Source: an uncultured Planctomycetia bacterium
GTDB taxonomy: Bacteria; Omnitrophota; Gorgyraeia; 2-02-FULL-51-18
Reading direction: 5' to 3'
DNA: 44,329 bases
NCBI GenBank assembly: GCA_964642015.1
Contig: CAZXLF010000009.1
Location: 1,435 to 45,763 of the forward strand
In this document: piece by piece, positions 1 through 44,329 of the stretch
Numbering within the stretch: the stretch's first letter is position 1
Layout of the letters: every line of letters begins with the position of its first letter
Made by a program: the position numbers and the translations under genes
Notes under the pieces: model-generated
Told to the model about the DNA's origin: nothing
Seen by the model: the letters and a program-made list of their open reading frames with translations, nothing else
The model's database searches: none

Positions 1-407
1 TTAAGACCCGGGATATTGGGCTCGGGTCTTGTTTGCCTACCTTCAAGATCGAAAAATCCTGGAGCTGTGAAATATACGGATGAGACCCGGTCGGGATTTC
101 CGTAGAATTGAATAATTTGGCCGATGGCATTCACAATCCTATTGACCACGATTGCCTCATGATCACCTGGCTCGTTGGTATTAACCGTTGCTCTGTAGCC
201 TAAGAGCCCATATTCATTGGCCGCCTCGAAAGAAATCGTACTTCCGCCGACCTTTCCAACGATCTTAATGGGTCCACGGTAATCAAATTTTATTCTTTGC
301 GCCAATCTCAGCAATTCGCTTGTTGAAAGTTCTCCATGATAAAGAGTTAAAAGTTTGACAGCATCGCTGATCTGTCCTTTATCCAGAGCGCTATTCACCA
401 AGTTATA
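1..407 (-). other. ROK-family (sugar kinase/repressor)-like module, truncated by window edge
   Basis: IVGKVGGSTI (cf. GIDIGGT), VYFTAPGFFD (cf. GIGAPGPVD), PNIPGL (cf. PNLPGW). Confidence 0.55.
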
Positions 408-3400
408 CGCTAAACGAGCACCTTCCGGCGTGGCTGATATTTGCGCGGTGAGTGATTTATACTCCGTGAGCTTGGCGCTTAATTCGGGAGTCAATGCTAC
501 CGAGCGAACGGCTTTCAGAGCCGGGACCAATACATTTTTCGTGATCGTATGAGTTGCGCGTTCTTCAGTAGAGCGGACCAATGCCTCAAACGCGTTATCC
601 GATAACGACAATATCTGAGCAACCGGGTGCTGCGCTGCTCTGACTATCTTGGTGTCTGCGGCACGCTTTGCACTCGACTGAGAATAAAGTCTGTCTATTT
701 CCTTGGAAACAGCATTTCTTTGACTGATAAGCTCTTCTTTTGGAGACGGAATCGTTTCCGTATCAAAACTAAATTGCTCCACAAGTTTCGCCGTGATCTC
801 ATCGGCATTCGGGTAACCAGAAACAACTCTCCTAAAAGCTGCGGTGAATGCAACCTTATCATTCGCCCTACCTCCCCTGATCTCTGCAAAAACCTGTCTG
901 GCACGCTGTCTTGCTTTGGTGCCGCTGATCCCGGCTACTTCGAGAGCTTTTATAAGATCGGCTTCTTTCGCATCACGGATATTTGGTTTCTCAGTAGAAA
1001 GTCGGGCGCCAATAGCTCCGACTACTGGTCTATTTTTCAAAAATTCAGCTAACGCTGTCATAAAATTCTGACGCACTTCCAGCACATTTTCTTCGTCCGC
1101 CAGGCCCGGTACATCGCCTTTTATTGCAAGCGTGTCGACTCCGCCTCTTTTTCTTTCAACGATCTGACTAGTCTGATTGCGATACTCTGCCATCCGCGCA
1201 TCAAATATCTGTTGAAATTTGGCCAAATCCAGTCCTTTAGTGCCAGGGATAATCGGCGCATCGGGTCTTTCTTTGCCCTGCGCAATATCATCGATAGCTC
1301 TTTGCTTGACACGATCGAACAGGACGCTTTCTTCGACATCCAAAATCGCATAAAGATTCAGTTTAAGCGGCTGGTCGTTAATAAATAATTTATTGGCGGA
1401 TTCTAAAACATCCAGCTGACGGGATGTGCGCGGAAAACCGTCAAAAACGATACCGTAAGCATTCCTATATTCGGGGAGCGCCAATACCGCATTGATGACT
1501 TTAAAAGCCGATTCATCCGACAAAAGCTCACCTTTAGCCATACGAGCTAATTCATCAGCTGAAATAAGATTGACAAACTGCTCAAATTTCTCATCGCCCG
1601 GTTCTCTTTTGTTTGAAACAATACGATCTATGCCTCTAAAGTAATTACCGATCACAAGCGTTACATATTGTTTGTTTGAAGGAAGCCAAGAATTGACCTG
1701 AGAAATGAATTCTCCGATCAACGTGCCTTTGCCTGCACCTGGCCGTCCGAAGGCCGTAATATAACGGGCCTTTTGAGAAAATTCCTTGGCCAATTGTGAA
1801 CTTACGCGTCCTCTGACGAGTTCGCTTCTTAAAATTCTAATGTCTCTCGGCGCGACGATCCGCACGCGCGGATAAACTCTTCCTCTGCCATCCGCATAAC
1901 GGCTGGCATAAAGTTGAATTCCGGGAGCAACTTGGTAGGGCACTTTTTCAGTGAGTTTGACGTTTTCTGTTATGCCGCCTTTTTTATTAATTTCGACAGA
2001 AATGGTAAAACGGCTGTGCGCACCCTTAATGTTCGTAACGGTCACTTCGATATCATTGCCTATCAAAAATGAGGTGCCAACTTCCCTTGCAAGCTTCAAT
2101 CCTGCAGGAACAATGCCTTCGGCAAGTCTTGCGCCAGATTCTGCAGCCTGTTCATATGGACGCAATGCATATCCTATCTGCTGCTCCACATGCGCGGCAT
2201 CAACGCCTTTTAGATTAGCGCTTAGACGCTTAGCAACGACTTGCGCCAGCTCACCCGGATTTATACCGGAAGATAGATTAGCGGGCACGATCACGATCGG
2301 GGTGCTGCTTGTCGTTTCCGTAACTTTAATACTAAGGGAACTCAACCCGGCCCTTTCCGAAGAAACTTTCTCAACTTCTACGTTAAAATCTCTTTCAAAT
2401 CTTCTAAACTGAGCGTTCGCATTTTCAGACAAACGTGCACCATTTGACACAAAGATTCCACTCAATATGTGGTCTGTATTTTGCAATACTCCCGCTTCAG
2501 CTTCTTGGGTTGAACCGCCAATATGAGGCGTATAAATAGCCCAGCGCTTGAGCTGCGCAGAGACAGGAACTTCATCCACGATATATTTAACATCAGGCCT
2601 TGTATCTAACAGCCTCCAAACCTGACTTTCATCCACCAGGCTTTCCCGATCAGGGTTGATTACCGCAACCAGATTTCTGTTTTGGATCAACGCATCAACA
2701 GCTTTCGCATCAATCAAACCTTTTGTTGTATCATTCAAGCCCGTGATAAGAATTACGTAGGTCGAGCCTCGATAAATTTGTTCTTTTGTGGTCACGGAAT
2801 AACCGGCATCGGTAAGTCGACGTCTGGCGGATTCATCGGATTCGCTTGAACGGGAATTGATCCTCACATTGGCTTTAAGCGCCTTGGCTGAAGACGCGAT
2901 CTGAAGTCCGATGTCACCAGCTCCAATAATGCCGACCGTCGCACCGTTTAATGATCTGATGGTATTTGAATCAATGTTTTGGAATAGCGCAACGGCCTTA
3001 GCTTTTAACAAGCGCTGTTGGGATTCCTCGAGACCTGCGGACTTCGAAGTGACGGCGCTTAAAAATGTCCCGGGAGTGAAAAAATATTTTGCCGGCGCTC
3101 TGTCAGTTGCCGCTTCAGAGCTTTGGCCCCTTAGAGCAGCGAATGCGATCGCTCTTAAAGTCCAAGCTGTAATGGATCTCGCCGAACCTTTGGTACCAAT
3201 AACTGTGATGCCTTTTTGAGTTAGAAGATCCTTACTTGCAGTGACATTATCAAGACCATGCCCTAAACGGACAACGTATCTCAGTCTAGGCAATTGATTC
3301 ACTAAATTATCATCCACAGTCGTAGCCGAACGAACCAAAAGAATGATCGGATTCAATTCAACAATCTTTTGTATCTTAGCAGCCTTATCCTTAATATCGG

Positions 3401-6400
3401 CCACACTCTGTACGCCAGAGATAGAAAGTTTGGTTACATCGATCTTATCCGCCGCAACAACATCCTCTCCTTTGATGGCAACAGGCTGGATGTTTCTTGC
3501 TTTATAAATTGCATTCTGAACGATTTCCCTTTGGGTTTGTGTATATTCGGCGGTGCGCAAATTATCTACATAGAATTTTGTCGCTTTATCAGTATTTCCT
3601 ACTACAAGTCTTTCAACCTCTGCGACATTGTCGGATTTGATAGCTGTTCTCAACGCTGCGTTAAAAACCTTATCTTGTTCAACTGCTAACCTCGCACCAG
3701 AAATTGGTTTTGGAAGCTCGATTTGAGGGACAACCGGCCCTTGTTCACTGGCGATCGCTTGGACGCGCTCGCCCTCAATGACGGGTATAGCAGCAGTGGC
3801 CCTATATTCGTTCTGTGCTTCCTTGGGCGGGGCAGGCACTTGATTCGCCAATCTCGCACCTTCAGATGCTTGAGTTAACTTAACGATCACGTTCTTCAAG
3901 TAATATCTCGCTGTAACAGTTCCGATCTCTTCTTTCTGGAAAGTTTTATCACCCTTAAGAACGGGCGACGTTCCTCGCTGTGTCTCAAATTTGACAACCC
4001 TTAAATATGGAGCGCTGTCCACATCCTTTGGAATGTAAATTACATACGAAAAAGATTCGGCCGGAATACTGTAAGCATCCGTATTTGGTAACTCAGGATT
4101 CTGACCAAGGTACACCAAATTTTCGAGCGGAGCTGTATGCACCAGGTCTGCGATATCCTGCATCGTGAGATTTTCTGGAGCGATCGCATTGACGCGTGCG
4201 GCCACTGACAAGCGCGCACCACCGGAAGGAGGTGGATTCGGGATCGCGCTCATGATCGCGATCGTAAGCCCGTGAGGTTTTGGCAGATTTATACTCTGAA
4301 GGTGGTAAATTTTATCCGCATCAAGCGGGATAACTTTTATCAAATAGCTGTAACGTTGTTCGGCTCCGGCTATCTTTTTGGCTTCCGCAACAGGAACGGT
4401 TAAATTTCCATAAGCGATCGTTTGGTAACCCTTCGACGAATCCAATAGATCGATGATTCTGTAGTAAGTATCTCTGGCTGAACGCCCTGGCCTGACTGAC
4501 GAAGCGGCAACCTTTGCTCCTTCTTGTTTCTGTCTCCAAGCGTCTGTTACAAAAGTATCTTGTTCCTTTATGCTGAGAACGCTGTAACCATACTTCTCAA
4601 GCTCGGCAACAACTTCATCCCTCGTAATTCTTTGGTCCGGCTTCTTTTTTGCATTAAAGGTGGTGACAATTTGGGCAATGCTAACCACGGGCGGAACGTT
4701 CGAGTTGTTCAGATCTGCTTTCAACTCGATAAGTGCCTGCTTTTCTGCTAGACGCGCGCCGGAAGACTTTTCACTTTTTGATGCATTAGCTTCCGCAAGC
4801 CGCTTACTCAAATCTTCGACCATTCTGCGGGCAAGATCTTGTTCGGGGCCAGGGGTGAGAGCCTTGATCTGCCATTTGCTTAATTCAGTATGGAGAATAT
4901 CGATTTCGTTTTCATCTGCTGCCAACCGTGCTCCCGCGACGGACTCATATTCTTTTTTAGCTTTATCGAGAATGTCATAAACCCAGGCGACCGTCGGTGG
5001 ATTTTCTTTTAGATCGGGATTTGCCTTGAATATCTGCTGGACGGCTTTTTTCTGCTGAACTTCCGAACGGTTTGTCTGTAAAAAGTTCTGAACGATCAGT
5101 CTTAGGGCTTCATTAAAACGGTAAGCGCCTGATACTTTGAACGAAACAAGTTCCGCTGCGACTTGATTTAAAAAGTTTCTATCTTTAATATCCTTGACCG
5201 CCTCGGCCAATGAAATTTCTCCGCTAAGATAACCGACCGCTTGGCTGAGAGCAAACTCGTTCTCGCGGACAAGATCCTGCATGCGGTCAAGGTTCTGCGC
5301 TACGCGGTCTTCTTCGGGAGATGACAAGCGTGCGCCGGAAGGTTGTCCGCCATTGAGTGGAGTTTTTGTGATAAAGTTCTGCAGGGCGGTCTTGTCCGAG
5401 ACCAGCTGCTGGATCTTTTCAGTGTTTACCGAAACTGCTATTAGATTGAGGTTGCTTTCGTTCCAGTCTTCTTTAAAAATTTCCGCATCGACCATCCGTT
5501 TTGTCGCTTCGCGATTGTCTAGTGTGGGAATTAAGTAATGCACCGTGCCTGCTTTATAGCGATAGATCAGGAATAGTTGAACAAGACTCATCAAGCGTTT
5601 TTTGCGGAATGATTCACTCGTTTCCTGATCCGTAACTTCGATGATCCGATCCAATCCCCTGACTTCGACAAATCTGAATTTGATCGATGCTATTTTGCGA
5701 TAATTCTTGTCGAAAACGTTCAGCGACATCTCATCGGAACCGATCTCAAGAGGCCGCATCTCCGCTGTGAGCGGACCCTGCACGCCATTCTGTTGTGCCC
5801 AGATATTAAGCCATCCTTCAAGCGTACTAAGCGGCACCTCAACCTGTGTCTTGTGCTGAGCAGCCGTGGATTTTCCGCCCATTGATTCTGTGGAAGCCGA
5901 AAGACCTGTCGCCGCTTTAAGTTTTGCGTCCGCAAGATTTCCACCCACGAATTCCTGTGGCCGCTGAGCGGGCAGATTTTCAAGCCTCAAACCTCTCTGG
6001 ACCTGAACAACTCCCCACGCGCCGTTCTCTTTGACAGCCCGTGAAAGCTGGGCAGCGGCCAAGGCGTCGGCCTGGTGACCACCATAAGTCGTGAAGTTGA
6101 AAACGTAACCGCGTCTGCCGAGTTCACGATTGTAATTTTTGATCTGTTGGTCGGTAAACCCAAACGCATCCCAGTTGAATGAGGGAGAAATGTTTTGAGC
6201 CAATCTCTTCTGAGGAAATTGAGCATGGATCGCGGATGCAAAGTGATGATCTTCGCTTTTATCATCCGGTACTCTCAAAAGATCCGGCTCTTTCGACTCG
6301 CGCCATATCAAATGAGCATAAGGCGCAAAAGACAGACCGCGCGCGATCGACATCTCGACGCCGCCAGTGATCTGATAATAACCTTCAACGGTCCGCGGCA

Positions 6401-9400
6401 GGCTCCAATCCCAGAAAATTTCAATGCCAAGTTCACGCGCTTGATCGCGGGCTGCTTTATTGTTGGGGGCTGTTTTCACAAATTCGAGCCACTGTTCGGG
6501 CGTCATTGTGAATTTTTCACTCTTTTCCATACGGCTTCTCATTTCATCCGCAACGGCCTCGCCATACGTCTTCATTCCGGCTGCCCGCACCCACGCCTCA
6601 TGAACTTTTTTCATCGCGTTATCAAGCGCCTTATCGGAATCAATGCCGCCCGGATTTTTCTCCGAACGCACCGTAGCAATAGCTTCATCTATAGCGCCTG
6701 AGATATTCTGCTCATCAAACCATGTGGACGCCTTGCGATAATCTGAATCCGCAAGGCCGAACATCTTGTCGGCTATCAATTCTTCCGCGTTTACGCCTTT
6801 TTCACGAAATCTTTTAAACACAGACAGGGTTACACTGGCATAAGTGGGCACGTCTTTGCGCGTTGCGCCTAGAATAAAACGATGATCGCGACCGTCTTCA
6901 TTGCTTGAAAGGAATGTTGCCTCATTAGCATCCGTGCGGGCAACAATGATCCCGGGTACACCCATTAGCGCAAATTGAAAAGCCGCCGTGCTCAGTCGGG
7001 TAATATGTGTCGAAGTGGAAACAAGCACTTTGCCGCCCTGGTGGCCGCAAACTTTCCGCTTGTCCTGGTCCTCAATATGGACTGCTCCGATACCGGCTTC
7101 CACAAAAAGACGGACAAGATTCATAAGCTGATGCTCGCTTCCGTGACCGTTGTCCGCATCAGCAATGATACGCGGTAAATAATCGATCGAAGGGGTTTTC
7201 TCAAGCTGTTCAGTCGTCATCTTAGAACGCACAAGCCGCTGGATCGCATCCTGTTGAAGCATCGCTCGAACGATCGCTTGCCCGTCTTCGGGAACAGTGC
7301 TCAGCGCATAACTCGCCGTATCCGCTCCCGGCACTTCTCTGCTCGAACCTTTGGCGGAAGTAGCCCATCCACCTAAATAGGCAATCTCAATTCCCTGTTG
7401 TCTTTGGATCACCGCTTCCGTTGACGTGTAAGGACCGTATGTGGAAACTTGGTCTTTACTTCTAAACTTTTCCCACAAAATTTGATTCATGCTTTCAGCG
7501 GCTCGGGTCGCAGTCGTGTATTCAGGACGGAGCGCGCCTCGCATTCTCACAACCTGGCGCGCATTGAACGCAAGCGAAAGCTCATTAAAACTCGAATTCT
7601 TAAGCCATTGATCTGTCTCTTGAACTTCCCGTTCAAATTGTTCAACCTCAGCGGTCGCTAACCTAGCTCCGATGGCTACCGTTTCACTTTTTGCTGTCGG
7701 ATAATAATCATAGACGTAGTCATGCGCGGCTAAAACTTTATCGCTCCACACACCAGCCTGAACTTTATTGACGACTTCTTCGCGTGAAGGGGCAAAAATG
7801 GCATCCAGAATATCCTGACGCTCTTTTTGGTCTGCTTTGGCAATAACAAAAAGAACTCGAGGACTGTGCTGGAGATACCGGCTAGACGCCATCTGGCGCT
7901 TTAAAACTTCCATGATCGTGTCTGCTTCGGCACGATTGAAACGCGACTCTTCTCCTTTTCTATCTTGTTCGGCAAAAAATGCCTGTGTCCATTCATTATG
8001 CAAATCCCACAACTGCTTAAATATTTCAGGAGTAAGAACTGTTCCCGCTTTGATCTCGATCCTATTCTCACCGGGGATCACGCCTAATTTTGGATCAAGA
8101 ACCGGTCCTTTAAGATATCCGTCTTTGGTGACTTTCGCTTGATGGTTGAAAGCTGTCCACATATGGCCGTTGAAAATACGGTAAGTGGCCAGATCATTCA
8201 TGAAACGGAGCCCTAATTCGTAGTCATCTATGGCAGCCGCATAATTACCGTTCAAAATTTGATAACCGTACTGCGCCTGCATGAAAAATTCATGCTGGAT
8301 ATGCTCGATCGTAAGCTCTCCTTTGGGAACACCGTAAAGACTGTTCCAAAGTTCGTCATTGAAAAGTTTTTCTGGCGAACCCAATTTTTCTTTGGTAACA
8401 ACCCAAGGAACGATCTTGCCTTGCGGATTCAAAAGACCAAGAGTCGTGAATAAATTCCGTTCGGCTTCGATAAGACCACTAGCAACCGTAGGAGCGACCC
8501 TTTTACCATCGACTTCTGTCCATTTTTCAGGCGCGTTAACAAGAGCTTGCAGATCATTCAATGCCGCACGGAGCGGACCGTTGCCTGCCGCGACGTATTC
8601 TTTGTCCGTTGTCGCTACCCAGCTTTGACGGTAGGCATCATAGATATGACCTTTAACTTGACCGCTCAAAATATCTTCCAATGTCGCTGACCGAACAGAT
8701 GAATCTTCGGGAACAAAGATAAGCCCAAGCAAACGTTCGCGAAGTTTATCGATCTTCATCGCACGAAGCGCTTTGGGATTATTTTTATAACGCTGATAAG
8801 AATCTGTGTTCGGATAAAGCATGACGGCCGCCATTCCGCCGATCGGTGCGCCATTCACCTGCTCACCATTTTTCGTACCCGCCATTACATTAAGCAGCGC
8901 ATTGATACGCTGATAAACCACTAAATTTGAAGAGTTCATATTGATGCTTTGCGGGTCCGGCCAAACAGCTTCGTCTTTCCACATTTCAATCAGGCTTCCT
9001 ATATAGTCCCACCGCCCCACATTCGAACCGATCAGGCGATCGCGCAAAACCCACATAATGACCGGCATGAATCGTCCGGCATTTCCTTCCTCATAGAGCA
9101 TCTCGATCTTTATCTCACCGCGCTTAAGACCCATGATATCTTCCAAAGTAGCCAGGAGCTTTGCAACGATCAGGGCCTCCTGAGGTGTCTGCATCTTGGG
9201 TTGATAATAATAATTGCCGGAACCGTTCTGTTTCAGTGCGCCGTAAGTATTCAATGCATGAAGTGCGTAAGCAATAGCGATGGCAGGTACCGGCTTGCCG
9301 TTGATCGTAATATAAGGATAGTTCAAATGCATGCCGGGAACACGCTGGATCGTTGTGGGACGTTCCTCGCGGGATTTGGACAAACGGTATTCGCGTTTTT

Positions 9401-12365
9401 CGCCTTTCTTCATGACCTCAAAAACTTTTCCATCCCACTCGCCGGATAAAAGCTGGAGTTCATTTTGAATACCTTCAAAAACTCCAATGGACTGCTCTTG
9501 AGGATTTCCTTCCCATGCTGCCGAGGCGTCTTCAGCGTCAGGCATGCGCACTGAAAGATCGGCATTGAGCTGGTTCATGGCCATATTCAACGGATCTGAA
9601 GGGCCGGTGACCTGAAGACCGGGTTTAGCTAAAGGAAAAATATCGGCCGGCACTGGCACATCATTGTTCAGTCTCCAGCTAAATTCGCTGTTGATTCCAA
9701 AAAAATTATCGATCATTCCCTGAAGGATCTGTCTAAAACTGTGGACATTGCCGTCAGCGTCAGTAAAGGTCTGATCCCAATCAGGAAACGCATATTTCTG
9801 TTTGGTTGAAGCTTTGGATTCGAGAAGCTCGCGGCGGGCATTCAATGCGTTGGGTATATCGTCGCCAACAGCATTAGCAAGCTGGGCGATCACTTCGGCT
9901 GGAACTAATGTCTTTCCATTGATAGTTTTATTCTCAAAGAGTCTCGCGTATCGTCTGAGCAAAGAAGGATCAACTTCTACGGAAGCAGACAACCGCGCAC
10001 CAGAAACAGAAGGCCGAAGCGTGAGTTTATTGCCCTGAATTTCCACTTGCACAGGAAATACAAACCGTTCGCCGATAGATTGTGAGGCTTGGATCGTTGC
10101 TGGTACATTCAAAAAATCTATAAAAACAGCCGTCGGAATTCTACCTGTCTGATAAAATTCAATACCGGCGACCACGGGCTTGTCATCGCCTACCTTTAAA
10201 GCAACTAAAGAAGGATGGCCAAATACTTTGTTTGCGCTAATTAATCCCTCTTGTTCTGCTTCTCCTTTGTAAGAAAGTCCTGCTGCTTCTAAAAGTCTGA
10301 AGAAATTTTGTTTTGATTCACCTTCCAAAATAATCGGGAAAATATAACCTTTCGCTGATGGGGAAAAAAACCATCTTCCGTGTCGAGCGTCTGCTTCCAA
10401 ATTAAATTCTTCTGCCAATCTTGCGCCGGTCCGATCTTGACCGCGTCGCTCAGCTCTTTTTTCGGCTCTTTTAAGCTTTTCAAGTCTTATTTCATCGGGA
10501 GATTCAACAGCCATCTGCCGGGTAAGCTCTAATGATTTTCGATTAATATATGCGCGGGTCTCCGCTGATTTTTTTGGTTTTGAATTTTCTTCGGCCATCC
10601 GTGCGCCGGCAAGCGCATATTGCGGAACCGTCTCAACAAGCTTACCTCCAACAGAACCGACGCCGCCGATCCCAGCTGAAGATCCGCCCAGATCCCTTTC
10701 TCGGAGATCTCTAACTAAATAAGTTTTTTCAGGCGTCTCTATTAAAGGAAGGAGCGCGATTTTGTTCTCATCTTTTGAAGAAGATCCGGACAATATTTTC
10801 TCTGAGACGGGTTTTTGGGATAAAAGCAATTTTTCATACCTCTTATGGTTCGTCTCCTGCAAGATCTGAGGGGTTACAACAACATAAGAGATGTTCTTTT
10901 CTCTCAATAAAGCCTTCAAATTCGGGGTGTGATAACCGCCCGTCACAAGGACCGCTTTGGTCTGTTTTTCGGACTCCATCTTAGCCGAAAGATTTTCGAC
11001 GAACGCGCGGTCGCGACTGACTGTCAGTTCATAAAATTCTTCCGCGCGCTTTATGTAATCCTCATAACCATTTTCAAGGAACAATGCACGCTCATAAAAG
11101 GACTTGAGATCCATGATCTTTTTATTCAGAAAACCGGTGATGAACGTGACACCAAATGCATCAGAGTGATCTTTGTAGAACTGAAAGTCTTCCGGTGTCA
11201 TGGTCAGATCGAAAAGATTCTTCAAGGATCTCAGATTATCCGAGCATTGATGCAGGTCTTTTTCATCCGCTGTTCTGATGAGAGCGGAGTAGATCTGGTT
11301 TTCCAGCAATTTCTGCTCGGCCAACATTTCTTTGGGATTGATCTTGTCAGCGGATCTCAGATATTCGAAATACTTTGTAAGTTCCGGATATTGGGGCCCG
11401 TTTTTTTGCTTTTTAACGACTTCTTCAAGAAGGTTATAGAACGCTTTTCCGACTTTGTGATCACGGCTTGAAAATTTAAATGGGGACTTTACTTCCTGGG
11501 AAGCCAACAAAAGCGCCTGAGCATCTTCTTTCGAAGCGGATTCAACTGCTTGGATCTGCTCATCACCGGCCTTTTTGAAATCGATATTTTTCTCTTGCGA
11601 TTTTAATTCCTTAAGCGCGTTTAGGTAAGGAAAATAATCAAGATTGATATCTCTTTTGGAAGCCTCATTGGTCAGCGTGTCAAAATAATCGGTCCAGGAG
11701 ATCTTTTCATTCAAGAATTCATTGCGCTTGTCATCAAATTCCTGAAGCGCCGGATTAAAGATCCGGGGTTTAAGCGTGTCAATTGTTGTACCGATCCTTT
11801 TCAGATAATCCTCGAACTGATCACGGCCTTTGGCGACGGCCTCATAAGAGCTCAGCGCTTTCCAATAAAGCTCTTTATTTTCAACGCCCCAAAGCACGAA
11901 ATGAAGGTTTGAAGTCAGATCAAGATATTCGCTGCCTGAAAGAACGCCTTTTTTAACATAGGAATTGGCAACTTCTGTTCTTTTTTCTAACGAAGCGCTG
12001 TCCCTTAAAAAATCCAGTGAATCGTCGCCTGTGCCGGCTTCTAAAAATACATACTTGATATTTTGGCTCTCAAGGATAGTCTGGATCGCCTTCGAAGAGT
12101 TCAGCTGCCCAGACTCATTGGTATGAGCATCTTGTATAAGAAAAACGGTTTTCGTGGAAGTTTTATTACCAGAACCTGACGCTAAAAACGAATCCTCGAC
12201 CAGCGCTACCGACTGAGGTATCTCAAAATTGATAAGGGGTTTCTGGAAAAAATTGAATTCCGCAGGCCTTAAATCGATAGCCGCATAGGAAACATCATGG
12301 ATAAAGAATGATATTAAAAGGAACGAAGATAAAACTCGCAACGCGGGGTGAATTCTTCTATTCAT
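1..12365 (-). CDS. Giant multi-enzyme polyprotein-like protein (>=4,121 aa, 3' end outside window) with signal peptide and GAR[LM][AS]-delimited modules
   Basis: ATG at 12363-12365 preceded by AGAAGG. The frame reads as continuous protein from MNRRIHPALRVLSSFLLISFFIHDVSYA to ...GFFDLEGRQTRPEPNIPGL at position 3. No terminated ORF in this frame appears in the track, consistent with no internal stop. Confidence 0.93.
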   Translation of the reverse strand, partial: MNRRIHPALRVLSSFLLISFFIHDVSYAAIDLRPAEFNFFQKPLINFEIPQSVALVEDSFLASGSGNKTSTKTVFLIQDAHTNESGQLNSSKAIQTILESQNIKYVFLEAGTGDDSLDFLRDSASLEKRTEVANSYVKKGVLSGSEYLDLTSNLHFVLWGVENKELYWKALSSYEAVAKGRDQFEDYLKRIGTTIDTLKPRIFNPALQEFDDKRNEFLNEKISWTDYFDTLTNEASKRDINLDYFPYLNALKELKSQEKNIDFKKAGDEQIQAVESASKEDAQALLLASQEVKSPFKFSSRDHKVGKAFYNLLEEVVKKQKNGPQYPELTKYFEYLRSADKINPKEMLAEQKLLENQIYSALIRTADEKDLHQCSDNLRSLKNLFDLTMTPEDFQFYKDHSDAFGVTFITGFLNKKIMDLKSFYERALFLENGYEDYIKRAEEFYELTVSRDRAFVENLSAKMESEKQTKAVLVTGGYHTPNLKALLREKNISYVVVTPQILQETNHKRYEKLLLSQKPVSEKILSGSSSKDENKIALLPLIETPEKTYLVRDLRERDLGGSSAGIGGVGSVGGKLVETVPQYALAGARMAEENSKPKKSAETRAYINRKSLELTRQMAVESPDEIRLEKLKRAEKRAERRGQDRTGARLAEEFNLEADARHGRWFFSPSAKGYIFPIILEGESKQNFFRLLEAAGLSYKGEAEQEGLISANKVFGHPSLVALKVGDDKPVVAGIEFYQTGRIPTAVFIDFLNVPATIQASQSIGERFVFPVQVEIQGNKLTLRPSVSGARLSASVEVDPSLLRRYARLFENKTINGKTLVPAEVIAQLANAVGDDIPNALNARRELLESKASTKQKYAFPDWDQTFTDADGNVHSFRQILQGMIDNFFGINSEFSWRLNNDVPVPADIFPLAKPGLQVTGPSDPLNMAMNQLNADLSVRMPDAEDASAAWEGNPQEQSIGVFEGIQNELQLLSGEWDGKVFEVMKKGEKREYRLSKSREERPTTIQRVPGMHLNYPYITINGKPVPAIAIAYALHALNTYGALKQNGSGNYYYQPKMQTPQEALIVAKLLATLEDIMGLKRGEIKIEMLYEEGNAGRFMPVIMWVLRDRLIGSNVGRWDYIGSLIEMWKDEAVWPDPQSINMNSSNLVVYQRINALLNVMAGTKNGEQVNGAPIGGMAAVMLYPNTDSYQRYKNNPKALRAMKIDKLRERLLGLIFVPEDSSVRSATLEDILSGQVKGHIYDAYRQSWVATTDKEYVAAGNGPLRAALNDLQALVNAPEKWTEVDGKRVAPTVASGLIEAERNLFTTLGLLNPQGKIVPWVVTKEKLGSPEKLFNDELWNSLYGVPKGELTIEHIQHEFFMQAQYGYQILNGNYAAAIDDYELGLRFMNDLATYRIFNGHMWTAFNHQAKVTKDGYLKGPVLDPKLGVIPGENRIEIKAGTVLTPEIFKQLWDLHNEWTQAFFAEQDRKGEESRFNRAEADTIMEVLKRQMASSRYLQHSPRVLFVIAKADQKERQDILDAIFAPSREEVVNKVQAGVWSDKVLAAHDYVYDYYPTAKSETVAIGARLATAEVEQFEREVQETDQWLKNSSFNELSLAFNARQVVRMRGALRPEYTTATRAAESMNQILWEKFRSKDQVSTYGPYTSTEAVIQRQQGIEIAYLGGWATSAKGSSREVPGADTASYALSTVPEDGQAIVRAMLQQDAIQRLVRSKMTTEQLEKTPSIDYLPRIIADADNGHGSEHQLMNLVRLFVEAGIGAVHIEDQDKRKVCGHQGGKVLVSTSTHITRLSTAAFQFALMGVPGIIVARTDANEATFLSSNEDGRDHRFILGATRKDVPTYASVTLSVFKRFREKGVNAEELIADKMFGLADSDYRKASTWFDEQNISGAIDEAIATVRSEKNPGGIDSDKALDNAMKKVHEAWVRAAGMKTYGEAVADEMRSRMEKSEKFTMTPEQWLEFVKTAPNNKAARDQARELGIEIFWDWSLPRTVEGYYQITGGVEMSIARGLSFAPYAHLIWRESKEPDLLRVPDDKSEDHHFASAIHAQFPQKRLAQNISPSFNWDAFGFTDQQIKNYNRELGRRGYVFNFTTYGGHQADALAAAQLSRAVKENGAWGVVQVQRGLRLENLPAQRPQEFVGGNLADAKLKAATGLSASTESMGGKSTAAQHKTQVEVPLSTLEGWLNIWAQQNGVQGPLTAEMRPLEIGSDEMSLNVFDKNYRKIASIKFRFVEVRGLDRIIEVTDQETSESFRKKRLMSLVQLFLIYRYKAGTVHYLIPTLDNREATKRMVDAEIFKEDWNESNLNLIAVSVNTEKIQQLVSDKTALQNFITKTPLNGGQPSGARLSSPEEDRVAQNLDRMQDLVRENEFALSQAVGYLSGEISLAEAVKDIKDRNFLNQVAAELVSFKVSGAYRFNEALRLIVQNFLQTNRSEVQQKKAVQQIFKANPDLKENPPTVAWVYDILDKAKKEYESVAGARLAADENEIDILHTELSKWQIKALTPGPEQDLARRMVEDLSKRLAEANASKSEKSSGARLAEKQALIELKADLNNSNVPPVVSIAQIVTTFNAKKKPDQRITRDEVVAELEKYGYSVLSIKEQDTFVTDAWRQKQEGAKVAASSVRPGRSARDTYYRIIDLLDSSKGYQTIAYGNLTVPVAEAKKIAGAEQRYSYLIKVIPLDADKIYHLQSINLPKPHGLTIAIMSAIPNPPPSGGARLSVAARVNAIAPENLTMQDIADLVHTAPLENLVYLGQNPELPNTDAYSIPAESFSYVIYIPKDVDSAPYLRVVKFETQRGTSPVLKGDKTFQKEEIGTVTARYYLKNVIVKLTQASEGARLANQVPAPPKEAQNEYRATAAIPVIEGERVQAIASEQGPVVPQIELPKPISGARLAVEQDKVFNAALRTAIKSDNVAEVERLVVGNTDKATKFYVDNLRTAEYTQTQREIVQNAIYKARNIQPVAIKGEDVVAADKIDVTKLSISGVQSVADIKDKAAKIQKIVELNPIILLVRSATTVDDNLVNQLPRLRYVVRLGHGLDNVTASKDLLTQKGITVIGTKGSARSITAWTLRAIAFAALRGQSSEAATDRAPAKYFFTPGTFLSAVTSKSAGLEESQQRLLKAKAVALFQNIDSNTIRSLNGATVGIIGAGDIGLQIASSAKALKANVRINSRSSESDESARRRLTDAGYSVTTKEQIYRGSTYVILITGLNDTTKGLIDAKAVDALIQNRNLVAVINPDRESLVDESQVWRLLDTRPDVKYIVDEVPVSAQLKRWAIYTPHIGGSTQEAEAGVLQNTDHILSGIFVSNGARLSENANAQFRRFERDFNVEVEKVSSERAGLSSLSIKVTETTSSTPIVIVPANLSSGINPGELAQVVAKRLSANLKGVDAAHVEQQIGYALRPYEQAAESGARLAEGIVPAGLKLAREVGTSFLIGNDIEVTVTNIKGAHSRFTISVEINKKGGITENVKLTEKVPYQVAPGIQLYASRYADGRGRVYPRVRIVAPRDIRILRSELVRGRVSSQLAKEFSQKARYITAFGRPGAGKGTLIGEFISQVNSWLPSNKQYVTLVIGNYFRGIDRIVSNKREPGDEKFEQFVNLISADELARMAKGELLSDESAFKVINAVLALPEYRNAYGIVFDGFPRTSRQLDVLESANKLFINDQPLKLNLYAILDVEESVLFDRVKQRAIDDIAQGKERPDAPIIPGTKGLDLAKFQQIFDARMAEYRNQTSQIVERKRGGVDTLAIKGDVPGLADEENVLEVRQNFMTALAEFLKNRPVVGAIGARLSTEKPNIRDAKEADLIKALEVAGISGTKARQRARQVFAEIRGGRANDKVAFTAAFRRVVSGYPNADEITAKLVEQFSFDTETIPSPKEELISQRNAVSKEIDRLYSQSSAKRAADTKIVRAAQHPVAQILSLSDNAFEALVRSTEERATHTITKNVLVPALKAVRSVALTPELSAKLTEYKSLTAQISATPEGARLAYNLVNSALDKGQISDAVKLLTLYHGELSTSELLRLAQRIKFDYRGPIKIVGKVGGSTISFEAANEYGLLGYRATVNTNEPGDHEAIVVNRIVNAIGQIIQFYGNPDRVSSVYFTAPGFFDLEGRQTRPEPNIPGL
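1011..1770 (-). other. Adenylate/NMP kinase-like module
   Basis: P-loop GRPGAGKGT (1722-1748), MAKGELLSD, IVFDGFPRTSRQ, short LID region ERPD. Confidence 0.85.
1815..2099 (-). other. CsrA-like domain, possibly a tandem single-chain form
   Basis: LKLAREVGTSFLIGNDIEVTVTNIKG ... RVRIVAPRDIRILRSEL matches both ends of CsrA but spans about 95 aa. Confidence 0.62.
2442..3683 (-). other. D-2-hydroxyacid dehydrogenase (SerA/PGDH-like) module
   Basis: LLVRSATTVD, VVRLGHGLDNV, TVGIIGAGDIG (Rossmann), INPDRESLVDE, ITPHIGGSTQEA. Confidence 0.82.
5337..7655 (-). other. Isocitrate lyase module, long ICL2 type with C-terminal acyl-CoA-binding (GNAT-like) domain (773 aa)
   Basis: YLGGWATSAKGS, IIADADNGHG, HIEDQDKRKVCGHQGGKVLV (Cys 7047-7049), VARTDA, TVEGYYQI, NISPSFNW, FTTYGGHQ, and C-terminal RKKRLMSLVQLFLIYRYKAGTVHYLIPT. 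Confidence 0.92.
7671..9986 (-). other. Malate synthase module (772 aa) in giant protein
   Basis: QVTGP, PDAEDA, QRVPGMHL, YQPKMQ, MLYEE, SNVGRWDY, PIGGMAA, FMNDLATYRI; catalytic Arg and Asp equivalents appear retained. Confidence 0.88.
10608..12281 (-). other. N-terminal EreA/ChaN/TraB/TIKI-superfamily-like domain with large helical insert
   Basis: Motif order VFLIQDAH (H 12123-12125), VFLEAG, LWGVE, SRDRAF, AVLVTGGYH (H 10929-10931) mirrors the H/E/R[DN]/GxxH pattern of the superfamily. Confidence 0.55.
12282..12365 (-). other. Sec-type signal peptide of giant protein
   Basis: MNRRIHPALR (basic), VLSSFLLISFFI (hydrophobic), HDVSYA-A (small residues at -3 and -1). Confidence 0.7.
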
Positions 12366-12588
12366 CCAGTTTTTCCTTCTTTAGTTTTGGCAACATAATT
12401 TAAGGGTTTAAATACGAGTTAAAGTAAGTGCGCAAAAAATGATATGTGGAAAATTTACATGATGAAGAATGCCATTTCAAGACGGAAAAAGAGGATTTTT
12501 TGCCGCAGGGAAAAAACTATTAGGAGAGAAATAGAGACGTTCTTTTAAACTTAAAAACGCTTAAATACGCTTAATTAGAAAAATGGGG

Positions 12589-13365
12589 TTAAAAGGCAAG
12601 AATGTGGTAACCGCAGTCAACAAATATGACTTCGCCGGTGATCCCGCGGCTTAATGAGCTGAACAAGAATAAAGCGGTATCACCTACTTCTTCCGGTTCC
12701 GTATTTCGCTTGAGAGGAGCTTTTTCGCGTGCAATTTTTAAAATCTCGGAAAACCCACTTATCCCCCTTGCGGCCAAGGTATTGATGGGACCTGCCGAGA
12801 TAGCATTGACACGGATATTTTTAGAGCCAAGATCATGGGCCAGATATTTGACACTTGATTCGAGAGCGGCTTTAGCCACACCCATCACATTGTAACCGGG
12901 AGCCACGCGCTCTCCGCCAAGGTAAGTCAATGTCGTGATACTTCCGCCGCCTTTTTTTTCCATAAGCGGAGCGAATTTTTGAGCTAAAAATGTTAAAGAA
13001 TATGCGCTTACTCCAAGCGCCGTATCAAATCCATCCTTTTTGGTTTTGGTGTATCCGCCTTCGAGATCCTCTGCTTTAGCATAAGCAATGCAGTGAGCCA
13101 TAAAATCAAGGCCGTGCCAAGATTCGTCGAGTTTTTTTACAACCGCATCGACCTGCGATTCCAGCATCACATCACACGGCAATATAATCGAATTTGGCAA
13201 TGTTCCGGCCAGCTCACGGACATTCTCTTCGAGTCTCTCGCCTTGATAAGTGAATGCTAATTCAGCACCTTCGCGTGAAGCGCTCTGCGCGATCGACCAA
13301 GCGATGCTGCGCTTATTAGCGACCCCCAGGATTAAACCTTTTTTTCCTTCTAATAATTTGGCCAT
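12589..13365 (-). CDS. fabI: Enoyl-ACP reductase
   Basis: GVANKRSIAW, YNVMGVAKAALE, RVNAISAGPI. Confidence 0.97.
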   Translation of the reverse strand: MAKLLEGKKGLILGVANKRSIAWSIAQSASREGAELAFTYQGERLEENVRELAGTLPNSIILPCDVMLESQVDAVVKKLDESWHGLDFMAHCIAYAKAEDLEGGYTKTKKDGFDTALGVSAYSLTFLAQKFAPLMEKKGGGSITTLTYLGGERVAPGYNVMGVAKAALESSVKYLAHDLGSKNIRVNAISAGPINTLAARGISGFSEILKIAREKAPLKRNTEPEEVGDTALFLFSSLSRGITGEVIFVDCGYHILAF

Positions 13366-13368
13366 GGT

Positions 13369-14613
13369 CTATCCTTTGAATTTTTTTACGATGATCGAAG
13401 TGTTGTGTCCGCCGAACCCTAAAGAATTGGAAAGACATGCTTCCACAGAAGTTTTACGAGCAGTGTTCGGAACGTAATCTAGATCGCATTCGGGATCAGG
13501 GCTGGATTGATTGATCGTGGCATGCAGCGTCTGATCTCTGAGAGATAAACAGCAGACAACGAATTCGATACCGCCCGCTGCCCCTAAAGTATGCCCTGTC
13601 ATTGATTTTGTGGAATTGATCGCAAGTTTCTTGGCGTGATCTTTGAATACCGTTTTGATGGCCAAAGTTTCGATCTTATCATTCAATTCGGTTGACGTCC
13701 CATGTGCATTAATATAATCGATTTCTTGTGGGCTCATCTTCGCATCTTTAAGCGCGAGGTTCATGCAATAGGCCGCGCCTTCACCGTCAGGCCTTGGGGC
13801 GGTCATGTGAAAAGCATCTCCGTTCAAGCCGTATCCGACGATCTCGCCATAAATTTTTGCGCCGCGCGCTTTTGCATGCTCCAATTCTTCCAAAATCACG
13901 ATCCCGGCGCCCTCGCCCATCACAAAACCATCTCTTTCCTTATCAAAAGGCCTAGAAGCGGCTTTGGGGTCATCGTTTCTTTTGGATAACGCTTTAAGCG
14001 CGCAAAACCCTCCGATACCCAAAGGAGTGACGCAGCTTTCGGTGCCGCCGGCAACCATGACCTTTGCCTGGCCGTGCTGAATAATACGGAACGCCTCACC
14101 GATCGCGTGCGTGCCTGTCGCGCAAGCCGTAACAACAGCAAGATTCGGGCCCTTGAGGCCTAAAAGAATCGAGATCCAACCAGAAGCCATATTGATGATC
14201 AAAAGCGGGATCATGAACGGCGAAAATTTTTCAGGACCTTTTGTCAAATAAATGGAGTGAGTTTCTTCTATAATACGTAGGCTACCGATGCCGGAACCGA
14301 CCAGAACACCCACTTCGAACGGGTTTTCTTTATTCATGTCAATGCCGGAATCCGCAAACGCTTCTTTTGCCGCCGTTACAGCAAATTGGGCGAATTGCTC
14401 CATGCGCTTGGATTCTTTTAAAGGGATCGTCGCCTTGGGGTCATAACCTTTGACCTCGGCTGCGATGCGGCTTTCGAACTGGTGGGGATCAAAATACGTG
14501 ATTTTGTCGACGCCGCTTTTTCCCGCAAGAAGGGAATTCCAAAAATCGTTAATATTATTACCAATGGGAGTGACGGCTCCGAGGCCGGTCACCACCACCC
14601 GCGGATAAGGCAT
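13369..14613 (-). CDS. fabF: Beta-ketoacyl-ACP synthase II
   Basis: VTACATG, NAHGTST, GHTLGAAG, SNSLGFGGHN. Confidence 0.97.
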   Translation of the reverse strand: MPYPRVVVTGLGAVTPIGNNINDFWNSLLAGKSGVDKITYFDPHQFESRIAAEVKGYDPKATIPLKESKRMEQFAQFAVTAAKEAFADSGIDMNKENPFEVGVLVGSGIGSLRIIEETHSIYLTKGPEKFSPFMIPLLIINMASGWISILLGLKGPNLAVVTACATGTHAIGEAFRIIQHGQAKVMVAGGTESCVTPLGIGGFCALKALSKRNDDPKAASRPFDKERDGFVMGEGAGIVILEELEHAKARGAKIYGEIVGYGLNGDAFHMTAPRPDGEGAAYCMNLALKDAKMSPQEIDYINAHGTSTELNDKIETLAIKTVFKDHAKKLAINSTKSMTGHTLGAAGGIEFVVCCLSLRDQTLHATINQSSPDPECDLDYVPNTARKTSVEACLSNSLGFGGHNTSIIVKKFKG

Positions 14614-14618
14614 AAAAT

Positions 14619-14867
14619 CTATTTGGAGGTCTTCGCAGCCTTTTCTTCGACGTAACGGACCGCTTCACCGACGTTGGTCATTTTTTCCGCATCTTCGTCG
14701 GGTATCTCAATGCCAAACTCTTCTTCCAGTGCCATCACTAGCTCAACCGTGTCAAGCGAATCAGCCCCCAGATCATCCACGAAAGACGCGGAATCCGTGA
14801 CTTCCTCGATCTTGACGCCCAACTGCTCCGCAATGATTGATTTCACCTTCTGTGCAACTTCGGCCAT
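14619..14867 (-). CDS. acpP: Acyl carrier protein
   Basis: [20 protein letters not shown]; AGGAGG RBS. Confidence 0.98.
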
Positions 14868-14879
14868 TGTTCCTCCTTG

Positions 14880-15635
14880 TTACATCACCATTCCGCCATC
14901 AACTGTGATGACTTGACCTGTGATAAAATTGCTCTCGTCCGATGCTAAATAAAGAGCTGTCTTTGCAACATCTATCGGTTTCCCAAAAAAACCGACAGGA
15001 ATCGATTTTAAAATATTTTGCTTAACTTCCTCACTGAGCGCTTGGGTCATCTCAGTATCAATAAATCCCGGGGCTATCGCGTTCACCAACACATTACGGG
15101 ACCCTAATTCCTTCGCGACTGATTTCGTCAGGGCGATGATCCCCGCTTTGCTAGCAGCATAATTGGCTTGCCCGGCATTACCGGTCATACCGATCACAGA
15201 CGCCATGTTGATAATCTTGCCGGAACGCTGCCTCATCATCACCTTCGACGCCGCCCGCATGCAGAGAAAAGTGCCTTTCAAATTCGTGTTAAGCACTTCA
15301 TCCCAATCATCTTCTGACATCCGCACGAACAAACCATCCCGTGTGACGCCGGCATTGTTGACGAGTATATCAACTCGCTCATATTTGTCAAGGGTTTTGT
15401 CCAGAAGTTCAGCGACTTTGGCAACATCTTTCACATCAACCGTAAAACAAAGGGGTTGAAAACCGCCAACCGCTTCAATCTCTTTGGATAGCGCCTCCAA
15501 AAGCTCCTGATTTCTCGCGGTCAAGACCAATTTAGCCCCCTCTTTGGCAAATAAAAGCGCTATTTCTTTACCAATGCCTCGGCTAGCGCCCGTAATAATA
15601 GCGACTTTCCCGTCCAACTTTTTAGTCGATGGCAT
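14880..15635 (-). CDS. fabG: 3-oxoacyl-ACP reductase
   Basis: TGASRGIG, NNAGVTRD, GQANYAASK. Confidence 0.97.
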   Translation of the reverse strand: MPSTKKLDGKVAIITGASRGIGKEIALLFAKEGAKLVLTARNQELLEALSKEIEAVGGFQPLCFTVDVKDVAKVAELLDKTLDKYERVDILVNNAGVTRDGLFVRMSEDDWDEVLNTNLKGTFLCMRAASKVMMRQRSGKIINMASVIGMTGNAGQANYAASKAGIIALTKSVAKELGSRNVLVNAIAPGFIDTEMTQALSEEVKQNILKSIPVGFFGKPIDVAKTALYLASDESNFITGQVITVDGGMVM

Positions 15636-16542
15636 GAAAATCCTCCAAACCGCTCAAAGAGATCGTTTCGACGGCAGGATCTATTTTTTTCAAAAGACCT
15701 TTCAAGACCTTTCCCGGAGAAAATTCGATAAAAGTCTGTATCCCTTTCCCTATAATAAAACGCATTGAATCTTCCCATAGCGTTCGATGATTCATTTGTA
15801 AAACCAGGTTATGCTTTATAGTTTCGGGCGTATCTTCAATATTGGCGGTAAGATTGCTTACAACCGGAATCCGAGGCCTCTGGATCATGGCGTTTTTGAG
15901 CGCTTGCTCAATTCGGCGGCATGCCGGGTCCATGCAGCTTGAGTGAAACCCACCACTCACATCCAGAGGAATGACTTTGCGTGCGCCCATTTGACGCAGT
16001 TTCTCAATGGCATCCTCGACATTTTTCTTTTTGCCCGATATCACAATCTGGCCAGGAGCATTCAGATTTCCAACTTCGGCTCCGGTCGCTTTACAGGCTT
16101 CCTCAACCGCAGAAAGTTCCATACCAAGAACGGCTGCCATAAGACCGGGACACTCCATCGCGGCCTCGTCCATATACTGACCGCGAGCCCTCACAAAACG
16201 AAGTCCGTCATCAAAAGAGATCGCTCCGGCAGCACAAAGCGCAGTAGCCTCCCCTAGGCTCAGTCCAGCGGCAAATCTTGGAGCGAAAGTTTTGAATTTT
16301 GGGTGATCTTTTAGAGCTTCGAGCGCGGCCATGCTTGTAACAAAAATAGCGGGCTGACTAAAACGTGTCTGTGTCAGTTTTTCCGGAGGACCCTCAAAAC
16401 AAACAGAGCGGACATCAAAATCAACGATCTCGGCGGCCCGATCAAAGATCGCTTTGGCTGAAGGATAAGTATCATAAAGATCTTTTCCCATCCCGGTGAA
16501 TTGAGATCCCTGGCCCGGAAAAAGATAGGCGACGTCTACCAT
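15622..16542 (-). CDS. fabD: Malonyl-CoA:ACP transacylase
   Basis: FPGQGSQ, GLSLGE, VSGGFHS; start taken as ATG 16542 overlapping the fabH stop (track uses 16563). Confidence 0.95.
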   Translation of the reverse strand: MVDVAYLFPGQGSQFTGMGKDLYDTYPSAKAIFDRAAEIVDFDVRSVCFEGPPEKLTQTRFSQPAIFVTSMAALEALKDHPKFKTFAPRFAAGLSLGEATALCAAGAISFDDGLRFVRARGQYMDEAAMECPGLMAAVLGMELSAVEEACKATGAEVGNLNAPGQIVISGKKKNVEDAIEKLRQMGARKVIPLDVSGGFHSSCMDPACRRIEQALKNAMIQRPRIPVVSNLTANIEDTPETIKHNLVLQMNHRTLWEDSMRFIIGKGIQTFIEFSPGKVLKGLLKKIDPAVETISLSGLEDFHAID

Positions 16543-17519
16543 TCCATCACCACTGCGCCCCATACCAGACCGCTGCCGAATGTCGCAAAAACGACCTTAT
16601 CCTTTTTTTTGATCTTCTTTTCTTGTAATGCCTCACAAAGAGCTATCACACATGAAGCCGCGGATGTATTGCCGTATTTTTGTAAATTGACAAAAACTTT
16701 TTCTTTCGGGACTCCTAGTCTTTCTCCGACAGCATCGATGATCCTTTGATTGGCCTGATGGGGAATAAAACAAGTGATCTCTTCTTTCTTAACCTTGGCT
16801 TTGTCGAGCGCCTGATTGACCGCATCCGACATGCCGCGGACAGCCAATTTAAAAACTTCCGAGCCGGTCATCTGAAGGTAATGGCCTTTATTTTTGACGC
16901 TTTCGGTCGACGCGGGTATTTTGGATCCACCCGCGCAAATTTTTAAAAGATCCGCATGGCGACCATCAGAGCCTAGCACACTCGATAATATTCCCCCAGA
17001 GGGCACTTCCTTTACAACAACGGCTCCAGCTCCATCCCCGAATAACACACAGGTCGAACGGTCTGTCCAATCCACATAAGGCGAAATAAGGTCCGCGCCG
17101 ATCACAAGGATCGTTTTATACATACCGCTCTTGATGAATTGATCCGCCGTGACCAGCGCATACACAAAACCGGCACAAGCTGCCGCCAAATCAAAAGCAG
17201 CTGCGTTCACGGCTCCAATTCTTTGCTGTATAAAACACGCGCACGACGGAAGAGGCATATCACCGGTCGTTGTCGCGGCAATGATCAGATCTATCTCTTC
17301 TGGTTTAACTTTCGCATCTTTCAGCGCAATCAGCGCAGCTTTAGAAGAAAGTTCGCTTGTGCCGACGCCTTTTTCAGCGATGCGCCTTTCGGAAATGCCT
17401 GTACGCGTCCGTATCCACTCGTCGGAAGTGTCGACCATTTTTTCAAGATCACGATTGGTCAGAACCTTTTCAGGCACATAAAATCCGGTGCCCACGATCC
17501 CAGCTCTTTTATTTTGCAT
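16536..17519 (-). CDS. fabH: Beta-ketoacyl-ACP synthase III
   Basis: AAACAGF, LFGDGAGA, PHQAN, YGNTSAAS. Confidence 0.97.
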   Translation of the reverse strand: MQNKRAGIVGTGFYVPEKVLTNRDLEKMVDTSDEWIRTRTGISERRIAEKGVGTSELSSKAALIALKDAKVKPEEIDLIIAATTTGDMPLPSCACFIQQRIGAVNAAAFDLAAACAGFVYALVTADQFIKSGMYKTILVIGADLISPYVDWTDRSTCVLFGDGAGAVVVKEVPSGGILSSVLGSDGRHADLLKICAGGSKIPASTESVKNKGHYLQMTGSEVFKLAVRGMSDAVNQALDKAKVKKEEITCFIPHQANQRIIDAVGERLGVPKEKVFVNLQKYGNTSAASCVIALCEALQEKKIKKKDKVVFATFGSGLVWGAVVMEW

Positions 17520-17545
17520 AATATCTCAATTAGTTAATAGTACAC

Positions 17546-17580
17546 GGTTAGCGGTTTGCGCGAAACGCCAACCGCTCACC
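17546..17580. repeat. Intergenic imperfect hairpin between plsX and fabH
   Basis: GGTTAGCGGTT...AACCGCTCACC inverted repeat; similar to the element at 34986-35022. Confidence 0.5.
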
Positions 17581-17584
17581 AGCC

Positions 17585-18583
17585 TCATTCCTTGCTATTT
17601 TGCACCGCTTCCAAAATATGTTGATTGATTTCGTATTTTACGAATTCCGCAGCTCGCCGTATCGCATTTTTAATAGCACGCGAATTCGAAGAACCGTGAC
17701 TGATAATACATTGCCCGTCTACACCCAAAAGAGGAGCGCCGCCGTATTCAGAATAATCGATCTCTTTCTTCAAAGCGTTGAACGCCGGTTTTGCCAGCAA
17801 AGCGCCAAACATCGTCAAGGGACTTTTTTTAAGCTCGGCTTTCAGAAGTTTACTGATCACATCAGCGATAGATTCAGAGACTTTCAAAACCACATTACCG
17901 ACAAAACCGTCGCAGACTACGATATCGACCTTGCCGTTAAAAATATCTCGCCCTTCGACGTTGCCGATAAAATGAAGGCGGCTTTTGTTCAAAAGCTGGT
18001 GAGCTTCCTTTATATATTCAGTGCCCTTAGTTTCTTCTTCCCCGATATTTAAAATGCCGACTGACGGCCTGTTCTTCCTTAATATATAGCGGTAGTACAC
18101 ATCACCCATCACGGCGTATTGGTAAAGATGGATAGGTTTGGTATCAATATTGGCACCGACGTCAATGAGGAGCGTGGGACTATCTCCCAGATTCGGCAAT
18201 GTGATCCCAATACCGGGTCTTTCGATACCTTCTAAAAGACGCAGTTTTAAAGTAGCCGCGACAACAGCCGCGCCGGTATGACCCGCTGAAACGATCGCAT
18301 CCACGATGCCTTCCTTGGCCAGGTCCGCGCAGATCGCAACGGAAGAATCTTTCTTCTTGCGTATCGAGATCGCGGCTGATTCATCCATACGGACAAAACT
18401 CCCGGCATGGTGGATCGTAATGCTCTTGGGCACATCTTTGTGTTTTTCCAATTCCGAACGCAAAAGATTCTGGTCGCCGACCAGAACGATGCGATAATCA
18501 TATTCGCGCGCGGCCAGTATCGAGCCCTCGACTACCGCCTGAGGAGCCATATCACCCCCCATTCCGTCTACGGCGATCCTCAT
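17585..18583 (-). CDS. plsX: Phosphate acyltransferase PlsX
   Basis: IAVDGMGGDMAP, SAGHTGA, DVGAN, NIGEEETKG, CDGFVGN, SHGSS. Confidence 0.97.
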   Translation of the reverse strand: MRIAVDGMGGDMAPQAVVEGSILAAREYDYRIVLVGDQNLLRSELEKHKDVPKSITIHHAGSFVRMDESAAISIRKKKDSSVAICADLAKEGIVDAIVSAGHTGAAVVAATLKLRLLEGIERPGIGITLPNLGDSPTLLIDVGANIDTKPIHLYQYAVMGDVYYRYILRKNRPSVGILNIGEEETKGTEYIKEAHQLLNKSRLHFIGNVEGRDIFNGKVDIVVCDGFVGNVVLKVSESIADVISKLLKAELKKSPLTMFGALLAKPAFNALKKEIDYSEYGGAPLLGVDGQCIISHGSSNSRAIKNAIRRAAEFVKYEINQHILEAVQNSKE

Positions 18584-18617
18584 CGAACAATTACTCTATG
18601 GACCCGGCAAAAAAGGA

Positions 18618-18836
18618 TCACGCCTTCTTTTTCTTTTCCTTGGTTTTGATCTGCAGGACAGGACGTCCTTTATAATAACCGCACTTGGGACACACGCGGT
18701 GAGAGGCGTGCGGAACACAGTTGTCGGCACCCAACGGACAGTTAGGGTCCGTGGATGACTGAAGCGTGCGCATCCGGTCGTGCGTGCGGCGCTTGCGGGT
18801 TCGGGTATTGGAATGTCGGCGTTTTGGGTTAGGCAT
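18618..18836 (-). CDS. rpmF: 50S ribosomal protein L32
   Basis: MPNPKRRHSNTRTRKRR ... HRVCPKCGYYKG; conserved position between yceD and plsX. Confidence 0.93.
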   Translation of the reverse strand: MPNPKRRHSNTRTRKRRTHDRMRTLQSSTDPNCPLGADNCVPHASHRVCPKCGYYKGRPVLQIKTKEKKKKA

Positions 18837-18894
18837 AAATTTCCTTTATTGATCTCATGTTATTATCTTGCTTGGCTGTGATTGGAATAAATAT

Positions 18895-19311
18895 TCATTC
18901 ATTCCCTTTGCAATCACAGGTTTCTTCATTCAAATTCGCGCCACAGAACGGACATAGCCCGCGGCACTGCGGACGGCAGAGGATCCGGATCGGGTGCTCT
19001 AAAATGATCTCATCCCTGACATCCTGATCGATAGTCACCGAATCCCGGCCCTTGATATCATAATGAAGCGTAAAGTCTTTTTCAAATAGATTATTAAACT
19101 CTTCCAGGCAAAGCGAGCAGGTAAAACTGCGCTCCCCTTCAATATGAGCATCCACAGTGAGATCGTTTTCTGACTTCCAGGCTTCTACTTTGAGCCGTAA
19201 AGGGTCCGGAAAATGCATGATGCCGATATCAAGGTCCAGATCCTCAGGATTGATCTCTTCCTCAAGAACAAGGTTCTTTGTCTTCTTGAAATTGCTTAAT
19301 ACGATCTTCAT
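18895..19311 (-). CDS. yceD: YceD/DUF177 family protein
   Basis: CSLCLE and LCRPQCRGLCPFCGANLN motifs; upstream of rpmF. Confidence 0.9.
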   Translation of the reverse strand: MKIVLSNFKKTKNLVLEEEINPEDLDLDIGIMHFPDPLRLKVEAWKSENDLTVDAHIEGERSFTCSLCLEEFNNLFEKDFTLHYDIKGRDSVTIDQDVRDEIILEHPIRILCRPQCRGLCPFCGANLNEETCDCKGNE

Positions 19312-19805
19312 GTTGCAAATTTTTTCTTCACGGCCTTTACGACAAAATCAGGTGCGAACGCGCTGATGTCCCCGTGAAGCGAGGCCACCTCTTTGATCAG
19401 CCGGCTTGAAAGATAGGCATACGACTCGTGAGGCATCAGAAATATCGTTTCCACGTCTTTGGCCAGCTTACGATTTGTCAGGGCCATTTGAAATTCATAT
19501 TCAAAATCAGAAAGCATACGGATCCCGCGGATCATCGCATCGGCATTCTTTCGGCGCGCGTAATCAACGACGAGACCGCTAAAACTTTCCACCGAGACAC
19601 CGCGGATATTTTTCGTCGCCTGCCTCAAGAGATCCAAACGCTGGCTGATCGAAAAAAGCGATCTCTTTTCCGAATTCTGCTCCGCGACCGCAACGATCAC
19701 CCGATCAAAGATCACGAGCGCTCTGCGGATCACATCGATATGACCGTAAGTGACTGGATCGAAAGTTCCCGGGAAGACCCCGATGGTATTTTTTTGCTTT
19801 TCCAT
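19308..19805 (-). CDS. coaD: Phosphopantetheine adenylyltransferase
   Basis: FPGTFDPVTYGH, RGIR, DFEYE, SSRLIKE; ATG 19805 (alternative TTG 19823). Confidence 0.96.
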   Translation of the reverse strand: MEKQKNTIGVFPGTFDPVTYGHIDVIRRALVIFDRVIVAVAEQNSEKRSLFSISQRLDLLRQATKNIRGVSVESFSGLVVDYARRKNADAMIRGIRMLSDFEYEFQMALTNRKLAKDVETIFLMPHESYAYLSSRLIKEVASLHGDISAFAPDFVVKAVKKKFAT

Positions 19806-19891
19806 AACGTCAAAAAAATTCAAGTGTGTTCAATTTGCATTATAGTGAAACCATTTGGCAGTATCAAGCGATATGTTATACTTTTGAAATC

Positions 19892-22459
19892 ATGAAAGCG
19901 CGACACCGAGCCCCATTTTTTTGGACGCTGATCCTTGGGCTTTTAGGATCGGTGCTTATCGCTTATCTCCATTTTGGTCTTTTTCCCGGAAGGCTGAAAT
20001 TTACTGCGGTCAGAACGATCGATGAACTCACTCAGACAAAAGTCGATTTCGATAAAGTTCTGGTCCTTCCTGTTGAAGGCCTGAGTCTCCATAATCTGAC
20101 GGTCAGAGATAAATCTGATCATTTGCTTTTTTCGGCAAAAAAACTCGCGGTCAACATCCGATTGATCCCATTCCTAAAAGAAAAAAAGATCATCGTCACC
20201 AATGTTTTTCTGGAAAATCCTGTTTACGACGCGGTGCTTCGTCCTAAAAAGATCGTTGTTTCAAAACCTCCGCCGATGACGCAGATCTCAGGACAGATCC
20301 CTATACCGGTAGCGACCGATGAAAAGAAGATCGACTTTGAATCGATAGAAGAAGGTCCCGATTTTTTTCTTCCTGAAAATGTGTATCTTGAACAGATCGA
20401 GATCGTCAATGGATTTGTTTCCATAAGGAACAGGCCTGAGGATCCCGTTACCGAAGAAGTGCGTTCTATCAATGTGCGTCTCACCTTTCAACGTCCTCCG
20501 GAATTGGCGTTCGATGGATTTGTCAGGCTGGGCCACGACCCTTACGCGCAGATCGGGCTAAAAGGTTCCTGGAATCTTAAAACCGGCATTTACGCATTCT
20601 ATCTTCAAACGCGCAGCACCAAGATCCCCGACTGGCTTCTTGAATATCAAAAAGACCATTTTCTTATTCTAAAAAAAGGCCGCTTTATGTTGGAGACGCG
20701 CTTGAGTAGCATCGGAGATGGGAAAGCGTTTTTTAAATCGCACGCACAAATTTATGATTCTGAGATCCATCTGCGAAGCACCGAATATTCCGGCCGCATG
20801 AACATCGACACCAAAGGACTCTTCAATACTGATACAAAAACCTTTGAGAGATACAAAGGTGGCCTCGAATTTGTGGACGTGAATGTAAAAAATCTTTCCG
20901 AGAAGATCCGTGAATTGAAAGATCTGAAAGGCAAGATCGCTTTCCAGTCGGATCTTCTGACCATGAACGGCGTCGCAGGACGCTACCGCAATCTCGCCTT
21001 TAGAGCTTACGGAACCCTTGCTTCATTCAAAGATCTAAAACTCAATGCAATGATCCATACCGATTCCAAGATCAGCGAAGTGCTGGCGCTTTTGTCGGAT
21101 GAACAGAAAAAAATGATCGGAAATCTCAAACTGCAGGGCGATTGCAAAGCGATCACCACGGTACGCGGCACTTTACGGAACTCCAAAGCTTTGGAAATCG
21201 ATTATAGGATAGTCGTAAACAACGGTTCGGTCTCAAGTCCCGATAAAAAAGTAAATATATCCGATATTAGCGCACAGATCTCCGTCAACGAGTCAGGTTA
21301 TCGCATCAATAACGCGAGATTCATGCTCGCAGACAAACCTTACTTTCTGAACGCCTCTATTCCCAAAGCCTCTCAGGAGCTTCGCACATGCGATTTGAGA
21401 TCAAAGGATTTTGATCTGCATGCTGTATACAGTTTGGATAACAACACGTTCCTGATAAAAGAGGCGGTTGCCCATTCTTTTGGCGCAAGTTCCACTTTTT
21501 ACGGAAGAATGTCAAATTTGAATGATCCGTATTTGGATGTGCAGGGAAACACGGAGATCATCCTTGACCGCGCTAAAACATTATTATCTTCTTATGCGCC
21601 TGCGCTGAAAAGTATGGATCTTCAAGGTGCTCTGATCGGTCCGTTTTCGTTGAAAGGATTGTGGAATAAACCTTTAAATTGGGATCTAAGCGCGGATCTA
21701 ACCAGTGATTCGGTGATAATTAATAAAAATATCCGCTTGGAAAAACTTGAGACGCATCTGAGAATGAAAGACAGGATCATCAACATACCCTATTTCCATG
21801 CTTATCCTTATCACGGGACCCTTGGAATGAATTTATGGATGGACCCTTCGAGAGCTAAGATACCTTTTGAAGGAAAGATCTTTGGAAATAAGATCGATCT
21901 GAACGCGCTCGCGAAAGATCTGCCAATGAAAGAAAAAGACTTCTCAGGCATTGCCGCATTTCAAGTGAACTTAAAAGGTGGCTTAGGGGATCCCGATAGT
22001 TATCTTGGGGATGGCTCCTTGAATATTCATGACGGAAAGCTCTGGAGAACAGATCTATTCAAGGCGATGGGAAAACTTCCATTTTTAACCGTGGAAGGGT
22101 TGGATGATGTCACGTTCCATGACCTCACCGGAACATTCAACATTCATGACAGAAGGCTCTGGACAGAGGACTTGAACCTCATTAGCGACCCTGTAGACCT
22201 CGCGTTGAATGGCTCGATAGGATTTGACCAATCAATCGATATGTTAATGAATATTCGATATTCGAAAAACATTCTTCTTGGGGCAATGGATACCGGCGGG
22301 TTCGCTCCGTTTATCGTGAACCAAGCAGGTGATTTTATTTCCAAATACCGTATCTCGGGAACTCTAAAACAACCCAAATATGATAAAACGGAGATTCTGC
22401 CTATCAGCCGAGTGATCGGAAAAAAGATCACGAGCCTTTTGGGCGGCTCGCCTCAGTGA
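19892..22459 (+). CDS. AsmA-like (DUF748/AsmA C-terminal) membrane-anchored protein
   Basis: N-terminal TM helix, long beta-rich body, C-terminal YRISGTLKQPK; start ATG 19892 after a -10 box (track extends to 19826). Confidence 0.75.
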   Translation: MKARHRAPFFWTLILGLLGSVLIAYLHFGLFPGRLKFTAVRTIDELTQTKVDFDKVLVLPVEGLSLHNLTVRDKSDHLLFSAKKLAVNIRLIPFLKEKKIIVTNVFLENPVYDAVLRPKKIVVSKPPPMTQISGQIPIPVATDEKKIDFESIEEGPDFFLPENVYLEQIEIVNGFVSIRNRPEDPVTEEVRSINVRLTFQRPPELAFDGFVRLGHDPYAQIGLKGSWNLKTGIYAFYLQTRSTKIPDWLLEYQKDHFLILKKGRFMLETRLSSIGDGKAFFKSHAQIYDSEIHLRSTEYSGRMNIDTKGLFNTDTKTFERYKGGLEFVDVNVKNLSEKIRELKDLKGKIAFQSDLLTMNGVAGRYRNLAFRAYGTLASFKDLKLNAMIHTDSKISEVLALLSDEQKKMIGNLKLQGDCKAITTVRGTLRNSKALEIDYRIVVNNGSVSSPDKKVNISDISAQISVNESGYRINNARFMLADKPYFLNASIPKASQELRTCDLRSKDFDLHAVYSLDNNTFLIKEAVAHSFGASSTFYGRMSNLNDPYLDVQGNTEIILDRAKTLLSSYAPALKSMDLQGALIGPFSLKGLWNKPLNWDLSADLTSDSVIINKNIRLEKLETHLRMKDRIINIPYFHAYPYHGTLGMNLWMDPSRAKIPFEGKIFGNKIDLNALAKDLPMKEKDFSGIAAFQVNLKGGLGDPDSYLGDGSLNIHDGKLWRTDLFKAMGKLPFLTVEGLDDVTFHDLTGTFNIHDRRLWTEDLNLISDPVDLALNGSIGFDQSIDMLMNIRYSKNILLGAMDTGGFAPFIVNQAGDFISKYRISGTLKQPKYDKTEILPISRVIGKKITSLLGGSPQ

Positions 22460-23079
22460 ACTTTTCTTAAATAACCCAAAACTTCTTTCTTGGCGGCGCG
22501 AAGTGCTTTACCTCGATGGCTGATCCTGTTTTTTGTGACGGGAGAAAGCTCGGCAAAAGTTCTTGAAAAGCCATCCGGGATGAACACCGGGTCGTAACCA
22601 AAACCATTCTGTCCTTTCTCGGTATACGCGATCACACCATGGCATTCGCCTTTCACGGTCTTTACAAATTTTCCTCTGTCATAAATTGCCATCACGCAGA
22701 TAAATTTAGCCCCTCGTTTGTTTCGAGGAACATTCTCTAAAAGCTTAAGCAGCTTCACGTTGTTATCATGATACGTGCAATTTTCGCCGGCAAAACGCGC
22801 CGAATAAATACCGGGCCGGCCGTTCAGATAATTCACCATGAGCCCCGAATCATCGGCCAGCGTCAAAGAATGTGTATGAAGCGAGTAACTTCTCGCTTTT
22901 TTCTTGGCATTTATCTCAAAAGTTTTTCCGTTTTCTTCAACATCTTTGCATTTGGGAAAATCCGCTAGTGACAGAACGCCGACCTTCGTCCCGCTCAAGA
23001 GATGTCTGATTTCCCGCAATTTATCCCTGTTGCCCGTTCCCAAAACTAAATTATGTCTTACAGATTTTCTCTGTATCAA
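22453..23079 (-). CDS. rdgB: dITP/XTP pyrophosphatase (HAM1 family)
   Basis: GTGNRDK, ADDSGL, PGIYSARF, GFGYDPVF, KNRISHRG; probable TTG start 23079. Confidence 0.95.
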   Translation of the reverse strand: MIQRKSVRHNLVLGTGNRDKLREIRHLLSGTKVGVLSLADFPKCKDVEENGKTFEINAKKKARSYSLHTHSLTLADDSGLMVNYLNGRPGIYSARFAGENCTYHDNNVKLLKLLENVPRNKRGAKFICVMAIYDRGKFVKTVKGECHGVIAYTEKGQNGFGYDPVFIPDGFSRTFAELSPVTKNRISHRGKALRAAKKEVLGYLRKVH

Positions 23080-23083
23080 AGAT

Positions 23084-24808
23084 TTAAGAAAGATCAGATG
23101 TGGTCGGCATCGGGACCGCGATGGAAACACAGTTCCTTCCGTCGGCTTTGGCTTGATAAAGCGCAGCGTCCGCGGCACGGAAAAGATTTTCAGGGGTCTG
23201 CCCGTGAAACGGAAAAACAGCAACGCCCAGCGATAGCGAGACTGGGCCCAGCATTTCTCCGTTATATTGAAGCTGGAGATTTTTCATGGACTTTCTGAGC
23301 TGTTCGGCACGCTTTTGCGCGATCTCAAGCGGCGTCTCAGGCATCAGGACCATGAATTCTTCTCCGCCATAACGGCAAGGAATGTCATACTCGCGGAAAT
23401 GTTTGCCGATATGCTGGCCAAATTCCACAAGAAGCTTGTCTCCGGCATCGTGGCCAAATTCATCATTGAATTTTTTGAAGCGGTCAATATCCATCATGAT
23501 AAGGCCGAACGGTTTCTTACAACGAGCGGATCGCCGGAGCTCGCGTTCCAGATAGTCCTGCATATAGCGCCGGTTAAAAAGACCCGTCAAAGGATCATGG
23601 ATCGATTGAAGGTGAAGTTTCTGTCTCAATCTTAAATTAGCAAGCGCCAGGGCCGCCTGCTCGGCAAATGTCTGGATCAAACGTTTTTTGGATTCTGAAA
23701 TTGCTTCGTGCACGATCGTGCCATTGGTTTCTTGAGAAACTATTTCACGCAAATGAAGGAATCCCAACGCCGCGCCTTGGCCCATCATCGGCACACAAAG
23801 ATAGCGGTTGAATGAAATGCCCGACAAGTGGCCGCATACATGGCCTGACGATGCCTCCGCTTCATAGATCCTTCCGCGACGAAGCGCCCAACAATCATCC
23901 GCCTGAAAAACCGCCTCACCCAAAACGGGCCCATTCCATTCAGTTGCGACTTCAACAAGGTTTTTTGTTTCATCGATCAAATAAAGCGCTCCGGGCATTC
24001 CGGGAAAAAGCTTCTGACAAGATTTAGCGATGGCCTGATACGCTTCATCGGCGGCCACGCACGTATGCAAGAGATCCACGGTGTCGCTTAAGACCGTGAA
24101 CTCGCTGTTGCGTTGTTCCAGATCATCGACCCAAACCTGCAGTTTCTTTGAAGCATCTTTGAATTTATCTTCCACTTGCTGTCTTGCATCGATATCGCGA
24201 TATAAAAAAAATAGCGAGACCGCCGTTATGCAAAACGTGATCAGGTTAGCAATCAAAAGAAAATTGATCGTACGGTTCCCTTCTTTTTCGGAACGTTCGG
24301 TCCATGCATCAAGGCGCTGAAGCTCAGCGTCCCGCATCTCCTGCGTCAGACGCTTGATCTTGTCATTCAGTTCCCAGGCCTGACTGGCATCGGCTTTCTG
24401 TATCGAGCGGATGTTCTGACTTTTCTTAAGGTCGATGATCTTCCGGATCAAACTGAAGTGCTGCACGACTAAAGGCTGGAGACGGGAAAAACGCTCTTTC
24501 TGCAACGAATTATCCCGAACAAGCTTAGAAAGGGCGTCCAATTCACGGTTAACTGCCACGGAAGCGTTATTGTAAGGGATCAAAAGCGCGTCGCTACCGG
24601 TCGATACGTAGCCGCGAGTTGCGACGCCGGCATCCGAAACATACTTCATGACCCGGTCTAAACGTGTCAAAATGCGGGAAACGCGTTGAGAAGATTCGGT
24701 GAATTGATAAAGACTAAAAACAGAAAGCAAGCCGACAAGGACAAGGCTAAGAAGCGCGCCCAGTCCCCAAGTCATTTTTCTATCGAACGGCAATTTAAAA
24801 TTCAGCAC
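23084..24808 (-). CDS. Membrane diguanylate cyclase (CHASE3-GAF-GGDEF)
   Basis: Two TM helices flanking a TRGYVSTG CHASE3-like region, CWALRRG GAF, DPLTGLFNRR, RYGGEEF with RxxD I-site (REYD). Confidence 0.9.
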   Translation of the reverse strand: MLNFKLPFDRKMTWGLGALLSLVLVGLLSVFSLYQFTESSQRVSRILTRLDRVMKYVSDAGVATRGYVSTGSDALLIPYNNASVAVNRELDALSKLVRDNSLQKERFSRLQPLVVQHFSLIRKIIDLKKSQNIRSIQKADASQAWELNDKIKRLTQEMRDAELQRLDAWTERSEKEGNRTINFLLIANLITFCITAVSLFFLYRDIDARQQVEDKFKDASKKLQVWVDDLEQRNSEFTVLSDTVDLLHTCVAADEAYQAIAKSCQKLFPGMPGALYLIDETKNLVEVATEWNGPVLGEAVFQADDCWALRRGRIYEAEASSGHVCGHLSGISFNRYLCVPMMGQGAALGFLHLREIVSQETNGTIVHEAISESKKRLIQTFAEQAALALANLRLRQKLHLQSIHDPLTGLFNRRYMQDYLERELRRSARCKKPFGLIMMDIDRFKKFNDEFGHDAGDKLLVEFGQHIGKHFREYDIPCRYGGEEFMVLMPETPLEIAQKRAEQLRKSMKNLQLQYNGEMLGPVSLSLGVAVFPFHGQTPENLFRAADAALYQAKADGRNCVSIAVPMPTTSDLS

Positions 24809-24917
24809 AGATATACTATACCAAATTCTTCCTGCCTTTGAAATGCTTAGCGGGCGCTTTAATGTAATGCTCCATATTCAACTTTTATTTGAACAAATAG
24901 CGCCCAGCACCGATTCG

Positions 24918-26891
24918 TTAATGATTAAATCTTTTTAAGTAATTCTTTAGCCGGGCCAAACCGTACTTATTTCTAAGAACTGTCATCGTGTCTAAAATGC
25001 TATCTTTGATCTTAGAAAATAGCGTTTTTGGATGCCATAGCTGGGGTTCAAGGGAATCTGTGCCGGGAGGACGAACCCAAGGATAGGAAGGTTGACTGAT
25101 ACCTTGGAATTTCTTTGGCGGCTCGACCAAGTTTTCATAGAGTATTACGCCCCACGACATTTCTTCATATCTTTCCCAACCAAAAACAGCATCTTTCGTT
25201 GGATCCGAGTTAAAGCGGTTTTGAGCTGAATTATCAAATATATTTGTAAAAGTAATCACAGTGCCCGCAGGCATAGCGATGGGTTCTTTCAGCCGATAAG
25301 CGACCACATTGAAGTTGTACCTGAATTCAGGGATAGAAAAAATGGTCGCAACCCGCCCGTCAGGATATCTCACCGTTACAGTTTCTGAACGGCCACGGTA
25401 ATGCATGTGCGGTCCTACTCCATAAAGTATGGCGGGATCTTTGAACGTATGAGTTAATTTCATCTCATAATGTTTGCTGCCAGCAGGGATCCTAAGCGAC
25501 TGGTCTACCAGGATTTCGCAGACTATAGGTCTAAGAGGTTTATCTGAAAGATAAATTCCCAATTGACTAGCATCCTCCTCGATTTTTCCGGTAGTGAGAT
25601 AGTGAGTCACAAAAAAGATCTTACTTCCTTTTGGAATAAACCTCCCAGTCCCTTCTGGGAACGGCGCTGAAAATTGATCAAGCCCCGGAACATAACCTGC
25701 CAAATACTCAATTCCCAAAGGCGGATCTCCCGGCAATATATAACTCGGGGTTTGGTAAGGGCTGATGACCTTTGTGAATGCATGCGCATGATGAAGGACC
25801 TTTTTGTTGCCTGGTTTATAATAAATTGCTTTTGCCCAAACATCTTCTTTAAGATTTGTCTCAACATACACATCCATTCGCTTTAAGATCCCTGTGGCAG
25901 GCAGCTTGATCTTCGGCTTAGATATGATGATATCAGGCCGACCTAACGGCCACTCTTCACTGCTTTTTTGGACAGCCTTTTGATATACAGCAGGCAAAGT
26001 ATCAGGATCTTTCCCACGCGGAGAACCTGTCTCGATCCATTTCACAAGAGCGCTGACTTCTTCGGGAGTAATGTCATGAATGCTTTTGACCGTCGAATAC
26101 CTGGTGTCAAACATCCGCGGAGGCATGCGGTGCGTGCGGACAACCTCCCAGATCATCGGTGACCAATTTTTAACAGCGTTATAGTCCGTCATGGCCCAAG
26201 GCGCGACGTCCCCTGAGTTGTGACAATGCACGCAATTAGCTACCAAAATAGGCACGATCTGTTTTGAGTAAGAAACATTCAAAGGTACTTTAAAATCAAG
26301 GAGGCATCCTATCGGCTCTGTTTGTGAAATTCTCTGAGGTTTCTTTTGAACAAGAGAATTAACAGCGTTGACCAGATAGTCATTATTCGCTTTTTCTTTC
26401 TGAATGCCGTAATCAAACCGGTCGTCGACTTTTCCGCGGTAAACGATCCGCCAATTCTTGGGGTTGATCAATAGCACTTCCCCCGAACGCGTGATGTGCA
26501 ATGAAGGTACGATGATCTGCGCGGAGTCCATAAGGATCGGGAAATTGATCTTGAACTGGTTTTCCTCTTCTTTGAGCTGGCTGTAGCCATCCTGGCTGGC
26601 GTCGATCAAAAATATGGGGACTTGTTCGGCGGAAAATTTATCTCTTAACTTCTGAAGTGCAATAAGGTCGTGCCTGGCGATTGGGCAGCCGATCCGGTAT
26701 GAAAAAAGAACGATCGCTTTCGCATCGGAATAATAATACAACTCATGAGAAACCGCGTTCTGATCCCAAAGCGTAAAATTCTCAGCTTTCTCACCCGGTG
26801 AAAAATCGCTCCAGGGGATAAATTCCCATGACAAAAAAGCCGCAACGAAAATCGTCGCGGTGGTCAATAAAATTTTATTGGTCAGATTCAT
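24918..26891 (-). CDS. Exported redoxin + heme c + copper type II monooxygenase-like protein
   Basis: Signal/TM, AhpC-like CPIA...YRGKVDD, CVHCH, RMPP, VLHHAH, PHMHYRG, EEM. Confidence 0.8.
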   Translation of the reverse strand: MNLTNKILLTTATIFVAAFLSWEFIPWSDFSPGEKAENFTLWDQNAVSHELYYYSDAKAIVLFSYRIGCPIARHDLIALQKLRDKFSAEQVPIFLIDASQDGYSQLKEEENQFKINFPILMDSAQIIVPSLHITRSGEVLLINPKNWRIVYRGKVDDRFDYGIQKEKANNDYLVNAVNSLVQKKPQRISQTEPIGCLLDFKVPLNVSYSKQIVPILVANCVHCHNSGDVAPWAMTDYNAVKNWSPMIWEVVRTHRMPPRMFDTRYSTVKSIHDITPEEVSALVKWIETGSPRGKDPDTLPAVYQKAVQKSSEEWPLGRPDIIISKPKIKLPATGILKRMDVYVETNLKEDVWAKAIYYKPGNKKVLHHAHAFTKVISPYQTPSYILPGDPPLGIEYLAGYVPGLDQFSAPFPEGTGRFIPKGSKIFFVTHYLTTGKIEEDASQLGIYLSDKPLRPIVCEILVDQSLRIPAGSKHYEMKLTHTFKDPAILYGVGPHMHYRGRSETVTVRYPDGRVATIFSIPEFRYNFNVVAYRLKEPIAMPAGTVITFTNIFDNSAQNRFNSDPTKDAVFGWERYEEMSWGVILYENLVEPPKKFQGISQPSYPWVRPPGTDSLEPQLWHPKTLFSKIKDSILDTMTVLRNKYGLARLKNYLKRFNH

Positions 26892-27142
26892 TTTCTATCG
26901 TTCAACAAATTGCATCTTTCTAAACGATCGTTCCCGATCACACAATTCATATTTTGTGCTTAGTCTCATAGAAAACTTTTTGAGTATCGCCTGGCATCGT
27001 CTAGTTGCGTCTATTAGCGTTAGTGTACGAAATGTCGGCAATTGTGGCAATAAAAACTCTGGGGTGTTATGCGTCTGGTTTCGTCTAGATGCGTCTAATG
27101 GAGGCGCTAGTAGTATCCCAAAATATGTGGGTAAATCTCAAA

Positions 27143-27634
27143 CTAGGGAGAAACGCTCTCGGCCTCTATATTTTCACGGTAGGAACGGCCGCGAGGACCG
27201 ATGAAAGTTATTTCTTCGATCTTGAATTTCATAATGACGTATTTGTCGACGATCTCAAGCTCATAATGTTGATGTCTTTTCCCTGTTTTAACGGCCTCAA
27301 TAACACGCGTGACGGAAAGCTCCAGGACCTTCTTGTCAACTTCCTTTGAAATGCGATTAAATTCTTCTCCTCCCGCAATCAACTCAATAGGACCTCTCAG
27401 CCGATATCCATCTAAAGTTTCAACATCCAAAAATGACAAAGAGGCTTTTGGACTTGTTTTTAAGTTGCTCTTCGTTGTCGCAAACGAATAATCAACGAGA
27501 TAAATATAGGGCGGTTCGTATTTAAGAAAAAGTTTTGGCGTGGCATCCGGTTGGCCCTTTTCGTCAACCGTAGCCACGACCAAAAACCTAACCTTTTCTA
27601 ACAGCTTTCCCAGATCAATGATTTCAGGCGACAC
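27143..27634 (-). CDS. Pyridoxamine 5'-phosphate oxidase-like FMN-binding protein
   Basis: VVATVDEKGQPDATPK, TKSNLKTSPKASL, GYRLRG; GTG 27634 downstream of GAGGAGG. Confidence 0.78.
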   Translation of the reverse strand: MSPEIIDLGKLLEKVRFLVVATVDEKGQPDATPKLFLKYEPPYIYLVDYSFATTKSNLKTSPKASLSFLDVETLDGYRLRGPIELIAGGEEFNRISKEVDKKVLELSVTRVIEAVKTGKRHQHYELEIVDKYVIMKFKIEEITFIGPRGRSYRENIEAESVSP

Positions 27635-27656
27635 GCAAAGAATACCCTCCTCATCT

Positions 27657-28364
27657 CTACTGCACCTGGATGTTTTTTGCCGCTTGTGCCGCATTCTTAA
27701 TCTTTGGCAAGCGAATGGTCAGCACACCGTTCTTGCTCTCGGCGGTCATACCATTGGAATCTGCATCGGTCGGGATCGGAAAACTCCGCATAAAGGACCC
27801 AAAGCTGCTTTCCATTCGATAGTACCCGCCGTTTTGAGCGTTTTCCTCTTTCTCCGATTTCCTTTCTCCGGAGATCATTAGCACATTGTTCTGTATTTTT
27901 ACATTGATCTTATCCTTTTCAACGCCCGGCAAATCAAGCCGGATCAGATAGGCGTCAGCGGTCTCTTGCATATCTAGGTCAGGCTCATAGGACATGTTTT
28001 GTCTGGCAAAACCATTTCCCCTCGGCCCGCGATTAAAACTATCACGAAACATTCGGTTCATCACATTCTGGATTTGATCCATTTCTTCAAAAGGGTCCCA
28101 TGAATCAAAGCCCGAATTAAAGAATGGGTCCTTCCAGTATCCTGCATAGCCGAACGGAAAAGTCGAAGTAGCTCTCCGTGCCCGGGCTTGGGAAGGCAAC
28201 GTTCCGCCATAAATGGAGCCGTTTGCACCTTGTGAAGTAACCGGATAGGCAGTTTCCCTATCATTCGTACGCGCGTTTTTTGATCTGAATAGATAAACAC
28301 TCTCAGCAGCAAGCGCGACTGCGAGAATCACGACCGCCGCCGCGAGCCAGCGATTCGCTTTCAT
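27657..28364 (-). CDS. Hsp20/alpha-crystallin protein with N-terminal hydrophobic anchor or signal
   Basis: DLPGVEK, ISGER, FGSFMRSF, KNGVLTIRLPK; N-terminus MKANRWLAAAVVILAVALAA. Confidence 0.9.
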   Translation of the reverse strand: MKANRWLAAAVVILAVALAAESVYLFRSKNARTNDRETAYPVTSQGANGSIYGGTLPSQARARRATSTFPFGYAGYWKDPFFNSGFDSWDPFEEMDQIQNVMNRMFRDSFNRGPRGNGFARQNMSYEPDLDMQETADAYLIRLDLPGVEKDKINVKIQNNVLMISGERKSEKEENAQNGGYYRMESSFGSFMRSFPIPTDADSNGMTAESKNGVLTIRLPKIKNAAQAAKNIQVQ

Positions 28365-28387
28365 GGTTTACAATCCTCCTTTTATAT

Positions 28388-28783
28388 TTATTCTATGCTT
28401 ATTCTTTTAGGTTCTGGCTTTTCAACCTTTGGTATAGTCACCCGAAGAAGTCCATTTTCGAACTGGGCACGAATATTTTCCTTTTGCACTTCTCTTCCTA
28501 GTACAAATACCCTCCTATATTGCCGAGGGCGACGCTCCACATAAAGCGGTGTGTACTCTTTCGGAAGATCCGGCTCAACTGTCCTTCCGGCTATGGTCAG
28601 CTCATCACCCTCGATCGCCAACTGAGCCCCTTCTTTTGGAACCCCAGCCATTTCGGTTTCGAGAATCACTTCCTTTTCCGTCTCGAAGATGTCGACCGGC
28701 GGCAAAACAATTCGAGCATCAGGCTCATGTTTCAACACTCTTCTTTGTCCGTTGTCACTCGATACGCTTTTTTGTGTCAGCAT
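28388..28783 (-). CDS. Hsp20 family small heat shock protein
   Basis: PPVDIFE, EMAGV, YRRVF, FENGLLRVTIPK. Confidence 0.92.
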   Translation of the reverse strand: MLTQKSVSSDNGQRRVLKHEPDARIVLPPVDIFETEKEVILETEMAGVPKEGAQLAIEGDELTIAGRTVEPDLPKEYTPLYVERRPRQYRRVFVLGREVQKENIRAQFENGLLRVTIPKVEKPEPKRISIE

Positions 28784-28796
28784 AGAAGCCTCCTAA

Positions 28797-29267
28797 TTAA
28801 TTCACGTCTATCTTGATCTGTTTTGGCTTGGCCTCCTCTTTCTTGGGCAGCGTAAGTTCAAGGACGCCGTTTTTGTAAGATGCTTTTACTTTCGTGTCAT
28901 CCACTGCCGTCGGCAATGATATGGCGCGATAGAAGCTGCCATAGAAACGCTCCGTGCGGACGAGACCTTTTTCCTTCCTTTCAGTTTCTTCTTTCTTCTC
29001 GCCCTTTATAACGAGTGTGCCGTTCTGAACTGAAACATCGATATCTTCCTTTTTAAGGCCCGGAAGATCGGCTTTCACGACCAGATTATCTTTTGAATCA
29101 TGCACATCAATGGCCGGCGCCCATGCACTTTCCAAAAGACCATGCTCCCGATCTCCCCACCGAGATAATGAGAGGTCATTGAAGAGATTATTCATCTCTT
29201 TTTGGATGTCCAGGAGATCCGTGAACGGATTCCGGCTTGTTTCTTGTCTACGTGGTATCAGGTTCAT
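28797..29267 (-). CDS. Hsp20 family small heat shock protein
   Basis: WAPAIDV, ADLPGL, ERFYGSFYR, YKNGVLELTLPK. Confidence 0.95.
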   Translation of the reverse strand: MNLIPRRQETSRNPFTDLLDIQKEMNNLFNDLSLSRWGDREHGLLESAWAPAIDVHDSKDNLVVKADLPGLKKEDIDVSVQNGTLVIKGEKKEETERKEKGLVRTERFYGSFYRAISLPTAVDDTKVKASYKNGVLELTLPKKEEAKPKQIKIDVN

Positions 29268-29287
29268 GTTTTTATCCTCCTTTGTTT

Positions 29288-29314
29288 TTAGCGCTCTCAG
29301 CCTGAGAGTGCCAA
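29288..29314. promoter_or_regulatory. CIRCE element (HrcA operator)
   Basis: TTAGCGCTC-N9-GAGTGCCAA versus consensus TTAGCACTC-N9-GAGTGCTAA; lies just upstream of the Hsp20 RBS. Confidence 0.9.
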
Positions 29315-29331
29315 CTCTTAAGCAAAAAAAT

Positions 29332-29640
29332 TTATGGGTTGGTGATGACTTTGGCTTCCATCTCCAAGATCACCTTAACACCCCCGACATTGACATGTCT
29401 TTCGCGCATGTAATACCAAACATGATTTATGCGTTCGAGCTCTTTTTTAGAGTAGAGACGTGATTTACCCTTCGCCCTCGGCGGACTAACTACCTTTTCG
29501 CGATCTAATTGCTTCAGGATCCAAATCGGGATCTCCAAAAGACGGCTTACAACGCCGCTCGTATACACAGGCTCGTCTTCCGCTACTTGAATATCCCGCC
29601 TGCCCTGATTCTTAAGAGCTTCGACCTTCGCCTTCTTCAT
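29332..29640 (-). CDS. MerR-family (HspR-like) transcriptional regulator
   Basis: DEPVYTSGVVSRLL, VSPPRAKGKSRLYS, VNVGGVKVILEM; upstream of Hsp20 genes. Confidence 0.82.
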   Translation of the reverse strand: MKKAKVEALKNQGRRDIQVAEDEPVYTSGVVSRLLEIPIWILKQLDREKVVSPPRAKGKSRLYSKKELERINHVWYYMRERHVNVGGVKVILEMEAKVITNP

Positions 29641-29667
29641 AGGACCACTCCCCTTGAACCCGATTAA

Positions 29668-29696
29668 CTTATACCATATTCGAAAATATTTGTCAA
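29668..29696 (-). promoter_or_regulatory. Sigma70-type promoter of the HspR-like/Hsp20 operon
   Basis: TTGACA (29696-29691), 17 nt spacer, TATAAG preceded by extended TG. Confidence 0.75.
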
Positions 29697-29839
29697 TATT
29701 TCGAAATAATTATTTCGTTAATGGGACAGATGAGGTCTACGCTGATATAACGAGGAATGAATTGGTATCCCAGTGGTATCCCGAACCACTTATGGCACAT
29801 TCTTAGAATGTTTAAGATGAGCCGGATAAACGAGTTGGA

Positions 29840-30577
29840 CTAACGGACATTCCAGATTTTGTGCATCTGAGGGATCACGCGGACATCGGAAAGTTTGCTT
29901 TTGGCCTTATAGAAGAAATCATTCTCGATGATCTTCAAAGCGTCGGAATTAATACCAAACAAGTCGCTTAACGGTTGAAAAATAAAAGGGATGTGAGGAT
30001 TGATGTCTTTCAGCGTCTGGATACAGCGCTCAATCTCTTCGCCGATCGTATCCGGCGTCACAACGACCTTGACGAATACTTCTTTTGCAAGCGCTATCCT
30101 CAAAAAATCTTCATGCTCCGCATCAAATCCCCTGTCCATCGTGCTGGAAGAAGGCTTCATATCCATCGCGATAATATCGCACCATTTTATCACCTGCGAT
30201 AATTCGCGCGGCAGTGTACCGTTGGTTTCAAGATAAACAGTGATCCCTCTTTCTTTGAGCTTCGGCAGAAAATTTTTGAGGAACGGCGCGTAAAAAAGCG
30301 GCTCTCCTCCGGTCAAGGAAATGGAATGATGCGGTCCTTTTTCTATTTCCATGTGATCGATTGAAAGAAGCAGTTTTTCCAGAGCATAGATCTCGAATCT
30401 TTCTTCTTTCATTTTTTCCAGCTCATCGCAATAAACACAGTGCATATTGCAGCGGCCGAAGCGAACAAAGATCTGCTTCACACCCAAATACGGGCCCTCA
30501 CCTTGAAGTGAGGAAAAAATCTCGCTTATTTCGGTTTCGGTTTGTTTATCAATGGATTTGAATGGTTTCTCAGGCAT
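29840..30577 (-). CDS. queE: 7-carboxy-7-deazaguanine synthase (radical SAM)
   Basis: EIFSSLQGEG, CNMHCVYCD, LTGGEP, LETNG, PQMHK; ATG 30577. Confidence 0.93.
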   Translation of the reverse strand: MPEKPFKSIDKQTETEISEIFSSLQGEGPYLGVKQIFVRFGRCNMHCVYCDELEKMKEERFEIYALEKLLLSIDHMEIEKGPHHSISLTGGEPLFYAPFLKNFLPKLKERGITVYLETNGTLPRELSQVIKWCDIIAMDMKPSSSTMDRGFDAEHEDFLRIALAKEVFVKVVVTPDTIGEEIERCIQTLKDINPHIPFIFQPLSDLFGINSDALKIIENDFFYKAKSKLSDVRVIPQMHKIWNVR

Positions 30578-30944
30578 AAAAGCTTGCGCTCGCTCCCGGT
30601 GTTTCCCAGACAGTGACTTTCGCGATCTTTGCATTGGCAGATTTAAAATTCTTTGAAAGCCGGTCATAAATGATCTTTGCGATATTCTCGGTCGATGGAT
30701 TTAAGATCTCGTTCTTGAAGTCAGGATGTTCGTTGAATGATTTTTCATGGAATTCGGCAAGCACTTTTTTGAGGCTCGGTTTCAATGCCTCAAAATCGAC
30801 CACGACACCCATTGAGTCCAATTTTTCTGAACGCATCACGACCGACACTTTCCAATTGTGTCCGTGTCGGTGTTCCCACGTGCCGTCATATAATTTTAAA
30901 AAATGTGCCGCCGAGAACTCATCCTGGACTTCGACTTCATACAT
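30570..30944 (-). CDS. queD: 6-carboxy-5,6,7,8-tetrahydropterin synthase
   Basis: FSAAH, HGHNW, NPSTENIA, VWET; ATG 30944 immediately after the murI stop. Confidence 0.92.
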   Translation of the reverse strand: MYEVEVQDEFSAAHFLKLYDGTWEHRHGHNWKVSVVMRSEKLDSMGVVVDFEALKPSLKKVLAEFHEKSFNEHPDFKNEILNPSTENIAKIIYDRLSKNFKSANAKIAKVTVWETPGASASFYA

Positions 30945-30946
30945 AT

Positions 30947-31780
30947 CTAATTCCCCACTTTCGCGACAGAACGAATAGGCCTGCCAAGAAATCTCTCGCC
31001 AAGCGTCCTGAACTGTTCCGGCTCGTCGGAAACATAAAACTGCGTCTTTTGATGGTTTGTGCTTTTTCTGGAATTCAAATTCAAAGTTTCCAAAAGTATC
31101 CGCGTTTCTTTCGCCGTCTCTTCGGCAGAATTGATCAAAGACACGCGCGTACCGATCGTTTTCTGGATCACCTTTGTCAATAAAGGATAATGCGTGCAAC
31201 CCAGGATCAACGTATCGATACCAAATGATTTTAAATGAGAAAGATACATCTTAGCCACCTTTGAAACTATTTCGCCTTCAAGCCAACCCTCCTCAACAAA
31301 CGGCACAAAAAGCGGGCACGCTTCACTGTAAGTTTTTATTGAAGGGTCCATTTTTTTCAAGCATGCCTCGTATGATCCGCTGCCAATCGTAGACCTTGTG
31401 CCGATAATACCGATACGGCCGTTCTTTGTTTTCGCAAGCGCCTGTCGAGCACCAGGCTCAATGACACCGATCACTGGAAATAAAAACTCTTTCTTCAGCG
31501 CATCCAGACTAAGCGCGGATGCCGTATTGCAGGCGACCACGACGATCTTTGTGCCAAAACTTTTTAAAAAATTCACGTTGTCGATGGAGAATTTCGTGAT
31601 CGTCTCTTTGGACTTTGTACCATACGGCAAATGGGCCGTATCTCCGAAATACACGACATTTTCGCCGGGCACTTCACGGCAAATCTCTTTCAGAACAGTC
31701 AACCCCCCGATACCGGAATCAAAGATCCCTATCGGACGGCTCGCGCCGCTCTTCCCGGAAAGTTCACCAACCCTGCTCAC
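30947..31780 (-). CDS. murI: Glutamate racemase
   Basis: FDSGIGGL, PYGTKS, ACNTAS, LGCTHYP. Confidence 0.97.
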   Translation of the reverse strand: MSRVGELSGKSGASRPIGIFDSGIGGLTVLKEICREVPGENVVYFGDTAHLPYGTKSKETITKFSIDNVNFLKSFGTKIVVVACNTASALSLDALKKEFLFPVIGVIEPGARQALAKTKNGRIGIIGTRSTIGSGSYEACLKKMDPSIKTYSEACPLFVPFVEEGWLEGEIVSKVAKMYLSHLKSFGIDTLILGCTHYPLLTKVIQKTIGTRVSLINSAEETAKETRILLETLNLNSRKSTNHQKTQFYVSDEPEQFRTLGERFLGRPIRSVAKVGN

Positions 31781-32856
31781 TTGGTAAAACCATCCGTCTT
31801 TTCAAATTCTAATTTGTAATTGAAAAATCCGGTGGCGATCGCGCGCGCCAGATCTTCCTGATAATTGGGGTCGCTCAGTTTTTTCTCATCCTCCGGGTTC
31901 GTTAAATACCCGGTCTCCACGAGGATCGAAGGACACTCCGTCCATTTTAAAACATGGAACTGAGCGGATTTCACCCTTTGAGCGCCGATAGACACGGACC
32001 TTTGCGCCGCTGCCGCGATGTCCCGCGCCGCAAATATCGACTCTTTGCGGTTTTCGGATGCCTCAAGATCCAAATAGATCGCTTTCACATCTTTTGTCGG
32101 TGACTGCACATGCGCCGTGCCGAGAAAAACCTCGTTCTCCGCGTTCGCAAGAGCGACCGATGCGTCATCGGACTCTTGGGAAAGATAATAGACCTCGAAT
32201 CCTTTAAGTGATCTCGAAAGCGAAGCGTTCGCGTGAATGCTGATAAAGAAATCCGCATGCTCTTCGTTCGCTATTTTCGAGCGCTGTGGAAGCGGAACGA
32301 AATTATCATAGCTGCGCGTCAAAATGGTTTCAATGCCCATACCGCGGAGTTCCGAAGCGACAAGTTCGGCTATCCTGAGCGCGATCACCTTTTCCTGAAA
32401 ACCCGATGGGCTGATGGCGCCAAGATCATAGCCGCCGTGCCCGGCATCGATCACAACCCTTTTAATGCGATGAGTCGGCGGTTGAGAAACAGCATTAAGC
32501 ATTGGCGGGGCAAGCCGCTCAAAATAAGCCGCCGCTGATAAGGGTGCCATTAATTCTCCCTGGTGATACAGTATTTTTTCGCGGAGCTTGATCAACCCTT
32601 CAGGCCTTAGAATGAATTCACTGTCCGCATGCAGCTTCAAAAAGCCCGACGCTCCGGTCACCACCGCATTTTTAAGGATAGGGTCCCATTGGACCGCCAG
32701 GCCTTTTTCATGCGACAAAGCATCTATCGAAAAGTAAGGCGAGCCATTGATCATGATCGAGGAATAACCGCCTTGCGCAAAAACAATCGGTGAAATGAAC
32801 GCTGTTAAAAAAACGGTTAAAACCGACAAACCAATGTATCGAGTGTATTTACTCAT
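31777..32856 (-). CDS. N-acetylmuramoyl-L-alanine amidase (Amidase_3, AmiC-like)
   Basis: Signal peptide, IDAGHGG, QEK, SIHANA, LVETGYLTN. Confidence 0.93.
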   Translation of the reverse strand: MSKYTRYIGLSVLTVFLTAFISPIVFAQGGYSSIMINGSPYFSIDALSHEKGLAVQWDPILKNAVVTGASGFLKLHADSEFILRPEGLIKLREKILYHQGELMAPLSAAAYFERLAPPMLNAVSQPPTHRIKRVVIDAGHGGYDLGAISPSGFQEKVIALRIAELVASELRGMGIETILTRSYDNFVPLPQRSKIANEEHADFFISIHANASLSRSLKGFEVYYLSQESDDASVALANAENEVFLGTAHVQSPTKDVKAIYLDLEASENRKESIFAARDIAAAAQRSVSIGAQRVKSAQFHVLKWTECPSILVETGYLTNPEDEKKLSDPNYQEDLARAIATGFFNYKLEFEKTDGFTK

Positions 32857-32995
32857 AAGTAAGAGTTGAGGCCGTTAAAATCACTTTCAAAACATCATTT
32901 GATGACTTTTTATACCATATTTAACAGCTAAACTCAAAAAGACTTAGGGGCTTCTTTTTATTTTACGATTTCGCGTTCTTGGGTATAATGCCACC

Positions 32996-34972
32996 ATGAA
33001 TTATGATCCTTTCCAACTGAAAGCCATCCAAGCGATCGACGAAGAAAAATCAGTGCTCGTCTCCGCTCCTACTGGCTCTGGCAAAACCGCGATCGCTGAA
33101 TACGCGATCAATAAAGCGATGGCTCGCGGAGAACGGGTCATCTACACCGCTCCGATCAAAGCGCTCTCCAATCAAAAATACCGCGATTTTTCGGTTATCT
33201 ATCCGGACAAAGTGGGACTTCTGACCGGAGATGTCACGCTGAACGCGCATTCTATGCTTATCATTATGACCACCGAGATATACCGCAACCAGCTTTTTGA
33301 AGACGCCGAACGGTTGAATAACACCACGTGGGTCATATTTGATGAAGTCCATTACCTTGACGACCTCGAGCGCGGAACCGTTTGGGAAGAAGCGATCATG
33401 TTCTCGCCCGACCACATACGCTTTGTCGCGTTGTCTGCCACTGCGCCTAATATCGAGGAACTTGCCGAGTGGATGCGACAGACGTTGAAACGCCAGCTTG
33501 AGGTCATCGTGGAAACGCACCGCCCGGTACCGCTTGTGCAATTATTCCAATGCCAGGGAAATATTTACGGCGATCCTAGAATATTAAAAAAAGACGGCTA
33601 TCTGGATCGTGAGTATTGGCCTTCGGGGCGTTTTGAAGGCGGACAAAACAGGGTCATGAAACGCCGCTTCTCAAGACACCACTATCAACAATTTCTGCGC
33701 GCCAAACCAAACCGCACCGACGAACTGGTCAGACATCTGGTCAAAGAAAAACGCCTTCCGTGTCTTTATTTTGCGTTCGGAAGAAAAAGAGCGGAGGAGC
33801 TAGCTTGGGAGCAGGAGAAATTCGATTTTTTATCACCGGAAGAAAAGATTGTGGTCGAAAAGACTTACCATGATCTCTGCGAACGCTTCGATCTTAAAAC
33901 AGAGCCCAGCGCGATCGATATGCAGCGGCTTGTTAAACGCGGCATCGCGTTCCACCACGCCGGCATGCTGCCCACATTAAAGGAAGTCATTGAACAGCTT
34001 TTTACATCGAAGCTGATCAAAATGATCTTTACGACCGAAACATTCGCGCTAGGAATCAACATGCCCGCAAAAACAGTCGCTTTTGATGAAATGAGAAAAT
34101 TTTACGGAACACACTTTGCGAACTTGAGAACGCGGGATTTTTTTCAGATGGCCGGACGCGCCGGACGCCGCGGCATGGATGCGTGCGGCTATGTCTATAC
34201 ACGCGTCAATCCGCATCAACTCCCCTATCCGGCTCTAATCAGGATCATTTATGGCAAGCCCGAGCCGATCGAGAGCCAGTTCAATTCATGCTATGCGACG
34301 CTTCTGAATCTCTACGCACAATTTGGTTCAAAACTTCTCGAACTTTATCCGCGGTCATTTCATTTTTTTCAGTCCAACCGCAAAGGCCGCCAGAAAGGCA
34401 TGGCTTCAATCGAAAAAAAATTAGCGCTCCTAAAAGAACTGAACCACATCAATGATACAGGCCTCACAATGAAAGGCCAATTCGCCTCGTGGATGTACGG
34501 CTACGAGCTGATCCTCTCGGAAATGCTCGAGGATGGCTATCTTGAGACCTTGAACGAGACGCGCCTCTGCGCACTGTTGGCCGCGCTTGTGTTCGAGCCG
34601 AGAAGGAATCAGGAATGCCCTAAACTTCCGGCGAATATTGAGAGTGTTGAAAAAAGATCGCTTAATTATTTACGACGCGTACACACCAAAGAATCGATCT
34701 ACAAAATTTATCCCGCCACAAAACTCCCCCATTTTCATCTGGCGACAGCGCTTGAAGCGTGGATCGGAGGATGCGCGTTCAAGGATCTCGGGAGACACAC
34801 AGATGTGGATGAAGGAGAGATCATCCGTTATTTTCGGATGGTCATTCAACTACTGCGTCAGCTCAGACAAGCACCGCAAGTCAGCGATAATCTGAAGAAT
34901 ACGGCAAAAAGTGCGCTTCAAAAAATAAACCGCGATCTTGTGGACGCCGAACGTCAATTAAGGAACATGTGA
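32996..34972 (+). CDS. Ski2/HelY-like DExH RNA helicase
   Basis: APTGSGKT, PIKALSNQK, DEVH, SAT, HHAGML, GINMPA, QMAGRAGRRG, C-terminal DEGEIIR. Confidence 0.93.
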   Translation: MNYDPFQLKAIQAIDEEKSVLVSAPTGSGKTAIAEYAINKAMARGERVIYTAPIKALSNQKYRDFSVIYPDKVGLLTGDVTLNAHSMLIIMTTEIYRNQLFEDAERLNNTTWVIFDEVHYLDDLERGTVWEEAIMFSPDHIRFVALSATAPNIEELAEWMRQTLKRQLEVIVETHRPVPLVQLFQCQGNIYGDPRILKKDGYLDREYWPSGRFEGGQNRVMKRRFSRHHYQQFLRAKPNRTDELVRHLVKEKRLPCLYFAFGRKRAEELAWEQEKFDFLSPEEKIVVEKTYHDLCERFDLKTEPSAIDMQRLVKRGIAFHHAGMLPTLKEVIEQLFTSKLIKMIFTTETFALGINMPAKTVAFDEMRKFYGTHFANLRTRDFFQMAGRAGRRGMDACGYVYTRVNPHQLPYPALIRIIYGKPEPIESQFNSCYATLLNLYAQFGSKLLELYPRSFHFFQSNRKGRQKGMASIEKKLALLKELNHINDTGLTMKGQFASWMYGYELILSEMLEDGYLETLNETRLCALLAALVFEPRRNQECPKLPANIESVEKRSLNYLRRVHTKESIYKIYPATKLPHFHLATALEAWIGGCAFKDLGRHTDVDEGEIIRYFRMVIQLLRQLRQAPQVSDNLKNTAKSALQKINRDLVDAERQLRNM

Positions 34973-34985
34973 AAACGCGGGTTTG

Positions 34986-35022
34986 CGGTCAGCGGTTTTA
35001 GATTTGCGCAAACCGATAACCG
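34986..35022. terminator. Imperfect hairpin between convergent helicase and grxD
   Basis: CGGTCAGCGGTTT...AAACCGATAACCG; no clear U-tract. Confidence 0.45.
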
Positions 35023-35034
35023 ATCACCTCAAAC

Positions 35035-35343
35035 CTATTTGAGCAATTGCTGCAGTTCGCCGCTTTCATGCAGTTCATGCACGATGTCGCAGCCGCCGAT
35101 GAGCTTCCCGTTGATGAAAACCTGCGGAAATGTCGGCCATTTTGAATATTCGGGAAGCTTGGCCCGAACATCCGAATTGACGATCACGTCAACCGAGTGG
35201 AACGGTGTTTTCATGTTGTTGAAAAGCTCCACCGTCGCGGCTGAAAAACCGCACAACGGAGCTTGCGGTGTGCCTTTGATAAAAAGCACGACCTTATGGG
35301 ATTTGATCTCTTTTTCTATGCGATCGATCGTTGGATCACTCAT
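35035..35343 (-). CDS. grxD: Monothiol glutaredoxin
   Basis: KGTPQAPLCGFS, WPTFPQ, GGCD. Confidence 0.96.
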   Translation of the reverse strand: MSDPTIDRIEKEIKSHKVVLFIKGTPQAPLCGFSAATVELFNNMKTPFHSVDVIVNSDVRAKLPEYSKWPTFPQVFINGKLIGGCDIVHELHESGELQQLLK

Positions 35344-35570
35344 TCTTCGGCCCTCGTCTTAAGTTTAACAGCGTGAATGCGGTCTTCCATCTCTTTTTCG
35401 AGAATGGAAAAGATCTTTTTGTGTTGCTCCATCAAAGAAAGTCCGTGAAAATCTTTTGAGATCACATGGATCTCAAAATGATCGCTGGTGCCGGTCATGT
35501 CTGAAACTTTGACCTTGGCGCTTGGCATAACCGACAAGATCATGCGTTCTATTTCCAGCGGTGTGATCAT
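35340..35570 (-). CDS. BolA family protein
   Basis: DHFEIHVIS, EQHKKIF, IHAVKL; adjacent to grxD; ATG 35570. Confidence 0.92.
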   Translation of the reverse strand: MITPLEIERMILSVMPSAKVKVSDMTGTSDHFEIHVISKDFHGLSLMEQHKKIFSILEKEMEDRIHAVKLKTRAEE

Positions 35571-35571
35571 T

Positions 35572-37338
35572 TCAAAGTCTCGCGCGCAGCGCCTCTTGTT
35601 CTTCAAGGATCTCCTTCGGCAGATGATTTCCAAGCGTCTTAAAAAATTGAGATTGTTTATCTAATTCAGTCCGCCATTCATCGTGGTCAATGCTCAATAG
35701 CTGCTGCAAGGTCTGTCTCGAAAGGTTCAGACCTTCCAATGAAATCGCGTCTGCTGTTGGCAAATATCCGATCGAGGTCTTTTGAGCCTCTCCTTTTCCC
35801 TGAGCGCGCTCCAAGATCCATAAAATTACGCGTAGATTCTCACCAAATCCCGGCCACATCATCTTTCCATCCGCTCCGGTACGGAACCAGTCGACATGAA
35901 ATATTTTTGGCGGTTTGGCTATTTTTTTTCCCATATCCAGCCAATGCTTAAAATAATCTCCCATATGATAGCCGCAAAAAGGCAGCATCGCCATCGGATC
36001 GCGGCGCACAACGCCTACCTCGCCTGTGGCTGCCGCGGTCGTCTCCGAAGCCATCGTCGCCCCTAAATAAACTCCATGCTGCCAACTGAAAGACTCGTAA
36101 ACCAATGGCGCCAATTTGGCGCGTCGTCCGCCGAAAATGATCGCTGAGATAGGAACGCCCTGCGGATTTTCCCATTCAGGAGAAATAGAAGGGCATTGTG
36201 ATGCCGGAGCCGTGAAACGGCTGTTCGGATGCGCGCCTTTTTCGCTTGAAGCGGGCGTCCAAGACCTGCCTTTCCAATCCGTCGCTTCAGCGGGAGGATC
36301 TTCAAGTCCTTCCCACCAGACCGTTTTGTCTTTTTTAAGAACCACGTTCGTGAAAATAGTGTTTTTTTGGATCGTGGCCAATGCATTCGGATTTGATTGC
36401 TTATTCGTGCCGGGCGCGACACCAAAAAAACCCGCTTCAGGATTGATCGCCCAAAGTCTTCCATCGGCACCGATCCTTAGCCATGCAATATCGTCACCGA
36501 CCGTCCAGACTTTATAACCCTTGATGGTCGGCGGCGGGATCAGCATCGCAAGATTTGTTTTGCCGCATTGGCTCGGAAACGCTGCTGTAACGTAATGTGT
36601 TTCGCCTTTTGGATTTTGGATCCCCAGGATCAGCATATGCTCTGCCATCCATCCCTGGGTTTTACCAAGGTAACTTCCTATCCTGAGCGCCAGACATTTT
36701 TTTCCTAAAAGAGCATTACCGCCATAGCATGACCCTACACTCCAGATCGTATTATCTTCAGGAAAATGGCAAATAAATCTTCTATTGATATTAAGATCCG
36801 CTTTTCCATGCAAACAACGCGTGAAATCGTTACTGCTCCCCAATTGCTTCAAAGCCGACAAACCCATCCGAGTCATAATGCGCATATTCAGAACAACGTA
36901 AATGCTGTCGGTGATCTGAACGCCTACTTTGCTGAGCGGCGACCCCAGCGGACCCATCACAAAAGGAACAACATACATCGTGCGCCCTTTCATGGAAGCG
37001 CCAAAAATACTGCCAAGTTTAGAATACGCCTCTTTAGGATCCATCCAATTATTGGTCGGACCGGCATCGTCTTTTGAGCGCGTACAAATAAAAGTCAACT
37101 GTTCCGTCCTCGCGACATCATTTTCAGCGGTTCGGTGATAAATGCACCCTGGGAGCATTTGCTGATTCAAAAGGATGATTTCACCAGTCGAAACAGCTTC
37201 ATCGGTCAGACTTTTCTTTTCAGCTTCCGTGCCGTCACACCAGATGACTCGATCCGGCTGGCAGAGCGCAGTCGCTTCGTCGACCCATGCGATCAGGTAG
37301 GGATTCGTTGTCAACTTCTTCTCTTTGGTCTGGAACAT
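35572..37338 (-). CDS. pckG: Phosphoenolpyruvate carboxykinase (GTP)
   Basis: DVART, YGGNALLGKKC, AEHM, FPSQCGKTN, VGDDIAW, NPEAGFFGVAPG, HPNSRF. Confidence 0.97.
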   Translation of the reverse strand: MFQTKEKKLTTNPYLIAWVDEATALCQPDRVIWCDGTEAEKKSLTDEAVSTGEIILLNQQMLPGCIYHRTAENDVARTEQLTFICTRSKDDAGPTNNWMDPKEAYSKLGSIFGASMKGRTMYVVPFVMGPLGSPLSKVGVQITDSIYVVLNMRIMTRMGLSALKQLGSSNDFTRCLHGKADLNINRRFICHFPEDNTIWSVGSCYGGNALLGKKCLALRIGSYLGKTQGWMAEHMLILGIQNPKGETHYVTAAFPSQCGKTNLAMLIPPPTIKGYKVWTVGDDIAWLRIGADGRLWAINPEAGFFGVAPGTNKQSNPNALATIQKNTIFTNVVLKKDKTVWWEGLEDPPAEATDWKGRSWTPASSEKGAHPNSRFTAPASQCPSISPEWENPQGVPISAIIFGGRRAKLAPLVYESFSWQHGVYLGATMASETTAAATGEVGVVRRDPMAMLPFCGYHMGDYFKHWLDMGKKIAKPPKIFHVDWFRTGADGKMMWPGFGENLRVILWILERAQGKGEAQKTSIGYLPTADAISLEGLNLSRQTLQQLLSIDHDEWRTELDKQSQFFKTLGNHLPKEILEEQEALRARL

Positions 37339-37438
37339 CGTTTTCTCAAATTAAAAAATATCATAGTATCTTTCGATTTTGATTGTATATCAGTCATAGG
37401 TATTTGGCAACGCCATTATGAAATGTTATAATCTTTTC

Positions 37439-38296
37439 ATGAAAAAAAGCGGGCTTCTTATAACACTGCTGCTGATATTTCTGCCTTTCTTTTTCCAGGA
37501 ACATGCATCGGCCTTTGGCGTGCAAGGTGAGAGTTTGCATATCGACACCGTAAAAGCGCTTGCCATCAACCGCTCCATGCTGGCCCAATTCAGGGCCGAC
37601 TATGCCACTCTTTCAGAAATCCCCGCAACCTCAGACCATGCCAAACGCGAATTAGCAAACCTTCAGTACAAGATCAAAGCGCTTTCCGAGGAAAATGAGA
37701 AACTGATTCGAGCACTTTCTCAAAAAGACCAGGCTGATGACTTCCTGAAGAACATCATTGCGAAAACCGAAGCAGAAAGACCTTCTTCTGAAAACACAAC
37801 AGCTTCGATCTCGGCGTCATTCGCGCCCGAACCGACGGAAACGATAGTTCCTCTCAAACAGCAACGTCAAAACTTTCCGGAAACATCCAGGCTACACGAG
37901 CGCGCTTTGGAGTTTGTGGCGAAAAAAGAGCTAAAAAAAGCTATAAATATATACCAGGACATTGTTCTAACGAATCCTAATGATGATGAGGCTTATCTTT
38001 TGATGGGTCACTGCTTTGTGATGACCGGTGACTTCGTTAAAGCGGAAGAAGCTTTTCAAAATGCGGCAAATATCAATCCAAAAGACCTTTCCCAAGTTAT
38101 GCCGTTCTATGACAACCTAGTCAGCAAAAATCCCAACGATGCGGACGCCCGTGCGGATCAAGGTTTCGTCTGTTTGATGTTCGGCAATATTGAACGCGCT
38201 AAGGACTGTTTCAATAAAGCGCTGTCTTTGGATAGCGGCAACGTGGTAGCTTTAAGAGGCCTGAAACTTCTGGAAAGCCGTAAGTTAAATCAATAA
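37439..38296 (+). CDS. Exported coiled-coil + TPR protein
   Basis: Signal peptide MKKSGLLITLLLIFLPFFFQEHASA; TPR repeats in C-terminal half; ATG 37439. Confidence 0.8.
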   Translation: MKKSGLLITLLLIFLPFFFQEHASAFGVQGESLHIDTVKALAINRSMLAQFRADYATLSEIPATSDHAKRELANLQYKIKALSEENEKLIRALSQKDQADDFLKNIIAKTEAERPSSENTTASISASFAPEPTETIVPLKQQRQNFPETSRLHERALEFVAKKELKKAINIYQDIVLTNPNDDEAYLLMGHCFVMTGDFVKAEEAFQNAANINPKDLSQVMPFYDNLVSKNPNDADARADQGFVCLMFGNIERAKDCFNKALSLDSGNVVALRGLKLLESRKLNQ

Positions 38297-38703
38297 CTCG
38301 TCGGTTTTCTCCTGAATTCTTTTTTAAGCGCCTGACGCTTCTTATCGTCCAGCATTTTTTCTTTTGCGCGTTTCGAGCGCTTTCTTTTTTGGCGGCGGAT
38401 CTTTTCAATGGCTTTTCGATGTTCGCTGGCGATCCCGTGGCGCACCGCTTCTATCCTCTCCACCAAAAGCCGTCTGGCCAGAAAACGGTTCAACCCCTGG
38501 GACCGCTCACGTTGGCAGCGCACTTCGAGTCCCGAAGGCCGATGCCGTAATACAACGCATGTCGACACTTTGTTGACATTCTGGCCTCCAGAACCGCCCG
38601 AGCGGACAAAGGTTTCCTCAAAATCAGATTCGCGAAGCGAAAGCTCGGCCATTTTTTTCTCAAGCTCTTCGATCTTTTTCGGAGAGACCGGATAAACAGA
38701 CAC
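38290..38703 (-). CDS. RF-1 domain peptidyl-tRNA hydrolase (ArfB/C12orf65-like ribosome rescue factor)
   Basis: RSGGSGGQNVNK, RSQGLNR, basic C-terminal tail. Confidence 0.88.
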   Translation of the reverse strand: MSVYPVSPKKIEELEKKMAELSLRESDFEETFVRSGGSGGQNVNKVSTCVVLRHRPSGLEVRCQRERSQGLNRFLARRLLVERIEAVRHGIASEHRKAIEKIRRQKRKRSKRAKEKMLDDKKRQALKKEFRRKPTSY

Positions 38704-38704
38704 G

Positions 38705-39271
38705 TTATTTTCTGAGGTGGGGACTGAAAACCTTACCGCGGTAATACTTCAACTCTTCGATGGATTCGCGGATGTCATCGCAAACACGGTGGGTTTGATG
38801 TTTTAAACGGGGCATTTTATGATCAAGCGGATACCAGCGCTCAACAAGCTCTTTCACGGAACTTACATCGATGACCCTGTAATGCAGATAGGATTCCAGC
38901 TTCGGCATGTATTTCACCAGAAACCTGCGGTCCTGCCAGATCGTGTTCCCGCAAAGAGGCGCGCTCTTTTGGTGGCAATATTTTTTTATGAAGCTCAAAA
39001 CTTCCGACTCGGCTTTGCGCAGCGATATTTTAGATGTCCGGCAGGCATCGGTAAGGCCCGATTTTTTATGATGGTACTTGCTCCACGCCTCCATCGAGCG
39101 CAAAACTTTTTCGCCGTGGTGGATCGCGATGAAAGGCCCTTCGGCGATCACATTCAATTGGCTATCAGTCACGATAGCGCCTATTTCAAGGATCGTGCAC
39201 GTCTTTGGATCCAGCCCCGTCATTTCAAGGTCGACCCAGACCAAATTCGTTTTTTTCTGTTTTTGAGTCAA
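38705..39271 (-). CDS. orn: Oligoribonuclease
   Basis: LVWVDLEMTGL, HKKSGL, LCGNTIWQDR, HYRVIDVSS, HRVCDDI. Confidence 0.95.
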   Translation of the reverse strand: MTQKQKKTNLVWVDLEMTGLDPKTCTILEIGAIVTDSQLNVIAEGPFIAIHHGEKVLRSMEAWSKYHHKKSGLTDACRTSKISLRKAESEVLSFIKKYCHQKSAPLCGNTIWQDRRFLVKYMPKLESYLHYRVIDVSSVKELVERWYPLDHKMPRLKHQTHRVCDDIRESIEELKYYRGKVFSPHLRK

Positions 39272-39295
39272 AGTACGGAGATTTTCAGAATAAGT

Positions 39296-40057
39296 TTAGG
39301 ATTTCTTTTCAATGAATTTATCAGACATGTTCTTGACCAACTCCATCAATTCGACGGGTACAGCGAGCACCACCGTGTTGGAAGCTGTGGGCCCGAGGCC
39401 ATCGATCGTCTGAAGTGTGCGAAGCTGCATCGCGCCAGGGCTTTCACGCATTGTCTTCGCCGCTTCGGAAAGATTAAGCGCAGCCATCTTGTCTCCTTCG
39501 GCTTTGGTGATCGTGGCACGCTTTTCTCTTTCCGCTGATGCCTGGCGCGACATCATTTTCTTTAGCTCCTCAGGCACGTCAACATCCTGGATCTTGATCG
39601 TCGTGACCTCAAGGCCCCAATTAGCGCTTTCCTTCGCAACGATCTTTTCTATCTCTTCGCCTATCATCTGCCTTTCAGCCAAAAGATCGTCAAAACTCAC
39701 ACCACCAACGACATCTCTCAATGCCGCCTGTGCGAATTGAGAGATCGCGTAGTTGTAATCCTGCACTTTAAGGATCGCATCTTCAGCCCGCGTAACCTTA
39801 AAATACACGACACCGTTTATCGTCACCGGAACATTATCTTTGGTAATGACTTGTTGCTTGGGAATATCCCGCGTCAAGACTCTCATATCCACGGTCCGCG
39901 TCCATTCAAAGATAGGAAGGATCAAATTAAGCCCAGGCATTAAGGTGCGGCTAAAACGTCCGAGCGTAAATACAATAGCTGTTTCGTACTGCTGGACTAC
40001 ACGGACCGACAGGGCGATCAGAGCAATAATAAATGGCAGGAGGAATACAGGCGTCAC
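39296..40057 (-). CDS. SPFH/stomatin-like protein
   Basis: N-terminal [24 protein letters not shown]. Confidence 0.93.
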
Positions 40058-40437
40058 ACAAGCCTCTGCGCTTTGTTATTATTTTTAGTATTGAAGAGCA
40101 CAGACACTCGGTTTCCGGCCGATGTCGCCGAAATGCATGTTACACCAACACCAGCCTTAGCCAGTTTGTGAGCAACGCGCTCAAGTGAACCGACCTTATG
40201 CGACAGAGTGACTGATAGCACGTCCTTTTCTTTGGCGGATATACGGAGTTTTTTCAAAGCCTTTTTTGCCTTGGCATTATTGCTGGTCACCAGGCCGAAA
40301 TGGCCTCTTGCGCCTTCTCCGCAAGCCCAGGCGTGAAGAATATTCACCCCTGCCTCTTTTAAAACACAGGTCACATTGCAAAGAACACCAGTCTTATTGG
40401 GTGTTTCAAATTGAAGCTCTTTAAGTTTCTTAGCCAT
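40054..40437 (-). CDS. Tandem ACT domain protein
   Basis: [10 protein letters not shown]...AGVNI and HKVGSLERV...AGVGV. Confidence 0.8.
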
Positions 40438-40599
40438 GGCGCCCTCCCCTTGTTATCGGTTTAGAATACCTCAAAAACTTTAGCTTGATTTTACCACAAG
40501 CTTGGTAGAAGAGAAAAATATTTCATTTTAAATATGACATAACAGCCGTTTCAAGCGCATCTCTTACGAAATAATCGCTAGGTATGTTATATTAACCCT

Positions 40600-41073
40600 G
40601 TGGAAGAGAAGCCTAAGGATCTGGTCATAACGACAAATAGAGAAGCCCGGCGCGATTATTTCATCGAAGATAGTCTGGAAGCAGGTATTGTGCTCGCGGG
40701 CTGTGAGGTCAAATCGCTAAGAGACAAGCAGGCCAGCCTGGCCGGTAGTTTCGCCAGAGTTGATGGGGACGATGTAATCCTGTATAATCTATACATTGCG
40801 CCTTACGAGATGGGTAACCGGGAAAATCTTGAGCCCAAACGCGAACGCAAACTGCTCCTGCACCGTTCTCAAATCCATAAGCTGAAGGTCAAGACAGTCG
40901 AAAAAGGTTTAGTTTTAATACCGTTGAAAATGTATTTTAATGATCACGGTATCGCAAAAATTGAATTGGCAGTAGCTAAAGGCAAAAAGCATTACGATAA
41001 ACGCTCGGATATCAAGAAATCCACCACGGCGAGAGAAATTGACCGTGCGATCAAGAATAGAAACAGGAAGTAA
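40600..41073 (+). CDS. smpB: SsrA-binding protein
   Basis: NREARRDY, EAGIVLAGCEVKSLR, RKLLLH, GKKHYDKR. Confidence 0.98.
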   Translation: MEEKPKDLVITTNREARRDYFIEDSLEAGIVLAGCEVKSLRDKQASLAGSFARVDGDDVILYNLYIAPYEMGNRENLEPKRERKLLLHRSQIHKLKVKTVEKGLVLIPLKMYFNDHGIAKIELAVAKGKKHYDKRSDIKKSTTAREIDRAIKNRNRK

Positions 41074-41077
41074 GATT

Positions 41078-41462
41078 GGGGGCGACAGGAATCGATCTAG
41101 CCTTTGATCTGATAGTGGCATGTGGAGGTGGTCGGGAGGCCTCCTTAAACACCTGACAAAACATAAACGCTAAAAACACGAACCTAGTGCATGTGCCCTT
41201 CGCAGGGCCCATGGCGTTTCCGCTAGCCGCCTAATAACGGCTACCGTCCGCCCATCCTCGTCTGCGGGATGGGGCCGGGCGTCGACAGCAGACTGGTCCG
41301 ATCCGCGCGCCCTTGGCGGGTTTGACGAGACGCGCAGAGGGCTCACTCTTTGGAATTGTGTCCGCTCAAAGTTCAAAGAGGAAATGAAAAACGGACTAAG
41401 CATGTAGAGGCTACGGACCTCAACGGTTAGAGACGCGAGTTCGAATCTCGCCGCCTCCACCA
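41078..41462 (+). ncRNA. ssrA: tmRNA
   Basis: 5' GGGGGCG pairs with 3' CGCCTCC-ACCA including a G3.U pair; T-arm GCGAGTTCGAATCTCGC; tag ORF 41169-41234 AKNTNLVHVPFAGPMAFPLAA*; directly after smpB. Confidence 0.96.
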
Positions 41463-41504
41463 TATTTGTTTGAAATAGTTTTCAACTTAAGAGAATTTGC
41501 TTTA

Positions 41505-42578
41505 ATGCTTTTACAAGTTCCAAAATCACATCCGAGCTATTTCAGGAAACCGTTCGTACTTAAGAGCGCGTTCTTTTTGTTTTTACTGGTTGCCTGCTCA
41601 TCGGCCTGGCATATCGGCCGCTTGCGCGCAACGGAATCTGCTCAGAGAAGCTTCACTTCCGTCACGCCGGAGGATATGAATCAGATCGAAAATCTGCATT
41701 CGCGCGCGGAAGACCTTATTGCTCAGAAAAAATTCAGGGACGCGATCAGCGTTTATTCGGAGATCGTATTGACCGAGCCCGATGATGATGATGCCTATAC
41801 AAATATGGGTCAGGCTTATATGGTTTTGGGCGACTACACTCACGCTAAGGACGCGTTCCAGAACGCGCTTCACATCAATCCTGATAACGAAGTCGCGACC
41901 ATGGGCCTAAGAAAGATCGCCGATCCCGATTATATGACCAACCCTGAGCCGGCTCCTGAAAATGCCGAGCAAAATATTACGGAAACTCCTCAGATGAGCG
42001 CGCCTGTTGTTACCGATGAAAAACCGGCTCCTTCTCAAATCTCCGCTCAAACTCCCGTTCAAAAACAGATCGTGACGGTGCCAACGCCGGCAGTTACCGT
42101 AGAAAAACCTGTTCAAGCTCCTGTTGAAAAACAAATCGTAACAGCATCAGCTCCGATTGTTCCCGCGGAAAAACCTGCCCCCGTTCAAGTTTCTATTCAG
42201 AAACAAATAGTGATACCGCCTGCCGAAAAACCTGTTGTTAAAAAAGCACCTCCGATTATATTATTTAAACCCAAACTGTCGAAAGCTGAAACCGAAACCA
42301 AACCTATTCAACCGGTCGTGCCTTCGTCAGAATCAAAACCAGCTTCCGTATCTTCGGATATCAACACGATCCTCAGCTCGCCTTTGTCTTTTAATCAAAT
42401 CACGCAGATGGCACTCCAAAATGCAGGACTCTATCATGGGCCGATAAACGGCGTTACGGATATGAGTACACAGAAAGCGGTTGAAACCTTCCAAAAAAAC
42501 AATCAGCTTGAAACAAATGGAATGGTTGATCCCGGCACCTGGTCAAAACTGAAACCGTATCTGGATAAGAAAAACTAG
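41505..42578 (+). CDS. TPR + Pro-rich linker + peptidoglycan-binding domain protein
   Basis: Hydrophobic N-terminus, TPRs, C-terminal QMALQNAGLYHGPING...TQKAVETFQ...GMVDPGTW; start uncertain (41466 or 41505). Confidence 0.82.
   Translation: MLLQVPKSHPSYFRKPFVLKSAFFLFLLVACSSAWHIGRLRATESAQRSFTSVTPEDMNQIENLHSRAEDLIAQKKFRDAISVYSEIVLTEPDDDDAYTNMGQAYMVLGDYTHAKDAFQNALHINPDNEVATMGLRKIADPDYMTNPEPAPENAEQNITETPQMSAPVVTDEKPAPSQISAQTPVQKQIVTVPTPAVTVEKPVQAPVEKQIVTASAPIVPAEKPAPVQVSIQKQIVIPPAEKPVVKKAPPIILFKPKLSKAETETKPIQPVVPSSESKPASVSSDINTILSSPLSFNQITQMALQNAGLYHGPINGVTDMSTQKAVETFQKNNQLETNGMVDPGTWSKLKPYLDKKN
42018..42236 (+). repeat. Three imperfect EKP...[QE]KQIV coding repeats
   Basis: PVQKQIVTVP / PVEKQIVTAS / SIQKQIVIPP, each flanked by EKP. 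Confidence 0.7.
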
Positions 42579-44290
42579 CGGCTCGGGCCTTTTCTGCGGC
42601 TTTCTTTGTCGGTAAAGAGGTCTTTATCCGCGTCCTCGATCAGCCGTTGCGGGTCCGGCGGGTAATTCGGATTGACGGAAGGATCGAACGAGGCGATGCC
42701 GATACTGATCGAAGAGTCCTGAAGCGCAGGTTCAAGTTTCGCCGCCATCGCATGATATAGATTTCTTAATCTTTCACGGTAGGCCTTCGCCTCTTCCAGC
42801 GTTGTGTGCCATAAAAGGATCACAAATTCGTCTCCACCGTACCGCGAGACAATATCATAACGCCTGGCGCTTTCTTTGATAACATTTCCGGCGCGCTTGA
42901 TCATTTCATTCCCTACTTCGTGCCCAAGCGTGTCGTTGATCTTCTTGAAACGATCAAGGTCCGTCATCGCGATCGATACGGGCAATTTTGATCTGTGACA
43001 ACGCTTCCATTCTTCTTCAAGGCATTCGCGCAGATATTCGTATTTATAAAGGCCTGTCATCTTGTCATGGATCACCTTCGTTTCAAGCCCCTTATTTTCA
43101 AAAAGAAGCTTTAGCGAATTCGTGATCACGCCTGTACACGCCGCCAAAAAGGGTCCTAGCATCAATATGAACGGCTCCGTCACAAAATCTCTCATGAAAG
43201 CGACCTGCGCCGCCAAGAATAACCCAAAGATCACGATCACTGACGCCAGCATACCAAGCCAAAATCGCCGGATGAGAAATAACGCCAAAACACAGATTGC
43301 CGCCAGCCACGAAATCACAAAAGCCAGCGTATCCGGTACAAAATGCAGAAGTTTATTGGAAAGTACGGCCAAAAATTCATTTGCATGGATCGCGATCCCT
43401 GACATCATGCCGTGAGGCGTCGGGTGGACATCCGCAAATATCGAAGAAGTCTGTCCGACCAAAATAATCTTTCCGCGTACCTCATTATCGGAAAACTTAC
43501 CTTGAATGATCTTCCACGCAGGGATCTCCTTGAAATCCGATTCTGTGGCCAAATAATTGATCGAATAGCTGCCGTCAGACTCTACATACACAGCCCGATG
43601 CGGAGTGCCCACCGTCACGAGTCCGAGATCTTTGTCATAATGAGGGTCGTTCGACCGGGAAGGGCCCGAATACGCGGCTAAAAGCTGAAGCGGAAAAGAG
43701 CTTTCAAAAGAGTCTTTGGAATCCGACGGCACAGAAAGATCGTCCGAAACTCGTTTCATCGAATACGGAACAAGCAGATAGGATCTTCGAATCGAAAAAT
43801 CAGGGTCGACGATCTTTTCAAGATAGCCGTATCTTGAAACCGCGTCGGCGATCAAGGGACTCGGCTTTAAAAGCCGATTCTCGCTGCCGAACGTCGCACC
43901 AATCACCACATTGCCATACTGACGCATCGCGTTCGCCAGATCAAGACTCGAAGCATTATCGTCCCCTTCAAGACCGTTGAACGACACATTCAATCCGATC
44001 GCTTTCGCGCCCGCTTGATCTAACGTTTGGATCATCTGAGCGAAAATTTTTCTGGACCACGGCCATCTGGCGCCTAGTTTTTCACAGGATTCTTCATCGA
44101 TCGAAACAATCAGGATCTGCTGTATCTCATCGGGAGGTGAGGAGGAAAGATGCCGGATCTTAAAAAAAATATCACGTGTCTGAAGCTCTACTTTTTGAAG
44201 CATCTCGGATTGGGCCAGATAGGAAGGGATAACCCAAAACACGGCGGAAAAAATAACAAGGACCGATATCGGGTAGTAGAGTTTTTTCAT
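42575..44290 (-). CDS. CHASE2-GGDEF diguanylate cyclase
   Basis: IVSIDEES...WPWSR, MSGIAIHAN, three TM helices, DLDRFKKIND, RRYD I-site, RYGGDEF. Confidence 0.92.
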   Translation of the reverse strand: MKKLYYPISVLVIFSAVFWVIPSYLAQSEMLQKVELQTRDIFFKIRHLSSSPPDEIQQILIVSIDEESCEKLGARWPWSRKIFAQMIQTLDQAGAKAIGLNVSFNGLEGDDNASSLDLANAMRQYGNVVIGATFGSENRLLKPSPLIADAVSRYGYLEKIVDPDFSIRRSYLLVPYSMKRVSDDLSVPSDSKDSFESSFPLQLLAAYSGPSRSNDPHYDKDLGLVTVGTPHRAVYVESDGSYSINYLATESDFKEIPAWKIIQGKFSDNEVRGKIILVGQTSSIFADVHPTPHGMMSGIAIHANEFLAVLSNKLLHFVPDTLAFVISWLAAICVLALFLIRRFWLGMLASVIVIFGLFLAAQVAFMRDFVTEPFILMLGPFLAACTGVITNSLKLLFENKGLETKVIHDKMTGLYKYEYLRECLEEEWKRCHRSKLPVSIAMTDLDRFKKINDTLGHEVGNEMIKRAGNVIKESARRYDIVSRYGGDEFVILLWHTTLEEAKAYRERLRNLYHAMAAKLEPALQDSSISIGIASFDPSVNPNYPPDPQRLIEDADKDLFTDKESRRKGPSR

Positions 44291-44308
44291 ATCATGGGAT
44301 CGGTGTTA

Positions 44309-44329
44309 TGGTGCGGAAGGAGGGACTCG
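44309..44329 (-). tRNA. 3' end of a tRNA (probably Leu), truncated by window edge
   Basis: Reverse complement CGAGTCCCTCCTTCCGCACCA gives T-loop/T-stem, acceptor strand and CCA; anticodon not visible. Confidence 0.75.

Follow-up and report, generated by a model that had tools for sequence, protein, structure and literature searches.

A TIKI/EreA/ChaN-like domain as a candidate processing peptidase at the head of giant Omnitrophota polyproteins

The minus strand of the window (the whole stretch of DNA analysed, 44,329 nucleotides) carries a giant polyprotein open reading frame (ORF) punctuated by GARLA-type pentapeptides, which raises the question of whether the chain is cut there and whether the domain at its head could be the enzyme responsible. 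Counted from its ATG, the ORF comprises at least 4,599 aa and reaches the contig start; a 1,478-aa C-terminal fragment at the end of another contig (G000:C10:38039-42472) is probably part of the same ORF. The positions of its features are given in Table 1.

Table 1. Features of the giant ORF, with residue numbers counted from its ATG and nucleotide positions in the window.
Feature	Residues	Window position	Strand	Basis or remark
Giant polyprotein ORF		3..12365	(-)	4,121 aa within window; overruns window and contig start
Signal-peptide-like segment	1-28	12282..12365	(-)	judged by eye
N-domain core, first half	48-165	11871..12224	(-)	AF2 model, PDB structure search, homologue alignment
QDAH	78-81	12123-12134	(-)	
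D79-A80-H81, acidic-x-His	79-81	12123..12131	(-)	invariant, 151/151 sequences
FLEAG	107-111	12033-12047	(-)	
E109, 28 residues past H81	109	12039..12041	(-)	invariant, 153/153 sequences
WGVE	159-162	11880-11891	(-)	
All-helical insertion between core halves	166-433	11067..11870	(-)	AF2 model, homologue alignment
N-domain core, second half	434-520	10806..11066	(-)	AF2 model, alignment, Pfam hint
RDRAF	451-455	11001-11015	(-)	
VTGGYH	474-479	10929-10946	(-)	
H479 of GGxH	479	10929..10931	(-)	invariant, 148/148 sequences
Gly/Ser-rich tether, domain to first site	521-586	10608..10805	(-)	pLDDT about 30-55
First site, GARMA	587-591	10593-10607	(-)	motif search
13 further GARL[AS] sites		408..10427	(-)	motif search
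Malate-synthase-like module	sites 789-1566	7671..9986	(-)	Pfam MS_TIM-barrel 3.5e-27; PDB malate synthase A 5.7e-27
Complete isocitrate lyase 2 (ICL2) module	sites 1566-2344	5337..7655	(-)	PDB match E = 9e-190
D-isomer-specific 2-hydroxyacid dehydrogenase module	sites 2890-3309	2442..3683	(-)	
CsrA-like segment, then divergent adenylate-kinase-like domain	sites 3411-3786	1011..2120	(-)	

The signal-peptide-like segment consists of the n-region MNRRIHPALR, a hydrophobic core of ~13 residues (VLSSFLLISFFI) and the c-region HDVSYA|A; the AlphaFold2 (AF2) model places a helix at 7-28, and A28 is kept in 133/140 homologues. The first half of the N-domain core contains beta-strands 54-60, 73-79, 105-108, and 157-161 and the residues D79-A-H81, N83, Q87, E109, and G160-V-E162. 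The second half begins with helix 434-465 (F444-Y445, R451-D452) and continues with strand 470-476, G476-G477-Y-H479, strand 493-499, P499, E504-T505, and Y510-E511. Between them, the helical insertion carries the invariant or near-invariant residues Y167, Y174, R181, E258, E269, Y332, Y335, and N414 and is possibly a lid or substrate platform. The preliminary description had reported a Gly/Ser-rich spacer followed by the first GARMA, and this order is confirmed: the spacer LGGSSAGIGGVGSVGG occupies about aa 560-577, and the site lies one codon past 10608, the lower coordinate given there for the domain.

The AF2 model of the N-domain (pLDDT 79.4, pTM 0.74) was compared with 48,161 PDB representatives in a structure search independent of Foldseek. 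The five best matches all belonged to the TIKI superfamily: HopBA1 (5t09, Z 9.3 over 164 aa at 3.5 A), ChaN (2g5g, Z 8.8), Bcr136 (2qgm, Z 8.7), EreC (6xcq, Z 8.6), and Bcr135 (2rad, Z 8.0); PMT C1/C2 (2ebf) scored Z 6.5. A second pass found TIKI/EreA/ChaN superfamily members at ranks 1-7 with Z 8.1-9.3 and the next row at 7.1, values to be read against the tool's own note that the best Z of unrelated models is typically 7-8. Part of the text of PMC6254334 lists the same PDB entries as TIKI superfamily. At the sequence level, no significant match to the N-domain was found in Pfam, NCBIfam, or PDB; the sole Pfam hint related residues 439-480 to PF04187 (ChaN, Tiki superfamily) with E = 0.069, under the cut-off, and hhalign against one TraB protein found nothing. 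Because the sequence matches are not significant, superfamily membership rests on the predicted structure at moderate Z and on motif logic. The EreA/ChaN/TIKI-type domain suggested in the preliminary description, with an alpha/beta fold, is a prediction well supported by the model, and we regard residues ~29-520 as a previously unannotated family inside the TIKI/EreA/ChaN hydrolase superfamily. The family comprises 7,301 clusters, mostly from Omnitrophota and without annotation.

All five motifs that had been picked out by eye (QDAH, FLEAG, WGVE, RDRAF, and VTGGYH) were located in the N-terminus of the ORF, and they are not due to chance, as their core residues are invariant across 148-155 aligned homologues. 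Invariant in this alignment were D79, H81, E109, G160, Y167, F444, Y445, R451, G476, G477, H479, P499, and Y510, and at least 99% conserved were E162, D452, N83, Q87, N414, and T505. The invariance of D79, H81, E109, and H479 extends to paralogues just 23-46% identical. Judged from this alignment, an intact catalytic site formed by these four residues is well supported; they would probably cluster in space, given that in the model each one lies where a core beta-strand ends C-terminally.

The part of the ORF within the window carries 14 GAR[LM][AS] sites, the first GARMA and 13 GARL[AS] sites starting at aa 647, 789, 1566, 2344, 2478, 2536, 2716, 2836, 2890, 3309, 3411, 3786, and 3982, and two extra sites lie outside the window. 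In the polyproteins of this genome the motif was observed 108 times vs 0.34 expected from composition, and each of six control motifs (permuted or substituted) occurred 0-1 times. Since every synonymous codon is in use at the sites, it is the protein sequence that is under selection, not the DNA. Small residues precede the motif and Glu-rich sequence follows it. The sites, with a median spacing of 304 aa, bound protein-sized modules, and none of 11 Pfam matches spanned a site. Residues 5-764 of the 773 in the ICL2 module align end to end with 16-764 of a solved ICL2 of 766 aa; the CsrA-like segment scored 22.9 bits, under the cut-off. By their sequence context the pentapeptides look like cleavage sites, proteolysis itself being predicted. 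The distance from GGxH to the first site is 60-200 aa in 100 of 135 family members (median 102); a recognisable site after the N-domain is absent in 11.

The N-domain is tied tightly to GARLA-type sites, in its own genome as well as at 69 foreign loci. The genome contains exactly five N-domains, each heading a site-bearing giant, and the domain is the only region common to all five (BLASTP E<=1e-5); no sites were found in the 16 other ORF segments of at least 1,200 aa in this genome. At the 69 loci of other genomes, 72 ORF segments with an N-domain held 294 sites (1.79 per 1,000 aa) vs 9 sites (0.09 per 1,000 aa) in 206 5'-bounded segments without it. The 113 homologues of at least 1,500 aa contained 713 sites vs 19.3 expected.

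The preliminary description had asked whether homologues co-vary with a genome-specific linker motif, and the outcome was mixed. The whole N-domain family keeps the motif core, a small residue followed by R-[LM]-small, and genome-specific variants exist (GARL, GARM/GARA, AARL, and xSRM), but the variant is common to all polyproteins of one genome and tracks the genome, not the N-domain clade. This pattern fits a shared specificity without singling out the N-domain. A weak lead comes from an alignment of paralogues in the one sampled GARA/GARM genome: all four, spread over at least three clades, have F112 and S115, 3 and 6 residues past the catalytic Glu, residues that 5-6% of the remaining sequences have. 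No such columns were seen in three other genomes with at least four paralogues, and among representatives S115 also occurred in two Leu-type proteins and was missing from other Met-type proteins.

We consider the N-domain the best candidate for a site-specific endopeptidase that processes these polyproteins, a plausible assignment with about an even chance of being right. Placed behind a signal-peptide-like segment at the head of every member of a large class of Omnitrophota polyproteins, it would cut the chain at small-[A/S]-R-[L/M]-[A/S/T] pentapeptides (GARLA in this genome), with a scissile bond that we guess to lie between Ala and Arg. The first cut would occur in cis, at the site right behind the domain at the end of the flexible tether, and later cuts at further sites on its own chain and on sister polyproteins. 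The products would be modules of protein size, for example malate synthase, isocitrate lyase 2, a 2-hydroxyacid dehydrogenase, and an adenylate-kinase-like protein. What we infer is that peptide bonds are hydrolysed and that this happens at the motif, together with the scissile bond, the cis-then-trans order, and the cellular compartment. In the cis AF2 model neither the tether nor the first site is ordered or docked. As a cut at the first site would detach the domain, the presence of a copy in every polyprotein is not accounted for by catalysis alone, and the signal-peptide-like N-terminus would imply that a chain of 4,600-15,000 aa is exported, which is itself unexplained.

The sites might instead be cut by a separate trans-acting protease, the N-domain being a hydrolase with a different task, which might be self-removal only, action on a non-protein substrate (as in erythromycin esterases), or trimming of the released modules. 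This is rather unlikely, although it explains at least as simply that the site variant is genome-wide and cuts across N-domain clades, and esterases are among the best structural neighbours of the N-domain. The genome also encodes other peptidase domains, e.g., C39 in two other giants, and Gly-Ala just before the cut would look similar to a double-glycine-type site. However, both C39-bearing giants are without sites, the five site-bearing polyproteins have no other common domain, no conserved neighbouring genes were found, and upstream of the giant gene lies an ordinary fab operon. A trans-acting protease would also leave unexplained the fixed distance from domain to first site and the fact that up to 40 polyproteins per genome begin with an N-domain.

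Two further readings dispense with cutting by the N-domain. The pentapeptides could stay uncut as conserved inter-module linkers or recognition tags (for docking, modification, or a secretion or folding pause) in one multi-enzyme chain headed by the N-domain as hydrolase or anchor; cleavage is so far a prediction, and passages of the West-Roberts 2023 preprint and of a 2026 preprint treat such ORFs as single giant proteins. We hold this to be improbable in view of the strict five-residue identity under protein-level selection exactly at the borders of complete proteins, the small-residue and Glu-rich flanks typical of protease sites, and module sizes that match ordinary proteins. Alternatively, the N-domain could be non-catalytic like ChaN or PMT C2, serving as a membrane-proximal anchor, chaperone, or ligand-binding head. 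Its best structural matches include the haem-binding protein ChaN as well as HopBA1, and PMT, which lacks the catalytic motif, is reported as inactive in PMC6254334. Nevertheless, Asp/His/Glu/His and roughly twelve other polar residues show no variation across 148-155 sequences; since this holds at identities down to 23%, the pattern looks like an active site, and a non-catalytic role is very unlikely.

Among known systems, the superfamily includes the site-specific endopeptidases RRSP and Tiki as well as esterases and a haem-binding protein, as the preliminary description had stated and part of PMC6254334 sets out; because it also holds esterases and non-enzymes, the fold alone does not imply a peptidase. 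The Asp/His/Glu/His set of the N-domain follows the order and spacing of the catalytic 2His/2Glu motif of the superfamily, as far as that source describes it. With equivalence taken from spacing and not from residue-level superposition, D79/H81 are proposed as the counterpart of Glu-3900/His-3902 in RRSP and of His-85 in Bcr135, and H479 as that of His-4030 in RRSP. The 28 residues from H81 to E109 equal the spacing in Bcr135 (His-85/Glu-113) and RRSP (His-3902/Glu-3930), and the order of acidic-x-His, Glu 28 residues later, and a late GxxH is that reported in the same source for RRSP (E3900/H3902/E3930/H4030).

Translation of the minus-strand giant open reading frame at the start of the window revealed all five motifs that had been named in the preliminary description, QDAH at residue 78, FLEAG at 107, WGVE at 159, RDRAF at 451 and VTGGYH at 474, and behind them, as described, a Gly/Ser-rich stretch and a first GARMA at residue 587. 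The motifs lie in a domain of about residues 29-520, here called the N-domain. On the scale of the whole genome the frame leaves the contig at its start and comprises at least 4,599 residues counted from the ATG. A candidate for its continuation is a suitably oriented C-terminal ORF fragment of 1,478 residues that lies at the end of another contig and whose tail is closely similar to that of the nearest sister protein. About 220 bp separate the ATG of the giant from an ordinary fatty-acid synthesis operon, whose genes gave no hint of a partner. The features of the window are listed below together with related loci of the same genome.

Features of the window and related loci elsewhere in the genome (G000:C followed by a number denotes a contig of this genome)
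Feature	Location	Strand	Remarks
Giant polyprotein ORF	window 3..12365	-	4,121 residues inside the window
CsrA-like segment	window 1011-2120	-	aa 3423-3456, 22.9 bits (below Pfam cut-off); shares its module with a divergent adenylate-kinase-like domain
Malate synthase and isocitrate lyase 2 modules (glyoxylate shunt)	window 5337-9986	-	neighbouring polyprotein modules
Fatty-acid synthesis operon	window 12589-18583	-	directly upstream of the giant gene, same strand; PlsX, FabH-like, FabD-like acyltransferase, FabG-like SDR, FabF-like ketoacyl synthase, enoyl-ACP-reductase-like SDR
877-aa ORF	window 19826-22459	+	weak YhdP-like match only (E = 2.7e-4, far below cut-off)
tmRNA gene	window 41078-41462	+	tag peptide AKNTNLVHVPFAGPMAFPLAA
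Conventional malate synthase and isocitrate lyase genes	G000:C6:48237-50627	+	stand-alone genes, side by side
N-domain polyprotein	G000:C8:96741-126401	-	about 5,400 residues behind the head without GARLA site or other repeated motif; one AARAA at residue 732, first GARLA site at residue 5478
N-domain polyprotein	G000:C8:39517-85098	-	two GARLA-type sites 7 residues apart (residues 7776, 7783); 19 strongly hydrophobic segments, against none in the window protein
Giant ORF of second class	G000:C2:125467-149760		no N-domain, no GARLA
Giant ORF of second class	G000:C2:322846-332904		no N-domain, no GARLA; C39 domain
Giant ORF of second class	G000:C8:129415-138672		no N-domain, no GARLA
Giant ORFs of second class	G000:C11, C12, C13, C14		contig-filling; no N-domain, no GARLA; C39 domain in the C11 giant

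The GARMA at residue 587 belongs to a set of 14 GAR[LM][AS] pentapeptides (GARLA-type sites) in the window ORF. Pfam matches to malate synthase, isocitrate lyase, D-2-hydroxyacid dehydrogenase and adenylate kinase, as well as the weak CsrA-like segment, lie in the modules between these sites, and none of the matches crosses a site. In the 773-aa module between the sites at 1566 and 2344, residues 5-764 align to residues 16-764 of a solved isocitrate lyase 2 of 766 aa (E = 9e-190), and because this alignment is full-length, the sites mark where complete proteins begin and end. Lying side by side, the malate synthase and isocitrate lyase 2 modules form an operon-like grouping within one protein. 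As ordinary stand-alone genes for adenylate kinase (adk), isocitrate lyase and malate synthase are also present elsewhere in the genome, the polyprotein modules are extra copies. The idea that the modules are the only enzyme copies of the cell, which would force a cytoplasmic location, was rejected, since three of the three enzymes tested have such genes.

In the genome (2.2 Mb, 14 contigs) we counted sites in six-frame segments of at least 100 aa, 980,699 aa in total. Of 114 pentapeptides, nearly all fell within seven ORF pieces, which together represent five giant proteins. Composition would predict 0.34 occurrences in those 57,582 residues, compared to the 108 observed, and six permuted or substituted control motifs occurred 0-1 times each. 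Repeated conserved sites bound independent, complete protein modules, as would be expected of an autoprocessing polyprotein. The sequence logo consists of S/A/Q/T, then G-A-R-L-[A>S>T] and a Glu-rich stretch, with S, P and A preferred one position further upstream. All four Gly, all four Ala, all six Arg and all six Leu codons are used at the sites, so the constraint acts on the peptide, and a DNA or RNA signal was rejected on the same ground. Spacing between sites (median 304 aa, 10-90% range 123-769 aa) is in the size range of ordinary proteins; the late first site of one of the two sister giants on contig C8 implies that modules can also be very large. When a frame-blind DNA pattern for [GA]-A-R-L-A was applied to 31 related genomes, the counts tracked GC content, with controls at 2-200 per strand.

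The N-domain and the sites occur together. This genome contains exactly five N-domains, each heading one site-bearing giant, and an all-against-all BLASTP comparison identified the N-domain as the sole region common to the five polyproteins. The 16 other ORF segments of at least 1,200 aa, among them two giants that contain a C39 peptidase domain and an ORF of 8,098 aa, have neither an N-domain nor any site. Several of these form a second class of giant ORFs of 1,582-8,098 aa. Beyond this genome, the N-domain was detected in 27 of 31 related genomes with up to 40 matches per genome, and nearly all of the 150 matches listed are in open frames thousands of residues long. While a single N-domain protein used as query found no related locus, an 8-row N-domain alignment recovered 69 loci from other assemblies, mostly titled Candidatus Omnitrophota. 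In these loci, 72 N-domain ORF segments carry 294 sites (1.79 per 1,000 aa), compared to nine sites (0.09 per 1,000 aa) in 206 N-domain-free segments that start inside the locus; six of the nine come from one locus broken by masked bases. Homologues of at least 1,500 aa (113 proteins) contain 713 sites where 19.3 are expected; in 55 of these proteins no other 5-mer is as frequent as the site. Measured from the GGxH motif of the N-domain, the distance to the first site is 60-200 residues for 100 of 135 family members. A few N-domain loci (L004, L031, L037 and many labelled 'uncultured Planctomycetia') stem from assemblies titled Auribacterota, Saccharibacteria, Eisenbacteria or Planctomycetia, for which a broader distribution of the family, mislabelling or mis-binning may be the explanation.

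The preliminary description had assigned the N-domain to an EreA/ChaN/TIKI-like fold. An AlphaFold2 model based on 27 sequences (pLDDT 79.4, pTM 0.74) consists of a helix (residues 7-28), a beta/alpha core whose two halves, with strands at 54-60, 73-79, 105-108 and 157-161 in the first and at 470-476 and 493-499 in the second, are separated by an all-helical insertion, and a disordered tail from about residue 520. In a structural search against 48,161 PDB representatives, ranks 1-5 were all occupied by the TIKI superfamily (HopBA1, Z 9.3; ChaN, 8.8; Bcr136, 8.7; EreC, 8.6; Bcr135, 8.0), values that are moderate, belong to a predicted model and have to be read next to the Z of 7-8 that unrelated models often reach. 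Re-alignment of Foldseek candidates placed the same superfamily at ranks 1-7, followed by a drop to 7.1. The superfamily matches cover 159-177 aligned residues, and the next unrelated row scored 7.1-7.9 over the two rankings; the C1/C2 part of PMT (2ebf), a relative of RRSP, the Ras/Rap1-specific endopeptidase of MARTX toxins, reached 6.5. PMT, HopBA1, Bcr135 and ChaN are TIKI-superfamily structures according to passages of PMC6254334. The argument for the fold rests not on Z itself but on all top rows being one superfamily, the one foretold from the motifs. The predicted assignment was thereby upheld by the full structural search; Foldseek alone did not reproduce it, as no PDB match reached E<=0.001 and its only rows for EreC and Bcr135 were weak ones (probability 0.30-0.66) amid helical noise.

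Sequence searches placed the N-domain outside the described families. The sole Pfam lead was PF04187 (ChaN, Tiki superfamily) over residues 439-480, at 13.6 bits against a cut-off of 27.7 (E = 0.069). The NCBIfam search returned no match, and single-sequence and profile searches of PDB sequences found no relative. PF01963 (TraB/PrgY/GumN) had no match in this genome and, among 151 Omnitrophota genomes, matched one unrelated 352-aa ORF in a single genome; hhalign of the family alignment against this protein, a weak test given a single-sequence template and a 270-aa insertion in the query, detected no relationship. Weak matches to DUF5682 (PF18934, best E = 0.0029) were observed in two of the 27 N-domain proteins of our alignment. 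As no existing Pfam or NCBIfam family matched above its cut-off, the N-domain constitutes a new family. An exhaustive search of 1.84 billion cluster representatives yielded 7,301 proteins at E<=1e-3 and 1,764 at E<=1e-30. Among the matches listed, the domain is at the N-terminus, with GGxH inside the first 700 residues in 143 of 150, homologue lengths are mostly 1,500-7,400 aa, and the source databases give the proteins no informative name.

No substitution of D79, H81, E109 or H479 occurs in the 148-153 aligned sequences, which include four paralogues from the same genome only 23-46% identical to the query; G160, Y167, F444, Y445, R451, G476, G477, P499 and Y510 are invariant as well. The order of an acidic residue, any residue and His, with Glu exactly 28 residues on and a late GxxH, is the pattern of RRSP and Bcr135, the first acidic residue here being Asp and not Glu. 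Passages of PMC6254334 give Glu-3900, His-3902, Glu-3930 and His-4030 as the catalytic 2His/2Glu set of RRSP and His-85/Glu-113 as the catalytic pair of Bcr135. Judging from order and spacing, D79/H81/E109/H479 are the probable equivalent of this set. In the AlphaFold2 model each of the four residues is located at the C-terminal end of a core strand, an indirect sign that they may cluster in space. The fold assignment and an intact catalytic site are well supported, and we have good confidence that the N-domain, as modelled, is a new family of the TIKI/EreA/ChaN superfamily with the look of an active hydrolase.

Both ends of the chain were inspected. Read by eye, residues 1-28 resemble a Sec signal peptide, with a positively charged n-region (MNRRIHPALR), a 13-residue hydrophobic core (VLSSFLLISFFI) and then SYA followed by A. 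The Ala of this segment (A28) is 95% conserved. None of the 19-residue Kyte-Doolittle windows reaches 1.8, the signal-like segment included, and no further strongly hydrophobic stretch is present in the window protein. At the C-terminus, 97 of the 150 homologues listed end in AA, SA or GA, often a few residues after an ARLA/ARMA-like motif, and all five tails in this genome are AA or SA. As these natural endings resemble the [G/A]-A in front of the Arg in each site, our guess is that the chain would be cut between Ala and Arg, which would leave every module, the last included, with a small-Ala ending. The AA/SA termini of the polyproteins may be seen by the same tail-recognising proteases as the tmRNA tag.

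The giants join a conserved hydrolase-like domain through a tether to strict sites at protein boundaries. The best available explanation, evenly balanced in our judgement between right and wrong, is that the N-domain is the polyprotein-processing peptidase, as had been proposed from the motifs. The N-domain would fold first and cut the site in which its own tether ends, and would then cut the remaining sites of its own and of sister chains, releasing the modules. That the chains are not cleaved at all is unlikely in our estimate, considering that the sites delimit complete enzymes. A complex prediction for residues 40-520 of the N-domain (with alignment) and a 43-aa stretch around the GARLA site at residue 647 gave a score of 0.01 (mark 0.32), which counts neither way. 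It is very improbable that the N-domain is a non-catalytic head domain, since its four candidate residues are invariant. PMT, devoid of the 2His/2Glu set, is inactive according to passages of PMC6254334. A C39 peptidase acting in cis was rejected, as C39 was found only in two giants without sites.

Cutting by a separate, trans-acting protease is somewhat unlikely, yet a closer competitor, and the variation of the motif bears on it. The family-wide core is a small residue followed by R-[L/M]-small; this genome has GARL in 116 of 118 cases, one assembly GARA/GARM in five of five sampled polyproteins, others GARL mixed with AARL, and a low-site assembly x-[S/A/P]-R-M-[A/S/T]. In a FastTree tree of 66 N-domains, with local support values only and many long branches, the paralogues of one genome are scattered among N-domains of other genomes, so the site variant tracks the genome and not the N-domain clade. 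The suggested test for co-variation between the N-domain and a genome-specific linker motif gave a mixed answer, with genome-specific variants of a family-wide core but a variant that does not follow the N-domain clade. One specificity would read all polyproteins of a cell, a pattern that a single separate protease fits as well as co-evolving, cross-acting N-domains do. In the GARA/GARM genome, F112 and S115, 3 and 6 residues past the catalytic Glu (E109), occur in four of four sampled paralogues spanning at least three clades. They are the sole genome-specific columns for this genome; three other genomes, each with at least four paralogues, have none. The three GARAA-rich proteins among the representatives also show the pattern, but these may be one lineage, and other Met-type proteins do not have it. 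This co-variation points, as a hint only, to the N-domains.

Tentatively, and with more doubt than for the N-domain as processing peptidase, we propose that the Omnitrophota, a whole bacterial lineage, may make a sizeable share of their proteins as polyproteins targeted to Sec (5 to about 40 in each genome, 1,500 to over 15,000 aa), each with its own N-terminal TIKI-fold endopeptidase cutting a lineage-tuned small-[A/S]-R-[L/M]-small site and releasing ordinary-sized enzymes that end in small-Ala-COOH as at the natural C-terminus. If true, cells would here have their own equivalent of polyprotein expression in viruses, together with a new family of processing peptidases. Giant ORFs are a signature of Omnitrophota, and passages of the papers on them state as open whether and where they are cut. 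The pentapeptide offers explicit candidate cut points and the N-domain a candidate enzyme with named catalytic residues, so that the question becomes testable. Confirmation would extend the TIKI superfamily by a family of processing peptidases and reveal a genome-scale polyprotein expression strategy in cellular life, would let annotation divide giant ORFs by computation into the proteins that the cell really makes, and would provide a compact pair of sequence-specific protease and site usable as a tool.

The 'Archaeovorins' or 'multi-enzyme metabolic clusters' belong to the same phylum and show the same phenomenon, ORFs of great length in which many enzyme domains follow one another. Passages of the West-Roberts 2023 preprint and of a 2026 preprint consider cleavage possible and cut points lacking, and passages of the Omnitrophota preprints describe the N-terminal regions as having no identifiable domains apart from C39 and S8, which parts of the Omnitrophota papers propose for cleavage. 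The main texts of these two preprints do not mention Tiki or 'polyprotein', and 'cleav' and 'motif' are also absent from the 2026 text. A description of the N-terminal family or the pentapeptide was not found in literature searches or in the passages and main texts covered, those of Seymour et al. (2023) included. No relevant paper came from literature searches that paired Omnitrophota with Tiki, TraB, ChaN or erythromycin esterase; those for Omnitrophota polyproteins gave none, and those for polyprotein cleavage of giant genes only synthetic nif polyproteins.

Within the superfamily, RRSP (DUF5) shares with the N-domain the TIKI-type alpha/beta core, the 2His/2Glu set, the 28-residue His-Glu spacing and the late His. 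It is described in passages of PMC6254334 as a metal-independent, site-specific endopeptidase that needs an appended helical lobe for activity. However, RRSP cuts a host GTPase and not its own chain, and is cargo of the toxin, not its processing enzyme; no sequence similarity to the N-domain was detected, and RRSP was absent from the fold-search lists. Tiki1/2 and TraB/PrgY/GumN belong to the same superfamily, although PF01963 gives no match to the N-domain. Tiki is a metal-dependent protease that removes N-terminal residues of Wnt (passages of PMC6254334), and for graspetide loci a role of Tiki/TraB enzymes as leader peptidases has been predicted (passages of PMC8939145). EreA/B/C and Bcr135/Bcr136 of Bacillus cereus resemble the N-domain in structure (Z 8.0-8.8 over 159-177 residues) and have the identical His-Glu spacing at 8-14% sequence identity to it, but these are free-standing macrolide-ester hydrolases of about 400 aa without polyprotein context or repeated site.

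Autoprocessing polyproteins are known from MARTX toxins with their cysteine protease domain and from viruses with 3C- or NS3-type proteases. The Omnitrophota chains resemble both in having independent modules, short conserved sites between them and a protease domain, here a candidate, in the chain. They differ in that the candidate protease has a TIKI fold and is situated at the extreme N-terminus, that the site is a strict pentapeptide, and that 5 to about 40 chains per genome are built of ordinary metabolic enzymes with normal copies elsewhere.
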